Numbered from the stretch's first letter, positions 1 through 64,000 are shown. The stretch: 64,000 nucleotides of DNA from Candidatus Sericytochromatia bacterium (GCA_018780035.1 JADMKE010000003.1:338753-402752); one strand, 5' to 3'. Notes: generated by a model from the letters alone, not told the origin. Program-made: numbers and translations.

Positions 1-118
1 CTCTCGGCCCCTTTGGGTTTTTTAAAATTTTTTCAGCTAAAGACAGAGATTTGAGCCCAGACAAGCAAGTTTCTGCACAGGGAAGATATAATTAAGAATA
101 CGTAAAGAAAACATTAAA

Positions 119-1003
119 TTGAGGTTTTTCATGCAGGTTCAGGCTCTCCACGCGTCTTCCCAGGCCTTTCTGCTCTCTGCGCCCGTTTCCACAGCCACCA
201 GCCGCAGCGTCTCTTCCCCCCACGCCTTGCAAATTCCCGATCGGATCAAAATTAGCCCCGAGGCCCGTGAGCAATTGGCCAATCAGGCCGCTGAAGAGGC
301 TGCCAGTCAAAGTGTTGGTTTCTTGGTTGATCTCTACCGCCAAAGCCGCAGCTCCCAAGAGCGGATCCAAATTACCCAAGCGCTGGGTGCCCTGCGCCAC
401 CCCGAAGCGGTCAAAGCCCTCGAAGCCATGACCCGCACCCGCCTTGACGATGCCCATGAAAATGCCTTGATCCTTGCCCTTGGCAATACCCGCCAAGCCA
501 GTGCCGTGGCTGTTTTAAATGATCTCTACCGCAGTTTTTGGAACCGCGCCCAGAAGCGCCAACTTGTGGTCGCCGCCCTGGGAGAAACCCGCTCTCCCCA
601 AGCTTTGGACTCCCTGCGTCAGGCTTACAAAGATGCCTGGAACAGCCCCGCCGGCAAAGATGCCGTGATCGCTGCCCTGGGCCAGTCGCGCCGGGCCGAG
701 GCCGTGCCACTGCTGCATCAGATCTACGAAGACAATTGGAATCAGGTAAGTCTGCGTCAGGCTGTCGTCCAAGCCTATGGTCAGACCCGTTCAGAACAGG
801 GGGCCGAAAAATTGATTCAGATCTTTAACCAACATTACTCTCAGCCCCAAATCCGCCAAGAGATCATCACTGCTCTCGGGCAAACCCGGTCACAAACGGC
901 CGTCTTATTTTTGCAAAAGTCGTATGCACAATTGCGCAGCGAACATGAACGCCAACAGGTCTTGAGCGCATTGCAAGCGGCTTACGACAAGAGTGATAAT
1001 TAA
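119..1003 (+). CDS. HEAT-repeat protein (PBS-lyase/E-Z type HEAT-like repeats)
   Basis: 294-aa ORF with about six ~30-aa units each carrying A-L-G-x-T/S-R...AV..L (ALGALRHPEAVKAL, ALGNTRQASAVAVL, ALGETRSPQALDSL, ALGQSRRAEAVPLL, AYGQTRSEQGAEKL, ALGQTRSQTAVLFL). GAGG lies 7 nt before the ATG at 131, so the true start may be 131. Confidence 0.7.
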   Translation: MRFFMQVQALHASSQAFLLSAPVSTATSRSVSSPHALQIPDRIKISPEAREQLANQAAEEAASQSVGFLVDLYRQSRSSQERIQITQALGALRHPEAVKALEAMTRTRLDDAHENALILALGNTRQASAVAVLNDLYRSFWNRAQKRQLVVAALGETRSPQALDSLRQAYKDAWNSPAGKDAVIAALGQSRRAEAVPLLHQIYEDNWNQVSLRQAVVQAYGQTRSEQGAEKLIQIFNQHYSQPQIRQEIITALGQTRSQTAVLFLQKSYAQLRSEHERQQVLSALQAAYDKSDN

Positions 1004-2565
1004 AGCCTGAGACCTGCCAAAAGGCCTGTCATCTGCCGATTTAAATCCATTTGCAATTGTTCGCTGGACAAAGGCGAGGCCTGCAGAGCCATCAGCCCTG
1101 GGTCAAAGGTCTGTGTCGGCCCAGGGTACAGAATACAGGCCATTTCCACCAGCGTCTCCCCACGCTGCGAGCGCAGGGCATCTCGGTAGGCATGCATGCG
1201 GTCCAAATCTGCTTTCGCCGGGCGTTTAAGATTGTCTCCCAGCCGGTATTTGGCATCCCAAAGCCAGAGCAGATCGGGCTGATTTTGCCGATCGGGATAA
1301 GAGATCTGAACCACCAAATCTGGACGTTGGGCATAACTGATGCTGTGAATCGGGCCTGTGGCCCCAAATTGCCGCTCGACCCAGACCTGTATTTTGAGCT
1401 GGGAGTCTGGCCTTTTTAAGCTCAAAACCATCGTGCCTCGGGGCAAGACCCGCACAAATGCAGAGTCTTGCCAAGGAAAAAGCCATTGCATCGACTCTGG
1501 CAACCAGCCTTGCAGTTGGGCTGACTGCAGCAAAGCCAAGATCACCTGGAGTATGCTCCAGGTTTGATATAACCAGGGAAGGTTCTCCAAACTGCGTTTG
1601 AGGGGGCCCTCCGATGAAACAAAGACAAAGTCGCGACTCAGCTTTTGCCAATGGGTCAAAAATACGCGGTGGCTGACCCGTGCCATCAGGCCCAGCCCCG
1701 GAGTGGCGGGCGCAGATAAAGCTTGAATATCTTTCCAATCTGAAAAATGGGCTGTACGTAAGCGCAATTGATTTAGCCAGGTTTGCAATTGCGCCCGTTC
1801 TGGTCCAAAATCCTTTTCAGGCAACAGTCCCAAAAGATGACTCAAACGGGTCTCTACCTGTTGCACCAGATGTTTAACAAAGCGGTTTTCTGGTGTGTTT
1901 GAACTCCAGCGGGGGCGTTGGTCCAAGACCTGTCGAGAGGGATCTAAAACCGTTCTGAACAGGGGCTTGCGGGCCTGGTGGGCAGAGACCTGCCGCAATT
2001 CACCAGGCAAACCCAGTGCCTGATTGGGCTCCCAGGCAGCCAATGCCGACAAGAGCCCGGCCTGTTCAGCCTGATCCATCAAACAGGTCTGAAGTTTTGC
2101 AAATTCTTGGCGCCAACCCCGCAATCGCCCCGTATTTGTGTTTTGGCCGTGCACAAAACCCGAGCCTGGTTTGAGTGCATGCCCCCATTCCAGTGGCAAA
2201 AGGTAATGGAGCTCTTCGAGCAAGGCAAAGAGTCCAGCCTGGCCCCAGCCTGTGGGCCAGACCTCCAGTTGGGTTTCAAAACAACATTCAGACTGGTACC
2301 AAAGCCGCAAAGGATATAATCCAGGCCCTTGCCTTTGCCAGAGCGCCATCAAGATTCGTCTATCAGGTTGCCATTGCAGCGGCAGGGTGAAACCATCCAA
2401 TTCAAGCATGTAATCAGGCAAAGATGGGAAGGAACTGCGTTGCAGGCCTTCCAAGACAATCCAGGCCGACTCCCATTCAGGCAGGGCTTTCAGGACCTCC
2501 CCTTGCAGATTTTCAAAGCACAGAGAGATCGGCGTCTGCAGTGCCGTCTCAATGCCCAAAGACAA
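1000..2565 (-). CDS. mcrC: McrC-like PD-(D/E)xK nuclease subunit of an McrBC-type (type IV) restriction system
   Basis: 521-aa ORF lying 3' of, and overlapping by 17 nt, the McrB-like GTPase gene on the same strand. The C-terminal region carries a D...D-x-K nuclease motif (PDLVVQISYPDRQNQPDLLWLWDAKYRL). Confidence 0.6.
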   Translation of the reverse strand: MSLGIETALQTPISLCFENLQGEVLKALPEWESAWIVLEGLQRSSFPSLPDYMLELDGFTLPLQWQPDRRILMALWQRQGPGLYPLRLWYQSECCFETQLEVWPTGWGQAGLFALLEELHYLLPLEWGHALKPGSGFVHGQNTNTGRLRGWRQEFAKLQTCLMDQAEQAGLLSALAAWEPNQALGLPGELRQVSAHQARKPLFRTVLDPSRQVLDQRPRWSSNTPENRFVKHLVQQVETRLSHLLGLLPEKDFGPERAQLQTWLNQLRLRTAHFSDWKDIQALSAPATPGLGLMARVSHRVFLTHWQKLSRDFVFVSSEGPLKRSLENLPWLYQTWSILQVILALLQSAQLQGWLPESMQWLFPWQDSAFVRVLPRGTMVLSLKRPDSQLKIQVWVERQFGATGPIHSISYAQRPDLVVQISYPDRQNQPDLLWLWDAKYRLGDNLKRPAKADLDRMHAYRDALRSQRGETLVEMACILYPGPTQTFDPGLMALQASPLSSEQLQMDLNRQMTGLLAGLRL

Positions 2566-3919
2566 AGCCCTCGCGCTGCCATTGACCTATGAGTTGGCTT
2601 ACGCGCTTGCGGGTCAGTGGGAAATCGGTTTCGGGCAGCAGATCTGCGAGTTGATTCAAGCGGTTTAAGAGTGTGGGATCGCTGCTGCGCAGGCGAGCCA
2701 GCAGTTTTTGTAAGATCTGTTGATCCAAGGCTGTTTGCCAAGTCAATCCCAGTTGAGTCGCGGATTCGATATAACTGAGTATGTCTTTGCAGGTCCGAAA
2801 CGAGAGGGGGATTATGGGCGAAAGGCAGGTCAGCGTCTCCTTTAAAACAGACCTGTAAGGCAATCCGTCTAAGAGCGCGCAGATGTCTTCCTGAGCGGCT
2901 TCCAGGCTCAAGACCTGGGCCCGGTCATAAATTTTATCTGCGAGCAAATGGGTACTTTCATCGAGGTTGATCGTGCCCACGACATGTAAATTGGGCGTGA
3001 GGCTGACAGGGGCATCGCCCCCCAACCAGAGGGGGGCTGCTCCCTGTCGGCGCATGATTTCCAGTCCCGAAAGCAGGGGGGCAAAATAATGTTCAATTCG
3101 GGCCAGGTTCATTTCGTCCAAGATCAAGTGGTAAGGTTGGGCGGCTCGATTGTCCCGGCGAGCTGCGTTCCATTCTTGGGAAGCCCGTTTGAGAAAGAGG
3201 CTCGCGGGTGAATCGACATAACACTTTTCGAGCGGGTTAAAATAACCCAACCAATCTTCGGGCTGATTCCAATGGGGTGAAACTGCCAAAAGGCAGGATT
3301 CGGCCCCACTGACCTGGGCATAAGCTTGCGCCAGCCACGATTTGCCCACCCCACTCGGGCCACTGAGAATCACCAGTGAGGCGCTTGTCAAAGCCAGGTG
3401 ATACCGATACAGGGTTTGCTTGGGCAGCAAAAGTCCTTGTTGGCGGATTTTTTCTGCCCATTTGTCGAGCATTTTTTGAGGCGTAGGCAGTCCCTGGGGT
3501 TGAAACAAGTCAGGCAAATGGGCCTGTAATTCTGCCCAGGCTTCAGAACTCACTTTAAACACCCGACCTTGGGGGCGTTTGAAAAACGGCTCTTGGCTCC
3601 AAGTTGGCAAGGCCTTGAGAGCCTGTCTTGGCAAAGGTTCTGGCAAAAGACCTGTGATTTTAAAGCCAATATGCCAAGACTGAGGATCTTCAGCTTCGGC
3701 CAAATAGGCGGCACTGAGCAATTGTCCAACAGCGATCAAACCCAGTCCCGTTGCCCAAAATAAGAGCGTGTCCCCGGCCCGTAATTGCTGAGAATAGCGC
3801 TCCACAGGCCATTCCCCCTCACTTTCCACCTGTCCCAGGCGCAGTTGGGACAAACGCAGCGAGAGTTCAGAGTTGGCTTCAAACTGCAGCAGCCAGATTG
3901 GACGGGGATCTGATGGCAT
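2549..3919 (-). CDS. mcrB: McrB-like AAA+ GTPase with N-terminal EVE (PUA-like) modified-base reader domain
   Basis: Walker A GPSGVGKS. The McrB signature LILDEMNLARIEHYFAPLLSGLE matches the DEINRA-type motif. The N-terminal ~140 aa match the EVE consensus (IWLLQ..., AGDTLLFW..GLIAVGQLLS, ...RVFKVS). The track ORF runs to 4036, but GAGGAA precedes the ATG at 3919, and the upstream extension would overlap the neighbouring flippase gene. Confidence 0.75.
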   Translation of the reverse strand: MPSDPRPIWLLQFEANSELSLRLSQLRLGQVESEGEWPVERYSQQLRAGDTLLFWATGLGLIAVGQLLSAAYLAEAEDPQSWHIGFKITGLLPEPLPRQALKALPTWSQEPFFKRPQGRVFKVSSEAWAELQAHLPDLFQPQGLPTPQKMLDKWAEKIRQQGLLLPKQTLYRYHLALTSASLVILSGPSGVGKSWLAQAYAQVSGAESCLLAVSPHWNQPEDWLGYFNPLEKCYVDSPASLFLKRASQEWNAARRDNRAAQPYHLILDEMNLARIEHYFAPLLSGLEIMRRQGAAPLWLGGDAPVSLTPNLHVVGTINLDESTHLLADKIYDRAQVLSLEAAQEDICALLDGLPYRSVLKETLTCLSPIIPLSFRTCKDILSYIESATQLGLTWQTALDQQILQKLLARLRSSDPTLLNRLNQLADLLPETDFPLTRKRVSQLIGQWQREGFVFGH

Positions 3920-3926
3920 TATTTCC

Positions 3927-5462
3927 TCACGCATGTTTTTTTCCAGTATACGCCTTGAATTTCTGAACAGACCAGTTTTGAATCGCCAAGGTTTGGCCCT
4001 TTGACAATGTCCGCAGCGCAAAGAGCAGCCCGGCATAGAGCAGAATCGCCAAAGGCAGAATCAGCCACCAAGGCAGGGCCAGCTTTAAAAGCAGCTGAAT
4101 TCCCCATCCCATTCCCAAAGTGGCCAAGAGACCTTTCAGTCCCAAGCGCAGCGGCAGTTTTAAGCCCAGACTTTTGGCCAAATAGACAAAATTGAACAGA
4201 CAGACAAAGGCCTCCGTCAAAACCGTACTCATTGCCGCTCCTGCTCCCCCCCATGTGGGAATCCAGATCAGATTTAAACCCAAATTGAGCAAGACGCCCA
4301 GTGCGCTGCTCAAAACCAAGAGCCGAGTCAGGTTAAGCGCTGCCAAATTGTATAGGCAAATATGGTTCACAAACAGAAAGATCAGGCTCCACAAGAGTAT
4401 TTGCCAAAACGGAACGGCAGCAAGAAAGGGTTTTCCCAAAAGGCTTTCGATCATGGGGCCTGCCAAGAGAGTTCCACCCAATGATATCGGCCATGCTGTC
4501 AACCATGCCACTTGGAGAGCTTGATCTGTCAGGGTCTGGATTTGCGATTGTTTTGTTGATTCTTTTGGGGATTCATTTGGTGATTGTTTTTCTGCCCCCC
4601 ACTGTGAAATAACAGGAAAAATGGCCATCATCAGCAAATTGGGCATTAAAACCAAGAGATCAATCAATTTGACCACCGCCTGATACCAGCCTACTTCGGC
4701 TGAAGATCTGCCCAGCAAATGCAGCATCGCCACATCCATACGAAAGTAGAGCAAGGCAAAGAGCCCACTGAGCCAAAATGGCAGGCCCGTTTTAAACAAT
4801 TGGCCGACAAAGACCCAATTCCAGACCGCTTTTTCATTCCCTATCTGCCGTGACTGCAACACATTCTTGACCTGTTTGAAGCCCCAGATCAGAGACAGAC
4901 CGTTGGCCAGAGCCAGGCCCCTTAATAGCCAAAAAATATCTTGACTGAGATAAAGCACCAAAAGCAAAGATCCCAAGGTCAAGAGGCGGTTTTGCAGACG
5001 CAGCGCAATTTCTTCTTCGATACACTCCAAACCGTTAAAAATCGCGCTGAGAATATCCAACCAGCCGATTGCCAAGGTGATCAAACCGGCCCACAAGATA
5101 TTTTCCAAGTCCCCGCCCCGCAATCCACTCAGCCAAGCCGCAATCTGCATCAGGACAAGCGTCAACAGGGACAATCCTGTTTTTAGCACAAGCACATGGT
5201 GGATATAGTGATGGGCCTGCTGATTGTAACGGGCCAACTCACGAATCAAAAGGGTGTTGAGCCCGCAATCACTGAAATAGAGAAAGAGCCCTGTAAAAGC
5301 CAAGGGAAATGCATAGCGGCCATAGCCATCGGCCCCCAAGGCCTGGGCCAAGACCAAAAAAAAGACCATGCTAAAACCCCGGCTGACCCCTTCTGCGAGG
5401 AGTTTGAAGCGCATATTTTTGCCGAGACGGGAGGCGGTAGAGGGTACAGAATGCATGGACAC
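3927..5462 (-). CDS. Polysaccharide biosynthesis protein, MOP-superfamily flippase (Wzx-like)
   Basis: 511 aa and hydrophobic throughout, roughly 12-14 TM helices. The N-terminal pattern KLLAEGVSRGFSMVFFLVLAQALGADGYGRYAFPLAFTGLFLYFSDCGLNTLLIRELAR is typical of Wzx/PST-family exporters. Confidence 0.65.
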   Translation of the reverse strand: MSMHSVPSTASRLGKNMRFKLLAEGVSRGFSMVFFLVLAQALGADGYGRYAFPLAFTGLFLYFSDCGLNTLLIRELARYNQQAHHYIHHVLVLKTGLSLLTLVLMQIAAWLSGLRGGDLENILWAGLITLAIGWLDILSAIFNGLECIEEEIALRLQNRLLTLGSLLLVLYLSQDIFWLLRGLALANGLSLIWGFKQVKNVLQSRQIGNEKAVWNWVFVGQLFKTGLPFWLSGLFALLYFRMDVAMLHLLGRSSAEVGWYQAVVKLIDLLVLMPNLLMMAIFPVISQWGAEKQSPNESPKESTKQSQIQTLTDQALQVAWLTAWPISLGGTLLAGPMIESLLGKPFLAAVPFWQILLWSLIFLFVNHICLYNLAALNLTRLLVLSSALGVLLNLGLNLIWIPTWGGAGAAMSTVLTEAFVCLFNFVYLAKSLGLKLPLRLGLKGLLATLGMGWGIQLLLKLALPWWLILPLAILLYAGLLFALRTLSKGQTLAIQNWSVQKFKAYTGKKHA

Positions 5463-5524
5463 ATTGTACCGCTTGGGGTCTTCGCCTGCGACAAAGTTGG
5501 GTTACACTGAAAGTCGGAGATGAA

Positions 5525-6484
5525 TTGAAAATGGTAGAAATTGGTAAATTTAACCGTCTGCGGATCGCCAAAGAGCGCAGCGTAGGCTATTTCTTTGATG
5601 GGGGGGAGGCTGGGGATATTCTCATGCCCAAACGCCACCAACCCGATCATTGTGAAGTGGATGACGAACTGGATGTCTTTATTTTTCTCGATGCTGAAGA
5701 GCGTTTAACGGCTACTGTGCGCAAACCCTATGCCCAGGTGGATGAGATCGCCTGGCTCAAGGTGATCGATACCCACCGGGTGGGGGCCTTTTTGGACTGG
5801 GGGCTGACCAAAGACCTGATGGTGCCTCTGCGCGAACAAAAAGAGCTGATGATGCCCGGCCAGTATTATCTGGTCAAAATCCTGCTCGATGACTCCAACC
5901 GCATTATTGGCTCGACCCGGATTGAGGATTACCTCAACGAGACCAACGAAGGCGAGTTTGAATACGGCCAAGAGGTGGATTTGATTCTCGCTGACGAGAC
6001 CGAATTGGGCTTTAAAGCGATTGTGAACCACACCCACTGGGGCCTGCTCTATGAGAACGAGGTCTTTCAAAAACTCGAAAAGGGCCAGAAGCATATCGGG
6101 TATATCAAAAAGCTGCGCGATGATCTCAAAATCGACCTCTCACTCAAAAAACCGGGTTATGACCGCGAACATATGGGCCAATTGGGTGAACAGATTTTGG
6201 CGCGGATTGAGCAGTCGGGGGGCTTCTTGGCCCTGAGCGACAAAAGCCCGCCCGAAGCCATTTACGAAGCCTTTGGCATCAGCAAAAAATCCTATAAACA
6301 GGCCGTGGGCAATTTATACAAACACCGCCTGATCACCTTGGAAGAAGGTGGATTGCGCCTGGTGCCCCAAGCAGCGCCTCCGGCAGTCAAACCCTACGAG
6401 GCCAAGCCCTATCAGGCAAAACCTTACCAACCGAAGCCCTATCAGGCCAAACCAGGGTTTAAGGCTCCGCGTAGACCTGAATGA
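5525..6484 (+). CDS. cvfB: S1-like RNA-binding protein, CvfB/YitL family
   Basis: 319 aa with tandem S1-like barrels. The C-terminal winged-helix region DKSPPEAIYEAFGISKKSYKQAVGNLYKHRLITLEEGGLRL closely matches the CvfB WH domain (DKSSPEAIKEVF..SKGSFKRAIGHLYKQKII). Confidence 0.75.
   Translation: MKMVEIGKFNRLRIAKERSVGYFFDGGEAGDILMPKRHQPDHCEVDDELDVFIFLDAEERLTATVRKPYAQVDEIAWLKVIDTHRVGAFLDWGLTKDLMVPLREQKELMMPGQYYLVKILLDDSNRIIGSTRIEDYLNETNEGEFEYGQEVDLILADETELGFKAIVNHTHWGLLYENEVFQKLEKGQKHIGYIKKLRDDLKIDLSLKKPGYDREHMGQLGEQILARIEQSGGFLALSDKSPPEAIYEAFGISKKSYKQAVGNLYKHRLITLEEGGLRLVPQAAPPAVKPYEAKPYQAKPYQPKPYQAKPGFKAPRRPE
6389..6454 (+). repeat. In-frame 15-nt tandem repeat encoding (KPYxA)x4 at the cvfB C-terminus
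   Basis: KPYEA KPYQA KPYQP KPYQA KP, read directly in the sequence aaaccctacgaggccaagccctatcaggcaaaaccttaccaaccgaagccctatcaggccaaacca. Confidence 0.8.
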
Positions 6485-8573
6485 AGCGCGAAACCTGGGT
6501 AAAAACAGCGTCGTAGTTTTGGTGCCAGGCAGGGTAGCTCAAATAGAGGTATTCTTTGGCGCGGGTACAGGCCACATAAAAGAGGCGACGCTCTTCTTCG
6601 AGTTCGTCCAGGCGTTTGAGCGAGCGGGCCGAGGGCAAGAGTCCATCGAGCAAATGGGGCACAAACACGGCCGACCACTCCAAGCCTTTGGCAGAATGCA
6701 CGGTGGAGAGCACCAAGGGGCGCTCTTCGCGCTCGTCTATCATTGGGGTGGTGCCATCTTGGTATTTCTGCGAAGGCGGATCCAGGGCAAAATCCGAGAG
6801 AAAGGTCTCGAGTTTTTTGTATTTCTGCGCCAATTGCAGGAGGATATCCAGATCGGGCGTGCGGGTTTTCCAATCGCTTTCGACCTGTTTTAAAAGCGGG
6901 GTGTAATAATTCTGCAAGGTGCCCAGTTGTTCGGCCACCGAAAGCTGTTGTCGGCCTTGCTCCAGGGAGGCCTGCAGTTCCAGCAGGGCCGGGGCAAATT
7001 TTTTCTGGCTCATGCCATTTAAGACAAATTGGCCCTGGTGAGTGCGAATCCCTTCGATGATCTTGCGGGCAGTGACCTGTCCTACACCGGGGATCAGCTT
7101 GAGAATTCGGTGCCAGGCGATGGCGTCATAGGGGTTGAGCAAGAGCCGGGCCAGGGCCACCAGGTCTTTGACGTGGCGGCGCTCGATAAAGCGAATGCCC
7201 CCATAAACCACATAGGGAATGCTGCGGCGCAGCAATTCGGTTTGAATAAATCCCGAATGAAAGCCTGAGCGGTAGAGCACAGCCATGTCTTTGAGTTCAA
7301 GTCCCTGCTCACGGAGTTCCAGCACGCGGTCGACCACCCAAATGGCCTCATCTTCGGCGCTGTAATGTCTGCAAATCACAGGGGCCACCCCCGCTGTGCG
7401 CAGACTGAATAGTTTTTTGGGATAGCCGAGCCGGGCCTGTTTGAGCAAATCATTGCTGAAATCCAGCAGGGGCTGTGTGCTGCGGTAATTCTGCTCCAGT
7501 CTGACAATTTTGCACGTGGGCCAACTCTCGGGAAAGAGCAAAATATTCTCCAGCTCTGCCCCGCGAAAACCATAAATGCTCTGGGCGTCATCTCCGACCA
7601 CCATCAGGTTTTTGTGCCGCTCACAAAGTTGGTCGGCAAAACTTTTTTGAACCAAATTGGTGTCTTGGTATTCATCAACCATGACATAGTCGAATAAATT
7701 TTGAACCGAGCGTTTAAAGGTCGGATTGGCACGCAATTGCTGATCAACCTGGATCAACAGGTCGTCGTAGTCGAGCAGGCTGTGGCGGCGCTTGTATTCG
7801 TGATACACCGTCTCCAGGGTCTGTAATTCTTCGAGGTAGTCTTCCAGGCCTGTATAGTCACGGGCTATCACATCGGCCAGGGCCATCTGGCAATTGCGGG
7901 AGCGGGAGATCAGTTCTTGGATACGGCTTTTCTTGGGAAAGGCCCGGCTCTTTTTGTCAAACTTGAGTTCTTGGCGAATCAAATCGATAATATCTTCGCT
8001 GTCGACGGTGTCGATAATACTGAAATGGGGGTCCAGATCGAGCAATTTGGCGTAACGCCGCAATAAATGGCTGGCCACCGAGTGAAAGGTCCCGCCCATA
8101 ACTTTTTCGGCCCGCTCCGATTGCAAAAGCAGCCGGGCCCGCAAGAGCATCTCGGCTGAGGCCTTTCGGGTGAAGGTTAGCAGCAAAATCCGCTCAGGCG
8201 CGACACCTTTTTCAAGCAAATAACTCAGGCGGTAAATCAATGTGCGGGTTTTGCCCGAGCCCGCGCCAGCCAATACCAAGAGGGGGCCTTCGGTGGTGGT
8301 GGCAGCCAATAATTGGCGCGGATTGAGTTCGTCGGCGTAGTCCAGTTTGAGTTCGGGAGAGAGTGGCTCGGGCAGGCTCTCTAGGCTGCGGGCATCCACT
8401 TCTTGGCGCAGTTTTTCAAAACGCCGCAGTCGGGCCTTCATCTCGCTGTCCATTTCAGGCTCGGCATAATAGGCCGCATGGCGAAAGGCCGGGGGGGTAT
8501 TTTCAGGTGGCCCGGTATCGGCATAAAAATTGAGAAAAGAGCGGATCAAATCGTCGCGGGATATGCGTTCCAT
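6459..8573 (-). CDS. uvrD: UvrD/PcrA-family SF1 ATP-dependent DNA helicase
   Basis: 704 aa. Motif I AGAGSGKTRTLIYR, motif II DEYQDTN, motif IV NYRS, motif VI YVACTRAKEYLYLSY. Length and C-terminal region fit UvrD/PcrA rather than Rep. A ~95-aa N-terminal extension precedes the core. Confidence 0.8.
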   Translation of the reverse strand: MERISRDDLIRSFLNFYADTGPPENTPPAFRHAAYYAEPEMDSEMKARLRRFEKLRQEVDARSLESLPEPLSPELKLDYADELNPRQLLAATTTEGPLLVLAGAGSGKTRTLIYRLSYLLEKGVAPERILLLTFTRKASAEMLLRARLLLQSERAEKVMGGTFHSVASHLLRRYAKLLDLDPHFSIIDTVDSEDIIDLIRQELKFDKKSRAFPKKSRIQELISRSRNCQMALADVIARDYTGLEDYLEELQTLETVYHEYKRRHSLLDYDDLLIQVDQQLRANPTFKRSVQNLFDYVMVDEYQDTNLVQKSFADQLCERHKNLMVVGDDAQSIYGFRGAELENILLFPESWPTCKIVRLEQNYRSTQPLLDFSNDLLKQARLGYPKKLFSLRTAGVAPVICRHYSAEDEAIWVVDRVLELREQGLELKDMAVLYRSGFHSGFIQTELLRRSIPYVVYGGIRFIERRHVKDLVALARLLLNPYDAIAWHRILKLIPGVGQVTARKIIEGIRTHQGQFVLNGMSQKKFAPALLELQASLEQGRQQLSVAEQLGTLQNYYTPLLKQVESDWKTRTPDLDILLQLAQKYKKLETFLSDFALDPPSQKYQDGTTPMIDEREERPLVLSTVHSAKGLEWSAVFVPHLLDGLLPSARSLKRLDELEEERRLFYVACTRAKEYLYLSYPAWHQNYDAVFTQVSRFIQVYAEP

Positions 8574-8680
8574 GGGGGTCTCCGTTTTGGGGCCAGTCAG
8601 GATGGGCGGTCAGTGTATGCTGCTTGTATTGGGCTTTGTGTTTCTCTATTTTAACTGATAAAGGCTTCAAAAAAGCAGAA

Positions 8681-10732
8681 TCAGCATGGGCTCTCATAAG
8701 ATTCAGGTGGCATCATATCGCTGGCACTGAGGGTGTAAGTCAGGTCAGGGTAGCGAAAGTCCATTTCCTGGTTCTCCCGGCGCCGCATTGGGTAAAAGGC
8801 CGACAACTCTTCTTGATTAGCCAAGGTCAGAGGTGTATTGTCAGCGAAGTAGGCCACTTGGTCACGAAAGTGCAGAAAGGTCTTGGAACAGCGAAAGGTG
8901 ATACCCAACCACGGGTTATCAGACTTGGGCGAAGCCGTCTCTAACACGATTTTGTGCCTGTAGTGCCGATTGCATTCGACAGAGAACAGCACAAAACTGT
9001 TGTGGGCCAAAACGATCTCGCTTTTTTTGCCGCCAGGCTGCTTTGATTCGATTAAGAGCTTTCGCGGCGAGGAGGTCAACTCAGGGTATTTGTAGCAGGA
9101 AAAGAGGGCAATAAACGAACCTTCGGCCAGATCCAAGGCCAGATCTGAGTGACTGCCCATGTGGGTATATGCGTGGGTGTAGGTTTCGATCAGGGCGTTA
9201 TTAAAACCCATTGGCAGCAAAGCCCGTTCTTGAATCTGCTGGGCCAATCGTTCATGTTCTAAGCTGAATAACTGCGCAGGCGCGCTGTAAACCGTTGTGG
9301 TGCGTACGATGGGAATGCCACCGCTTTCGCTGGGTTTGATCAGGACACTTCCCTGTCGGCCTTTTCCCAAGGTTTCAAAGCGAACAGACCCATACAGCGA
9401 ATCAAACAGATTGGCTTGATTCTCCAATCTATACACCCGAAAAGGCGCCTCTGGCGCGTATGTGGGGGCCAAATAATCGCCTTTGTTCATGCTGAAGCGA
9501 AATTGATCTCCGTATGCGATCACCGCCGGAGTCTTGTTCTCCTCTGCATATAAATGGCGCAGTTTTTCCAGGCCTTCAAGTGTGGGTGGTTCTAATTTTA
9601 GCGCTTGTCCATCCAATTTGAGGTAGGTCTGACCCTCTTTGTGAAAGGCCTCCGTTTTTGAACAGCGCACAACATACCCCAGACGGATGGGCAGCCGTTC
9701 GGCGTCCAAGGTCGAGGACTGGATTTCGTGTGTGTAAAGCCGGTTGGTGGACAAAGGCATGAAGAACACAGAGTTGGGGTACAAGGTCAACGTGAACTGA
9801 GGAGCCAGGGGATATTCAGGGTCATTCAGAACCGGCGCTTTGAGCCGAAAGTGCAGCTTGGTCAGCCCACTGGTTTCTTTGTAACCGTAATCAAAGGGGT
9901 CTTTGCTCAAGGGGTGCAGCTTATCGAGTTGGTCGTAAAAAGTGCAAAAAGCCATGATCCCATTGCTGGGCATGTCTTTGGTCTTGTCGGCATGTGCCGA
10001 AATTTTGGCTTTGCTCTGCTTTTTTTCAGCCTGAGCAGGGGTATTGTGGTAAATCTGAGCGAGGACATGATTCAGGCTCGCCGGGTTCTCGAAGATATTT
10101 GCTGCCTGCTCGTTTAGCGCCGCGACAATCTGTCTGTCGGTGATGCCAAAATCTTCACTTGGCCCCGAGAGATTTGTCGAACAGCGCAGCAGATGGAAGT
10201 GAAGTTCATCCCCTGCTTGCCTCACAGGGGTCAGATAAATCCCCGTGCGGTGGGCTTTACCAGGTTTATTGGACTCGGTGAGATCCTGAAAAATGTGTTC
10301 ATGGCTGATCCGGTTGAAATAATCGCAGTCTGGGTCGAAAAAGCGCCGATAGTAGATACCCACCCCATGCACCAAAATGGGGACTTGGCCCAAACTCACA
10401 AATTGCCAATCAGGTTTGACGGAAGCAGGCATCTCGCCCTGAGAAAGCGCTTGGATCACCGCGATTTGTTTTGCTTCGCTGAGATCGAATGCACTGAGAT
10501 GGGCTAAATCGCCACAAAGGTAAACGGTTTTGTGTGAGAAACTGGGCCTGCCAGCAGCAAGGTCGTTGGCTCTGAACACCTGGCCGTAAAAGTCTTTGAG
10601 CCAACTTTCAGCTGCGATTGGCGAGAGCAATAAGAGCAGATTGTTTGACGCGCGGAGGGTGGCTTCTGTATATTCGGGTGTTAAGTTCAACTGTTCTGAC
10701 ATTGATCTGTGCCAATGGCTAAAACTCGGCAA
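8681..10732 (-). CDS. Large protein with three tandem AlkB-like Fe(II)/2-oxoglutarate dioxygenase-fold repeats; only the C-terminal repeat has a complete H-x-D...H...R-x-S set
   Basis: The internal repeats are visible directly. B reads NSVFFMPLSTNRLYTHEI...RLGYVVRCSKTEAF. C reads NSFVLFSVECNRHYRHKI...WLGITFRCSKTFLHF. A is weaker: NRISHEHIF...LLRCSTNL. Repeat C has HSD about 60 aa upstream, resembling AlkB HQD...SRLFYHGI...RYNLTFRQ. The likely start is MSEQ, ~30 nt inside the track ORF. Confidence 0.5.
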   Translation of the reverse strand: MPSFSHWHRSMSEQLNLTPEYTEATLRASNNLLLLLSPIAAESWLKDFYGQVFRANDLAAGRPSFSHKTVYLCGDLAHLSAFDLSEAKQIAVIQALSQGEMPASVKPDWQFVSLGQVPILVHGVGIYYRRFFDPDCDYFNRISHEHIFQDLTESNKPGKAHRTGIYLTPVRQAGDELHFHLLRCSTNLSGPSEDFGITDRQIVAALNEQAANIFENPASLNHVLAQIYHNTPAQAEKKQSKAKISAHADKTKDMPSNGIMAFCTFYDQLDKLHPLSKDPFDYGYKETSGLTKLHFRLKAPVLNDPEYPLAPQFTLTLYPNSVFFMPLSTNRLYTHEIQSSTLDAERLPIRLGYVVRCSKTEAFHKEGQTYLKLDGQALKLEPPTLEGLEKLRHLYAEENKTPAVIAYGDQFRFSMNKGDYLAPTYAPEAPFRVYRLENQANLFDSLYGSVRFETLGKGRQGSVLIKPSESGGIPIVRTTTVYSAPAQLFSLEHERLAQQIQERALLPMGFNNALIETYTHAYTHMGSHSDLALDLAEGSFIALFSCYKYPELTSSPRKLLIESKQPGGKKSEIVLAHNSFVLFSVECNRHYRHKIVLETASPKSDNPWLGITFRCSKTFLHFRDQVAYFADNTPLTLANQEELSAFYPMRRRENQEMDFRYPDLTYTLSASDMMPPESYESPC

Positions 10733-11312
10733 TCATCTGCTTTAAGACGAGCAAACCCTCGCGGAAGACGGGCCAGCCATCACCCGTGAGCACGGCTTGC
10801 AATTGCAAGCAATCTGCCAAGCGCGACACAGAGGCTTGGGCCGCAGCTTTATCGCTGAGTTTGGCATCTGGCAAGAGACAGAGTTGGCCTGCCCGGTGGG
10901 AACGAATCAGATCGCCCGTGATCAAGGTTTGCCCCTCAATCAAAAACGCCAATTCTCCGGGTGTTTTAGAGCCTTCTAAGGCAAAGACCTGCAGACCCGG
11001 CAGGGGTTCATCGCCCTCGTCCAGCCAAGCTTGGCAATTGAGTGTTGCTTTTTCAGCCAAGGGCCCCCACAGGCGAGCACCCGTTTGGGCTGCCAAAAAT
11101 TCTCCGTCGCGCAAATGGTCGGAATTGCTGATAAAAATATGGCTGAGGGGGCCCAGTGATTGCAAATGGGCCAAGTCATGTTCGGTTAGGGGCAAGGGAT
11201 CAAAGGCGCAATTCCCTTCGGGCCTCACCCACAGCACCGAATGAAAATCGAGGTTGCGTTCGGGGTTAAAGACGCTCCAGCCCCAAAAGGCCGGCTGATG
11301 TAATGCTTTCAT
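10719..11312 (-). CDS. Small MBL-fold metallo-hydrolase-like protein
   Basis: 197 aa. Pattern SHIFISNSDHLRDGEF...ITGDLI...HRAGQ resembles the truncated HxHxDH-region family annotated as MBL-fold metallo-hydrolase. It overlaps the start of the downstream 683-aa gene. Confidence 0.5.
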   Translation of the reverse strand: MKALHQPAFWGWSVFNPERNLDFHSVLWVRPEGNCAFDPLPLTEHDLAHLQSLGPLSHIFISNSDHLRDGEFLAAQTGARLWGPLAEKATLNCQAWLDEGDEPLPGLQVFALEGSKTPGELAFLIEGQTLITGDLIRSHRAGQLCLLPDAKLSDKAAAQASVSRLADCLQLQAVLTGDGWPVFREGLLVLKQMIAEF

Positions 11313-11614
11313 GGTCTACCTTCTTTGCGCGAACAATCTAGAGGCATTGTACCTTTAAACCAAAGTTAAAAGATAAATTTACAGGAATTGAAATGGAATC
11401 CAAGATTGTGTATAATCATTTTGCTTTTGTTGGGTGCTCATTTTTACTCAATCGGCCTAAAACCGGGGGTTTTCCAAAAATAAGACCTTGTTAACTCTCT
11501 ATTTGAAGGGCGATGATGTCTCAGCTTAAATTTACCTGGAGCCATGTGGGCCTATTCTGTCAAATGTGAAGAATCAGAAAAATATGCTAAATTGGCAGGT
11601 GTTGAACCCAAACC

Positions 11615-11637
11615 ATGTAAACCCCCAGGATTTACAT
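11615..11637. promoter_or_regulatory. Perfect 7-bp inverted repeat ATGTAAA-N9-TTTACAT in the divergent intergenic region upstream of the methyltransferase gene
   Basis: Read directly: atgtaaa cccccagga tttacat, about 40-60 nt upstream of the candidate starts at 11678 and 11696. Could be an operator. Confidence 0.25.
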
Positions 11638-11677
11638 TTGCGCCCTAAATTTCAAGGTTTTTTTATTAAAATAGCTG

Positions 11678-12568
11678 GTGAAAGCTGAAAAAATAATGAA
11701 CGCTCACATGGAACACACGCTTCAATCGATGTTAGACGTCTCTAGCACCCTGTTGATCACTCTCTTTGCCCGTGCCAAAGAAAGTGGCAGCAAAGCGCCA
11801 ATCATCCAAGACAAAAAAGCTGAAGCGATGATCGATAGAATTAAACAGGCCATAGTGGGTTCTGCCAACCCCATCCATCAAAAGATCTTAAAAGACCAAT
11901 ACCCTGCCAAATTGGGGGTCACGATGGCCTTACGCAGCCGACGATTTGATCAGTATGTGCAGGCCTACTTAAACAAATATCCCCAAGGAACTGTGATCAA
12001 TTTAGGCTGTGGCTTGGATACCCGTTTTGAGCGCTTAGATAACGGCCAAGTATATTGGTACGATTTGGATTTTCCCGAAGTAATTGAACTGCGGCGCCAC
12101 TTTATGACGGAAAATCCCCGCCATCCATTTTTGGGAATTTCAATTCTCGACCCCAGCTGGGTCGATTTAATCAAAAAGCAGGGACCCTTTTTAATTTTGG
12201 CAGAAGGACTCCTGATGTACCTCAAAGAAGATGAGGTCAAAGCCCTATTTGCTCTTATGTACAGCGCTTTTGGGCCCTCAGAAATTGTCTGCGAAGTCAC
12301 TCACCGCTATTGGGTCGAAAAAATGAGGCACCCTTATATGCAATGGAAACTCAAACGCCAATTGGGCATGACTGGGGGGGCCATTTTTCAATTCGGTATA
12401 CCCGACAGTCGCTATTTTGAATCCTGGAGTCCCAATTATATCTTTCTCGATGAGTGGACCTATTTCGACGACAAAGAAAAAAAGTTGGGTTGGTTTAACT
12501 GGTTTGCAGCGATTCAAATTTTGCGCAAAGTACAATGGACGGTCCACTACCAATTCGGTGAAAAATGA
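11678..12568 (+). CDS. Class I SAM-dependent methyltransferase, LCM/TcmP (leucine carboxyl / polyketide O-methyltransferase) family
   Basis: VINLGCGLDTRFERL is the characteristic LCM-family SAM-binding motif, with a matching downstream acidic loop. The track start is GTG; ATG at 11696 is an alternative. Confidence 0.7.
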   Translation: MKAEKIMNAHMEHTLQSMLDVSSTLLITLFARAKESGSKAPIIQDKKAEAMIDRIKQAIVGSANPIHQKILKDQYPAKLGVTMALRSRRFDQYVQAYLNKYPQGTVINLGCGLDTRFERLDNGQVYWYDLDFPEVIELRRHFMTENPRHPFLGISILDPSWVDLIKKQGPFLILAEGLLMYLKEDEVKALFALMYSAFGPSEIVCEVTHRYWVEKMRHPYMQWKLKRQLGMTGGAIFQFGIPDSRYFESWSPNYIFLDEWTYFDDKEKKLGWFNWFAAIQILRKVQWTVHYQFGEK

Positions 12569-12628
12569 AGCCAAACTGTTGGGCTTTGTGACCAAATCCT
12601 GACAACCCTGAATGTTATACTAACAAAC

Positions 12629-14026
12629 ATGTTAAAACCCTCAGACTTGCAAGCGTTGATTCCCCTTGGTCAAGGGCCCGGCACCCGCGTTTGGAAAGGG
12701 ATGGATACCGATGGTCAGCCACTGCTGCTCAAGACCTTTTCATTGGCTGATGCCCCCAATTGGAAAGCCGAGGAACTCTTTGCCCGTGAAGCGCAGGTCT
12801 TACAACAATTGGACCACCCGAGTTTACCCCGGCTCTTGGCCTATGGAGTCGAAGACCAGAGCTCTTACCTGATCTACCCGTTTATTGAAGGTGAAAGCCT
12901 GCAGGCCAAATTGGAAGCCGGTTGGCGACCTGATCAGACCCAGGTTTTTGACCTGATGCGCCAATTGCTGACAACCCTGATTTGGCTACATGATCGCCAG
13001 CCGCCTTTGGTGCACAGAGATATCAAACCCTCCAATTTGATTCTCACGCCAGATCGACAATTGTATTTGATCGACTTTGGTTCGGTGTTGCAGCACCTCA
13101 AACCCCAGGGCGGCTCCACCGTGGCAGGCACCTTTGGCTATATGGCCCCAGAGCAATTGAGTGGCAGGGCCTTGCCCGCCAGCGATCTCTATGGCGTGGG
13201 TGCGAGCCTGATTCATTTACTCAGTGGCAAGGCCCCCGGTGAATTGCCCCAAGAGCGACTCTGGATACGCTTTGAAGCCTATGTACAGCTCTCAGCCCCA
13301 CTCCAACGCTGGATCAAAACCCTGATTGACCCCGTGCTCGAAGAGCGCTGTCAGAATGCGCGCCAAGCTCTGGCCGGTTTGGAAAAAGCCCTGATGGCTC
13401 AAATGCTCACAGAGAAAGGTGCGCTAAGCGTTGTGCCACAAACAGAAAAAGGCCTAAAGATCGCTGAAAATCTGGACCTGATCAAACGCTGGCCGATTCC
13501 TGTTCCGGAATCGGGCATGCTTGCCATTGAAGTTCAAAAAGTCCCGCAGGGAATCTCACTCATGCTGCCCCGCCGGGAGTCCACTCAGAGTGGAAAGTAT
13601 TTTTTTAGTTTGAATGTTGGCTTATGGGCTGCGGCGACAGCACTTTACCTGGTATCTAAACAGAGTATGAGTTCACTGAGTATGTCAAATTACCTTTTTC
13701 AGTTTCTGGCAGTCTCAGCGGGTTTTGGCATGAGCACCTATTACCGCCATCAGCGTCTCAGTTCGCTCCAAACCCACCTCACGCTCTCAGAAGACAAGCT
13801 GATTGTACACTTTTCTGACCAAGCCAAGTCACACCACATTCCCTGGCCGAACGTCAGCGAATTTAAACAATTGCGCAGGGGGCGGGGCATCCAGCTCAAA
13901 TACCGAGATGCCAAGACGGGCAAACGCAGACGGTTGCGTCTCGGCCGGAGTTTGGAAGCGTATGAACAGTACTGGTTATATGGCATGTTAGAAGATTTTA
14001 AAAACAGTCTTTCCATTCCAGATTGA
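12629..14026 (+). CDS. Ser/Thr protein kinase with C-terminal TM segments and bPH-like domain
   Basis: HRDIKPSNLIL catalytic loop, DFG, GTFGYMAPE activation segment. After the kinase domain come two hydrophobic helices and a PH-like region. Confidence 0.85.
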   Translation: MLKPSDLQALIPLGQGPGTRVWKGMDTDGQPLLLKTFSLADAPNWKAEELFAREAQVLQQLDHPSLPRLLAYGVEDQSSYLIYPFIEGESLQAKLEAGWRPDQTQVFDLMRQLLTTLIWLHDRQPPLVHRDIKPSNLILTPDRQLYLIDFGSVLQHLKPQGGSTVAGTFGYMAPEQLSGRALPASDLYGVGASLIHLLSGKAPGELPQERLWIRFEAYVQLSAPLQRWIKTLIDPVLEERCQNARQALAGLEKALMAQMLTEKGALSVVPQTEKGLKIAENLDLIKRWPIPVPESGMLAIEVQKVPQGISLMLPRRESTQSGKYFFSLNVGLWAAATALYLVSKQSMSSLSMSNYLFQFLAVSAGFGMSTYYRHQRLSSLQTHLTLSEDKLIVHFSDQAKSHHIPWPNVSEFKQLRRGRGIQLKYRDAKTGKRRRLRLGRSLEAYEQYWLYGMLEDFKNSLSIPD

Positions 14027-14064
14027 TTCCGCCACAGAATCGCATTTTTAAAAAGGACAATCAA

Positions 14065-15018
14065 ATGAAATCCCGCCCAGAACCAGCTAACTTCATCACC
14101 CTGCTCATTTTTGCAATTCTGGGCCTGTGCTTTTGCATAGTTGCAATCTGGACAGCATGGGACAAACACCAGATCATCACCACCTGGCCAAGGGCCAATG
14201 CCCAGGTGGTTCAGAGCCGGGTCAATCTGTATAAACCCACTGTCTACCAAGCAGAAATCCAGGTTCGTTACCAGGTCCAGGGCAAAACCTACACCCCCAT
14301 ACTCAAAAGTGAGGATACCAGTTCTCTGTATGGCTTAATGCAGGCCCTGGTTGAGCGCTACCCTGTAGACAGCACCCAAACACTGCCTTATTCACCCTCT
14401 GCGCCAGACCAGCCCGTCCTGGATGCGGGCTACCATCTGCGGTTTTTCTTCTGGCCCTTGCTCTTGGCTGTGATCGGCCTGATTCTCAGTTTGATTGCTC
14501 TGGCCCTGTGGATTTGGCCTTATTTGCCCCAAAAGCCCCGCAAAAAAGGGCCCGATCGCATTGGCAAATACCTGCCTGTTTGGGTGGGGGGGATCTTTGC
14601 CGGAATCGGGCTGCTTTTGTTGACCCTTGTGGGAGTCTGGGCCTTGAATCAGGCCCAGGCCCGCCAATGGCCGGAGCTCAAAGCTGAGATTGTCGGAAGC
14701 CAAATTTTGACCTACTCCCAGCGCTCAAGCACGCGCTATTTTGCCCCCGCTTTGGATCTGAGCTATACCGTGGCAGGCAAAACCTATCTCAGACCTGTCT
14801 GCCCAGAAAGTGGCCTGAGCGAAGCCGAAGCCAAAGACCGACTGGCCACGGCCTATGGGCTCAAACAGTTGTTGAGCCTGCGAGTCAACCCCAAGAGCCC
14901 CTATGAAATCGAGCTTTACCCCGCCCCATTTACTCTGGGCTGGATTCTGGGTGGGATCGGCACCACCTTTCTGCTTTTGGGAAGTGTGATTGGGCTGGCC
15001 TTTCGCAAAGGGATTTAA
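14065..15018 (+). CDS. Membrane protein with two DUF3592-type domains
   Basis: Two repeats of a TM helix followed by a beta-rich domain (…WPRANAQVVQSRVN…QVRYQVQGKTY and …WPELKAEIVGSQIL…DLSYTVAGKTY). The track ORF from 14023 overlaps the kinase stop with ATGA; AAGGA precedes the ATG at 14065. Confidence 0.6.
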   Translation: MKSRPEPANFITLLIFAILGLCFCIVAIWTAWDKHQIITTWPRANAQVVQSRVNLYKPTVYQAEIQVRYQVQGKTYTPILKSEDTSSLYGLMQALVERYPVDSTQTLPYSPSAPDQPVLDAGYHLRFFFWPLLLAVIGLILSLIALALWIWPYLPQKPRKKGPDRIGKYLPVWVGGIFAGIGLLLLTLVGVWALNQAQARQWPELKAEIVGSQILTYSQRSSTRYFAPALDLSYTVAGKTYLRPVCPESGLSEAEAKDRLATAYGLKQLLSLRVNPKSPYEIELYPAPFTLGWILGGIGTTFLLLGSVIGLAFRKGI

Positions 15019-15164
15019 AGTACCTTAGAGACAGCCTAATCTGTTTTTGTTCCAGACAGAAATGGCCAACTCTTTTTTAGACGATTTGCTTGAATTTTGT
15101 TGTTTTTGGGGGAGGATGTTAGAATAACAAAATAATTTAACTGCAATCTGAAACGAGGTTTCCT

Positions 15165-18100
15165 GTGATTAAACATGTCCCTTTCAGCAAAATTCCTCTT
15201 TTGTCTCTGACGTTGGGACTCAGTGCTTGCAACCCTTTTGAACCTCTACTCACCCCCCTTAGCGATAGCCCCGCTGTGGTTGAAAGCACCGGCAGCAGTG
15301 AAGATGTGAAGCCCGTGGCATTTTTAAGCAAACCGAGCTTGGCCGTGGAAGAAGATCTCAAAGAGGTTTCTGGGGAATTCACGGTTCAGTTTGCTGGCAA
15401 TGCCAGTCTTGTCTTGGAGGTACCCCTTGATAAATCCCTTTTGCCCGCCCAAGTCAAACCGATTCAATTTCAGCTCGAAAGACTTAACAATGGCCAATGG
15501 CAGCGCACCGGCTTTCTCGATCGCTATGATGCCAGCACAGGCAAGATTTCGTTTCAGGTGCAAGCAGACAGCCCCGGCTTAAGGCTGGCCCAAGAGAGCG
15601 TTGGGCGCTACCGCATTCGCATCTATCTCTTGAGCAATCAGGTCACGGTTTCGCGCCCTGGGTCGCCGTTTAAGTTTCACTATTACCCCAGTCGCTTGGG
15701 TTACCAGGCCAGTGTCAAATCTGACAGTGCCTGGAACAGCAGCAGCGGCCATGCCACAGACCCCAATGTGCCCGATTATATCGAAGACCTCGACGCGGCA
15801 ATGAATGAAGCCTATCGCCAGATCCGGGTAATTCGGCGCTCCAATGGCGAATTTTTGTTTAAACAGCCCACTGAGCCGATGGATGTCTATGTGCATGATA
15901 CGGGTGCCAATGCCGGAGACAGCGATCTCGGCGGCCCGATCAGCATCAGCAGCACCAAACTCAAGAATTATCTCGACATGAAAGTCATTGGCGGGCATGA
16001 GCTGATTCACCTGCTCCAGAGCCAGTATTATGCCCTGTTGGGCGCTGTTTCAGGCCGCAAGAACCGGGCCTTTATTGAGTCTTCGGCCCATTATTTGAGC
16101 ATTGCAGCCAATGGGCTGAGCCCCGAAGAGCGCAAAAATATCTATGCCGAAACCAACAAAGATTATCTCAGCGTCTCGCTCACCACCGCCACCGACGACA
16201 ATATGTATTCGTCGGCCCATTTCTTCGATTGGCTCAGCCGTGAATACAGCCACACCGTCATTCCCGACAGCTTGGCCTATGGCTCCAGAGATGATCACGA
16301 CTCGCTCTCAGCAGTCTTGCAAAAAGACGAGGGGATCAGCCTGGTCTCGGCGTACAAGGCCTATGGCGAGTATCTGATGAGCCACCCCGAAGACACAGGC
16401 GGATTTGGCTCTGTGCAAAAAGGCGCATTGAGCAGCTATGCCACCCAGCAGGGTTTTCTCAGCAGCAATTTTTTGCGCGATGGTCAGTATTACAGCCATT
16501 TCAACGCAACCCTGCCCCCACTGAGCATGAGCATGGCGATTGTGCGCGGCAATAGCGAACGCTCAAGTCTCTTGGTGGCCCGTGCCCAGCCTCAAACAGG
16601 GGTGGTCAGCAGCCAGACCTATTTTTTCAGCAGCGGCAAAGACAGCGATTACGCCAAAACAGGTCCTGCTGATAGCTATTTCAACTTTTTCAGTGGCAAA
16701 GCCCTGACCCAAGCCGACTTCGGCTTTGGCACGAACAATCCCAAAGTGATGGAGCAATTGCTGATCAATCCCAGCCGTGTCTCTGCGGCCAAAGTGGAGG
16801 TGGATTATTATCTTTTGCAGGCCCAAGATGTGACCTCGCTTGAAGATGGCAAGGTCAGTTGGAGCAATGCCCGGATCGCAGGCATTCCCGAACGCCTGCT
16901 CAAAGGCTTTCGCGTGTTTATCGACGGGGGGGTCATAGAAGGGGCTGAGCTGGTACCCCTGAGCGCAGGCAACTCTTTCAGCAGCCCGCTGATTCGGCCC
17001 GATCACCGAGCCCAGATTTCGGTGGTCGATCTTGCTGGCAATGTCTGGCCAGAACGGCCCAGTGGCAACGGCCCCCAGGATATTTCGCTCTCACTCTCGC
17101 CCGCCAGCAGTTCGCTTTTGCTGATCAACAAAGAATTAAAGATCTCCCCCTCCGTGATCGGCACCGAGTTAACCGAGGTCAACTGGGAATTGATCTCTGA
17201 ATTTCCCGAAAACCCGGTCAAAGGTCGCCTGCGCTTTGACGGCAACGACGCCATCTATGTCGCTCCCAACGAATATGTGGCCGGAGAATGTGTGGTGGCC
17301 CGTGTCAAAGCCAAACCCAGTGTCAGCCGACAGGTTTGTATTGGTGTCAGCACGGTGATAGACACCGTCTGCGTGTTGCCCGACACCCCGATCACCCTCA
17401 GCACAGGGGCCAAAAAGCCGATCCAGGCCCTGCTCCCCGGTGACCGTATTTTGGCCTGGGACAGCACCCGCAAAGAGGTCCAAGCCGCGCGGGTTGATGA
17501 AGTTTTAAAACACAGCGACAAACCCTATACCGTCGAGCAATTGCGCACACTTTCGGGCCAAAACCTGACCCTGACCGACAACCACCCCATTGCCACCCCC
17601 GCAGGTTGGAAACAGGTCAACCAGCTCAAAGCCGGGGACCTGATCTACCTGATCAACCCCGTCACAGGCCTGCGCGAGAGCAGCACCATTGCCAGTATTG
17701 TCAAAGAGGCCCGGCCTGCCAATCTGGTTTACAATCTTAAAACCACCCTCGGCAATTATATCGCCAACGATATCCTGGTCCACAATAAATGCCTGGCCGC
17801 AGACACCCAAATTGAAACCCCCACTGGCCTGAGAGCAATCAAAGAACTGCAATTGGGCGATCAGGTTTGGGGCCAAGTGGCAGGAAAGAAACAGGCCGTG
17901 AAGATCACCGCCCTGTTTGAAAAACAGACCGTCTTGCCCCATTTGCCTGGCAAACGGCTGAGTCCAGAGCTGAGCCTGACCGACAACCACCGCTTACAGC
18001 TTGAGGGAGTCTGGCAGGCTGTTGGCAAAACAGCTTATCCCGCTCGCCCAATCAGCGGCCCGGTCTATGATCTCGAAACCGAAAGTGGCAATCTCTGGAG

Positions 18101-18197
18101 CCAGGGTTTCTTGCTGGAAGCGGGGTACGAAGTGAAGAGTGAAGTGAAAAGCGAAGTGGGCCCCAAAGAAAATGTCGCCAAACGCTTGGCTTTTTAA
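15165..18197 (+). CDS. Lipoprotein with zincin-like HExxH metallopeptidase motif and two tandem Hint (bacterial intein-like, BIL) domains
   Basis: GTG start with GAGG 10 nt upstream. Lipobox LTLGLSAC. Active-site-like GGHELIHLL followed by E ~23 aa later (gluzincin-like). Hint-1 has Cys1 (CVLPDTPITL..GD), block B (TDNHP) and terminal VHN-C. Hint-2 starts at that Cys (CLAADTQIETPTGL..GD..TDNHR) and lacks the terminal HN. An EVKSEVKSEV repeat sits near the C-terminus. Confidence 0.7.
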   Translation: MIKHVPFSKIPLLSLTLGLSACNPFEPLLTPLSDSPAVVESTGSSEDVKPVAFLSKPSLAVEEDLKEVSGEFTVQFAGNASLVLEVPLDKSLLPAQVKPIQFQLERLNNGQWQRTGFLDRYDASTGKISFQVQADSPGLRLAQESVGRYRIRIYLLSNQVTVSRPGSPFKFHYYPSRLGYQASVKSDSAWNSSSGHATDPNVPDYIEDLDAAMNEAYRQIRVIRRSNGEFLFKQPTEPMDVYVHDTGANAGDSDLGGPISISSTKLKNYLDMKVIGGHELIHLLQSQYYALLGAVSGRKNRAFIESSAHYLSIAANGLSPEERKNIYAETNKDYLSVSLTTATDDNMYSSAHFFDWLSREYSHTVIPDSLAYGSRDDHDSLSAVLQKDEGISLVSAYKAYGEYLMSHPEDTGGFGSVQKGALSSYATQQGFLSSNFLRDGQYYSHFNATLPPLSMSMAIVRGNSERSSLLVARAQPQTGVVSSQTYFFSSGKDSDYAKTGPADSYFNFFSGKALTQADFGFGTNNPKVMEQLLINPSRVSAAKVEVDYYLLQAQDVTSLEDGKVSWSNARIAGIPERLLKGFRVFIDGGVIEGAELVPLSAGNSFSSPLIRPDHRAQISVVDLAGNVWPERPSGNGPQDISLSLSPASSSLLLINKELKISPSVIGTELTEVNWELISEFPENPVKGRLRFDGNDAIYVAPNEYVAGECVVARVKAKPSVSRQVCIGVSTVIDTVCVLPDTPITLSTGAKKPIQALLPGDRILAWDSTRKEVQAARVDEVLKHSDKPYTVEQLRTLSGQNLTLTDNHPIATPAGWKQVNQLKAGDLIYLINPVTGLRESSTIASIVKEARPANLVYNLKTTLGNYIANDILVHNKCLAADTQIETPTGLRAIKELQLGDQVWGQVAGKKQAVKITALFEKQTVLPHLPGKRLSPELSLTDNHRLQLEGVWQAVGKTAYPARPISGPVYDLETESGNLWSQGFLLEAGYEVKSEVKSEVGPKENVAKRLAF

Positions 18198-18267
18198 AGT
18201 CAGAAATGTCACCCAAAAGGGTATAATCCTTTAAACATCTGTTCGCCAGTCTCATGATCAAAAGGAT

Positions 18268-19635
18268 ATGACCTGTACAGCCATGCAAGACTTCACGCTT
18301 TCAAGCACCCTGCGCCCAGCGAGCACGAGCACAGGCCCGTCACTGTCTGCCCCAGCCAAACCAGCAACAGCACAAACACCGCAGGCAATTGCCACAACGT
18401 CTGCCACACAGCCGGAAGAAGACACGCAGATTTTAACCCAGGGTCCCAAAACAGGCTCGGCCCAACCCAGCTTGAACTTGGCATCTGCGCAACCCGTTCA
18501 AGCCTCAGCCGCACAAGCTCCCGCCTTGCGTGTGGCCAGTCCCGAAGAAGTCAAAGCCGCTGTGAACCAAGCGCTCAAAGCCAATTTGGCCGATGTTCCC
18601 GCCCGTCCCGGAGAAAGCCGCCACAGTTTAAACCAGCGCTTGCAGGCGGAGACCCCTTATCAGGGGGCCGAGTTGGTGATTATTGCCTTTGAAGGCACTG
18701 GGGCTTTTCATCCCCGCTGTGCACCCGTGATGATCGCCGCCAACGCGATACTCAAGCAACAGGGCCTGACCAGCGAACCCGGCAGATCTGCAATCCACAC
18801 ACAACTCTCCGAAGCCATGTCCAAACACGAAGGCAAAGACATGAATTGGTCGGGTTTGGCCGTCGGGCCCTTGAGTACCTTGCTCGATGACCCACAGATG
18901 GCCGCATCTGCCCAGTGGTTGAGTTTTCCTTCGGAAGAATTTGAGGCGCTGGCAGGTGGGGACGCGCTCAAACAGATCAGCCTGACAGAGAGTTTAAAAG
19001 AAGCTGTACTCAGCTCTGCAGGTCAAACACCGGGTATCAACCAGGCACTGCATAAGCTTCAGGAAATTCAGGCCCAGGCCCGAGCACAGGGCAAAAATCC
19101 CCAATTTGTCATTGTGAGCCACAGCAGCGGTGGCCGGTCTGCGGTTAAATTTTTAGAAAAGGCCAAAGCCCTGAAAGATCAAGCTGGCCAGCCCCTGAAT
19201 TTTCCGCTGGTCATGACGATCGATCCTGTCAGAGAGGCCCATGAAGCCGTCCTTGAAGCGGGCAAAGAATGGTTCAACAAAGGCACTGAACACAATCTCA
19301 ACCGTGTGCGCGGCTGGATCGATGCCCTGCCGTTGATTGAAGTTGAACCGAAAAAAGTCTATCCCCCTTTGGTGCGGCACCGGGCCCAACCCGAAAGCCT
19401 CTACAAACCCAGCAATACAGGCCGGTTTTTGAGCTTTTACCAGCGCCAAGATACCGAAGGTTTAAAAATGGACCCCAAATTTGGCATCCAAGGCAGCCCA
19501 GTCAAAGGGGCCCAAAATCAAGAGGTTTATGATGTGGGCAATGCCGGTCATGGTGAAATTGCTTACAATCCCATCGTGGTCAAGGCCTTTTCTGAAGAGC
19601 TACAACGTCTTTTGGTAACCCATACGAATCGGTAA
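18268..19635 (+). CDS. Alpha/beta-hydrolase (lipase/esterase-like) protein with ~130-aa low-complexity A/P/T/Q/S-rich N-terminus
   Basis: 455 aa with no signal peptide. The N-terminus is disordered and compositionally biased. The C-terminal region has AELVIIAFEGTG and a nucleophile-elbow-like VIVSHSSGG, then Asp/His candidates (PLVMTIDP, GNAGHGEI). Confidence 0.45.
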   Translation: MTCTAMQDFTLSSTLRPASTSTGPSLSAPAKPATAQTPQAIATTSATQPEEDTQILTQGPKTGSAQPSLNLASAQPVQASAAQAPALRVASPEEVKAAVNQALKANLADVPARPGESRHSLNQRLQAETPYQGAELVIIAFEGTGAFHPRCAPVMIAANAILKQQGLTSEPGRSAIHTQLSEAMSKHEGKDMNWSGLAVGPLSTLLDDPQMAASAQWLSFPSEEFEALAGGDALKQISLTESLKEAVLSSAGQTPGINQALHKLQEIQAQARAQGKNPQFVIVSHSSGGRSAVKFLEKAKALKDQAGQPLNFPLVMTIDPVREAHEAVLEAGKEWFNKGTEHNLNRVRGWIDALPLIEVEPKKVYPPLVRHRAQPESLYKPSNTGRFLSFYQRQDTEGLKMDPKFGIQGSPVKGAQNQEVYDVGNAGHGEIAYNPIVVKAFSEELQRLLVTHTNR

Positions 19636-19709
19636 GCCCACCCGTTTACCAGACTCAAAGATTCATTTCAAGTGGCCAAACCGTTTAAATCCCATGCCAA
19701 GATACGGGT

Positions 19710-20192
19710 TTAGTTTGTTGGCTTGGGCGACACGTGTAGGGGCTGAATAAAACTGCGGTGGGCCCTCACAAAACAGCCCAAATTATGGCCTTCTGCGCTG
19801 CGCACCCACATCCAGGGATTTTTGGCGCGGTCCAATGGATTGAACAGAACTTCATCAGAGCCGCCCCGGCCCAAATTGGCCTGCAAAAGATGGCCTTTGC
19901 GAAAGGTTGTGATCAGGGCTGCGTGGCGGCTGGGCTGAGCCCTGCAATTGAGTTGATGAGAAACCACCCGCCAAAGCGCTCCAGGCGTTTGCGGGGATTG
20001 GGTCCGGCCAGGAACGGGTCCGCTGTTGGTCAGCCAATTGCCTTGGGCATCCATTTGGGGCCGGGTATACAGGTCAGACTCTGCCCAGACCGGAGCCACC
20101 CAAATACAGAGTCCCAATAGCCAACCAAGAGCAATCTGTCTGCAAAAAGTTTTGGTTTTAATTGGCTCGGAAAAGTTAAAATACCTGCTCAT
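19710..20192 (-). CDS. Secreted bacterial SH3 (SH3b)-domain protein
   Basis: N-terminal hydrophobic segment IALGWLLGLCIWVAPVWA-ES. SH3b-like LNCRAQPSRHAALITTFRKGHLL...NPWMWVRSAEGHNLGCFVRAHRSFIQP. Confidence 0.5.
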   Translation of the reverse strand: MSRYFNFSEPIKTKTFCRQIALGWLLGLCIWVAPVWAESDLYTRPQMDAQGNWLTNSGPVPGRTQSPQTPGALWRVVSHQLNCRAQPSRHAALITTFRKGHLLQANLGRGGSDEVLFNPLDRAKNPWMWVRSAEGHNLGCFVRAHRSFIQPLHVSPKPTN

Positions 20193-20249
20193 TTTGGCCT
20201 TGGATTCTTGGTCTCTCTTCGTTTTGTATTCAGTATAACATCCGTAAAT

Positions 20250-21017
20250 TTACGCCATCATAGGCGCTAAGAGGGTTTGTGTTAAATCCTTAACTGCTGG
20301 TTTGGCCTGGGCCGCAGGGGTCGAAGCCACGAACAGAGCTTTGTAAATGGCTTCTGGCGGCAAGGCCACGATTGCCAATTGGCCCTGATCCAAATAGCGT
20401 TGAACAGTAATCTGGGGTGAAAAAGTGGTGGCCCGGCCAGTCAGACACCAGTCGAGTAAGACATCGAGAGAGTCGGTATTGCAGACGATTTGCCGGGGGT
20501 ATTTTTCGTCGTTCCAGCGTTTCTTCCTGGGATTGTGAGAGATGCGCCGGGGCAGGGCGTAGACCAATGCATTCCATTGGCAAAAGGGGCGGGGGGCTGA
20601 GACCATCACAAACGGGCTGCGGCGCGCTGAAAAGGTCAAAAACCCCTCCTCTTCCAATTCAACATCCATCAGCGCAAGGTCGATCTGACCTTTGGCCAAA
20701 CGATCACGCAGGGTCTTGGTTTGGGGTTTACATTGAATATTCAAAAATACATCGGGATTTTCGGCCATAAACGGGCTCAAGCAGCGCGGCAAAAAGTCAA
20801 AGCCACTGGCGGATTGCCAGGCAAAAGAAATGGTCCCCGATAATGTCGTCTGAGAGTGGGTTTGAAAGCGCTTTTCCAACCACTTGTCGGGGCCAACGTT
20901 GTTCGGGCCAGACATTGAGAATTTCATCCAGTGAGTGATAATTGCCAAAAAAGCCAGGTATTTTAAATCCTGCCAAGGGCCTTCCTGATTGTGGGCTCCG
21001 GCAATAATAAAAGGCAC
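20250..21017 (-). CDS. LysR-family substrate-binding-domain protein without recognisable N-terminal HTH (possibly truncated regulator or pseudogene)
   Basis: SGTISFAWQSASGFDFLPRCLSPFMAENPDVFLNI...GQIDLALM...FVMVSAPRP matches the LysR C-terminal effector domain, but only ~55 aa precede it. The same frame is open upstream to 21308, interrupted by an in-frame TAA at 21069-21071. Confidence 0.4.
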   Translation of the reverse strand: MPFIIAGAHNQEGPWQDLKYLAFLAIITHWMKFSMSGPNNVGPDKWLEKRFQTHSQTTLSGTISFAWQSASGFDFLPRCLSPFMAENPDVFLNIQCKPQTKTLRDRLAKGQIDLALMDVELEEEGFLTFSARRSPFVMVSAPRPFCQWNALVYALPRRISHNPRKKRWNDEKYPRQIVCNTDSLDVLLDWCLTGRATTFSPQITVQRYLDQGQLAIVALPPEAIYKALFVASTPAAQAKPAVKDLTQTLLAPMMA

Positions 21018-21052
21018 TGGTTTGAGGGCCTGCCAAGCCAGATCTGGACTCA

Positions 21053-21060
21053 GGGGGGGG
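21053..21060. repeat. G8 homopolymer tract
   Basis: cagggggggg read directly, lying between the LysR-like ORF and the in-frame upstream fragment. Confidence 0.8.
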
Positions 21061-21325
21061 CTGTAACATTACGACAAAATCCAAGGCCCCCCATTTGGCA
21101 AAACCACCTCTGGTCGAAAACCGGGATCTTTTTCGCTCAAGTGATTGAGAATATCGACAATTTGGCTTTCCAAAATCAAGGTGGCCCCGATTCGCAATGT
21201 CCAAATTTCGGCTTGTGTTACTGGTGTTTCGAGGGCTTTATCCAGGGCTGAAAGTCGGGTCAAGAGCGGAAAGCTCTCAGCGCACAAAATCTCCCCAGCG
21301 GGGGTCAATTTTTGTCAATCCCACA

Positions 21326-22885
21326 TTATTCTGCCCCAATGCCCAAATACACCCGCAGTTTTTCACTTTCATATTTTTCTTCGGCCTGGGGCTCACGTTT
21401 CCAAAGTGAGAGCAAAATACCCACCAAAAAGGCGGCACTCATCGAGACCAAAGCGGGATTCTTGAGCGGAAAAAAAGCGGAACCGGCTGGGTTTTTTAGA
21501 ATATCTTCCCAGATTGTCGGGCTGAGCACGATCAGGCCCACGGATAAAAACGCCCCGGTTAAGATCGCGCCCACAGCCCCGAGGGTGGTGAACCGCTTCC
21601 AGAGAATCGAGAGCAGCAAGGCGGGAAAATTGGCGCTGGCAGCTATCGCAAAGGCCAGTCCGACCATAAAGGCCACGTTTTGCCCCTTAAAGACCATGCC
21701 CAGCAAGACCGCCAAAGAGCCAAAGATCAAAGTGGCGATCCGTCCCACACGCATCTGTTCATGTTCGCTGGCCTGCCCCCGTTTGATAATATGCACATAG
21801 ATATCATGGGAGAAAGCCGAGGCCCCTGCCAGGGTCAATCCCGCAACCACTGCCAGGATCGTGGCAAAAGCTACCGCCGCAATAAATCCCAGAAAAGGGG
21901 TGCCGCCCAAAAATTCGGCCAGCAGCGGCGCGGCCATATTGCCCCCTTTGTCGATCCCTGCAATCACATTGCGCCCAATCAAAGCGGCAGCCCCAAAGCC
22001 CACAATCGGGATGATCAGATAAAAATAGCCGATAAAACCAGAAGCGTAGAGTACCGAAAGCCGTGCAGCACGGGCATCGGGAACGGTATAAAAGCGCATC
22101 AAAATATGCGGCAGACCGAGCAAACCAAACATCAAAGCCAATCCCAGTGAAATCGCATCAAGTGGATTGCTCACCAGACCTCCGGGCTCAAGGGCCGCCT
22201 GACCATATTGATTGGCCACTGCCGCATAGAGCTCAATCGGGTTAAACGAAAAGCGTGCAAGCACCAGAATGACCATCACGGTCACACCAAAAAGCAAAAG
22301 CAGGGCTTTGACAATTTGCACCCAGGTGGTGGCCAACATGCCCCCAAAGAGCACGTAGGCCAGCATGATCACCCCTACTGCGACTTCCGCGACTTCGTAG
22401 GGCACGCCAAACATCAAATGGATCAAGGCTCCCGAGCCCACCATCTGGGCAATGGTATAAAAGAGAATGGTTAAGATTCCACCTAAAGCAGCGGCAATAC
22501 GCACGGGGGTCTGCTGCAAACGAAAAGCGACGACATCCGCAAAGGTGTATTTTCCCAAGTTTCTCAGGGGCTCCGCTACAAGAAACATCAGCGCTGGCCA
22601 ACCGACCAGCCAGCCAATGGCATAGATCATGCCGTCGAAGCCTTTGAGGGCAACCATGCCCGCAATGCCCAAAAATGAAGCAGCACTCATATAGTCGCCA
22701 GCCAAGGCCAAACCATTTTGAAAGGCACTGATGGAGCGGCCTGCCGCATAAAACTCCTGAACCGAACGGGTGCGCCGGGCGGCCCACCAGGTAATTCCCA
22801 AGGTGAGAAAGACAATCAACAAAAAGAAAGCAATGGCTGCGGGCGTGGGCTGGCCCAGGGTCGATTTTGCCGTTGCCGTGTTCAT
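21326..22885 (-). CDS. actP: Cation/acetate symporter ActP (sodium:solute symporter family)
   Basis: 519 aa. FYAAGRSISAFQNGLALAGDYMSAASFLGIAGM...GWLVGWP...AEPLRNLGKYTFADV closely matches ActP. Preceded by a yjcH-like gene with ATGA overlap. Confidence 0.85.
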   Translation of the reverse strand: MNTATAKSTLGQPTPAAIAFFLLIVFLTLGITWWAARRTRSVQEFYAAGRSISAFQNGLALAGDYMSAASFLGIAGMVALKGFDGMIYAIGWLVGWPALMFLVAEPLRNLGKYTFADVVAFRLQQTPVRIAAALGGILTILFYTIAQMVGSGALIHLMFGVPYEVAEVAVGVIMLAYVLFGGMLATTWVQIVKALLLLFGVTVMVILVLARFSFNPIELYAAVANQYGQAALEPGGLVSNPLDAISLGLALMFGLLGLPHILMRFYTVPDARAARLSVLYASGFIGYFYLIIPIVGFGAAALIGRNVIAGIDKGGNMAAPLLAEFLGGTPFLGFIAAVAFATILAVVAGLTLAGASAFSHDIYVHIIKRGQASEHEQMRVGRIATLIFGSLAVLLGMVFKGQNVAFMVGLAFAIAASANFPALLLSILWKRFTTLGAVGAILTGAFLSVGLIVLSPTIWEDILKNPAGSAFFPLKNPALVSMSAAFLVGILLSLWKREPQAEEKYESEKLRVYLGIGAE

Positions 22886-23190
22886 GGGGTTTCTGCTTTC
22901 AGGCGTTGCGCCAGGCTCAGAACCACAGGATCATAGGCCCGATTGGCCCAAAATACATAAATAGCAGTCAAAAGCCAAGATAACACGATGACCCCCGCTC
23001 CCAAAGGGATGCCCAGCGGCGTTTTTCCCCAAATTTGCACGGTCACCACAGGTCTTTGGTAAGCGATCAAAAGCAAAAATCCGTAATAGGTCAGAAACAA
23101 AGCCAATAATAAAATACCTGAAACCCACCAACGTTGGGAGACCAGGGATTTAAACGCGTGTGAGTTTAACATGTCTGAATTATTTTGCAT
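22882..23190 (-). CDS. yjcH: DUF485 inner-membrane protein YjcH-like (ActP partner)
   Basis: 102 aa with two TM helices (ILLLALFLTYYGFLLLIAY...GIPLGAGVIVLSWLLTAIYVFWANR), matching the conserved yjcH-actP arrangement. Confidence 0.8.
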   Translation of the reverse strand: MQNNSDMLNSHAFKSLVSQRWWVSGILLLALFLTYYGFLLLIAYQRPVVTVQIWGKTPLGIPLGAGVIVLSWLLTAIYVFWANRAYDPVVLSLAQRLKAETP

Positions 23191-23290
23191 CTACAATATT
23201 CCTCCAAAAATCCCGCTAATCGCTCTCATCGTGGATATTAAAAAACCGCCCAGCTTGGAAGGCGTGGACGGTTTATAGAGCTGTTTTTGA

Positions 23291-23638
23291 TTAGCCTGCG
23301 GAATTGGCAGGATCATTCCCGTAGGTGTATTCAGTTTCAATGCGGCCATTGGCCAAGTGAACAATCAGCTGACCCAGGGGTTGGGCTTTGGCCATGGTGC
23401 GACCCGCAGCCACAGCGGCTTCTTTGGTGCTAAAAGTGGCTACAGGTGCAGGATTGCGTTGCAGTTTAACATGCCATACTTTGGCTTTGCTTTCGGGCAC
23501 GACGTGGAAAATCACGCGGGTGGAAGCTTGGGCTTGCAGCATTGCGGGAGCGACAGGCATCAGGGTGGATTGGGATTGGCAGGCACTCAGTGAAGAAAGC
23601 ATCAGGGCAGTGGTGAGAAGTGTAAATAATGTTTTCAT
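23291..23638 (-). CDS. DUF2188-family lipoprotein
   Basis: Lipobox LSSLSAC. The C-terminal pattern KVWHVKLQ...TKEAAVAAGRTMAKAQPLGQLIVHLANGRIETEYTYGNDP is typical of DUF2188. Confidence 0.5.
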   Translation of the reverse strand: MKTLFTLLTTALMLSSLSACQSQSTLMPVAPAMLQAQASTRVIFHVVPESKAKVWHVKLQRNPAPVATFSTKEAAVAAGRTMAKAQPLGQLIVHLANGRIETEYTYGNDPANSAG

Positions 23639-23764
23639 GGGGTTAAAACTCCTGCAAGGGTTCGTTTAAACACGAACAATTAACTTGTGATTAACCTTTA
23701 TTAACACTATCTTAACTTATCCATAATCTTATGTCAAGCAGGAAATGAGACCTACCCGAAAAAT

Positions 23765-24358
23765 TCAAGCTGAAGGGGGTTGCGTGGCTGCCACCAGGGA
23801 TTTTTGCGCCTCTGCCAAAATCTGTTTCAGGGATTTGGCTGTGTTTGTCATTTCGTGAATTTTGGGCAAAAACCGATTGAGAAAAAAACGGGTCTGTTCA
23901 ATCAGGTCAATCACGGGGCCAATATCCAGGGAATCCGGGCGCATCATGAGTGTGTGAGAATAATAAACCACATTGTTTTTTTCGGCTTCATTGAGCACCA
24001 AAGCCCCATTGGGCATCAAACTGCTCATGGCTGAGACCAAGCGATAGGTGTCCAACAATCGGGCAGTTGGCAGCTTCACAGGTTGTTCCAAGTAAAATTG
24101 TAAAGTGGCAAAGCGCCCCAGACGCTCGGGGTGTTCCACCGTTTCACCCTGCTCACCGGGGGTATTCAGGATATCTTCCATAAAGACCAATTTGAGTAGA
24201 TTTTGGGGCTTTGGATTTTGGTCTTCATCAAGTGCCACCAAAAGATACTCAAAAGGCATTTCGGCATCTTTGGGGACCAAAAAACTCGGCAGGCCAATTT
24301 GATTGAAGATCAATTCAAGCCGGCTCAGCGGGGTTTTGTTTTCTAATTCAACAGACAT
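23765..24358 (-). CDS. Acidic cytoplasmic hypothetical protein (possible chaperone-like)
   Basis: 197 aa, Glu/Asp-rich, no TM or signal. It lies immediately downstream of the translocator-like gene on the same strand. Confidence 0.3.
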   Translation of the reverse strand: MSVELENKTPLSRLELIFNQIGLPSFLVPKDAEMPFEYLLVALDEDQNPKPQNLLKLVFMEDILNTPGEQGETVEHPERLGRFATLQFYLEQPVKLPTARLLDTYRLVSAMSSLMPNGALVLNEAEKNNVVYYSHTLMMRPDSLDIGPVIDLIEQTRFFLNRFLPKIHEMTNTAKSLKQILAEAQKSLVAATQPPSA

Positions 24359-24395
24359 GTGATCTTTTCCTTTTGTGGTTTAAGCCAGGCAGGGA

Positions 24396-26300
24396 TTATT
24401 TATTTACATCCAGATGCATGCCTCTGGCAAAGGCATCAATGGCCACACTTTCAGGCAAATTTTCGTAGTTGATACCCAAGACATGTTTTGCGAGAAAATG
24501 CATCTGCTGATCGCCCCCTTTGGCCTGATTAAAAATATGAACCGCAGCTTCATCGGGCGAAGCAGCCAGCAAATTGAGGGTGGCCTCTCTGCGCAAAGTG
24601 GTCAATTCTGTTTGCTGTCCGCGCAAAAGAGTGAGTTGTTTAGCCACCTCAGAATCTGGATTTTGCGCAGCGGGGGAGCTTTCCAGCCGTTGAATATTTT
24701 GACTGAGAAGCTCTTGTTTGAGTTCGATTTGCCCCAAGCTCTGGCGCAAATCGACGACATTTTGAAAACGCTGAGAACCTGTGGACCAATTGTTATATGA
24801 CATGTACAGGCCCGCGCTGCCCGCAGCCACACCAATTACACAGGCGGCAATCACCAGACCTGCAGGCGGACACACCACGGTCAAGGCGGCAATGCTTAAG
24901 GCTGCCCCAACTATGCCCACGACATTTTTAATCATTGCCATGCGTTTTTTGTCTAGATCTGCATGTTCTTTGATTTGCGTGACAATTGCTTTCACTGCTG
25001 GGTCGAGGGTAGCGGCTGTGAGATTGGGGTTGATTGCGCGCAACGCGATTGCTTTATTGCGCAAGACTTCGGGATTCGAGCGGTCGGAGAAGGGATTGAG
25101 TTTGGCCCCAAGCCGGATCATCGAACCTTTAAATCCTGTTTGTTCAAGTCGAGCTGCTTCTGAGTCCAACTTGGCAGCCATTTTTTCGCGACCGGCATGG
25201 TCGGTCAAAAGCGCTTCTGCCAATTCTATTTTATTCATCGCCTGATTGTGGGATTTGGAGGTTTTATAAAAATCATAGCCATCGATGGCCGCTGTGACAC
25301 CGGCCCCAGCCAAACCCACCAGCTGCAAGGCTTGGGCCGAAACACCCAAGGCCTGCGCTCCCACTTCAAGGCTCACTTCAACTCCACTGCCTTTGGCCAA
25401 ACCCGTTCCCGCCTGAACCGCTGTAAATGCCGATTTTCCAGCAGAGCCCGCCAGTAACAGGGGATAACCCAAATACTTGGTCGCCAGCTCACTTTTGTCC
25501 CCCCGCACCTTCATGCCCAGACCGACGGCTGCTTCACCCTGTTTGCGCAAGAGACTGGCCTGTTGGCGTAAATGATCCACTTTTGCCAAATGGCTGTCCA
25601 AGAGATTGGCTTTTTCGCTCAAACGTCCCAATTGGCTCTCTTCTTCTGGATTGCGGATCGGTTTGGCCTGGAGGGTATCCCGCATTAAAATCGTATTTCC
25701 CAATTCCTGGCGCATTTCAAATTCGACTGTGGGCGAAGTAAATGTTGCTTGTTTTTCGAGGTTGTTGGCTTGTTGGACCAATGTTTGGCCTTCGCGGATG
25801 TATTTATTGCCCACTGCAGCATCAGAATTGCTAATGCTGCTGTCAAAGCTGTCTTTGAGCTTGCCCATGAGCTCTTTTAAGTCTTTGCGGGCCCCTTTGT
25901 CCACCAACAGAGGCAATACCGTGACTGTCTCGACAAACCGAAAAAGCCCTTTGCCATAATAACTGAGGTAGCTGCCCACCGTTTCGAGTTTGCTGGGTGG
26001 AGGCTTGCTCAGGGGATTGCTGGTGGGAAGATCGTCTGCTGAGAATTTGATTTGATCAATTTTGGCCTTGAGCAGATCAATCTGTTCTTTGCTGCCCAGA
26101 GCTTTGGCGGTGGTGGTGGTTTGCAGCGAAAGCCCCCAGCCCTTGCGCTGAATTGAGGATGAAGATGTCTGAGCATTTTGCTCATGTTGGGCCATTTCTG
26201 TCTTGGGTACAGCGCGAAAGGCCACTCCCTCAGGGCCTCTGGGAGCTGCATTTGGTTGCATGGGCACGATCGCATTGGAGCGAACAGGAGAAACTTGCAT
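24396..26300 (-). CDS. Coiled-coil protein with central Gly/Ala-rich amphipathic segment and a TM hairpin; translocator/pore-forming-like
   Basis: 634 aa, no signal peptide, long predicted coiled coils. A hydrophobic hairpin MIKNVVGIVGAALSIAALTVVCPPAGLVIAACVIGVAAGSAGLYMSY and an upstream Gly/Ala-rich region resemble the organisation of T3SS major translocators (IpaB/SipB/YopB class). Similarity is architectural only. Confidence 0.35.
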   Translation of the reverse strand: MQVSPVRSNAIVPMQPNAAPRGPEGVAFRAVPKTEMAQHEQNAQTSSSSIQRKGWGLSLQTTTTAKALGSKEQIDLLKAKIDQIKFSADDLPTSNPLSKPPPSKLETVGSYLSYYGKGLFRFVETVTVLPLLVDKGARKDLKELMGKLKDSFDSSISNSDAAVGNKYIREGQTLVQQANNLEKQATFTSPTVEFEMRQELGNTILMRDTLQAKPIRNPEEESQLGRLSEKANLLDSHLAKVDHLRQQASLLRKQGEAAVGLGMKVRGDKSELATKYLGYPLLLAGSAGKSAFTAVQAGTGLAKGSGVEVSLEVGAQALGVSAQALQLVGLAGAGVTAAIDGYDFYKTSKSHNQAMNKIELAEALLTDHAGREKMAAKLDSEAARLEQTGFKGSMIRLGAKLNPFSDRSNPEVLRNKAIALRAINPNLTAATLDPAVKAIVTQIKEHADLDKKRMAMIKNVVGIVGAALSIAALTVVCPPAGLVIAACVIGVAAGSAGLYMSYNNWSTGSQRFQNVVDLRQSLGQIELKQELLSQNIQRLESSPAAQNPDSEVAKQLTLLRGQQTELTTLRREATLNLLAASPDEAAVHIFNQAKGGDQQMHFLAKHVLGINYENLPESVAIDAFARGMHLDVNK

Positions 26301-26304
26301 CTAT

Positions 26305-27228
26305 TTACCTCTTCAGCGTTTGAAAGCGAACCAGATTGTCTTCGACGCTCTCTTGTAATAATTCAATTTTTTGACACAGGGATTGGTAATACTTTTCCAC
26401 GCCTGCAATCTCAAATCCCTGCCGGTCATAATCGTCCAATTGGTCAGCGATGGCATCACAGCGATCCAAAAATAGTTCCAATTTTTGCTCCAATGCATCC
26501 AGCAAGGCCTGTTCTGATCGCAATTGCAGGGTTTGACTCAAATCCTCAATTGCTGAGATATCTGTTTGAATCCCTTTGATCAGGCGCAGATAGTCCTGAG
26601 AGACTTGTACAGCCACTTCAAAGGTCTTTAATTTCTCCCAGAGCGGAGCAAGTTGGTAATCCAGACCAAAACTTTCGTTTTCGGTCTGTAAGCCCGTAAT
26701 TTGACTGTGCAAACGCTCGCAGAGTTCGCGCAGGGCCCATTGTTGTTGCTGCAGACGCAGAAAGACTTGGGGCTCAATCGATGGCAAGGGATGCAATTGC
26801 AGGTATTGCTGGACCGATTGGCTGATCAAGCGCTCAACCTGCTCAAAATGCAAATCCGACTCCAGATCGGCAGGCCTTTCAGGGGTTTTTCCCAATAACC
26901 ACTGATTTAAAGCCACCAAATCGGGATGATCGGGGGCCAATTGGGCCGCTTGAGCCAAATAAGGCGCAGCACTTTTTGCGTCTTTGACCAGTAAAAAGAG
27001 GTAAGCAAGGCCAATCAAAGGTTGGGGATTTTTGCGGTTGTACTGCACACTGATGGCAAAGGCATCTGCAGCTTTTTTGAGCAGATCGGGAGACTCAAAG
27101 CCTTTATTTTCTGCTGCCATCAGGCAGCAAAAGCCTTGAAATGCGCTTAATTCCGAAACCTCTTCATGGCCTGCACTTATCTCTGATACCCATTGTGCTC
27201 GGGCACCAGCCAATGCTCTAAAATCCAT
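26305..27228 (-). CDS. TPR-like N-terminal domain plus coiled-coil protein; class-II T3SS chaperone-like partner of the downstream gene
   Basis: 307 aa. The N-terminal ~140 aa form 3 TPR-like helical pairs (AADAFAISVQYNRKNPQPLIGLAYLFLLVKDAKSAAPYLAQAAQLAPDHPD). A 4-nt gap separates it from the translocator-like gene. Confidence 0.35.
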   Translation of the reverse strand: MDFRALAGARAQWVSEISAGHEEVSELSAFQGFCCLMAAENKGFESPDLLKKAADAFAISVQYNRKNPQPLIGLAYLFLLVKDAKSAAPYLAQAAQLAPDHPDLVALNQWLLGKTPERPADLESDLHFEQVERLISQSVQQYLQLHPLPSIEPQVFLRLQQQQWALRELCERLHSQITGLQTENESFGLDYQLAPLWEKLKTFEVAVQVSQDYLRLIKGIQTDISAIEDLSQTLQLRSEQALLDALEQKLELFLDRCDAIADQLDDYDRQGFEIAGVEKYYQSLCQKIELLQESVEDNLVRFQTLKR

Positions 27229-27326
27229 CTGTAGTGATTTTCCCTGTGGTTGGATGACTTCATTTTATTTTAAGCGATGGATATGAGCAAAGAAGCATAA
27301 ACTTGAAAATGAAACTGAAAGTTTGC

Positions 27327-29582
27327 TTAAATTTTTAAAAGAGAAGCCAGCCAATTTGCAAATTCACGTGGGCCTTGGGGATTGTCAAAGAGCAGCGAAT
27401 GACCCGCATGAATCCGTTCTGAGAGCGATTGGCGCAGGTCTGGTTCTGTGGCAATTTGCACAGCCCTTGTCGCAAAGGCCTCTGCAGAAGCTGTAACCAG
27501 TTCGGGGATCTCCAATAATTGGTACATCCCCGCAGCACTGCGGCCCCGCAACCAGGGGCTGGTCCAGGTGAGAACGGGGGTACCGGTGGCCAGGGTGAGG
27601 TAATGGGTGCTGCCACCGCCAAAGGGATGAGAGTCGAGCGCCAGATCGGCCTGTGCCAACAGGCTGAAAAAGGCCGCTTTGGGGGCCCAGGGCAAAAACC
27701 GGATCCGCTCTGCCAGCCCCCCCAAACTGCGCTCAAACCGCTCTTTTAAAAGCAGGTGCTGCCCTGTCTCCTGAAAGCGAAAGAGACAAATTTCTGCCAG
27801 GGGATCTTGCTCCAAGATCTGTTGAAAGGCAATATCCATATTGGGATGGATTTTAAACAAGGTCATGGCACAGAGATAGAGATGTTTGTTGTCGGGCAAA
27901 CCCAATTCTGTGCGGCTCAGCCAGGTTTTGGGCAATTCGGGTTTGGCATAAGACACGGGTAAACCAGGCAAGGTTACCAGGGTTTCGCTGTAATGATCCT
28001 GCGCTTCGGGCAATTCCATCGGGGCGTTGGAGACAAAATAATCCACGGTAGGTATTCCCGTGGTCACAGGATGCCCAGGCAAAACCGCCTGAATGGGAGC
28101 CAAGCGGGTCATGGCCAAAAAATAGCCAAAGGGCTCCATGCCAATATCTGGATAGATCAGGGCATCGAGGTGCAAATCTGCTACCTGTTGGCGGGCCAAC
28201 GCCAGGTCGCGGGGCAAACGCAGGGTTTGAGAGGCAAAGGCACTTAGGCGATCGGTGGCACTGTCTTGGGGATTGCCAGGAGCCAGCAAGAGAAAGACCT
28301 CAAAATGTTCGGGATCCAGGCCCAAAATATGTTGGGTGTAATAATGGCAAATGCTGTGATTGTAAAAAAAGCCCGATAAAAACCCAACGCGTTTGCGCTC
28401 ACTTTGGGGGCGTGGGGTCTTGGCGGAAACCTGCTCAGGCAGTAGCGGGCGGTAGAGTCCGGCAATGGCCATCTGCAACTCTTTGTCGTTATACCCCTGA
28501 TAAGCCAGATAAAAATTGGCCTGGCCAATTTCAGCAAGCGGATCCACAATCCGCAAGGGAAGCTCGGCCAAGATCCCGACCTCTTTTTCGATCCGCTGCC
28601 GCCAATGTTTTAGCTCTTCGAGGCTGGCATAGACGGGCGGTGCCAAGGTGGCCAAGCGAATGCGCTGAGCGTCGCTGGGCGCTTGGCTGAGCACCTGTTC
28701 GAACATGGACTGGGCTGCTGCCATTTGCCCCTGTTCTTTGAGTAAGTTGCCCAAATTATTGCGGGCTTCGGCATATTCTGGGCGGATTGCCAGGGCTTTT
28801 TCAAACGCGGCCTGGGCTGCAGGCCAATGACCCAAGGCCTGCAATGTGGCTCCCTGGCTGCGCCAGAGCGTGGCGTCGTCGGGGCTGAATTTAAGCGCCT
28901 TTTTCAGCCATTTGGCAGAGTTTTCCAATTGGCCCAAGAGTTGACAAACCCGTCCCAATCTTGCCAACAGTGAGGCATCATCAGGCAGCAAGGCCAAAGC
29001 CCGTTCAAATGTCGATTGCGCTTTTTGTAGCTCACCCAATTGTAATTGGGCATCACCCAGATTGATCCAAGCCAAAGCATAATCGGGAGCCAATTTTACG
29101 GCCCATTCAAATTGAGCTGAAGCCTCTGGTATGCGGCCGAGAGCCAGGAGTGCCACGCCAAAATTATTGCGGGCCCGCAGATGTTCCGGGTGTTTGGCAA
29201 TCAATTTTTCAAAAAGTTGAGCTGCTTCAGCATATTGGGAAGATTCTTTCAGGGCCGAAGCCAAATTGTACAAATGAGAAGGATTGTCTGGATCTGCTTT
29301 GAGAATTTTTTGGTACCAAGGCAAGGCCTCCTCCACCTTTCCAGAGAGCTGTAAAGCAGCCCCAAGCAAAGGGTAAAGATCATGGCGTTTGGGGGCCAGT
29401 TTAAGTGCTTTTTCCAGTTTGGGAATGGCTTTTTCGTAATCTTCTTGTTGGTAATAGAGGGAGCCCAACATTGCGAGGGCTTCAGAATTTAAACTCATTT
29501 GCAGCAGGGATTTTTCGGCATCCTGCCAGCGGCCTGCTGAGAGATTCAGCCAGGCTTGATTCAATTGTTGATCAGGGCGCAT
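27327..29582 (-). CDS. TPR-repeat protein with C-terminal GT41 (O-GlcNAc transferase/SPINDLY-like) glycosyltransferase domain
   Basis: 751 aa. The N-terminal half holds more than 8 canonical TPRs. The C-terminal half has OGT-like motifs (VGFLSGFFYNHSICHYY, HPVTTGIPTVDYFVS, HPFGGGSTHYLTLATGTPVLT). Confidence 0.7.
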   Translation of the reverse strand: MRPDQQLNQAWLNLSAGRWQDAEKSLLQMSLNSEALAMLGSLYYQQEDYEKAIPKLEKALKLAPKRHDLYPLLGAALQLSGKVEEALPWYQKILKADPDNPSHLYNLASALKESSQYAEAAQLFEKLIAKHPEHLRARNNFGVALLALGRIPEASAQFEWAVKLAPDYALAWINLGDAQLQLGELQKAQSTFERALALLPDDASLLARLGRVCQLLGQLENSAKWLKKALKFSPDDATLWRSQGATLQALGHWPAAQAAFEKALAIRPEYAEARNNLGNLLKEQGQMAAAQSMFEQVLSQAPSDAQRIRLATLAPPVYASLEELKHWRQRIEKEVGILAELPLRIVDPLAEIGQANFYLAYQGYNDKELQMAIAGLYRPLLPEQVSAKTPRPQSERKRVGFLSGFFYNHSICHYYTQHILGLDPEHFEVFLLLAPGNPQDSATDRLSAFASQTLRLPRDLALARQQVADLHLDALIYPDIGMEPFGYFLAMTRLAPIQAVLPGHPVTTGIPTVDYFVSNAPMELPEAQDHYSETLVTLPGLPVSYAKPELPKTWLSRTELGLPDNKHLYLCAMTLFKIHPNMDIAFQQILEQDPLAEICLFRFQETGQHLLLKERFERSLGGLAERIRFLPWAPKAAFFSLLAQADLALDSHPFGGGSTHYLTLATGTPVLTWTSPWLRGRSAAGMYQLLEIPELVTASAEAFATRAVQIATEPDLRQSLSERIHAGHSLLFDNPQGPREFANWLASLLKI

Positions 29583-30972
29583 TTACTTCTTGCTCCAAAA
29601 AGGTTCCCAAATTCGGAGCAGTTTGAGAATAGTGTTCAATCAGGGTCGATGCCAAGTCCCAGTTCAGATTTTCGGCTTCATTTAGACCCTCACACAGTTG
29701 TTCCAGCAATTGCTGCTGAAATTCCCCATGTATTTTGGCCAAAGAATAAGGCACCCGGTGAAAACTGACCAGGGAGTATTTGGGAATAAATTGTCGGCCA
29801 AAGCGCTTTTCCAGCAGCAGGCTGACCTGTTTGCGCAGCACAAAGCCGGGATCGGCAACGGCATCACGCATTTCGATAAAGTTTTCCAAGGCCAAATCGG
29901 CGATGGCATCAGCGTCGGGTTTGCGGCGCTGATGGTAGGTCTGAAAGATAGGTTCCCATTGAGGATGGGCGCTGTGCCCCATTTCATTCATCACTTGACT
30001 GAGTACGGTGCAGTCTTCAAAAGCGCAGTTCATGCCCTGTCCAAAAAAGGGCACAATTGCATGGGCTGCATCACCCAGCAAGAGCAGTTCTGAGCCACTG
30101 TACCAGGGTGAGAGATGAATGGTGGCTAAGGCCCCCGTTGGATTTTGGAAAAACTCAGTTTGCAAATCTGAGAGCAGCGGCAGGGCATCTGGAAATTGGC
30201 TCTCAAAAAAGGTTTGCACCGCTTCGGGGGTTTGCAATTGTTCAAACCCCTGCGGCCCGTCAAAGGGATAAAAAAGGGTGCAGGTAAAACTGCCATCGGG
30301 ATTGGGCAAAGCAATTAACATAAAGGTGCTGCGCGGCCAGATATGCAGGGCATTGGGTTCCATCTGAAAGCCACCGTCGGGCCCAGGGGGAATGGTCAAT
30401 TCTTTATAACCGTATTCCAGATAATCCTGGGCATAATTCACCCGCACACGTTCTACCAGTGCCCGGCGCAAAGGCGAACCTGCGCCATCGGCCCCAAAGA
30501 CTGGCCCACTGGCCTGAAAGGCGTAGTTAAATTGGTTTTCATCGTCGACAAACTGAACTTGGTGTTTGGCGAAGTCATAACCTGTGCAGCGCTGGTTAAA
30601 CACGATTTGGATTTTGCCCGTATCTTCCGCGGCCTGAATCAGCGTTTGATTGAGGGCGGCCCGAGAAATTGAATTAATATATTCTCCCGATTGGCCATAG
30701 GGCTGAAAACTCAGTTTGCCGCTGAGATCATGTACCATGCGGCCATGCATTGGGATCGCCGCTTGCATGACGGCTTCTTTGAGTCCCACCTCTTCGAGTG
30801 CAAACAGTCCACGCGCCGAAAGAGCCAAATTGATCGAGCGACCGGCACCCTGCGGGACTTTACGCATATCTGCTCTGCGTTCAAACAAACGCACGCCATG
30901 CCCTGCTTGGGCCAGAACCAAACTGAGCAAGGTGCCTGCCAGTCCCGAACCCACTACTGTCAGTTCATTCAT
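29572..30972 (-). CDS. kmo: Kynurenine 3-monooxygenase (FAD-dependent)
   Basis: 466 aa. VVGSGLAGTLLSLVLAQAGHGVRLFERR (FAD-binding GxGxxG), RSINLAL, EPNALHIWPR, LLGDAAHAIVPFFGQGMNCAFEDC, FIPKYSLVSFHRVPY all match bacterial KMO. Confidence 0.9.
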   Translation of the reverse strand: MNELTVVGSGLAGTLLSLVLAQAGHGVRLFERRADMRKVPQGAGRSINLALSARGLFALEEVGLKEAVMQAAIPMHGRMVHDLSGKLSFQPYGQSGEYINSISRAALNQTLIQAAEDTGKIQIVFNQRCTGYDFAKHQVQFVDDENQFNYAFQASGPVFGADGAGSPLRRALVERVRVNYAQDYLEYGYKELTIPPGPDGGFQMEPNALHIWPRSTFMLIALPNPDGSFTCTLFYPFDGPQGFEQLQTPEAVQTFFESQFPDALPLLSDLQTEFFQNPTGALATIHLSPWYSGSELLLLGDAAHAIVPFFGQGMNCAFEDCTVLSQVMNEMGHSAHPQWEPIFQTYHQRRKPDADAIADLALENFIEMRDAVADPGFVLRKQVSLLLEKRFGRQFIPKYSLVSFHRVPYSLAKIHGEFQQQLLEQLCEGLNEAENLNWDLASTLIEHYSQTAPNLGTFLEQEVNAP

Positions 30973-32258
30973 ACTTTTAAAACCTGTTTGAGTCCTTCTG
31001 CGGTTTGGAAGATATCTGAAAAATTATTGTAAAAAGGCACTGGGGCCAGTCGCAGAATATCTGGTTCGCGCCAATCGCAAATAATGTCTAATTCCTGCAG
31101 GCGATCATGTAATATTCGCCCGCCTTTGATTTGCAAAGAAATCTGGCATCCGCGCTGAGACGGGTCTTTGGGGGTGAGCTGGCGGATTTTATCTGAATGC
31201 ACTTCAGCCAGTAAAAACTCCAAATAGCCTGTCAATAAACGGCTTTTGGCGCGCAATCGCTCAATCCCCACTTCGTCAAAAAGCGCCAGGGAAGCCCTTA
31301 AACTGGCCAAACTTAAAATGGGTGGATTGCTCAATTGCCAGCCCTCTGCTCCCAGAATCGGCTCAAAATCTGGGGGCATCATAAAACGGGTCTGTTGATT
31401 GTGGCCCCACCAACCTGCCAAACGCGGCAAATTGTCGTCGGCATGGCGGGAGTGAACAAAACACCCCCCAATCCCTCCGGGCCCCGCATTGAGATATTTG
31501 TAACTGCACCAGACGGCAAAGTCCACATCCCATTCATGGAGTTTGAGGACAACATTGCCAATACTGTGGGCCAAATCCAATCCCACTTTGCAACCGCGCG
31601 CCTGGGCTGCACGCACAATGGCGCGAATATCCAATAATTGACCACTTGTGTAATTCACGGGACTGAGCAAAACCAAGGCGACATCCTCGCCGTGTTCTTC
31701 GAGCGCGGCCAAAATCTGCTCGGTGCTCACACCGCCACTGTCGCGCTCGGGTTTGATCTCAATTAAACATTCATCTGGATCGAGTTCGTGGTACTGCATC
31801 TGAGAGATCACCGCATACCGATCTGAGGGAAAGGCCGGGCCTTCGATCAGTATTTTGGGGCGATCGAGGGTGGGCCTGTAAAAACTGATCATCATCAGAT
31901 GTAAGTTGGCTGTGAGTGAATTCATGGCAACCACCTCCATGGGGCGGGCCCCTGTGAGAGCGGCCAAGGAATCGGTGACCATTTCGTGGTAATACATCCA
32001 GGGGTGGGCCCCTTCAAAATGGGCTTTGACTGCCAAGTTTTGCCAATCTTTGAGCTCTTCTTCGATTAAATTGCGGGTACTCCGGGGCTGCAGACCCAGC
32101 GAATGGCCGCAAAGATAAATGGCTTCGAACCTGGATTTACCGGGGGGAAGAAAAAATTGACTGCGGTATTCGCGCAGGGGATCGTTGGCATCCATGGTCT
32201 GAGCAAAGTCCAATGTGGCTTTGTATTTCATTCCCTTTTCTCCCTGCGAGACCGTCAC
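30969..32258 (-). CDS. kynU: Kynureninase (PLP-dependent)
   Basis: 429 aa. YLCGHSLGLQP..., VNYTSGQLLD, DLAHSIGNV, WCSYKYLNAGPGGIGGCFVH (Lys in SYKY). ATGA overlap with kmo. Confidence 0.9.
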   Translation of the reverse strand: MTVSQGEKGMKYKATLDFAQTMDANDPLREYRSQFFLPPGKSRFEAIYLCGHSLGLQPRSTRNLIEEELKDWQNLAVKAHFEGAHPWMYYHEMVTDSLAALTGARPMEVVAMNSLTANLHLMMISFYRPTLDRPKILIEGPAFPSDRYAVISQMQYHELDPDECLIEIKPERDSGGVSTEQILAALEEHGEDVALVLLSPVNYTSGQLLDIRAIVRAAQARGCKVGLDLAHSIGNVVLKLHEWDVDFAVWCSYKYLNAGPGGIGGCFVHSRHADDNLPRLAGWWGHNQQTRFMMPPDFEPILGAEGWQLSNPPILSLASLRASLALFDEVGIERLRAKSRLLTGYLEFLLAEVHSDKIRQLTPKDPSQRGCQISLQIKGGRILHDRLQELDIICDWREPDILRLAPVPFYNNFSDIFQTAEGLKQVLKV

Positions 32259-32351
32259 TTGGGCGGTCAGTGTTGCTGTTAGCTCATTATAACACCCTCC
32301 CTCTCAGAAGGGCTCTGGACAAGCCCAGGAGATAGGCCTAAAATTAGGATC

Positions 32352-32924
32352 ATGAAAAAAATCTTATCTCTGACTTGTTTAGCGGCTTTTTTATTGCACC
32401 AGACCCCTGTCATGGCTCTGGTGCCAGGCCCGATTTTGCTGAGTGAAGAATCACTGCAAAGCCTCAAAAACAGCGGAGATGGCCCGCTTGAAATTCCCAA
32501 AAGTCGTGCCAAAGGGCATTGCCTCAAAATTGAAAATACCCGGATTTGCCCAGGCATTCCCTTTGCCAAAGCCCAAGTCTTGCATACCAGCCTTTTGCCA
32601 GAAAACGCCTCGCGGGTATTGCTCTATCCCGAAAAAGGCAATTTGCAAGCCCTGTTGGTCTTTTTGCCCACTTCGATTCAATTGCCAGCCCCCTCCCCTG
32701 AACAAGAACCGCTGGTTTTGGGGCCAGAACCCAGCCCTTTAAAAGACATATTGGCCGTTTTTTCAGAAGTCCCAAGCTCCTTGCCTTTTGCTCAGATCTT
32801 TCCTGCGAAAGTCGGAAATTTTGAAGATTTAACGGTTTGGTATTTCGCAGAAAAACACCTCGGTTTGATCAGCCACCATTCCGAAAAAGGCGATTTTGTG
32901 GTGGGTGTCTTTGTTCATCATTAA
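32352..32924 (+). CDS. Secreted hypothetical protein
   Basis: 190 aa with signal peptide MKKILSLTCLAAFLLHQTPVMA. No recognisable domain. Confidence 0.4.
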   Translation: MKKILSLTCLAAFLLHQTPVMALVPGPILLSEESLQSLKNSGDGPLEIPKSRAKGHCLKIENTRICPGIPFAKAQVLHTSLLPENASRVLLYPEKGNLQALLVFLPTSIQLPAPSPEQEPLVLGPEPSPLKDILAVFSEVPSSLPFAQIFPAKVGNFEDLTVWYFAEKHLGLISHHSEKGDFVVGVFVHH

Positions 32925-32945
32925 TCCCGTTTTGCACATTTAAAG

Positions 32946-35900
32946 ATGTCTTTGGCCATTGCTGAAATTCTCAGCGCCCTTTCAGGTTTGAGCCAATTGC
33001 ACAAACATCCCCGGATTCGCAGCCAATTGAATCAACTTTTGCCCCATTGGCAGAACCTGCGCCCGGCTTCGGTCAGTGAATTGACTCCCCGGCAGTGGGG
33101 GCGGTGGCAATTGCTCACGCGCTTTTGGCAAACCCATGGTGAGGCCTTGCTCCAACAAGCTGCTCGCCGGGGCCAGATCAGCCCCGAAACAGGCAAGGCA
33201 TTGTGGGCGCTGGGTCAGAGTTTGGCTGCGCCAGCACAAGCAAACTTAATCGCAGCAGGATTGATGCCGTGTACCGCGCTGTTTATTACCCGCTCGGGAC
33301 AATCTGACGTTTATGGCACCACCTGTGGGCTCGAATTGCGTCAACTCAAATACACCGACCGCTTTCCGCCTTTACATCTGAGTGCCCGCTTTGCAGATGC
33401 TGCGATACTCTCTTCGGGCCATTTGGCGCTGGAGGCCACAGGCCTGTGGCTGGGCAAACAATTGGCCTTGGAAGACGCTTTCCCGCTCTGGGCAGAAGTG
33501 GCTTTTCCCGACCATGTCAGGCTGATGGATGAATCTGCCAGTTTGGCTTTTGTGGGCGCAGTCTTGCAGCGGCTGTTTGAACACGAAGAACCAGGCCAGG
33601 CTTTTAGTGGCCTCGTGCGCAGGGATACAGGCCAAATTGAACCCGTTCAGGGCTTCGACCTGCCCTATGGCAAACTTGAAGCGGCCTTTGATGCCGGTGT
33701 TCAAACCCTCTACTTACCCGTGGGTACCCCTTTGCAGGCCTTGCCCGAAGCGGGTATTCGCCTGAAAAAGATCCACGATCGGCAATTTCTCTACTTCTTG
33801 GATCTGGCCCCAGAAGATGCCTTGAAAATTGAATTGGTTTCAGATTTAGATGGACTTTTTCTGGCCTGTTTTGGCGCAGATAAACTCAAAAAACTGTCGC
33901 ACCAACTGCAAAATCTCCCGACAAACAACCAAAACCTGCAGCTCAGATTGCCTGGCTTGCCCGCTTGGCGTGGCATGGAAAGCCGACTCCTGCCCTTGTT
34001 ACCTGAGGCCCTGGCAGAAGAGTTTAAATCCCTTTCTCAGGCTTTTGTCCAGGCCCATGAATTGACCATGGCAGGTTTGAACCACAGTGTTGCTTGGTTG
34101 GAATGTTCACAAAAACTCGAAACGTGGCACAGACAAAGCCTCCATTTTATTGGCATGTACCTGCTCTCTTTGGCTCTGCTCAAAGCCGAACCCCGCGATC
34201 AGGAAACCCTTTTTCAAGCCCTGAGAGCATTGCCGAGTCCCTTGCCGATCGCGCCATTTTTGGCCTTGCTGCGTTCTGCTCCTTTTATACGCAGTTTAGA
34301 AGATCCAGAAACCGCTGAGTCTTTGGGCCGTTTATTGACGTTTGTCTCCGCTTTGAGCTGTGACAACTCTGAAAATGGGCCAGAAGCCATTTGGGCCCGA
34401 TTCAGATTTATGCTCAATAGTTTAAGCTTGCCAAGTCTCTATGCCCCCCTGCGTTTGCAAATGCAGGGCTCAGTTTGGGTGAGTTCTGAGCAAACGGGCA
34501 AGCTGCCGCTGGCTTTATTTAAATTGCCGAACCAGGACAAACCCTGTGAGTGGCTGATCTTTGATGGCATGGTGGAGCAAACCCCTTATTACCGGGGTTT
34601 AAATCGGGAGGAGAGATGGGCCTGTCCGAATGATTGCCCAAACCTGCCAGAAAGCCCGTTGGAGTGGCAAAGGCATTTTTCTTCTGCTCTAACTACGCAG
34701 GACTCAAAACAGATCTTTGCATTTACGAATCAATTGCAAGTTCAGATTCACTTGCGCAATCCTGGCCCCTTGCCGATGGCAGAGGTGAAATGGACAGAAC
34801 AGCTGCCAGTTGGCTTGCGTGCTGAGCCCGCCGAACTGAGCTGGAAAGGCGCATTGGCAGCGGGTGAAAGTGTAGAAATCGCCTATCATTTACACATTCC
34901 CCAAGCGGGTGAGTATCTTTATCCAGAGGGGCAACTGCAATACAGGTACCAAAAGGGGCAGTCTTTTTCACTGGCGCCGATGGCAACTCAAACCATCAAA
35001 ATCTGCACAAAAGAGCCTCCTAACATTGTCCTGCAGCGGCGACTGACTCCCTTTCCTCCCCAAACGGGAGCAGAGCTGACCCTCAGCTTGACCCTCACCA
35101 ATCAAAGCTCTGTGCTGGCCCAGGCCTTGCATTGGAATCGGGAGCAACTCCTTCCCTTGGGATTTGAGAGCCAGGCTCCTCTGCCCTTTTTACCTCCTCA
35201 ATTGGCTCCCTTTGAAAGCAAGATACTGCATTTGGCTCTGGTAGCTCGGGTGCCCGGCTTTCAGGTTTTACCCGCCTTGCACTTGCAATACAGCGATCTT
35301 CACGGCCAAATGTTTGCCAGCGAGCTGGCTGCTGAATCGGTAGAGATCGCTTTCCACCCCCATTTTTCAAGTGAGGTTCAGGGCCCGACCTTGGAAAAGA
35401 TGGCGGGCTTGTTACGTCAAGGGACAGACAAAGGTTTCTACCTCTGGGGGCCCCGTGGCCAAGGCAAACGGGAATTGCTGCAAACCTGGAAGCAAGAGCT
35501 TTTCTGCTTGGAATTAAAATCTGGCGAATTTAATCAGGGTTCGGCTGCAAAGGTCTTTTATGAACGCCTATTAAGTCTGGCTCTGGCCCAGCCTGGTTTT
35601 AATGGTCAGGATTTGCCTCTATTACACAGGGCCATTTTAGCGCAAGATTCTCTTCCCAACCGAGACATCGACGCGGGTCAAGTCTTTCTTGCCGCTTTGC
35701 GTTTACTCAAAGACCTGGGCCAGATTTGGCCCCGAATCCTGATCAAAATTTATGATATCGAGGGCCTGAGTCCCAGTGAACTCGTTTTTGTGAAGGCCCT
35801 GATAGAACAAGCAGATGACTGTGTTTTCTTTTGCCTGACCGGCAGCTCCAAGCACTTGCCAGAGACGCTCTCAGATCTTGGTCTCATCGGCCTGCTTTTA

Positions 35901-37958
35901 CCCCCCTTGAGCCCAGAGTCGATTGGGCGCATTTTAGGCGAACTCTTTCCAGACAACCACTTTCCAGCAGATTTTGACCAAAACTTAGGGCGTGTCAGCG
36001 CAGGCAATCAATTTTATTTGCAAGAGACCTTGAGCTGGTTGGTACAGCAGCAATGGATCCTTTTTAACCCTGATACGGGTTGGCTCTTTACCCGGACAAA
36101 TGCAGAGTTACCCATACCCACCAAATTGGAAAAAATGATTCGCACCGATCTTGAGAGTTTGCCCGAATTGAGTCAGATTTTACAGTTGGCAGCCTTTATG
36201 GGAGAGACCTTTGAACTCAAAGATCTCGCTGCGATTTTGCAAAAACCCGGAGCCCAGATCCAAACCTGTCTCGAAAATGCCTTGCGCAAACAAATTTTGA
36301 CAGAAAGTGGCCATCAGCAGTATCAATTTTCGCATCCGCTTTACCAAGAACAACTCAAACACTTGGCCCAGGACAAAGCCTGCCGGATTCACCTGATCTT
36401 GGCAAGGTATTTTGAGAATCAATTGAACGCAGATCCCGAGCGCTGCGCTTACCATTATTTGGCCTCCGGTGAGGTCGATCAGGCGCTCAAAGCCAGTTTT
36501 TTGGCGGGACAAAGCGCTCGGCGCAAAGGGCATCTTGAGCCTGCCTTTGGCTGGTATCAAAAAACGCACCACTTGCTAAGTCAATATCCCGCGAAACAGG
36601 TTGAATGGCTTGAACTCTACCGCGAAATGAGCCAAGTGGCTCTCTTGAGTCAAGATCGGGAACAGGCCGAAGCCTATTGTTTGCAAAGTGAAACGCTGGC
36701 GCGAGAAAGCCAAAATCCCCTTTTGATTGCCACGTGTTTGATTGACAAAGCGGCATTGGAAGAGCCCAGCCATGCGCTGGAAATACTCGAACAGGCAAAG
36801 GTTTTGGCCGAACAATTGGGCGATCAGGCCTTGCTTTACAGGGTCTACAAGGCCCTGGCCGAGCGCACTGCCGAGATACGATCTTACAGCGAGGCCCAAC
36901 CCCTGTTTTACAAAGCCTTGGGGCATTCCGTTCCACAGAGTTTAGAGATGGCTGAATTGCTTGAAACCATGAGTTATGCAGCCATTCGTGCGGGCCAAAT
37001 CCAAATGGCAGAAAACGATCTTTTGGTGAGCAAACAGATCTATGCCCAACACCAACACGCAGCCGGTCTGGCCTCGGTCTACAACCGGCTTGGGGCGGCC
37101 TGTTTTTACCAACAGGAATTTAAACGGGCCCGCTATTATTTTGGCGAGAGCAAAACCTATCTGGAGCAAACGGGTAATTTGCTGCGCTTGAGCCATGTCA
37201 ATCACAATTTGGGGCTTCTGTCTGAAACCCTGCGGGACTACGCCCAGGCCCACGCGATTTTTAGCCAGAATAGAGCCCTGAGCCAGCGTTTGGGAGATGC
37301 CCGGATTGAGGGCCTGGCCCTCAACCAACGGGCCAGTGTGGCTCTCAAATTGGGAGAAATCCAGGCTGCCCAAGCGGATCTTCAACAGGCCCAGTACTTG
37401 CTCCAAAGCGCTGAAGATCGCCGAGGTTTGGCTTATGTCGACCTAAATCTGGGTCTGCATGGGCTACTCAGTGGTGATTTGGGACTTGCCCACAGCCATT
37501 TATTGAAGGCCCAAGCAGCCTTCAGCGAGGTGCAAGATATTATGGGCCAAGACCTGGTGACCCTGCGATTGGGGCATTTTTATTGGCTCAGTGGGCAGAT
37601 TGACCAAGCAGAAACCCATTACGCCATTTGTAAAGCCTCCCGTGAGGTGTTGGACGCCAAACAGCTCGATGGCTTGGAGCGTGTCTATCATGCCTTGGGT
37701 GTTGTGGCTTTCAGCCGGGAAGATTTACAAGCGGCTGACGCTAATTTTAAACAGGCCGAAAGCATTTTGCTCAAAACCCGTGAGCTTTCACATTTGGCGA
37801 AGGTCTTCCACAATCAAATGCGGGTGGCCCTCCAACGCAAGCAATTGGATCAGGCCTTAAAACTCAAACGGGACAGGGATATGTTGATTCAAATCGACCC
37901 TTATCACCGCTCCAGCTATTTATTGGCGGAAACGTCTCTGGCCCTGATCTTGGACTGA
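32946..37958 (+). CDS. Giant multidomain protein: N-terminal unknown domain, two DUF11/CARDB-like beta-sandwich modules, degenerate P-loop NTPase (STAND-like) module, C-terminal TPR array
   Basis: 1670 aa. A Walker-A-like FYLWGPRGQGKRELL (GxxGxGK followed by R, not S/T). A Walker-B-like ILIKIYDIEG. DUF11-like LTLSLTLTNQSS and IHLRNPGPLP. At least 10 TPR-like units in the last ~600 aa (LYRVYKALAERTAEIRSYSEA, LASVYNRLGAACFYQQEFKRA, and others). Confidence 0.5.
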   Translation: MSLAIAEILSALSGLSQLHKHPRIRSQLNQLLPHWQNLRPASVSELTPRQWGRWQLLTRFWQTHGEALLQQAARRGQISPETGKALWALGQSLAAPAQANLIAAGLMPCTALFITRSGQSDVYGTTCGLELRQLKYTDRFPPLHLSARFADAAILSSGHLALEATGLWLGKQLALEDAFPLWAEVAFPDHVRLMDESASLAFVGAVLQRLFEHEEPGQAFSGLVRRDTGQIEPVQGFDLPYGKLEAAFDAGVQTLYLPVGTPLQALPEAGIRLKKIHDRQFLYFLDLAPEDALKIELVSDLDGLFLACFGADKLKKLSHQLQNLPTNNQNLQLRLPGLPAWRGMESRLLPLLPEALAEEFKSLSQAFVQAHELTMAGLNHSVAWLECSQKLETWHRQSLHFIGMYLLSLALLKAEPRDQETLFQALRALPSPLPIAPFLALLRSAPFIRSLEDPETAESLGRLLTFVSALSCDNSENGPEAIWARFRFMLNSLSLPSLYAPLRLQMQGSVWVSSEQTGKLPLALFKLPNQDKPCEWLIFDGMVEQTPYYRGLNREERWACPNDCPNLPESPLEWQRHFSSALTTQDSKQIFAFTNQLQVQIHLRNPGPLPMAEVKWTEQLPVGLRAEPAELSWKGALAAGESVEIAYHLHIPQAGEYLYPEGQLQYRYQKGQSFSLAPMATQTIKICTKEPPNIVLQRRLTPFPPQTGAELTLSLTLTNQSSVLAQALHWNREQLLPLGFESQAPLPFLPPQLAPFESKILHLALVARVPGFQVLPALHLQYSDLHGQMFASELAAESVEIAFHPHFSSEVQGPTLEKMAGLLRQGTDKGFYLWGPRGQGKRELLQTWKQELFCLELKSGEFNQGSAAKVFYERLLSLALAQPGFNGQDLPLLHRAILAQDSLPNRDIDAGQVFLAALRLLKDLGQIWPRILIKIYDIEGLSPSELVFVKALIEQADDCVFFCLTGSSKHLPETLSDLGLIGLLLPPLSPESIGRILGELFPDNHFPADFDQNLGRVSAGNQFYLQETLSWLVQQQWILFNPDTGWLFTRTNAELPIPTKLEKMIRTDLESLPELSQILQLAAFMGETFELKDLAAILQKPGAQIQTCLENALRKQILTESGHQQYQFSHPLYQEQLKHLAQDKACRIHLILARYFENQLNADPERCAYHYLASGEVDQALKASFLAGQSARRKGHLEPAFGWYQKTHHLLSQYPAKQVEWLELYREMSQVALLSQDREQAEAYCLQSETLARESQNPLLIATCLIDKAALEEPSHALEILEQAKVLAEQLGDQALLYRVYKALAERTAEIRSYSEAQPLFYKALGHSVPQSLEMAELLETMSYAAIRAGQIQMAENDLLVSKQIYAQHQHAAGLASVYNRLGAACFYQQEFKRARYYFGESKTYLEQTGNLLRLSHVNHNLGLLSETLRDYAQAHAIFSQNRALSQRLGDARIEGLALNQRASVALKLGEIQAAQADLQQAQYLLQSAEDRRGLAYVDLNLGLHGLLSGDLGLAHSHLLKAQAAFSEVQDIMGQDLVTLRLGHFYWLSGQIDQAETHYAICKASREVLDAKQLDGLERVYHALGVVAFSREDLQAADANFKQAESILLKTRELSHLAKVFHNQMRVALQRKQLDQALKLKRDRDMLIQIDPYHRSSYLLAETSLALILD

Positions 37959-37960
37959 GC

Positions 37961-38608
37961 TTAAGATGAAAGTGGCAGCCGACAGGCCCCTTGCAGGCAA
38001 AACTCCAATGCCATTAAGCGATAAACCATCTGTGCCACCTCTTCCAAGCTGGATTCCTGGGCGATAATTTCTCCAATTCGGGCTTTGTCTTTGTGGACTT
38101 TGCCCAAAGACACCTGCCGTTTTTCGGCGGCAGTTTCGAGATTCAAACCGCCATCGTAAAGCAGACAGAAGAGATCCTGCAGATCCCGAGGTAAAAGTCC
38201 CCAGAGGCGTTTGTACAAAGAGGTGGCCTCCAGGCGATAGATCTGCCAACTCTCTTCAGGCAAGAGTGACTCTGCCTGCCAGGGTTCGAGTTCATCCAAA
38301 GACTGGGTGCGTTCTGCTTTTTCTCGCCGGTAATAGTCAATCAGAACTGAATGCAGTGTGAGTGAAATAAACGAACGCACCTGTTTTTCGTTGTAGAGCC
38401 GCATTTTGAGGTAGACCACGCTTTTAAAATTCAAAAGCTTTTCGAGAAAGAGGCCGAAGACATCTTCAATCAATTCCGCCGATTGCACCCCTTTTGAGCG
38501 CAAAACCAGATGGGCATACCGCTGCAGTTGAATAAAAAGCTCACGTGACATTTTTCCTGCAGACTGGTAAGTGAGCAGGGCCTCTTTAAAGCTAAACGTT
38601 TGACTCAT
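37961..38608 (-). CDS. ECF-type RNA polymerase sigma-70 family factor
   Basis: 215 aa. Region 2 (VFGLFLEKLLNF...LIDYYRREK) and region 4 HTH (LYDGGLNLETAAEKRQVSLGKVHKDKARI). Confidence 0.75.
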   Translation of the reverse strand: MSQTFSFKEALLTYQSAGKMSRELFIQLQRYAHLVLRSKGVQSAELIEDVFGLFLEKLLNFKSVVYLKMRLYNEKQVRSFISLTLHSVLIDYYRREKAERTQSLDELEPWQAESLLPEESWQIYRLEATSLYKRLWGLLPRDLQDLFCLLYDGGLNLETAAEKRQVSLGKVHKDKARIGEIIAQESSLEEVAQMVYRLMALEFCLQGACRLPLSS

Positions 38609-38769
38609 GGTTTTCCTCTGCTGTATTTTACAGGAAAAAAACGATAGTATAATCTTAATCTGAATTATGACTTGTCTTAATTTGATTCATGTTCGTATCT
38701 GAACTAAGCTATAGACAGGCAGATCATTGAGCGCATGAGCCCAAAACAAGAAAGATTGTTAAGTCAGTT

Positions 38770-39873
38770 ATGAACCTGCAAACAAGCATTTTAGAATCAC
38801 TTCTGGACAGCTACCAACAAAGTGTAGATAGCCCGGATCTGCTCACAATTTCAGACGCGCAGTTAGAGAGCTTGGTTGAACTTGATTCTGGTTTTGAAGC
38901 CCAGCGGGTATGGGAAAATCAACAATTGCCTCCAGAGGTGCCTCAACCCACCCAGCCCAGCTTGAGGCCTGGGCAAATCTGGTCAATTCCAGATCAGATC
39001 GTTCTGCCCGCGGGTCTGCGCAGCCCGAATGCCAGTCCCATTGAGACTGGAAGCTTGCGGCTATTTGTTTTGCTTGAAATCGGCCAACATCATTTGGGGC
39101 GTTTTCAAGAAATTTTGCTCTGCCCCTTGACTGAATTGCTCGAAATGGCTTCTCATGAGGATCTGATCCTGCCTGAAAGCGAAAACCCCTTTGCTGAAAA
39201 GATCTTATTGGAAATTTGGAACAGCACCCCCAGTCTGAGTTTTGTGCTCGATCAGTGCTGGGGGGAAATCTCAGAGAAAGCCCTACAGCAGGCCTTGGCT
39301 GCATATCAGGGGCAAGCCCATGATGGTCTGCGGGGCGGAACTCCTGTGGGACCAGATTCTGTGATCCACCGTTTTCAAGGCCAAGAAAAAAACCAAATGG
39401 CCTGTTTGGCCGCACCCATGCACGCTTTAAATGCTTTAAAAACGTCCTGTGCCCAAGCCCTGATACATATCAGCCCCAAAGGCTTAAATGGACCTCCCGA
39501 GGGGATTTTAAGCCCCTTTTTGCCCACGCGCTTAACCCAAAACCAAAGTGCTGTTTTTGCTGCCTCTGCTGGATCTGAAGTCACAGCCCCTCAGGCCAGT
39601 AGCAAAGAGCGCTTGCAATTGGGGGAAGATCTCATTTTGGAATTTTGGCAAGAAGGTGACAATCTGGAGTTTTTCTGTGCCAATAGCGAACAGACCGCAT
39701 ATAGCGGTCTGTTGATTGGCTATACCCACATGGATGGCAGCCTGAAATTGCTGGAGACAGATCTCTGGGGCACGGCCTTTTTAGCCCTGGCCGAATTATC
39801 CAAAGGGGACACGCTCTTGAGCTTTACAGTCCCCGAGGGCCCCGAAGAATGGTTTTATCCCATCTCCAATTAA
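38770..39873 (+). CDS. Hypothetical protein (divergent from ECF sigma gene)
   Basis: 367 aa with no TM, signal or recognisable motif. Confidence 0.35.
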   Translation: MNLQTSILESLLDSYQQSVDSPDLLTISDAQLESLVELDSGFEAQRVWENQQLPPEVPQPTQPSLRPGQIWSIPDQIVLPAGLRSPNASPIETGSLRLFVLLEIGQHHLGRFQEILLCPLTELLEMASHEDLILPESENPFAEKILLEIWNSTPSLSFVLDQCWGEISEKALQQALAAYQGQAHDGLRGGTPVGPDSVIHRFQGQEKNQMACLAAPMHALNALKTSCAQALIHISPKGLNGPPEGILSPFLPTRLTQNQSAVFAASAGSEVTAPQASSKERLQLGEDLILEFWQEGDNLEFFCANSEQTAYSGLLIGYTHMDGSLKLLETDLWGTAFLALAELSKGDTLLSFTVPEGPEEWFYPISN

Positions 39874-39905
39874 GCCCCAGTGATTCAATCAAAACGGGAT
39901 CTCAA

Positions 39906-40160
39906 TTAAAAAAAACGCCGGTAACGGGGAAACGTGGTCTGCAATTCCCATTTTAGGGCATCGAGATTGTCGCAACTGTGCATACGCAAAAGCAGTTCGA
40001 TCGTCAATTTGAGTTGTTGTAATTCCCGCAATTGATTCGGCTTTTGGGTTTCAGTTGAACGAATAAGGGTGTAAATTTCACGATCCATTTTTTGGAAAAT
40101 GCGTTGAAAATAACGTTGAAATGCAATCGGGGAATCGGTTTTAAAATTCTTGAGGGCCAT
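39906..40160 (-). CDS. Small helical hypothetical protein
   Basis: 84 aa, basic and helical. It sits upstream of the ankyrin gene cluster on the same strand. Confidence 0.3.
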   Translation of the reverse strand: MALKNFKTDSPIAFQRYFQRIFQKMDREIYTLIRSTETQKPNQLRELQQLKLTIELLLRMHSCDNLDALKWELQTTFPRYRRFF

Positions 40161-40227
40161 GGGAATCTCTCCTGTCTGTCAATAGAGAGAGATACGCAAA
40201 TACCCGCTTTGTTTTCACACAAAAAAG

Positions 40228-41280
40228 TTAACGCTGGTTTTGCCTCAAGAGATCAACCATCTCCGGATAAAAGCCTTGCTGAGCATAATTAAGAGCCGTG
40301 TGTCCAGTTTGATCTTTGATACCTGGATCTGCTCCCAAATCAAGCAATACCTCTGCCATGTGTAAATGATTCGCAACAGCGGCATAAAACAGGGCTGTCC
40401 AGCCAGAGTCAGTTTGGGCATTCACATTCACACCCAATTGATGCAAAAATCTTAAATTGGCGGGCTGTCCACCCTGACTTGCAGCAATCAGTGTCGTCTC
40501 CCCATCTTTGGCGCGTGCGAGCGGATCCAGCCCTTTTTCGATCAAAAAATTGAGCATATCAAGTGAGGCTGAGCGGGCGGCATCAAAGAGCAGGGTTTTT
40601 CGATCTGCATTTTTGTGGTGCAAATTCAAGCCTTTGGTATGTAAAAATCTGACCAAGTCCAAATTGCCACTGAGCACTGCTGCCGTCAAAAGGCTGTCTC
40701 CTGCTGGGGAGATAAATCCAATTTTCACGCCTTGTGTGAGTAAAAAATCCACCATTTCCAGATTGCCAGATTTGGCCAATTCCCAAATCAGCGGGAATGG
40801 GCCATAAACCGTTTGATTGGGATTGGCCTCATGAAGGAGTAAAAGCTTCATGATTTGGTTCTGTTGTTTAGAGGCCTGAGAGTGATACGCAAATAACAGC
40901 GCACTTCGTCCATCATGGGTTTGGTATTTGGGATTCATGCCCTGCTTAATTAAGAACTGAACCAATTCCAAATTGCCACTCTGGGCAGCCCACATCAGGC
41001 AATTATTCTGATCTTGATCTTTGACTTGCAACTTGGCCCCTTGCTTCAAGAGCTTTTTGACCTCTTCAAGCTGGCCCAAAGAACAGGCTCGGATGATGAT
41101 CGGCGCTTTGTATTCATAGCCATCCTGCAATTGCCACACAATGGTGCGATTTGGATTCTGAATGGGTTTGGCCTGGACCGCGAGATGGACTCCTTGGCTC
41201 AAAACCAATCCCAATACGCTTGTTTGTAAACAATTCAGAAGCTTCTTTAATCCACAGAATTTCAGAGTAGGGATACGCAT
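40228..41280 (-). CDS. Secreted ankyrin-repeat protein
   Basis: 350 aa with N-terminal signal-like segment and about 8 ankyrin repeats (NCLMWAAQSGNLELVQFLIKQGMNP, TLLFDAARSASLDMLNFLIEKGLDP, TALFYAAVANHLHMAEVLLDLGADP). Confidence 0.8.
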   Translation of the reverse strand: MRIPTLKFCGLKKLLNCLQTSVLGLVLSQGVHLAVQAKPIQNPNRTIVWQLQDGYEYKAPIIIRACSLGQLEEVKKLLKQGAKLQVKDQDQNNCLMWAAQSGNLELVQFLIKQGMNPKYQTHDGRSALLFAYHSQASKQQNQIMKLLLLHEANPNQTVYGPFPLIWELAKSGNLEMVDFLLTQGVKIGFISPAGDSLLTAAVLSGNLDLVRFLHTKGLNLHHKNADRKTLLFDAARSASLDMLNFLIEKGLDPLARAKDGETTLIAASQGGQPANLRFLHQLGVNVNAQTDSGWTALFYAAVANHLHMAEVLLDLGADPGIKDQTGHTALNYAQQGFYPEMVDLLRQNQR

Positions 41281-41282
41281 GT

Positions 41283-43763
41283 TTATTCAGATTTTAAAGT
41301 CAATATTTTCCCCGATTTTTTTAAGCTCCCCCCCAATCGATTGACTCCGCGAATTTCATAAGTCTTGATTTTTCCCGCAACTTGTTTCAAGGGGGAATAG
41401 AGCACAAAACCTGCTTGTTTTTCATTGCCAGAATAGTCTTTCTGCAATAGAAACAGATCCAAGTGGTTTTTTTTGCCCGAAAGGGGATGACTTAATTCTT
41501 TCCAATATTTGGCACTTTCAAGATTTGCTGCCTGATACAAAGTCTGAAAATCTGGGGGATAATTTCCTTCATGGTCGACAGCATAGGTTTCTAACATCGT
41601 TTGCAATTCCGACATGTTTTGACTGACCGCATGTTCGAATTTTTCATGGTCTAACTGCAAGGCATTCAGGGCCTTTAAACTGTCTTGAACGGTGACCAGT
41701 TTCAAATTCTGATTGGGCAAAAAACGCTTTAATTGGAGTTGGATCAAATCCAAAGGTGTTCTTTTCAACTTGTCTTTCAGTTGAAGCGGAGCCCCATTTT
41801 GAATCAGCAATTGCGCACTTTCATAATTGCCCAATTGGAGCACCTGATGTAATAAACTCATTCCCTGTGCATTCTGAGCTTTGAGGTCGATCAAGACAGG
41901 TTTTTCAAGCAAAGATGCCTTGAGCAAAGTGAGTTCCTGATCTTTGAGCAGCATAAAAGGCAGATCGCCCTGTTTGTTGACGCTTTTCGGATTGGCTCCC
42001 AGTGAGACCAATTGCAAGACATTGTCGCGATTTCCTGCCCTAAAAGCCCTGTGTAAAGCAGCATTTCCAAAAGCATCTGTTTGATTTAATCCAAAGCCTT
42101 TGCTTTTAAAATAGCGTAATAATTCAGGATTGCCCTTTTCAGCAACTTCAAACCACATGTTCAAATCTTTTTTGTCTAATTTGATTCCGATCGATTCCAA
42201 AGTTAAGAAGGTATTTATATTATTGGATTTGATGGCTTGACTTAAGAGAGCCAAACGCTCTTGAAACTTCCAATTTTTTTGAGTTTCTTGTGATACCAAC
42301 CATTTAAAATGGTCTAACCGCTCTCGTTGGATGAGATTTAAACGCAAATCTGAGCGAAGTTGCAGATCTGGTTTGCACAATTGAAAGAGTTGCGAAAAGA
42401 GCGGCAAAGGGGCATTATTTGAAGCAGAATAAAGTCCCTGACTTTGTTGACTGGGTGAGAGCTTGCGAAAGAGCAACAATGCAATTTGAGGCTGTGGCAG
42501 AGAGAGTGAAGCTTCAAACGCGGGAAACAGATCACGGGCTCCTTTGCTTAAAAGATCTTGAACCCCTGCTGTATAGCCCCTGGCAACAACAAAAGGCAAG
42601 AGTCTCTCTGCTTGGGTTGGCTCGGGTATGGACGGAAACAGTTGTTTGCGTAAATTGAATAAATTGAGATAATCTGAAGGTATTCCTCCCCCCTGACCAT
42701 AAGCCATTTGGGCATAATGAACCCCCAAATTTTGATTCAATTCAGCAGCCTTGATAAAATGAATCAGGGCTTGATTGGGATCCTTTTTTTCCCCGATTTC
42801 CATCAAAAACATGCGTCCCCTGAAAAAATAAGCCTCTGGCTCCTGAAGGGACATGGCTTTGTCTAACCAGCGTTTGCCTTGTTCAAGATCAGCAGGCATG
42901 CCAAGGCCTTCAATCAACAGCTCTCCTATCATCGCCATGGCAAACGTGTTACCGGACTCTGCAGCAAGTGTATAGGCCTCAAATGCAATTGTAAAATACT
43001 GCCAAAAATATAAATAATCTGTAAATTCGATCAGACTTTTCCATTTTTTTTGTGAGGCATACAGCTTAACCGCCGCCAAAGCTGCATTTTTGGCAAGATC
43101 TGGTTTTTCCTGATCTTTTAAAAGTGCAGCCAAAGTCTGATAAGCAAAAGCATACCCTTGCTCTCCCAAAGACTGGTACAAGGCCTCTGCCTTGGCAAAA
43201 TCCGGTGCTCCTCCCACTCCCCGGTGATACAGTCCGGCCAACATAAACTGTCCCATTGGCAGCGTTTGCGCTTCAGGCTTGGTGAGCCAATAACGGGCTT
43301 TGGGGGCATCTTTGAGTGCGGGCACGATGGCTTCATCAGCAAAAGCAGAGACCATGCCCAAAAGGATTTGGGCATAAGGGTCTCCTTTCTCCGCTTGTTT
43401 TTCCAATTCACTTAGACCCTGTTTGCACAGCGGTGCACGGGTTTGTCCGTCTGGGAATAGTGCTTTTAATGCGGCCTCTTCTTCAAGACAGGTATAAGCC
43501 ATGGCCTGAGGTTCTGAGTGCGCCAAAGCGGCTTTAAGATAAGTTAGCAATTGTGTTTGACGCTGATCTGAATCCGTATTTGTTAATACCCCATTAATAT
43601 TGGCCATCGAAGCCCACACCGCTTGAGATTTTGGGTCTCCCGTTTGGGCCAATCGTTCAATTTCGCTCCAACTTTTCACAGGGGGTGCGGTCTGTGATAG
43701 CGCCCCTGATGGCATGCACAAGAGGGAACCTGCCAAGATTAAACACAAGAAGTTATTTTTCAT
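41283..43763 (-). CDS. Secreted Sel1/TPR-like repeat plus ankyrin-repeat protein
   Basis: 826 aa with signal peptide MKNNFLCLILAGSLLCMPSGALSQ. Sel1-like units (AQILLGMVSAF..., AMAMIGELLIEGLGMPADLEQGKRWLDKA). Ankyrin units (NAALHRAFRAGNRDNVLQLVSLGANP, MSLLHQVLQLGNYESAQLLIQNGAPL). Confidence 0.75.
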   Translation of the reverse strand: MKNNFLCLILAGSLLCMPSGALSQTAPPVKSWSEIERLAQTGDPKSQAVWASMANINGVLTNTDSDQRQTQLLTYLKAALAHSEPQAMAYTCLEEEAALKALFPDGQTRAPLCKQGLSELEKQAEKGDPYAQILLGMVSAFADEAIVPALKDAPKARYWLTKPEAQTLPMGQFMLAGLYHRGVGGAPDFAKAEALYQSLGEQGYAFAYQTLAALLKDQEKPDLAKNAALAAVKLYASQKKWKSLIEFTDYLYFWQYFTIAFEAYTLAAESGNTFAMAMIGELLIEGLGMPADLEQGKRWLDKAMSLQEPEAYFFRGRMFLMEIGEKKDPNQALIHFIKAAELNQNLGVHYAQMAYGQGGGIPSDYLNLFNLRKQLFPSIPEPTQAERLLPFVVARGYTAGVQDLLSKGARDLFPAFEASLSLPQPQIALLLFRKLSPSQQSQGLYSASNNAPLPLFSQLFQLCKPDLQLRSDLRLNLIQRERLDHFKWLVSQETQKNWKFQERLALLSQAIKSNNINTFLTLESIGIKLDKKDLNMWFEVAEKGNPELLRYFKSKGFGLNQTDAFGNAALHRAFRAGNRDNVLQLVSLGANPKSVNKQGDLPFMLLKDQELTLLKASLLEKPVLIDLKAQNAQGMSLLHQVLQLGNYESAQLLIQNGAPLQLKDKLKRTPLDLIQLQLKRFLPNQNLKLVTVQDSLKALNALQLDHEKFEHAVSQNMSELQTMLETYAVDHEGNYPPDFQTLYQAANLESAKYWKELSHPLSGKKNHLDLFLLQKDYSGNEKQAGFVLYSPLKQVAGKIKTYEIRGVNRLGGSLKKSGKILTLKSE

Positions 43764-43805
43764 TTTTTACCTTTCAGCAACTTGAGCAGATCTGTATGGC
43801 CTTGT

Positions 43806-45281
43806 TCATTGGCCAGGTCCAGCGCTTTTTTGCCTTAATTGTTTATTTTGATACTGATTTAATCTGATTAACAGTTCAGGTCGTTCAAATTCTTGGGCAT
43901 AATCCAAGGCATTTTTGCCTTCTGGATCACGTAAATCAGGATTTGCACCCTTTTTTAATAAAGCCTCGACAATCTGGGTATGTCCATTGATAACTGCATA
44001 GTTCAGCGCAGTTGTTTGAAATGCCGTGTGTTTCAAATTGGGATTGTGACCTTTTTTGAGAAAATAGTCCACAATATTGAGATGTCCATTGAGAGCGGCT
44101 ATCACAAAACCATTCTGATTGCTGATAGATGGAGCGCTTGGCGAGAGGCCCTTTTGAACCAAATATTCCAAGATCTTTAAATGTCCCTTTTCTGCAGCGA
44201 AGTAAAGGGCATTTTCCTGATATTTATTTTCGGCTTTGAGATTCAATCCTTGTTTAAGCAGGTATTGAACCATCTCCAGATTGCCACTGCCCGCAGCAAA
44301 CATCAAGAGTGTATTTTTTTCAATGCTTTGGGTTTGAAGATTCGCTTTGTGTTTCAATAAGAGTTGCAGGGTATCAAAATGACCCTTTTCTGCAGCAAAG
44401 ATCAAAGCATCTTTGCCCCAAGTTTCTTCTTTATCTGAAATAGGGGCTTTCAGTTGTAGAAACAGATTGACCAATTCATTGTTTCCAGAATCAGCCGCTT
44501 GCATCAAAGCCGTGAATCCCTTGTTTGCACCTTGTGAAAGCTTGATTTTTGCCCCTTTTTGGAGCAAGAATTTGACAATATCTACTTGGCCATCTGCAAC
44601 TGCATAAATCAACGCAGTGATGCCGTCATTGTTGTGTGCCTCAAGCTCAGCGCCATTGGCGAGGACATATTTTACCAATTCCAAGTTCCTCCCAAAAACG
44701 GCATAAACCAACAGGGCATTGCCATTGTCCTTTTTTTGACTGAGATCTGCACCAGCAGCCTGTAATCTTTGTAAGATTTTCAAATTGCCCGCCTGCGCAG
44801 CAAGCATCAGGCTGTTTGTCGTGTCTGGAAGAAGTGCGTTGGGATCCGCGCCTTTTTTTAACAGTTCATCGAGAGCTTCAACTTGTTCATTTAGCACAGC
44901 CAGCAACAAGGCACTTGCCCCATTTTCAATCCGCTCATTGGGGTCCAACCCTTTTTCAAGCAGGACTTTCACTAAGTCACTTTCGCCAAAGACAACGGCC
45001 CAGATTAAGAGTTTGCTTTCAACTTGTGTCCCTGTGCTATCATCCCATTTGATCGGCTTTTGCAAATCTGCCAGTTTAGCCTGTTGCACCCAGGCTTTTA
45101 ATGCCACTCGGTTACCTGCATCTAATAATTGTTGAAGTGAACTGGATTCAACAGCCACACTGCCCCAAATTGAAGCGAAAAGGGGGTTGGCATGAGCCAA
45201 ACCTGTATGTGAGGAAAATAGGGCGAATGTCAAACCCATAAGCAGTTTATTTTTAAATCCAGAATAGCTCATTTTGAACAA
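43806..45281 (-). CDS. Secreted ankyrin-repeat protein
   Basis: 491 aa. Signal peptide MFKMSYSGFKNKLLMGLTFALFSSHTGLAHA. More than 10 ankyrin repeats (TALIYAVADGQVDIVKFLLQKGAKI, TALNYAVINGHTQIVEALLKKGANP). Confidence 0.8.
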   Translation of the reverse strand: MFKMSYSGFKNKLLMGLTFALFSSHTGLAHANPLFASIWGSVAVESSSLQQLLDAGNRVALKAWVQQAKLADLQKPIKWDDSTGTQVESKLLIWAVVFGESDLVKVLLEKGLDPNERIENGASALLLAVLNEQVEALDELLKKGADPNALLPDTTNSLMLAAQAGNLKILQRLQAAGADLSQKKDNGNALLVYAVFGRNLELVKYVLANGAELEAHNNDGITALIYAVADGQVDIVKFLLQKGAKIKLSQGANKGFTALMQAADSGNNELVNLFLQLKAPISDKEETWGKDALIFAAEKGHFDTLQLLLKHKANLQTQSIEKNTLLMFAAGSGNLEMVQYLLKQGLNLKAENKYQENALYFAAEKGHLKILEYLVQKGLSPSAPSISNQNGFVIAALNGHLNIVDYFLKKGHNPNLKHTAFQTTALNYAVINGHTQIVEALLKKGANPDLRDPEGKNALDYAQEFERPELLIRLNQYQNKQLRQKSAGPGQ

Positions 45282-45472
45282 ACTCTATTACTTTTCATGA
45301 TAAATCACTGTACGAAAAAAAACTCAAGAATTTCAATTTTTCTTGAAACTGTGCATAAACAGCGTACCACTCAGATTTTGTTTTTTCCAGATCAAATTTT
45401 TCCCCCTGCTTTGAAAAAATTTCTCCGTTTGACGTATCTGTTTGGGAGTATCAAAATCAAAGGAAGTATATT

Positions 45473-46891
45473 ATGTCACGCACACTCATTTTTTCTCTGC
45501 TCAGTCTCAGTCTTTTCACGGCCTGTGCCTTGCCCAGTGCCATTCCTTTTTCGGGTGAAGCGCCCAGCTCTGTGCCAACTGGTCAAAGAGTTCCCAATCC
45601 CACCAAATTGCCCAGTGCCATTCCCTCAGATCAAGCAGATAATCGCCCATTCAAACCCATCACAGGCCCCGGTGATATACCGGTGCTCTCCAGCTTTGGC
45701 GGAAAAATCGCCTACTTTTCGAATCGCGATCAATCCCCCAATCATGAAGGGACCGGCAGTTTAGAGAACGAAAATGCGATTCCTGAATCCCAGGTGGCTT
45801 CCCCTTATCTTTACGAAAACGGGATTTCTCGCAGATTGGGCAGTTATACTGTGCAAAGTGCCGAAAATCTCTCGATGGGTTTTGCCTCAAATGGCAAACA
45901 ATTGGGTTATTTAATTCCCGAAGGAAATCCCTATAATTTGGTTTTATACATGCAAAATTTGGACTTTACCCAGCTCAATCGCGAAGGTCTGCCCATCGGC
46001 AGAAAATATGACCAAACGCTGCCAGTTTACAAACAACTCCTGAGTATGCATGTCCCTCGCTGGGGTATTTCCAGTAAAAACATCCTTGCGGTGATCAAAC
46101 AAGACCGCAGCGGAAAATCAGATATTTGGGTCGGCAAACCCGGCAGCTCGGATCTGATCCAGGTGACCCAGACCGAAAGATACAACGAATCCAGTTTTCA
46201 GGAGATCGAGGAAGTGATTTGGTCTCCTGATGGAAGTCAGATCTATTTCACCATGAATCTGATTGGAGCATTGCCCCAAGGGACGTTGCCTTATAAACAC
46301 CTGGTTCGTATAGACAGAACAGGTGCCAATCAATCAGTCTATCCCGTTCCCTTTCCTGTGCGCCATATTCAAGTTTCACCAGATGGAAATAAACTGCTCT
46401 TTACAGGGACAGATCCCACCCAAAATCCCATCCGGGATCATCTCTATACCATCAATAAAGATGGCACAGGGCTTACCACGTTGACCCAGGGACGTCTGGG
46501 AGAGCATTATTGGGGCAAATGGTCCCCTGATGGCAGCCAGATTGTCTATGTCAACAATACCAAAGATTTTCAAAGTCTCTGCACAGCACCCTCAGCCATG
46601 TTTCCACCCAGCAGTCCTGAAGAGCGACGAGCTGCAGAAGATTATATGAACTGTCGCATGGCAGGAGAAGAGTTGGTGATGGCGAAAGCGGACGGCAGTC
46701 AATTCCAACAGCTCACTCGCAATGAAGCCCAGGACACGTACCCCACTTGGTCTCCAGATGGTAAATACCTGGCTTTTACCAGCAAACGCGATGGCAATCG
46801 TGAAATCTACGTCATCAAAAAGGATGGCAGCACTCCGCTTAATATTTCCCAAAACCCAAGTGAGGATTCACGTCCGGTTTGGGGGCCTTAA
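45473..46891 (+). CDS. TolB-like beta-propeller lipoprotein (PD40/WD40-like repeats)
   Basis: Lipobox LFTAC. Repeated PD40 signatures WSPDGSQIYF, VSPDGNKLLF, WSPDGSQIVY, WSPDGKYLAF. Confidence 0.75.
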   Translation: MSRTLIFSLLSLSLFTACALPSAIPFSGEAPSSVPTGQRVPNPTKLPSAIPSDQADNRPFKPITGPGDIPVLSSFGGKIAYFSNRDQSPNHEGTGSLENENAIPESQVASPYLYENGISRRLGSYTVQSAENLSMGFASNGKQLGYLIPEGNPYNLVLYMQNLDFTQLNREGLPIGRKYDQTLPVYKQLLSMHVPRWGISSKNILAVIKQDRSGKSDIWVGKPGSSDLIQVTQTERYNESSFQEIEEVIWSPDGSQIYFTMNLIGALPQGTLPYKHLVRIDRTGANQSVYPVPFPVRHIQVSPDGNKLLFTGTDPTQNPIRDHLYTINKDGTGLTTLTQGRLGEHYWGKWSPDGSQIVYVNNTKDFQSLCTAPSAMFPPSSPEERRAAEDYMNCRMAGEELVMAKADGSQFQQLTRNEAQDTYPTWSPDGKYLAFTSKRDGNREIYVIKKDGSTPLNISQNPSEDSRPVWGP

Positions 46892-46947
46892 CCTGAATTT
46901 GATGCAGGCAGGGATGGGTTCAATCCATCCTTGCTCTGATTGGCAAT

Positions 46948-47550
46948 TTGGCGATGTTTTTTGCTTGTTTGGGAGGTGTATTTCAGACATGTGCGCAAGG
47001 TGCATATGCACAAGAGCCATCTGCCCAAGACATTTGTTTAAATGGGAATCTTTCTGTCGAACCACGTATTAAAGCCTGTTCAACAGCCCTGGTTAAAACA
47101 CCTGAGAACAGTCAACTTTACTTTACTCGCGCCCAGTTGTATATGTTCATTGAAAATCCAACACAAGCCTTGTCTGATATCAATGCAGTTTTAGCTTTGG
47201 AACCCAATAATAGCGAGGCATATGAATTGTTTGTCAAAATTAAATTCCGTTCTTCAACTTTCAGCAAAGTTTTATCAATGCGAAAAAAGTACTATCAAGA
47301 GCATAATAACTATTCCAAAGCCATTGAAGATCTGAATCTAATCATTGAATTACAACCAAAAATCTATTTGAATTATTATAATCGTGCTCAAATGTGGTTG
47401 AAATTAAAAGCTTTTGACAAAGCGTTAGGAGATTTTGACACCATTCAAACGATGATGCCCAATGAGCTGCCCAATGAGCCTTGGGTCTTGATCGATTGGG
47501 CGGAGATCTGGCTATATAAAAAAATCTGTCGAATTAACTCAGGGATTTAA
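46948..47550 (+). CDS. TPR-repeat protein
   Basis: 200 aa with TPR-like 34-aa units (AQLYMFIENPTQALSDINAVLALEPNNSEAYE; YYNRAQMWLKLKAFDKALGDFD). Confidence 0.55.
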   Translation: MAMFFACLGGVFQTCAQGAYAQEPSAQDICLNGNLSVEPRIKACSTALVKTPENSQLYFTRAQLYMFIENPTQALSDINAVLALEPNNSEAYELFVKIKFRSSTFSKVLSMRKKYYQEHNNYSKAIEDLNLIIELQPKIYLNYYNRAQMWLKLKAFDKALGDFDTIQTMMPNELPNEPWVLIDWAEIWLYKKICRINSGI

Positions 47551-47552
47551 AC

Positions 47553-47921
47553 TTGGCCTTGGAAATAGCGTCCGTAGACAATTCGAGATATAAAGTAGAA
47601 ATTTATGCTTACCTGGCTTGGCTGAATGCGCTCAAACATGACTTCAATCAAGCCAAATTAGAATTAAACAAAGCTGATGAATTAGACCCAGAGCATGAAC
47701 TTTATTTGTTTTTGTATATCATGATTGACTATTTACAGGGCAATACAAAGAATGTCAAAAGCTGCTACTTGCCAAAGACCATGATCTCAAAGCCTTGGAA
47801 ATACTTTTTCTGCTGCTTTGCAATTCCAAAGCGAGTGAATGATTCAAAAAGAATGCTTCTCAAAGAATTGCCCAAAAGGCTGTTTGAGACTGAAAGGCAT
47901 GTTTCAACGCTATCAAAATAA
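47553..47921 (+). CDS. Small TPR-like helical protein, TTG start 2 nt after the upstream stop
   Basis: 122 aa (EIYAYLAWLNALKHDFNQAKLELNKADELDPEH). AGGGA lies 7 nt upstream of the TTG. I checked a frameshift join to the upstream ORF and rejected it. Confidence 0.35.
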   Translation: MALEIASVDNSRYKVEIYAYLAWLNALKHDFNQAKLELNKADELDPEHELYLFLYIMIDYLQGNTKNVKSCYLPKTMISKPWKYFFCCFAIPKRVNDSKRMLLKELPKRLFETERHVSTLSK

Positions 47922-47934
47922 AATAAAGAATAAA

Positions 47935-47962
47935 AAGAGAGGGCATCAAGCCCTCTCTTTGA
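47935..47962. terminator. Bidirectional rho-independent terminator between convergent genes
   Basis: Hairpin gagagggc-atcaa-gccctctc, read directly. It is followed by TTTGATT on the plus strand and by a TTTTTATTCTTTATTTT run on the minus strand. Confidence 0.6.
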
Positions 47963-47976
47963 TTAAATCGGATGGG

Positions 47977-50010
47977 TTATTTTAAGGTGAACTTCGACAG
48001 AAAGAATTCACCATCTGTATTGGAGCCATCTTGTTTGCCCATCGCATCTTGAACGCTGACCCGATCTTCGGGAGCATCAACCCATTTGCCGGCCAAAGAG
48101 CTATCCAAAACGCGCCCCTGGGGCAAATCCTGCAGGGCAATGCCTGAAATATCTCCCAAGGTGGGAGTATAGTCTTCTAAAGGATTGGTGGCATCATACC
48201 AATAACCTTGATAGCGCTTGTGATTCATTGAGCCTGTATAGACCTGTCCCCCAACATAAAGGGTATTGCCCAAAAGAGCCATTCCTTTGCTGCGGTGTTC
48301 GGCCAATTCGTCAGGCCCTTTGCCAGAGAAATGAAACATCCCCCAATCAAATTTGCCATCAGATGCACTGAGTTTCATAAACAGGGCATCTCCCATCTGA
48401 CCGTCATATTCCGATTGCCCGGTACGGCCACCGGCATAAACAGTCTCCCCAATTACCTTGATAAAATTGCTGTTGTTTTTATCTCCTTGATTGCCGGGAT
48501 AGGTTTTGCCCCACATCACTTGCCCTTCTGCACTGACCTTGGCAATAGAGTGGAAGGTAATAGCCCCTCTGCGATCCAAAGAGAGGTAGACATCCCCTTT
48601 GCTATCGACATCCAAGCCATAGACATTGCTGCCCACGCCCATATCCACTTTTTTCAACCAATTGATCTGGGGAGCATCACTTTGTACATCACTCAATCGG
48701 GCCAAGAAACCCCGGCCATTGGAGAGCCCACCCAGATACAAATTGCCTTTGCCATCACTTTTGATCGCATATCCCCGGTCAATCGATCCTGGAACAGGAT
48801 CAAAGGCTTTTTGGTATTTTAACGATCCATCAGCGACATTTAAGGCCAAAAGGGAGACCAGTCCATCTGCTTTAGCGACAGGATCCCCTGTTTGCCCGGT
48901 AACATAGACGTGTTTCTCATCCACAGCCAACCCATAAGCTGTTGAACTGGTCACCGCTGTGGTGGTATTTTGGGCACAGTGCCAAATTTTGCCCCACACC
49001 AATTCTCCACTGCTGGGATTGACTTTGAGAATCAAGTTATAAAAGAAATTATTCTGTTTCACAGAAGCGGCGGATCCCATGATATACAACATCCCGTCGG
49101 GCCCCAGCGCCATCGAATGCTGGTTTCCACCTGTTTCGTTGTTTTGACCTGGGTCTGGCTGAAATTCTTTGTTGGGACCATTGAAAATTTTTAGCCAGCG
49201 TTTGCTGCCATCTCCGCCCAAAGATCCCACCAGGATATCTTCTGAGAATTTATCCAAAATTTCTTTTTGGTTGGCCGAGAAATAGAGATTGCCCTTGTCA
49301 TCTCCCAAGAGGGTGGAAGTCAACTCATCTTTAACTGACCCCACCACCTTGAAGAAATCCAGATTGCCTTTGCTAAACAATTGGCCATCCGGCCGCCCTT
49401 TGCCAACGAGATTTAATACGAACTTTTTACCCCCATCGTGGGTAACCACCACTTGGGCTTTGCGCTCGCCGCCTGCAACTGGATAAAAACGGAAATAGAC
49501 ATCCAAGGCCGTTGCCGCAGGCAAGACGGTGTCTTTGATCTCCAATTTGCGATTGGGGTTTTCATCGGTTCGCCAGCCAATGGGCGTGTCTTGCAGAATA
49601 AATTCTTCGGCCACCACATCGCCCATACCTACCAATTCCACCGACTCAATTTGAATGTCTTTGTCTGAGGGGTTGTCGATGGTAAACCGCTCACGGAATT
49701 CAGAAAAGAGTGCCACAGCGCCAGCCGTGGGTGAGTTATCTGGGATCAGATATGTATCCCCATTTTTATAAGCTGTTCCTGCATGGGTCGCCGTGATAGG
49801 AGAATCTGCACTCGGTTGTACAACCGCAGTGTTGCCAGAAGTGTTGCCAGATGTGCTGCCAGTCCCAGTTGTGCTACCTGTGGATGGTTTTTGGGGTTGG
49901 TTACCCGTGTCTACTGTAGCTGGGCTACAGCCCAATGAAGAGGCCAAGAGTGAAAGACCCATTGCTGCGCTCAGGACACGAAATTGCTTTTTCATGAATG
50001 ATATCCTCAA
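47977..50010 (-). CDS. Lipoprotein with beta-propeller (SBBP-type) repeats
   Basis: 677 aa. Lipobox LLASSLGCSP followed by a Gly/Thr/Ser-rich linker. Repeated propeller-blade signatures GNLYLGG, GDVYLSL, GETVYAGG, GNTLYVGG, DGMLYIMG. Confidence 0.6.
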   Translation of the reverse strand: MRISFMKKQFRVLSAAMGLSLLASSLGCSPATVDTGNQPQKPSTGSTTGTGSTSGNTSGNTAVVQPSADSPITATHAGTAYKNGDTYLIPDNSPTAGAVALFSEFRERFTIDNPSDKDIQIESVELVGMGDVVAEEFILQDTPIGWRTDENPNRKLEIKDTVLPAATALDVYFRFYPVAGGERKAQVVVTHDGGKKFVLNLVGKGRPDGQLFSKGNLDFFKVVGSVKDELTSTLLGDDKGNLYFSANQKEILDKFSEDILVGSLGGDGSKRWLKIFNGPNKEFQPDPGQNNETGGNQHSMALGPDGMLYIMGSAASVKQNNFFYNLILKVNPSSGELVWGKIWHCAQNTTTAVTSSTAYGLAVDEKHVYVTGQTGDPVAKADGLVSLLALNVADGSLKYQKAFDPVPGSIDRGYAIKSDGKGNLYLGGLSNGRGFLARLSDVQSDAPQINWLKKVDMGVGSNVYGLDVDSKGDVYLSLDRRGAITFHSIAKVSAEGQVMWGKTYPGNQGDKNNSNFIKVIGETVYAGGRTGQSEYDGQMGDALFMKLSASDGKFDWGMFHFSGKGPDELAEHRSKGMALLGNTLYVGGQVYTGSMNHKRYQGYWYDATNPLEDYTPTLGDISGIALQDLPQGRVLDSSLAGKWVDAPEDRVSVQDAMGKQDGSNTDGEFFLSKFTLK

Positions 50011-50172
50011 TATCTGTGATTATTTTGTTGAGATTTTGATCTCAGATAGGATACGAGATAATCTCAACTATTTTCACAAAAAATATCTCAGAATTTTTTC
50101 ATTGAAGTTTGAAGCAAATCGATGATTTCAGCATGCCCCTGCTGCTCTCCCCTGCTCAGATTTCAGCCTGTC

Positions 50173-51516
50173 TTACCAATCTATGGCTTGGTAGTTTTTA
50201 AGCAACTTGCCCCACACAGGAAATCCTGCGAGGCTATCCAAAATAGGCGCGCAAATGCGTGATGCAGCATCTTCCAGCGCCAATGGGGGAATCTGGTGGG
50301 GCATTTTGCCGGTCTGGGCCTGTTTGGCCGCATGTTGATCGGAGGAGACCCAACCCGGATCCACGGCATTCATGAGTATTTTGTCTTGGGCATATGCTGT
50401 GGCAGCGGTGCGGGTCAACATATTCAGACCTGCTTTGGCGGCATTGGTGTGGACATGTTTGCTCTGTTTGAGGGGGTCTGAAAACTGGCCTTCGATCGCT
50501 GTGACATTGACAATCCAGCGCCATTCAAAAGGAGAGCGCAGCATCAGCCCTTTGAGCTGAGAGCAGAGCATCATCGGGGCGATTTGGTTGATCACCTGCA
50601 CTTCGAGCATTTCGCGGGCGGGGATCTGATCCAATTCGAGCTGCCAACTGTTGTGATCCGCTGAAACAGGGCTGGGCAAGGGCTGAAGGGTTGTCCAATT
50701 AGGATCTTGATCTGCGGTTTTGAGCAAAGCACGATGATGAGGCATATCAGCCAAGAGTCCCAAAGCGCCGACTTCACCCTGCAGTTGGTTCTCTTTCGCC
50801 ATGAGGGCCTGGTAATAGGCGGGCGGTTGCCAGAGTGTTAACGCGGCATTGTTGATTAAAATATCCAAATGGGGCAAGGTTTGATACAGTTCCGCAATGG
50901 TTGCCTCTAAGGCGCCTAAATTGAGCAGATCCAAACCCACAATCTTTAAGCGCGTTTGCCATTGGGCAAAATCGGGTTCTAAGGCAAAGGCGTGTGCGGC
51001 TTGGGCCGGAAAGCGGGTCGTCACCCAGACCTGTGCTTGGCTGCGCAAAAGCCGCAGGGCAGTGGCATAGCCAATTTTGATGCGGCCCCCTGTTACCAAT
51101 GCAATGCGCCCGGATAAGTCCAGGTTGTGATTGCGGTGTTGGCGATTGAGATCCGCGCAATCCGGGCAGAGGCGGTGATAATAGCTGTCCACTTGGTGGT
51201 ATTTTTCTTTGCAGCTATAACAGTATTTGCCCTGAAAAAGCTGTGTTTCTGAAGGCACAGAAGCGCTTGAAGGCATTTCGGCTTGCACCCGCTCTGTTGC
51301 GGCCAGCAATTGCAAGTCATGGTCTTGGCGCGCTTGCAATTGGATTTTGCGCTTGTGTTTGCGTGCGGCTTTGTAAATGCCTGAAACCAGGGTTTTAAAG
51401 GCCTCTAAATCCGGCACCTGGTCGGGTTCAAGGGCTGCGTGTTGCAAGACATTTAAACAGCTGTGCCAGTCTGCTTCGCTAAAGGGGTAGGGCCAATCTT
51501 GGGGAGGTTTATTCAT
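50173..51516 (-). CDS. SDR-family oxidoreductase with N-terminal extension containing a Cys4 zinc-ribbon-like motif
   Basis: Rossmann IALVTGGRIKIGYATALRLL, NNAA motif, and a Y..K catalytic pair candidate. The N-terminal ~130 aa include CYSCKEKYHQVDSYYHRLCPDC. Confidence 0.7.
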   Translation of the reverse strand: MNKPPQDWPYPFSEADWHSCLNVLQHAALEPDQVPDLEAFKTLVSGIYKAARKHKRKIQLQARQDHDLQLLAATERVQAEMPSSASVPSETQLFQGKYCYSCKEKYHQVDSYYHRLCPDCADLNRQHRNHNLDLSGRIALVTGGRIKIGYATALRLLRSQAQVWVTTRFPAQAAHAFALEPDFAQWQTRLKIVGLDLLNLGALEATIAELYQTLPHLDILINNAALTLWQPPAYYQALMAKENQLQGEVGALGLLADMPHHRALLKTADQDPNWTTLQPLPSPVSADHNSWQLELDQIPAREMLEVQVINQIAPMMLCSQLKGLMLRSPFEWRWIVNVTAIEGQFSDPLKQSKHVHTNAAKAGLNMLTRTAATAYAQDKILMNAVDPGWVSSDQHAAKQAQTGKMPHQIPPLALEDAASRICAPILDSLAGFPVWGKLLKNYQAIDW

Positions 51517-51531
51517 GCAGAGATCTTAACA

Positions 51532-51606
51532 AAAATGCAGCCGGACTTGAACCGGCAACCCCCTTATTGGTGACAAGGTGCTCTTCCAAAGTTGAGCTAT
51601 GCACTT
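51532..51606 (-). tRNA. tRNA with atypical anticodon loop (UCACCAA; nominal anticodon ACC, Gly-like), possibly variant or pseudo-tRNA
   Basis: Folded by hand on the minus strand. Acceptor AAGUGCA/UGCAUUU with one G-U pair. D arm GCUC-AACUUUGGAA-GAGC. Anticodon stem CCUUG/UAAGG. T arm GCCGG-UUCAAGU-CCGGC. Discriminator U and no encoded CCA. Position 33 is C, not the near-universal U. Confidence 0.55.
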
Positions 51607-51649
51607 CCATGTTAATTGTACCATTGACCTTGAGAACAAATAGGTTCAA

Positions 51650-51723
51650 AAAACGCAGCCGGACTCGAACCGGCAACTTACGGCTTTGCAGGCCGTTGTT
51701 CTTCCTGTTTGAACTATGCGCTT
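51650..51723 (-). tRNA. tRNA-Cys (anticodon GCA)
   Basis: Folded by hand. Acceptor AAGCGCA/UGCGUUU. D arm GUUC-AAACAGGAA-GAAC. Anticodon stem-loop ACGGC-CUGCAAA-GCCGU. T arm GCCGG-UUCGAGU-CCGGC. Discriminator U73, as expected for Cys. Confidence 0.8.
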
Positions 51724-51772
51724 TCTAGCCAAATTTTACCATGGGGCTTGTGCAGAAGAACTCAAAAACACT

Positions 51773-53575
51773 ATGATTCTGTTTATTTGCAGGTGTTTTA
51801 TGGACTATCCAGCGGCAAAATTATTACTCAAAAATCCCGCCCAAGAACTGGGCCTTGAACAACTTCAAGCCATTCAGCAGGAACTGCTGACTTTTAAACT
51901 TCTGAACGCCACAGATCAAGAGACAATTATTCAATCCGAAGCCCGAAAACTTCACGAAAATTCACTGCTTGCGTATTTTCCTGCGTTTTTTCAGGCCAAT
52001 ATGACAAAGCTCTATGCTCATTTAGACAAGCTTGAACAAGTTGAAAACAAAAAAAGAGTGGCCTTGCTGAAGCTCTGGTGGGGTACAGAAAAACCATCAA
52101 ACAAAAAAGTGAAAGCTTTAAAACAGGCCTTTCACACCTGTTTGATTCAACAGGTTTCCCTCAAAAAAGGAGAAGAATTGCAGTCTGTCTTAAGCCTGAT
52201 CCTCTCTGAATTTTCAAACAAAGATTTAGCTGAACACGAAGAACTCTGGTTGGATTTGTATGCGCAATCAGACAAGTCTGGAGACCTCAGAAACAGCTCT
52301 CCTGTCTTTCAATTTTTAATCGCCATTGCTTCAGAACGCGCACTCAAACCTGTTTTCGAGCACTATTTTGAACATCCAGATCCCCAGTGCAGACAGATGT
52401 TTTTCTATCGATACAACTATTTAGACCCTATTGCTACTTTTTTCTTGGATAAAATCAAACTACAGCCCAAGCTCAGCCTGATTCAAGAATACGCCCAATT
52501 TTTTGCGTATTCAGAACTATGCTATCCCCTCTATGATTTTTTGGTTAAATGGGCTCAAGCTCTGCCGGAATCTGACTTAGAGCCAGAGCCAATTCAAATC
52601 TTGGCTTTTTTTGTGAAGAAAGCCCCTGATTCACATCTGTTAAAATTGGAGCCGCTCTGGCAGCGCTGGTGTAAGTCACAACTATTTGAGCTGTTTAGCT
52701 TGGCATCCAAAGCGCTTTTGCGATTTAAATCCCCCGAAAATGTGGCGGTTTTAACTGAACGCCTGTTTCATCCAGCCATTAGCAAACGAAAACTGCGCTT
52801 TCTGTTAAACGCCTTGGCCCAACAGGATCCCTTTCAAGATCGGCAAATTTGGCTGGAGTCCTATCTCAGTGTGCAACCCCTTCTTAAAGACTCTGCTTAT
52901 CTACAATTGCTGACCATGACTTATCCTGGGGACACATGGGACTATCGCAGCGGAAAAAAACGAAGAACTAACGATCCCGCCTTTTGGCGGCAATTGTGGC
53001 TGGAGGGCGATACCCGTGCCTTGCGGCTCAATGGAGCGTGTCAATTATTATTGGCAGAACCAGACAATGCAGAGGTGCAGACATGGATGCTCCAGCAAAT
53101 GGAAACCCTGCCCTTAAAAAGCCTGTATAAAGTGTGGGCGTGTTTCCAGAGCGGCTGCGCTGAAGATTTTCAACGTGACCTGGCGCTTAAACACATAAAT
53201 TCTTCCCGGCAAGTGTTGAGAGAATTGGCCTTAAAACAATTTAAACGCCTGAAGTGGGGGGAAAGTGAACTTGCGGTCATTCAAGCGGCTTTGGCCGATC
53301 AGGCCCTGCCAGTTCAAATCTCAGCTGCAAAAGTTTTGGCCCAGAAAGCCCGGGAGCAGAAAGATCCGGCCCAGGCTGGCCCGCTTTTGACTGAATGGCT
53401 CAGGCAAACACTGAATGGCAATCATGACTATGCCAAAGAAGAATCCCTTAAAATCGTCGGCCATTTAAATCTTTCTTATTTATGGCCAGAAATACAAACC
53501 CTTGATGGCAAGGTCAGTCCCCGCTTACAAAGAGCAATAGAGAAAGCAAAAGCAAAGCTCTTAGCCGCTCAGTGA
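51773..53575 (+). CDS. Alpha-helical (HEAT/ARM-like) repeat hypothetical protein
   Basis: The track ORF begins at 51716, but that overlaps tRNA-Cys on the opposite strand. ATG at 51773 (MILFI...) or 51800 (MDYPAAK...) is more likely. Helical throughout, with HEAT-like units near the C-terminus. Confidence 0.4.
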   Translation: MILFICRCFMDYPAAKLLLKNPAQELGLEQLQAIQQELLTFKLLNATDQETIIQSEARKLHENSLLAYFPAFFQANMTKLYAHLDKLEQVENKKRVALLKLWWGTEKPSNKKVKALKQAFHTCLIQQVSLKKGEELQSVLSLILSEFSNKDLAEHEELWLDLYAQSDKSGDLRNSSPVFQFLIAIASERALKPVFEHYFEHPDPQCRQMFFYRYNYLDPIATFFLDKIKLQPKLSLIQEYAQFFAYSELCYPLYDFLVKWAQALPESDLEPEPIQILAFFVKKAPDSHLLKLEPLWQRWCKSQLFELFSLASKALLRFKSPENVAVLTERLFHPAISKRKLRFLLNALAQQDPFQDRQIWLESYLSVQPLLKDSAYLQLLTMTYPGDTWDYRSGKKRRTNDPAFWRQLWLEGDTRALRLNGACQLLLAEPDNAEVQTWMLQQMETLPLKSLYKVWACFQSGCAEDFQRDLALKHINSSRQVLRELALKQFKRLKWGESELAVIQAALADQALPVQISAAKVLAQKAREQKDPAQAGPLLTEWLRQTLNGNHDYAKEESLKIVGHLNLSYLWPEIQTLDGKVSPRLQRAIEKAKAKLLAAQ

Positions 53576-53669
53576 AAGGTCTTGCGCGGAATTGGGAGCT
53601 GCCCAGCAAGCCCTAACTTTGCCTGTGGTATAATGCCCAGCAAATCCATGCACAAGGACACCTACCCGC

Positions 53670-54305
53670 ATGATCGAACTGAGAACGTTTACATATATCG
53701 ACATTTTGCAGCCCCAGGTCGCCGCTTTCCAGGCCACCGTCTCTCAGGGCTATCTGCCCATTGAAGGGCAGGCCTCCCTCTTTATTGAAATCGGGCCAGG
53801 GATTGAAATCAACCGCCTGACCGATGTGATTCTCAAACGCACCCGGGTCAAACCAGGCATGCAGGTTGTGGAACGCCAATTTGGTATCCTCGAAGTCCAC
53901 GATTTTGACCAAGCCGAAGTGCGCTCTGCTGGCGACATCGTGCTCGAAGAGCTGGGCATGGATATCAACCAACGGATCAAACCCACCATCACCACCAATC
54001 AGATGATCACCGGCATTGACCCCCACCACTCGATGCTGATCAACCGCATGCGCCATGGGGATATGATCAAAGCCGGTGAAACCCTCTACGTACTCGAAAC
54101 CTATCCCGCTGGTTATGCTCTGCTGGCCGCCAACGAAGCCGAAAAAGCCGCTCCGCTGAAGATTCTCGAAATCCGTGCTGTCGGTGCCTTTGGTCGCCTG
54201 CACTTGGCCGGTGGCGAAGATGAAATCAAAGAAGCTGTTAAAGCCATGACATATACGCTCGAAAAAATGGAGGGCCGAGTGGATAACTCGTCGGGAGACG
54301 CGTGA
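53670..54305 (+). CDS. Tandem BMC-domain protein (BMC-T-like bacterial microcompartment shell protein homolog)
   Basis: 211 aa = two ~95-aa halves. Each matches the BMC-domain consensus (cf. PduA ...[42 protein letters not shown]...). Half 1: LTDVILKRTRVK...GILEVHDFDQAEVRSAGD. Half 2: TLYVLETY...ALLAANEAEKAAPLKILEIRAVGAFGRLHLAGGEDEIKEAVKA. Its stop overlaps the GTG start of HMG-CoA reductase (GTGA). Confidence 0.6.
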   Translation: MIELRTFTYIDILQPQVAAFQATVSQGYLPIEGQASLFIEIGPGIEINRLTDVILKRTRVKPGMQVVERQFGILEVHDFDQAEVRSAGDIVLEELGMDINQRIKPTITTNQMITGIDPHHSMLINRMRHGDMIKAGETLYVLETYPAGYALLAANEAEKAAPLKILEIRAVGAFGRLHLAGGEDEIKEAVKAMTYTLEKMEGRVDNSSGDA

Positions 54306-55597
54306 AAACATCTCGCATACCCGGTTTTTATCTGCTCTCGATTGAGCAGCGGATCGAAAAACTGGCGGAAGTCTACGAACTGGGTGTGGAAGAAGTCGAA
54401 GCCCTCAGTTCCCAAGGGGCCTTGGCCCTGGAACAAGCAGATAAAATGATTGAAAACGCCGTGGGCATTTATTCTTTGCCCATGGGTGTGGGCGCCAATT
54501 TTTTGATCAATGACAAAGAATATTTGGTGCCGATGGCGATTGAAGAGCCTTCTGTTGTCGCCGCTGCCAGTTTTGCCGCCAAGATCATTCGCTGTGCAGG
54601 GGGCTTTAAAACCACCAGCACAGAACCCCTGATGATTGGTCAGATTCAGGTCGTGCATTGTGAAGACTTTGAGGCTGCGGGGGCTGCTGTTCTGGCGGCC
54701 AAAGACGAACTCATCGCCGAAGGCAATCAGTATGTCGCCAATTTGGTCACGCGCGGCGGCGGTGTGAAAGACATCGAAGTGCGTCAGCTCGGCAGCCCTG
54801 AATCGCCGTATGGTCAAATGCTGGTGGTCCACGTTTTAATCGACACCTGTGACGCCATGGGTGCCAATTTGATCAATACCACCGCAGAGGGCTTGGCTCC
54901 CAGCATTGAAAAACTCACAGGTGGTCGGGTTTATCTGCGCATTCTCTCCAATTTGGCCGACCGCCGTTTGGCCAAAGCCACGGTCGAAATCCCACCCCAT
55001 TGTTTTAATACCTCCAAGCTCAACGGCGAAGACGTGATTGAAGGCATTGTGCAGGCCCAGAACTTTGCTGTGCTCGATCCTTACCGGGCCGTCACCCACA
55101 ACAAAGGTGTGATGAACGGCGTTGATGCCGTGATCATGGCCACAGGCAACGATTGGCGTTCGGTTGAAGCGGCTGCCCATGCTTATGCGGCCCGTTCAGG
55201 CCAATACCGTGCCATGACCGAGTGGTACCGCAACGAAGCGGGTAATTTGGTAGGAGAATTGGAATTGCCGATGGCAGTGGGCATTGTCGGGGCTGCGGTT
55301 TCGCTGCACCCGATGTCCCAGATTGCACTCAAATTCTTGCGCGTGCGCAGTGCCCGTGAATTGGCTGAGGTCTGTGTCTGTGTCGGGTTGGCTCAAAACT
55401 TATCTGCGATTCGGGCCTTGGCCACCGATGGTATTCAAAAAGGCCACATGGCCCTGCATGCCCGCACAGTGGCCATGACAGCCGGCGCCACTGGTGATAT
55501 GATCGACGACTTGGCGGCTCAATTGGTGAGCTTAAAAGACGTCTCTGTCAGCCGCGCTCGCCAAATTTTGGAAGAGCAAACCGCACCCACGCCATGA
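54302..55597 (+). CDS. mvaA: Hydroxymethylglutaryl-CoA reductase, class II
   Basis: 431 aa. The whole N-terminus aligns to Pseudomonas mevalonii class II HMGR (ENAVGIYSLPMGVGANFLINDKEYLVPMAIEEPSVVAAASFAAKI vs [45 protein letters not shown]). GTG start. Confidence 0.9.
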   Translation: MKTSRIPGFYLLSIEQRIEKLAEVYELGVEEVEALSSQGALALEQADKMIENAVGIYSLPMGVGANFLINDKEYLVPMAIEEPSVVAAASFAAKIIRCAGGFKTTSTEPLMIGQIQVVHCEDFEAAGAAVLAAKDELIAEGNQYVANLVTRGGGVKDIEVRQLGSPESPYGQMLVVHVLIDTCDAMGANLINTTAEGLAPSIEKLTGGRVYLRILSNLADRRLAKATVEIPPHCFNTSKLNGEDVIEGIVQAQNFAVLDPYRAVTHNKGVMNGVDAVIMATGNDWRSVEAAAHAYAARSGQYRAMTEWYRNEAGNLVGELELPMAVGIVGAAVSLHPMSQIALKFLRVRSARELAEVCVCVGLAQNLSAIRALATDGIQKGHMALHARTVAMTAGATGDMIDDLAAQLVSLKDVSVSRARQILEEQTAPTP

Positions 55598-55607
55598 GAT
55601 CTGAGTT

Positions 55608-56558
55608 ATGGCTATAGGACAAGCCTGTGCCAAGCTGATTCTCTTGGGGGAACACGCGGTGGTTCACCACATGCCTGCCTTGGCTTTGCCTTTGCCTCAG
55701 CTTCAGGCCCAGGTCTGGATTGAAACTTCAGAATCACCCGGTGTGCTGATCGAAGCACCCGATTTGCCTGCACTCTGGGAATTGCCTGAAGCGCCTCTTG
55801 CTTCTCCCGATCCCCTGATTGAAACCCTGGTGCGGGCCTTGGCAGAATACGGTGCGACTTGGCCCGATTGCACCCTGCGCATCGAAAGCCAAATTCCTGT
55901 GGCCCGAGGTCTTGGCAGTGGTACTGCTGTCACTGCCGCGCTTTGGCGGGCTCTCAGTTCCTGGTTGAACCACTTCCCCAGCCCAGAACAGACCCTGGAT
56001 TTTGTTTCAGGCATCGACCAAATTTACCACGGACGCCCCAGTGGCATCGACGCACAGGTGATCGTGCGCGAAACGCCGCTCTGGTTCCACCGCAGCCAAG
56101 GGGTGAGGGCCTTGCCCTTGCCACAGCCCTTACATTTGCTTGTGGCGGATACAGGGCTGGCTGCCGTAACCCGCACCCAGGTTGAAATAGTCGCAGATTG
56201 TTTAAATGCAGAACCTGAAAAAGCCCAAACTTGGATCCGCGAAATTGGCGATTTGGTGCAGCGGGCCGAAAGCTGTTTGGCACTTAACCAAATTGAACCC
56301 CTGGGGGTTTTGCTCAACCGCAACCACGAATTATTGATTCAATTGGGGGTATCTCACCCCCAATTAAACACCCTCTGCTCAGCCGCCCGTCAAGCGGGGG
56401 CTCTCGGCGCCAAGCTCTCTGGGGCTGGCGGAGGCGGAGTGATGGTGGCCCTGAGTGAAAAAGCCCAAAGCCCAAGCGTCAAAAAGGCGCTGGAACAGGC
56501 TGGGGCAACCCAGGTTTTTGAAATAGACATTCCCGCAACGGAGGTTTCCCATGACTGA
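55608..56558 (+). CDS. mvk: Mevalonate kinase (GHMP kinase family)
   Basis: 316 aa. KLILLGEHAVV near the N-terminus and the GHMP ATP-binding motif PVARGLGSGTAVTAAL. Confidence 0.85.
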   Translation: MAIGQACAKLILLGEHAVVHHMPALALPLPQLQAQVWIETSESPGVLIEAPDLPALWELPEAPLASPDPLIETLVRALAEYGATWPDCTLRIESQIPVARGLGSGTAVTAALWRALSSWLNHFPSPEQTLDFVSGIDQIYHGRPSGIDAQVIVRETPLWFHRSQGVRALPLPQPLHLLVADTGLAAVTRTQVEIVADCLNAEPEKAQTWIREIGDLVQRAESCLALNQIEPLGVLLNRNHELLIQLGVSHPQLNTLCSAARQAGALGAKLSGAGGGGVMVALSEKAQSPSVKKALEQAGATQVFEIDIPATEVSHD

Positions 56559-57576
56559 TCATGGCATAAGTCAGCGAAAATTGGACCATATCGCCCTGGC
56601 ACTGGGCTCCCGCTCTCAATTCACCCAACCCACGGGTTTTGAACAATTGCATTTTGTCCACCAGGGGTTGCCCGAGGTCAGTTTGGAAGAAATTGACCTC
56701 TCCTGTGAATTTCTGGGAAAAAAACTGGCGGCCCCACTTTTGATTGCCAGTATGACCGGCGGGCCGATTCAGGGGGGGCGAATCAATCACTATTTGGCCC
56801 AGGCCGCACAAAACACTGGGATTGGCATGGGGGTGGGTTCACAAAGGATCATGTTTTTGGACCCCGCGTCTCACGCCAGTTTTGATCTGCGCAAATACGC
56901 CCCGGATATTTTGCTCCTGGCCAATCTCGGCGCCGTGCAGTTGAATTTTGGTTTTGACGAAAATCATTGTCGCCAAGCTGTCGAGATGATTGGGGCCGAC
57001 GCCCTGTATTTACACCTGAATCCCCTGCAAGAGGCCATTCAGCCCGAAGGAGACACCCATTTTAAAGATCTCTGGCCCAAAATTGCCCATTTGGTACAGG
57101 TGCTGACTTTTCCTTTGCTCTTAAAAGAATGTGGCTGTGGTCTGTCGGGAGAATTGGCGAAAAAAGCCGCTGAAGTGGGCATTGCAGCCTTAGAGGTCAG
57201 TGGCGCAGGCGGCACTTCTTGGGCGCTGATCGAATCCCAACGCAGCACAGATCCATTGCGCCGCCAATTGGGAGAGACCTTTGCCAATTGGGGTATTCCC
57301 ACCCCCCTTTCGTTGCAATTCTGCCGTCAAGCGGCTCCCAAAATGCCCCTGATTGCCTCAGGCGGCATCCGCTCAGGCTTGGATGCCGCCAAAGCTCTGG
57401 CCATGGGTGCACAAATGGTGAGTGTGGCCCATCCATTTTTGCAGGCGGCGACAGAATCTCCCGAAGCTCTCTCAGCCCGGATTCAGCTCTTTTTGATGGA
57501 ATTGCGGGTGGCCATGTTTTGTGTCGGAGCCAAGAATTTGGATGAGTTGCGGGGGAAAGAGCTGATTCGGTTTTAG
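56551..57576 (+). CDS. fni: Type 2 isopentenyl-diphosphate delta-isomerase (FMN-dependent)
   Basis: 341 aa. RKLDHIALAL, APLLIASMTGG, GMGVGSQR, LEVSGAGGTSWA and IASGGIRSGLDAAKALAMGA are IDI-2 signatures. 8-nt overlap with mvk. Confidence 0.85.
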   Translation: MTDHGISQRKLDHIALALGSRSQFTQPTGFEQLHFVHQGLPEVSLEEIDLSCEFLGKKLAAPLLIASMTGGPIQGGRINHYLAQAAQNTGIGMGVGSQRIMFLDPASHASFDLRKYAPDILLLANLGAVQLNFGFDENHCRQAVEMIGADALYLHLNPLQEAIQPEGDTHFKDLWPKIAHLVQVLTFPLLLKECGCGLSGELAKKAAEVGIAALEVSGAGGTSWALIESQRSTDPLRRQLGETFANWGIPTPLSLQFCRQAAPKMPLIASGGIRSGLDAAKALAMGAQMVSVAHPFLQAATESPEALSARIQLFLMELRVAMFCVGAKNLDELRGKELIRF

Positions 57577-57644
57577 GATTCAGGAGATAGTATTCGGCCA
57601 TATAATTTGGGCATTGGGGGCTTTCCCTGTAAAATTGAGGAGCA

Positions 57645-60600
57645 TTGTACTCAATCCAGCAAGGAGACGCACAAATGTGGCATTCTTGGTCTAAATTGGG
57701 ACTTGGGTTGGGATTGTTGGGGACCTTTGGACTCATCCACGGGCCAGCGATAGGGGGTGAAAAAATGCCAACTCCCAAACAGGGGCTAGCAGATTCAACG
57801 ACTTTTAACATGAAATCACTTAAAAACTGGATCGACCAAGCTATAAAAGCCCCGCCTGAAAAACGTCAACTCCTGATCCAAACCCAGCGAGAACTGGCTT
57901 ATCAGGCACTCTGGTTGGCTCTCTTTGACCAATTGTCGGCCAAGCTTTACCACCATCAGGCTTGGTATAGCCAAACAGAAATTTGGCCATTGCTGGTTGC
58001 TATAAAGGATCCGGTCTTGGATTTGATGGCTAGAGGATTGTTTCACTGGCCCGATCTCGCTTTGATCGATTCTCAACTCATGCAAGCCCGTACCCAATTT
58101 GAGGCAGATATACCGGCTCTCATTTGGCATTGGTTTGAGAGTTATTCCGTTTCAGAGCAACTTGATCTGATGGGAAAATTGATTCAACCAGACAGAGGCG
58201 GACTTTTGGGCTTTTTTTACTTTATGTCACGACCAGAAAGCCAAGATTATCCTGAATTTGCATCCGTCCTGGCATTGCCACTTCCCCGGTATTTTGAACT
58301 CAGTCTGGATTTAAGGCACAACGATGATTCGCCAGAAAAAAAACAAGAACAACGCAAACAGGTGCAAACCCTTTTGGAACAGGCAAAAGACTTGGAACAC
58401 CCTGCCCTGCAAATTCTGGTCCTGCAATTGTCCGCAGAAATAGCGCTTCAGGACCATCAAACGGAATTGGCTGAGAGTCAATTTGCGCAGGCTTTAACTA
58501 TCGCTCAGCGCCATCATCTGACTTTTTTAGAGGCACGAATCCGCTTGGGACATGGGACTTCAGATCGGTCTCTGGAACTCTCTCGCTTTACCCCTATTGA
58601 GGATATACCCAGAATTGAAAAAGCCTTGTCTGCAAATTCTGCTGCACTGACTGAATTTAAGCGCTATCTCGCCCAATGGTTCTGGCAGATGGGGGAAGTC
58701 GAAAAAGCCCAGCAAGGGTTTTTAAGCTTGCTCTCTGCCGACACCCCAGAACCAACCTTGGGATTGGTCTTAGACAGTATCGAGCGGGGAGAAGGTCGCT
58801 TCTTATTAGGCCCGATCGAAGAGCTGATGAAACGCTCAGAATCTGGTTTTAAAGCCAAATTGGCCAAGGTCTGGTTACACCTGAAATACCCCAAAACTGA
58901 GGTGATTGTAAATGGTGAACCCAAATGGCCCCCAAATATAGATTATTCACCCTTTTTAAACCAACTCAAACAAGGGAATAATCAGCTCAAAGCGGCTTTG
59001 TTGAGTGCCGTTGAAAATCGCCCATTTTTGTATTCGCCGCCTGAAATCAAGGGAATCATACACAACTTATTACAAGACCCACAGATCCGGCCCCACATTG
59101 ACACTGTTTTTCTCAATATTCCCACTGAACTCTTCCGTGCAGAGATTTTGCCTTCAGTCCAAGACCCAGACCCGCGTGTGGTCAAAGCAATACTTGCACT
59201 TTGGCCCTACCGGGTTCAGGCAGAAGATTTTGAGCTGTTAACACGATTGAGCCAAGCAGCTGATTCAGCCATCCAAGCGGAGGCATTTAACACCTTGGGA
59301 CATCTTCAGTCACCCGGGGTTTTGCCTTATTTAAGGGCACGTCTAAAACAGGCCGATGCCAAACAACAACAGTCCATTTTCGATGCCTTGGCCCAATTGG
59401 GCGATTGGCAAACGGTTTTAGAATTTCAACATTCAGCACACTATACAGACGACATGCTCAAAAAGGCATTGAACCAACGACAAAACCGAAATACCTCGCT
59501 GACATCCTCTGAGTTAATCAGCCTGGAAAAGGCCTTTGAAACACAATCAGGTTCAATTATTCAGGCATTAATTACAGAACTCTTTGAAACCCCTGACTTT
59601 CCACTTTCCCGGTTTTTGCCTCAACTCAAGCGCCTCAAACAAGAACCAATCCCAGAATTGCGCGAGATGTCCTTGCAGTATATTTTGCAAATCATTCCCG
59701 CAGGGGCAATCAAAGAATTGCTTTTGCACGATGCATTGAGAGATACCAGCCCCTTGGTTCGTCGCATTGCAGTGCGGGAATTGCCCTGGAATCAGCTGAG
59801 CAAGACCGAATTGGATGCGCTCTTGGCGGATTCAGATCCCTACATTATAGCCCAGCTGTTGGAAACCCTTTCTCCTCCCCTATTGACCCTCGACTTGATT
59901 GAAAAAGGGCTCTCATCTGAATCGAAAGATACCCACCAAATCGCTTGGCGCGCAGTCAAGCGCTTGAATCAAAATCAAGTGCCTGCATTTTTGCAAAATC
60001 AGCTCAACGCGACTCAGGATATCCAGCGTCGCCGCCAAGCGCTGGATCAGATGAATCAAATTTTGACTTTAAACCAAGGCCAAATACTCTTGCCTTTGTT
60101 GGATGACCCAGACCCGGAAATTCAGGCCTTGGCCATTTCGGGACTCTTACGCACCCAAACAGCTGTGCCCGAAGCCCGTTTGCAAGAACTCTTAAAAACG
60201 GCCTCTCCACTGGTCCAAGTCAAAATCTTGCACTGGATTCAAGCCCGCGGAACCTCAACTTTGATTCCCGCGCTTTTGCAAGCATTGGATCTCAAACAGA
60301 TTATTCCCTATCCCACAGTGGACAATGAAGAAAATTACAAAACCCTACAAACCAGAATCTATGAGCCCAATTTGAGTTTACAAGCCTTTATCCTCCGCAA
60401 CCTGATGCGCATAGCCCCTGAATCTGTTTTACCGGTCCTGCCTGCCCTGCTAGAATCTCCTGATCCAACGATGCAAAAATGGGCCTTGGAACAGTTTCAA
60501 ACAAATAGAGAAAAAATAAAATTTAGTGAAGAGGCGCTCAACCACCTGAGACAATCCCCCAGTCAAGCAGCCCAATCTGCGTTAAAAAGCTATTTGGCAC

Positions 60601-63062
60601 CCTCTGAAAGTGGTGAAGACAATACAGACTGGCTTGAATCACGCCTGCCAAATCAGCTCGACCTGGCACAATTAAAAGTCATCCTGAAAACATTCACAGC
60701 AGAAGAATGGCTCGACGAATTCAATGACCTCCAAGCCCACCCCGCTTGGGGAGCTGAATTGGCCGTAGAATTGATGGAAACCTATGGCAACGATTTCGAG
60801 ATTCGCGAGACCCTACTCAGAGCTGAGATTTGGAAAAAGAATCCCCTGGCTTTGAATTTTCTGCTGAAATGGTACCCCGAAACAGAAGTTTGGCAACAAC
60901 GAGAAATCTTGCTTCTCTGTGTCCAAAGCCCCTTACCCGAAGCTCAGGCTTTTTTGCTGAGTCAAACCCAACCAGGTATACCTGAACAACGTCAAAGTGA
61001 AGCTATTGGAATGTGTTTGGAAAAAAAATGCCCCGCGTCCCACAATCTGCGCAAAAAAATAGTGAATAACCCCTCAATTTATGCCCCAGAGAGTCTGGCA
61101 CGGGTGCTGGGCTGGCTCAGTCGGCAACACGATCCCGAAACCGACCAAGACATTTTTGCCTTGCTCAAAGATCCACGCCTTGAAAAAAACAGTGGGTATA
61201 TTCCGATCGAAGTCGCCCAGCACCTCGCTTCTGAACGGGATACCCCAACCTTGTTGCAGTGGTTCTCGCAACGGCCTCAACGTCCCTTGAACCAAGACCT
61301 TTTTTATGCCGAGGTGTTGATTCAATTGGCCCAGCGGGATAAATTGCCTGCTCAATTGACCCAGACCTTTTTAGATAAGTCCTTTCCCCTGATCGGAAAT
61401 AGGGGTGAGGGGCAGGATATAACGGGTAAAATTCATGAATTTCTGAGTGCCTGTTATGATTGCCGACTCACAGAGACACAATTCAAAGCCTTATTCGCCG
61501 GGTTTGTGGCACAGGAATATCCCAGTCAAGAATATCTCTTACCTTGGTTAATCGGTGCAGAGCATCGGTTATGGCCCTTGATTCTGAAGGATCTCAAACA
61601 GAGTCAACCCAAGCATCTGAATGGAATTTTGTTTTTGTTGCTTTCGCTTCCCCCTGGCCCGCCTGAACTCTTGACCCTTTTGCAAAAGCTAAGTCCACCC
61701 CCTGAATTAAATTTTCAGCACCAGCTGGCACGCGCCCGGCAAGGCGATTTAAAGGTTTTTCCGCCATTGCTCAAAGAATTGCAAAACCAAGCTTCAAAGA
61801 TCAGGGCCATGGTTTATCAGAATGTGGGCTATATCAACGATCCCCGGATTCCAGCCCTTCTGATCGGGGGAATTTCAGATCAAGGGCAACCCCAAAACGA
61901 TGACGGGGAGCCGGGATTTGTCCCTGCAAGAGAAGCCCTTCAAGGGCTTCAGAACCATTTAAAACGCTATCCCAAACAGATCTCCCAAGCAGAAAATGCC
62001 ATCAAAAAAGCCCCACTAGAAGTACTTGAAAGACTCTTTACTTATCATCCACCCAAACTGCCTTGGGAGGCCTTAAAATCGGGCCTGATTCCGCATTTCG
62101 AAGCCCAGCTCAGCCAAGCGAATTTACAAAATCGTGCCATGGCCATCACTGCGCTGGGTCAATTGGGAGATGTGGATTTGCCCTCGCTTTTGCTCAAAGC
62201 TCCTGCATTTTATTGGAATGAGACAGAAACAAACGATGGGGATTGGAGCCTCAAAAACTACACAGACAATGCCTTGGTCGATTTACTACACCAGAATCCA
62301 GCAGCTGCCATTTTGATGTTAGAAGCACTGTTCAAACAAACCCCTGGATCTGACAAATTCCTGGACAGTCTGACCAGAGGTGATTATATTCTCAAAAAAG
62401 CCGCATTGTTGGGGAAATTTAAAACCTGGCTCTCAACCCAGCCCCCTCAAACATTGGCATTGGGTTTGCAGATCCTCGCCCATTGGGATGATCCCAGTGT
62501 GTTGCCTTTACTCAAAACATACCAAGAACATGCTCAGGCAGAAGTCCAAGCTGCTGCTAACAAAGGGCGTTTATACCACCAAGACCCTGAACTCAAGCAA
62601 ATGCTTGTGCAATCTCTGCAAACAGTTCAAAATCCTGGTTTGGACAAGCATTTAAAAGAACTTGAAGCGTATACCAGTCCTGAGTTGGTTCCCGAATTGG
62701 TAACTTTGTTTCTGCAATTGCTCAAACCGGACTTGTGGATAGCAGAAAATCAACACTTTTTGCGCCGCAATCTCTGGCGAACACTGGATTTATTGTTTAA
62801 AAACGCAGACCGTTCTCTCTTGGCAGAATCACAGATCATCTATACAGCTCTGCAAAAAACAAAACAATCCCGTTCCGTGACTCAGGCAAATTTGGAAGAT
62901 ATTATCGACATGACAATAACAGAATTGGTCAATCATCTCATTCAACAGAATCAGCCAAACCACCTCTCTTATTTGAGAAAGATCCGTGCAGAGGTAGGAT
63001 GGGGTTCACAACACGCTATCAACCGCTATTTTTGGTCTTTGCAAGGGGTTCAACTTCCTTGA
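57645..63062 (+). CDS. Giant secreted HEAT/ARM-repeat protein (1805 aa)
   Basis: N-terminal hydrophobic signal-like segment LGLGLGLLGTFGLIHG. Numerous HEAT-like units (DPDPRVVKAILALWPY, DTSPLVRRIAVREL, DSDPYIIAQLLETL, DPDPEIQALAISGLL, SPDPTMQKWALEQF). Confidence 0.65.
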   Translation: MYSIQQGDAQMWHSWSKLGLGLGLLGTFGLIHGPAIGGEKMPTPKQGLADSTTFNMKSLKNWIDQAIKAPPEKRQLLIQTQRELAYQALWLALFDQLSAKLYHHQAWYSQTEIWPLLVAIKDPVLDLMARGLFHWPDLALIDSQLMQARTQFEADIPALIWHWFESYSVSEQLDLMGKLIQPDRGGLLGFFYFMSRPESQDYPEFASVLALPLPRYFELSLDLRHNDDSPEKKQEQRKQVQTLLEQAKDLEHPALQILVLQLSAEIALQDHQTELAESQFAQALTIAQRHHLTFLEARIRLGHGTSDRSLELSRFTPIEDIPRIEKALSANSAALTEFKRYLAQWFWQMGEVEKAQQGFLSLLSADTPEPTLGLVLDSIERGEGRFLLGPIEELMKRSESGFKAKLAKVWLHLKYPKTEVIVNGEPKWPPNIDYSPFLNQLKQGNNQLKAALLSAVENRPFLYSPPEIKGIIHNLLQDPQIRPHIDTVFLNIPTELFRAEILPSVQDPDPRVVKAILALWPYRVQAEDFELLTRLSQAADSAIQAEAFNTLGHLQSPGVLPYLRARLKQADAKQQQSIFDALAQLGDWQTVLEFQHSAHYTDDMLKKALNQRQNRNTSLTSSELISLEKAFETQSGSIIQALITELFETPDFPLSRFLPQLKRLKQEPIPELREMSLQYILQIIPAGAIKELLLHDALRDTSPLVRRIAVRELPWNQLSKTELDALLADSDPYIIAQLLETLSPPLLTLDLIEKGLSSESKDTHQIAWRAVKRLNQNQVPAFLQNQLNATQDIQRRRQALDQMNQILTLNQGQILLPLLDDPDPEIQALAISGLLRTQTAVPEARLQELLKTASPLVQVKILHWIQARGTSTLIPALLQALDLKQIIPYPTVDNEENYKTLQTRIYEPNLSLQAFILRNLMRIAPESVLPVLPALLESPDPTMQKWALEQFQTNREKIKFSEEALNHLRQSPSQAAQSALKSYLAPSESGEDNTDWLESRLPNQLDLAQLKVILKTFTAEEWLDEFNDLQAHPAWGAELAVELMETYGNDFEIRETLLRAEIWKKNPLALNFLLKWYPETEVWQQREILLLCVQSPLPEAQAFLLSQTQPGIPEQRQSEAIGMCLEKKCPASHNLRKKIVNNPSIYAPESLARVLGWLSRQHDPETDQDIFALLKDPRLEKNSGYIPIEVAQHLASERDTPTLLQWFSQRPQRPLNQDLFYAEVLIQLAQRDKLPAQLTQTFLDKSFPLIGNRGEGQDITGKIHEFLSACYDCRLTETQFKALFAGFVAQEYPSQEYLLPWLIGAEHRLWPLILKDLKQSQPKHLNGILFLLLSLPPGPPELLTLLQKLSPPPELNFQHQLARARQGDLKVFPPLLKELQNQASKIRAMVYQNVGYINDPRIPALLIGGISDQGQPQNDDGEPGFVPAREALQGLQNHLKRYPKQISQAENAIKKAPLEVLERLFTYHPPKLPWEALKSGLIPHFEAQLSQANLQNRAMAITALGQLGDVDLPSLLLKAPAFYWNETETNDGDWSLKNYTDNALVDLLHQNPAAAILMLEALFKQTPGSDKFLDSLTRGDYILKKAALLGKFKTWLSTQPPQTLALGLQILAHWDDPSVLPLLKTYQEHAQAEVQAAANKGRLYHQDPELKQMLVQSLQTVQNPGLDKHLKELEAYTSPELVPELVTLFLQLLKPDLWIAENQHFLRRNLWRTLDLLFKNADRSLLAESQIIYTALQKTKQSRSVTQANLEDIIDMTITELVNHLIQQNQPNHLSYLRKIRAEVGWGSQHAINRYFWSLQGVQLP

Positions 63063-63075
63063 GAAATGAGATTTT

Positions 63076-64000
63076 ATGTTAAAACATTGGGTCCTCTGTG
63101 TCTTGGTTTTATGGGCCGTGCCTGCTTGGACAGAATCTGTCAGCGCGACTGAAATACCTCAACCAAACACAAAATCCCCAGTTTGGAATTTAAAACAGAC
63201 CAAAACCTGGCTGGATAAAGTCATGGTCTCGCCATCGGTCCTTCAGGCCCAGATCCCAACCCACAAGGCCCAGATCAAACAAGCCGCCTGGCTGGCCCTG
63301 ATGGATCAGCTCTCAGCCAAAATGTACCACCACCGCCCATGGTATGCACTTTCGGACGTCAAAAAAATGGTTGAAACATTACAAGAACGCGATCTCGCCT
63401 TGATGCTGGAACTTGTCAATACATGGCCAAACCCATTCATTATCAACCTAAATGATCCATGGTTCAAAACACATTGGCAGGCCATCTGGGAACTGCCCTA
63501 TTGGGCCAATGGCTATGTTGAGATAGAAACTCGGCGGCTCAAAGAATTGCTAAGCCCCTTAGAGCAGAGCTTGGGGGGTTCAATCAGCTACGTTTTAGAA
63601 GAGGTTGAAGGGGCAAAAGAACCCGTTTTACAGGATCAATGGCAAGATCAAAATCTGAGTGAATTGCCACTGCCCCTTTATTTCTCAATTCAATCCCATT
63701 TGAGAAATTTCCAAGATCTTGAGCCCGATGAACAAAATTCAGTTAAATCAGAGATTCAGCAAGCCCATGCCCAAATCCAAAGTTTGGGGCATCCCGCTTG
63801 GCAGATCCTGTTTGCGGGTTTGCTCGCAGAGTTAGAGCAAAAATTGGGCAATCCAGGCCAAGCCCAGACCCGTCTGCAGGCGGCCATTGAGCTTGCTGAC
63901 AAACATGCGTTTTCCTATTTGGCAGGAGTCAGTCAACTACTCGCTTGGAATTTAAAGCCCAATGGCCCCAATACCAAAACAGAAAAAAACCAGATTCAAA
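63076..64000 (+). CDS. Partial paralog of the N-terminal region of the upstream giant HEAT-repeat protein (runs off the window)
   Basis: ATG at 63076 and signal peptide MLKHWVLCVLVLWAVPAWT. AAWLALMDQLSAKMYHHRPWYALSDV aligns with ALWLALFDQLSAKLYHHQAWYSQTEI of the upstream gene. The frame stays open to the window end. Confidence 0.6.
   Translation, partial: MLKHWVLCVLVLWAVPAWTESVSATEIPQPNTKSPVWNLKQTKTWLDKVMVSPSVLQAQIPTHKAQIKQAAWLALMDQLSAKMYHHRPWYALSDVKKMVETLQERDLALMLELVNTWPNPFIINLNDPWFKTHWQAIWELPYWANGYVEIETRRLKELLSPLEQSLGGSISYVLEEVEGAKEPVLQDQWQDQNLSELPLPLYFSIQSHLRNFQDLEPDEQNSVKSEIQQAHAQIQSLGHPAWQILFAGLLAELEQKLGNPGQAQTRLQAAIELADKHAFSYLAGVSQLLAWNLKPNGPNTKTEKNQIQ

What the first reader, a model, noticed from the sequence alone, without database searches (positions are those of the whole stretch)
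53670..57576. Tandem BMC-domain shell protein gene translationally coupled to a partial mevalonate pathway operon (class II HMGR - mevalonate kinase - IDI-2)
A 211-aa protein with two canonical BMC domains (BMC-T-like) ends with a stop overlapping the GTG start of class II HMG-CoA reductase (GTGA). Mevalonate kinase and type-2 IPP isomerase follow in tight succession. No BMC-H or BMC-P shell genes and no HMG-CoA synthase, phosphomevalonate kinase or diphosphomevalonate decarboxylase are present in the window. A lone BMC-T shell homolog embedded in an isoprenoid-precursor operon is not a described arrangement. It could mean a repurposed BMC-fold protein, for example a cofactor-binding PduT-like protein or a scaffold, or a link to a microcompartment encoded elsewhere.
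Basis: partly seen in the sequence, partly recalled or inferred. Interest (0 to 1): 0.75.

Follow-up and report, generated by a model that had tools for sequence, protein, structure and literature searches.

The report
Satellite microcompartment shell gene heading mevalonate operon
The gene is a genuine gated shell protein of a bacterial microcompartment whose other parts are most likely encoded elsewhere in the genome, and in one lineage of non-photosynthetic cyanobacterial relatives it is always the first gene of an operon for making isoprenoid precursors, a link nobody has described and whose purpose is unknown.

Summary
A 211-aa tandem-BMC protein (53670-54305) ends in a GTGA overlap with class II HMG-CoA reductase, followed by mevalonate kinase and IDI-2. 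The 64-kb window has no BMC-H, BMC-P or other mevalonate genes.

The domains are not canonical. The protein is a circularly permuted, double-stacking, gated BMC-T^dp. Its best match is Haliangium ochraceum BMC-T3 (5V76; TM 0.94-0.96). It is below the CcmP cutoff and has no cysteine, so it is not PduT-like.

It is probably not "lone". It shares a 90%-identity cluster with Ca. Blackallbacteria COW36_04485, which the 2021 BMC catalog lists as a satellite of a scattered "FRAG2" microcompartment in a genome that also has BMC-P. A related genome encodes a deoxyribose-phosphate aldolase with a BMC-type targeting peptide.

What is new is the linkage. All seven lineages with at least 70% identity keep BMC-T, HMGR and (where the contig reaches) MVK despite different flanks. 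No relative at 67% identity or below does. The BMC-T is the most constrained gene of the four. The mevalonate enzymes lack targeting peptides, so they are probably cytosolic.

Best reading: a satellite shell gene co-transcribed with mevalonate genes. Moderate interest.

The parts
53618..57577 (+). Conserved four-gene block (promoter region to IDI-2 stop), shared as one unit with Ca. Blackallbacteria CG17
   Evidence: blastn of L175 against the window aligns 9953-13894 to 53618-57577 at 74% nt identity. The next shared segment lies 21 kb away, at 27368-32318.
53626..53634 (+). Extended -10 promoter-like element TGGTATAAT, 35 nt upstream of the BMC-T ATG; an AAGGA Shine-Dalgarno-like motif lies at 53654-53658
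   Evidence: Read directly from the sequence. It was not called by the two-hexamer scan because there is no good -35. It lies inside the block conserved with CG17. Function is inferred, not shown.
53670..54305 (+). BMC-T^dp shell protein gene (211 aa): permuted tandem BMC domains, HO-T3-like/CcmP-like subclade. Identical to GenBank MBT9544342.1 (IV090_03055).
   Evidence: NCBIfam CcmP 263 bits, below the 340 cutoff. PDB 5V76 257 bits. Fold TM 0.94-0.96 to 5V76. Gating pair E68-R69, edge lysines K56 and K159, and the AANEAEKA motif are conserved. Same 90% cluster as COW36_04485.
54302..55597 (+). Class II HMG-CoA reductase (431 aa); the GTG start overlaps the BMC-T stop (GTGA)
   Evidence: PF00368 366 bits. 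TIGR00532 437 bits. Aligns 3-424 to 4-423 of PDB 6DIO and 4-426 to 1QAX, so there is no terminal extension.
55608..56558 (+). Mevalonate kinase (316 aa)
   Evidence: TIGR00549 214 bits against a cutoff of 163. Aligns 3-303 to 8-301 of PDB 2X7I.
56551..57576 (+). Type 2 isopentenyl-diphosphate isomerase (341 aa)
   Evidence: TIGR02151 391 bits against a cutoff of 281. Aligns 6-336 to 3-328 of PDB 1VCF. Present next to MVK only in the window, L001 and CG17.

Best explanation
The 211-aa protein is a bona fide BMC-T^dp shell protein of the HO-T3-like/CcmP-like subclade. By homology, three chains form a pseudohexameric tile and two tiles stack face to face around a small chamber. Each central pore is opened and closed by a conserved Glu-Arg pair (E68/R69 here), and the tile fits into shell facets through conserved edge lysines (K56, K159). 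It is a satellite shell gene of a microcompartment whose BMC-H and BMC-P genes lie elsewhere in the genome, in the scattered 'FRAG2' organisation already catalogued for the sister genome Ca. Blackallbacteria CG17. In this one Sericytochromatia/Blackallbacteria lineage the gene has become the first cistron of an operon with class II HMGR and MVK (plus IDI-2 in the closest members), and it is translationally coupled to HMGR. The mevalonate enzymes carry no encapsulation peptide, so they most likely work in the cytosol, and the link is one of co-expression rather than encapsulation. Shown here: the protein's identity, fold and conserved residues; the operon structure; and clade-wide conservation of the gene order. 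Taken from the literature: shell genes elsewhere, and only for the sister genome. Inferred: that the protein enters a shell in this organism, and why it is co-expressed. One plausible logic is that an SPU-like compartment converts deoxyribose-phosphate-derived acetaldehyde to acetyl-CoA, which is the mevalonate precursor.
For: Identity: (5V76 257 bits; TM 0.94-0.96; 57% identity). All class-invariant residues are kept and only four mild substitutions are clade-specific. Satellite status: the window protein shares a 90% cluster with COW36_04485. The catalog lists that protein as 'FRAG2 (sat), ccmPlike, swampGreen' beside HO-T3, and lists COW36_19470 as a BMC-P of the FRAG2 main locus (PMC8217296 supplements). 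The CG17 locus has the same BMC-T-HMGR-MVK-IDI2 layout. In the catalog tree passages I retrieved, every swampGreen member (HO-T3 and the other HO-type entries) is marked as a satellite. Cargo in the lineage: on the 169-kb contig of a 78%-identical relative, RpiB plus a 463-aa DERA lie 9 kb from the BMC-T. The DERA's N-terminal amphipathic helix MNIEQITQEVVKELM shares the 'ITxEV' motif with DERAs that sit inside BMC-H/AldDH loci. Operon: GTGA overlap. Gene order is conserved in 7 lineages at 70-99% identity with different flanks. Homology with CG17 starts at 53618 and ends at 57577. The BMC-T is the most constrained gene: 92% aa identity with 78 synonymous and 16 nonsynonymous codon differences, against 85, 64 and 77% for HMGR, MVK and IDI-2. 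No encapsulation peptide: HMGR, MVK and IDI-2 align end to end with solved homologs and lack the motif.
Against: I could not search the window's own genome for BMC-H or BMC-P. The evidence for shell genes elsewhere is second-hand and concerns a sister genome. No shell gene was seen within 10 kb of the BMC-T or of the DERA in any Sericytochromatia contig examined. The DERA catalytic domain is as similar to ordinary non-BMC DERAs (63-64% identity) as it is to BMC-locus DERAs, so only its short N-terminal motif is BMC-specific. That helix is followed by an extra ~150-aa alpha/beta domain that is absent from the SPU-locus DERAs. Co-expression was not measured, and the promoter is only a consensus match.
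Confidence: 0.7

Rival explanations
1. Direct functional partnership. The T^dp works with the mevalonate enzymes themselves. It could be a docking platform or metabolite-gated chamber for HMGR/MVK. Or it could be the specific conduit through which a FRAG-type compartment delivers acetyl-CoA/CoA/NAD(P)H to or from HMG-CoA reduction. On this reading the operon reflects a physical or metabolic coupling.
For: Only the BMC-T-HMGR-MVK trio survives while the flanks are reshuffled in 7 lineages, even though MVK has diverged to 36-42% identity. The translational coupling is conserved: a 4-nt overlap in the window, CG17, L081 and L084. The BMC-T is under the strongest constraint in the block. A second group of HO-T3-like satellites sits directly upstream of a thiolase, and in L022 also a 3-hydroxyacyl-CoA dehydrogenase, which is again CoA-thioester/NAD chemistry. 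From established enzymology: HMGR chemistry (thioester to aldehyde to alcohol, using CoA and NAD(P)H) mirrors the metabolosome core.
Against: No encapsulation peptide or extension on HMGR, MVK or IDI-2. No T^dp residue changes suggest a new interface. The linkage is confined to one clade: 0 of about 160 other loci, including other Sericytochromatia at 66-67% identity. Outside that clade the subclade's neighbours are housekeeping genes with no common theme.
Confidence: 0.15
2. Neutral synteny. The shell gene landed upstream of HMGR once in the clade's ancestor and has simply not been separated since. The co-transcription has no adaptive meaning.
For: The linkage has a single phylogenetic origin, with all cases at >=70% identity forming one clade. 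Satellite shell genes elsewhere sit in arbitrary contexts.
Against: The flanking genes on both sides differ in every lineage, while the trio and the 4-nt overlap persist across divergence deep enough to bring MVK to 36-42% identity. Neutral adjacency is not expected to outlast its neighbours so consistently.
Confidence: 0.25
3. Orphan, repurposed BMC-fold protein. The genome has no microcompartment, and the T^dp acts alone, for example as a small ligand-binding double-ring cage or a regulator.
For: No shell gene in the 64-kb window, or within 10 kb in any clade member. The catalog itself says that FRAG loci mostly lack recognisable enzymes and have no known function.
Against: The catalog reports a BMC-P and a 'main' locus in the sister genome. 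The edge lysines and the KAA-type motif that mediate tiling with BMC-H are invariant. A DERA with a BMC-type targeting motif exists in the clade.
Confidence: 0.08
4. True CcmP: a beta-carboxysome component or its relic, as might be expected in a sister group of the Cyanobacteria.
For: The best NCBIfam hit is the CcmP model (E=1.8e-78). The lineage belongs to the Cyanobacteriota/Melainabacteria group.
Against: The score of 263 bits is below the 340-bit equivalog cutoff. The protein is closer to HO-T3 (257 bits) than to CcmP (214 bits). It clusters with the solo HO-T3-like proteins, whereas cyanobacterial CcmP clusters with the BMC-locus (mostly SPU-type) T^dp. There are no carboxysome or RuBisCO genes in the window.
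Confidence: 0.02

Closest known systems
Haliangium ochraceum BMC-T3 (Hoch_3341, PDB 5V76), catalog subclade 'Tdp_swampGreen_ccmPlike-HoT3like'
   Same: 57% identity, TM 0.94-0.96, same length class, same gating and edge residues, and also encoded away from the main shell locus as a satellite.
   Different: HO-T3 belongs to the HO metabolosome of a myxobacterium. In a Haliangium MAG (L011) and other Myxococcota loci the homologous gene lies between RluB and TldD-type housekeeping genes, not in a mevalonate operon.
Ca. Blackallbacteria CG17 COW36_04485 (UniRef A0A2M7G8W5), catalogued as FRAG2 (satellite) BMC-T^dp
   Same: Ortholog: 92% aa identity, same 90% cluster, and the same BMC-T-HMGR-MVK-IDI-2 block.
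   Different: Different flanks: type I-F CRISPR-Cas downstream, and no 21-kb insertion upstream. The catalog lists the shell gene but says nothing about the mevalonate genes.
CcmP / CsoS1D (carboxysomal BMC-T^dp)
   Same: Same fold and gated double-stack architecture. CcmP is also always encoded in a satellite locus.
   Different: Below the CcmP equivalog cutoff, a separate sequence cluster, and no carboxysome context.
Satellite loci that combine a shell protein with enzymes (for example the EutL + EutABC 'EUT modules' of HO/SPU3/SPU6 BMCs, PMC8217296)
   Same: [quoted passage not shown]
   Different: In the EUT modules the enzymes are BMC-type signature enzymes that extend the compartment's substrate range. 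Here the enzymes are anabolic mevalonate-pathway enzymes without targeting peptides.

Membership tests
BMC-T^dp (permuted, double-stacking tandem BMC shell proteins: CsoS1D/CcmP/HO-T2/T3) | Two circularly permuted BMC domains in one ~200-aa chain | tested here: met
   Full-length alignments to 5V76, 5V74, 5LSR and 3F56. The model (pLDDT 91.9) has TM 0.90-0.96 to all T^dp structures but only ~0.35 to EutL/PduB. PF27545 CsoS1D_N is precomputed on homologs.
BMC-T^dp | Conserved Glu-Arg pore-gating pair | tested here: met
   E68 and R69 are invariant in the window clade, other solo proteins, BMC-locus proteins and cyanobacterial CcmP. The catalog states that the gating residues are universally conserved.
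BMC-T^dp | Edge lysines / KAA-type motifs for tiling with neighbouring shell proteins | tested here: met
   K56 (D52-x-x-L55-K56) and A153-A-N-E-A-E-K159-A160 are invariant.
BMC-T^dp | Trimer formation and face-to-face stacking of two trimers | not testable with these tools
   Only a monomer could be predicted. Inferred from 57% identity to 5V76.
Satellite locus of a scattered (FRAG2-type) BMC | Shell gene distal from any BMC-H/BMC-P gene | tested here: met
   No BMC-H or BMC-P in the 64-kb window, nor within 10 kb in clade relatives.
Satellite locus of a scattered (FRAG2-type) BMC | [quoted passage not shown] | not testable with these tools
For the sister genome CG17 the catalog lists BMC-P COW36_19470 as 'FRAG2 (main)'.
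CcmP (beta-carboxysome equivalog NF053796) | Score above the curated equivalog cutoff, plus a carboxysome context | tested here: not met
   263 bits against a cutoff of 340. Clusters apart from cyanobacterial CcmP.
PduT-like BMC-T with a 4Fe-4S cluster | Pore cysteine ligand; non-permuted single-layer trimer fold | tested here: not met
   Zero cysteines. The fold matches the T^dp class.
Encapsulated BMC cargo (applied to HMGR, MVK, IDI-2) | N- or C-terminal amphipathic encapsulation peptide on an extension | tested here: not met
   End-to-end alignment with solved homologs leaves no extension. The EP motif is absent.
Class II HMGR / mevalonate kinase / type 2 IDI | Scores above NCBIfam equivalog cutoffs | tested here: met
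   437/260, 214/163 and 391/281 bits.

The most novel reading that the evidence does not exclude
The shell protein and the mevalonate enzymes are functionally tied. In this lineage, either the enigmatic FRAG-type compartment feeds acetyl-CoA (or exchanges CoA/NAD(P)H) through this gated T^dp directly into HMG-CoA reduction, or HMGR/MVK dock on the T^dp. That would be the first natural link between a bacterial microcompartment and isoprenoid biosynthesis, and the first functional clue for FRAG-type BMCs.
Probability: 0.12. Interest if true: 0.8.

Novelty: new variant of a known kind. Interest (0 to 1): 0.4.

Why it matters
Scattered ('FRAG') microcompartments have no known function, and the catalog's authors explicitly await a clue. 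A shell gene that stays translationally coupled to HMGR and MVK across a whole clade is a testable lead. It points either to co-regulation of shell permeability with isoprenoid precursor synthesis, or to a metabolic hand-over of acetyl-CoA. It also shows that Sericytochromatia of the Blackallbacteria type carry mevalonate-pathway genes (HMGR, MVK, IDI-2) and microcompartment parts. Finally, it is a useful caution: a 'lone' shell gene in a window is usually a satellite, not an orphan.

Tried and rejected
1. PduT-like Fe-S protein: rejected. The protein has no cysteine and the fold belongs to a different class.

2. True CcmP or a carboxysome relic: rejected. The score is below the cutoff and the protein falls in a separate cluster.

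3. Mevalonate enzymes as encapsulated cargo: rejected. They have no extensions and no EP motif.

4. A family-wide link between this T^dp subclade and mevalonate genes: rejected. None of about 160 loci outside the clade has HMGR, MVK or IDI-2 within 10 kb.

5. A common neighbour theme for the solo subclade: none found. Neighbours are RluB/TldD in Myxococcota, and a ferredoxin-like gene with a thiolase in another group.

6. Looking for shell genes next to the Sericytochromatia DERA: none in four contigs.

7. The metagenome scan gave only one further close relative, L091.

8. I used 59% identity of the L081 DERA to SPU-locus DERAs as a lead for a 'BMC-type' enzyme. This is withdrawn as evidence, because ordinary DERAs are 63-64% identical. 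Only the N-terminal motif remains.

9. I did not run the third large protein search for a BMC-P of this lineage. From the catalog tree's branch lengths I estimated that the Blackallbacteria BMC-P would be about 65% identical to any query I could build, so it would not reach a top-120 list.

10. The two-hexamer promoter scan and the terminator scan gave nothing above shuffled expectation inside the block.

11. Pfam found nothing for the DERA N-terminal 200 aa or for the 207-aa gene upstream of the BMC-T in L084.


Full report
**Observation.** The region holds four co-directional ORFs at the reported coordinates: a 211-aa protein (53670-54305), a 431-aa protein starting at GTG 54302, a 316-aa protein (55608-56558) and a 341-aa protein (56551-57576). 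The first stop (TGA 54303-54305) overlaps the second start (GTG 54302-54304) as GTGA, and a GGGAG motif sits just upstream. The last three pass curated NCBIfam cutoffs as class II HMG-CoA reductase (437 bits, cutoff 260), mevalonate kinase (214, cutoff 163) and type 2 IPP isomerase (391, cutoff 281). The window has no BMC-H or BMC-P. This was checked by tblastn and by HMMs built from 92 BMC-H and 132 BMC-P sequences taken from fetched loci. Pfam scans of all ORFs of at least 150 aa found no HMG-CoA synthase and no further GHMP kinase.

**What the first protein is.** Pfam's BMC model gives only a sub-threshold hit on the C-terminal half (18.8 bits, cutoff 24.5), so 'two canonical BMC domains' is not accurate. 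The NCBIfam CcmP model matches the full length at 263 bits (E=1.8e-78) but stays below its 340-bit cutoff. Homologs carry the newer Pfam family PF27545, CsoS1D_N.

Against solved structures, the best sequence match is 5V76 (Haliangium ochraceum BMC-T HO-3341, 'HO-T3') at 257 bits. It is followed by HO-5816 (215), CcmP (214) and CsoS1D (202). An AlphaFold model (pLDDT 91.9, pTM 0.87) superposes on 5V76 at TM 0.94-0.96 and rmsd 1.3 A, and on all other T^dp structures at TM 0.90 or better. EutL/PduB-type trimers reach only about 0.35.

The protein is thus a BMC-T^dp. This is the circularly permuted tandem class whose trimers stack in pairs around a chamber and whose pores are gated by a conserved Glu-Arg pair (class description from PMC8217296). 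E68-R69, the edge lysines K56 and K159, and the AANEAEKA motif are invariant across the window's clade, other solo proteins, BMC-locus proteins and cyanobacterial CcmP. Only four mild substitutions (V17, Q21, K61, H178) are specific to the window's clade. The protein has no cysteine, which excludes a PduT-like Fe-S site.

**Is it lone?** The family is large: 6,631 hits. In 170 loci fetched from genomes and metagenomes, roughly half of the homologs sit inside real metabolosome loci. Those loci have a BMC-H next door, an acylating aldehyde dehydrogenase, a deoxyribose-phosphate aldolase (DERA) and BMC-P genes. The rest are 'solo'. The non-cyanobacterial solo proteins, including the window's, form their own sequence clusters.

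This clade is already known. In the BMC-T^dp tree of Sutter et al. 2021 (PMC8217296, supplement file 12), the subclade 'swampGreen, ccmPlike-HoT3like' contains HO-T3 (5V76) and other HO-type members, each marked as a satellite. It also contains a 211-aa protein of Ca. Blackallbacteria CG17, COW36_04485, marked 'FRAG2 (sat)'. The BMC-P tree (file 11) lists COW36_19470 of the same genome as 'FRAG2 (main)'. FRAG types are microcompartments whose shell genes are scattered over up to six genomic places. They are mostly remote from enzymes and have no known function.

An exact look-up shows that the window's protein is GenBank MBT9544342.1 (IV090_03055, Ca. Sericytochromatia MAG). It lies in the same 90%-identity cluster as COW36_04485. 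The CG17 locus has the identical BMC-T-HMGR-MVK-IDI-2 layout. So the gene is a catalogued satellite shell gene in a lineage that, according to the catalog, has other shell genes. I could not check the window's own genome beyond 64 kb.

**Supporting hint of cargo.** On the 169-kb contig of a 78%-identical relative, 9 kb upstream of the BMC-T, lie an RpiB gene and a 463-aa DERA. RpiB plus DERA are the signature enzymes of SPU-type microcompartments. The DERA starts with an amphipathic helix, MNIEQITQEVVKELM. This helix shares an 'ITxEV' motif with the N-termini of DERAs that sit inside shell-gene loci, for example L144 ELIDQITQEVMKKL and L076 ELIDRITKEVLARL. Forty of 66 long-form DERAs carry the motif.

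The same RpiB-DERA arrangement occurs in other Sericytochromatia-type MAGs, without nearby shell genes. There is a caveat. The catalytic domain is as similar to ordinary DERAs (63-64%) as it is to BMC-locus ones, and the helix is followed by an extra ~150-aa alpha/beta domain of unknown function. Only the short motif is BMC-specific.

**The linkage with mevalonate genes.** This is the new part. Every relative with at least 70% identity has HMGR directly downstream, and MVK too wherever the contig reaches that far:
- the window;
- L001 (99% aa, 90% nt identity);
- CG17/L175 (92%);
- L081-83 (78%);
- L084-85 (76%);
- L091 (76%);
- L086-87 (70%).

The 4-nt stop/start overlap is kept in the window, CG17, L081 and L084.

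The flanks differ in every lineage. They include a HEAT-repeat giant, a type I-F CRISPR-Cas system, hexapeptide/PKS genes, a TPR protein or an MMPL transporter downstream, and tRNAs, cbpA/cbpM, DnaJ or topoisomerase IB upstream. MVK has diverged to 36-42% identity between lineages, so the arrangement is old.

No relative at 67% identity or below has it, including other Sericytochromatia (L088, L176). IDI-2 is adjacent only in the three closest genomes.

DNA homology between the window and CG17 begins at 53618 and ends at 57577. It starts just before a perfect extended -10 element (TGGTATAAT, 53626-53634), so the block behaves as one unit. Within it the BMC-T is the most constrained gene: 92% aa identity with 78 synonymous and 16 nonsynonymous codon differences, against 85, 64 and 77% for HMGR, MVK and IDI-2.

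**Are the mevalonate enzymes cargo?** HMGR aligns 3-424 to 4-423 of 6DIO, MVK 3-303 to 8-301 of 2X7I, and IDI-2 6-336 to 3-328 of 1VCF. There is no room for an encapsulation peptide, and the DERA-type motif is absent. They are most likely cytosolic.

**Mechanism and rivals.**
- Best reading (0.7): a satellite T^dp shell gene of a scattered microcompartment, co-transcribed and translationally coupled with HMGR and MVK in one Blackallbacteria-type lineage. Why is not shown. One inference is co-regulation of a gated shell pore with an acetyl-CoA-consuming pathway. An SPU-like compartment would turn acetaldehyde into acetyl-CoA, which is the mevalonate precursor.
- Direct physical or metabolic coupling (0.15): favoured by the persistence of the trio, and by a second group of HO-T3-like satellites that sit directly upstream of a thiolase, and in L022 a 3-hydroxyacyl-CoA dehydrogenase. 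It lacks any sequence signature.
- Neutral synteny (0.25): consistent with the single origin, but strained by the reshuffled flanks.
- An orphan, compartment-free role (0.08).
- A true CcmP (0.02): effectively excluded.

**Comparison and novelty.** The protein itself is a known kind, and its ortholog is catalogued. Satellite loci that pair a shell protein with enzymes are also known, such as the EutL + EutABC modules. What I could not find anywhere is a shell gene heading a mevalonate operon. I checked the catalog's text and 18 supplement files and ran full-text searches. I rate it a new variant of a known kind, of moderate interest. It is a concrete, testable clue for the function or regulation of FRAG-type compartments, but it is confined to one clade and has no evidence of a physical link.

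Noticed in passing
window 32300-53620: About 21 kb present in the window but absent from Ca. Blackallbacteria CG17, lying between the shared TPR-GT41/FAD-monooxygenase genes and the BMC-T block. It contains a low-GC stretch (0.43 against ~0.51) with three ankyrin/Sel1-repeat proteins (40228-45281), a 1670-aa TPR protein, an atypical 447-aa SDR and two tRNAs. This is possibly a horizontally acquired island.
   Followed up: partly
window 51531-51724 (- strand): Two adjacent tRNA genes with near-identical T-arms and A/U-rich acceptor stems. One is tRNA-Cys(GCA). The other is called tRNA-Gly with the unusual anticodon ACC, has C rather than U before the anticodon, and has a lower Rfam score of 46 bits. 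The predicted start of the 619-aa ORF (51716) overlaps the tRNA-Cys.
   Followed up: partly
L171 9486-11872 (also L173, L174): Sericytochromatia-type genomes carry RpiB, then a 450-470-aa DERA, then a ~160-aa biotinyl/lipoyl-domain protein. The DERA has an EP-like N-terminal helix, then a confident ~150-aa alpha/beta domain with no Pfam match, then a disordered linker, then the DERA barrel. The long form is widespread.
   Followed up: partly
L016 2327-4168; L022 10001-12724; L023 7357-9318; L027: In a second group of solo HO-T3-like T^dp genes (Myxococcota-like MAGs), a thiolase follows the shell gene directly on the same strand. In L022 a 3-hydroxyacyl-CoA dehydrogenase comes next. This is a second case of a satellite T^dp next to CoA-thioester enzymes.
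   Followed up: partly
L003/L059, L005/L034, L029/L090: Three Planctomycetota MAGs each carry two T^dp genes. One is solo (HO-T3-like, 61-63% identical to the window). The other sits inside a BMC locus with BMC-H and an aldehyde dehydrogenase.
   Followed up: no
L084 9034-9982; L086 9040-9995: Two small genes (106-108 aa and 207-209 aa, no Pfam match) immediately precede the BMC-T in two HMGR-linked lineages, but not in the window or CG17.
   Followed up: partly
window 57645-63062 and 119-1003: An 1805-aa HEAT-repeat protein directly downstream of IDI-2, and a 294-aa HEAT/PBS-lyase-like protein at the window start. The 619-aa ORF upstream of the BMC-T has no Pfam or NCBIfam match.
   Followed up: no
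window 1000-4036 (- strand): A McrBC-like pair: a PD-(D/E)XK/DUF2357 protein next to an AAA_5 protein.
   Followed up: no
window 15165-18197: A 1010-aa protein with C-terminal Hint/intein-like domains.
   Followed up: no
L175 13929-20636: In Ca. Blackallbacteria CG17 a type I-F CRISPR-Cas system (Cas1, Cas2-3, Csy1-3) starts 36 nt after IDI-2, where the window has the HEAT-repeat gene. A further GHMP-kinase gene lies 9 kb upstream on the opposite strand.
   Followed up: no
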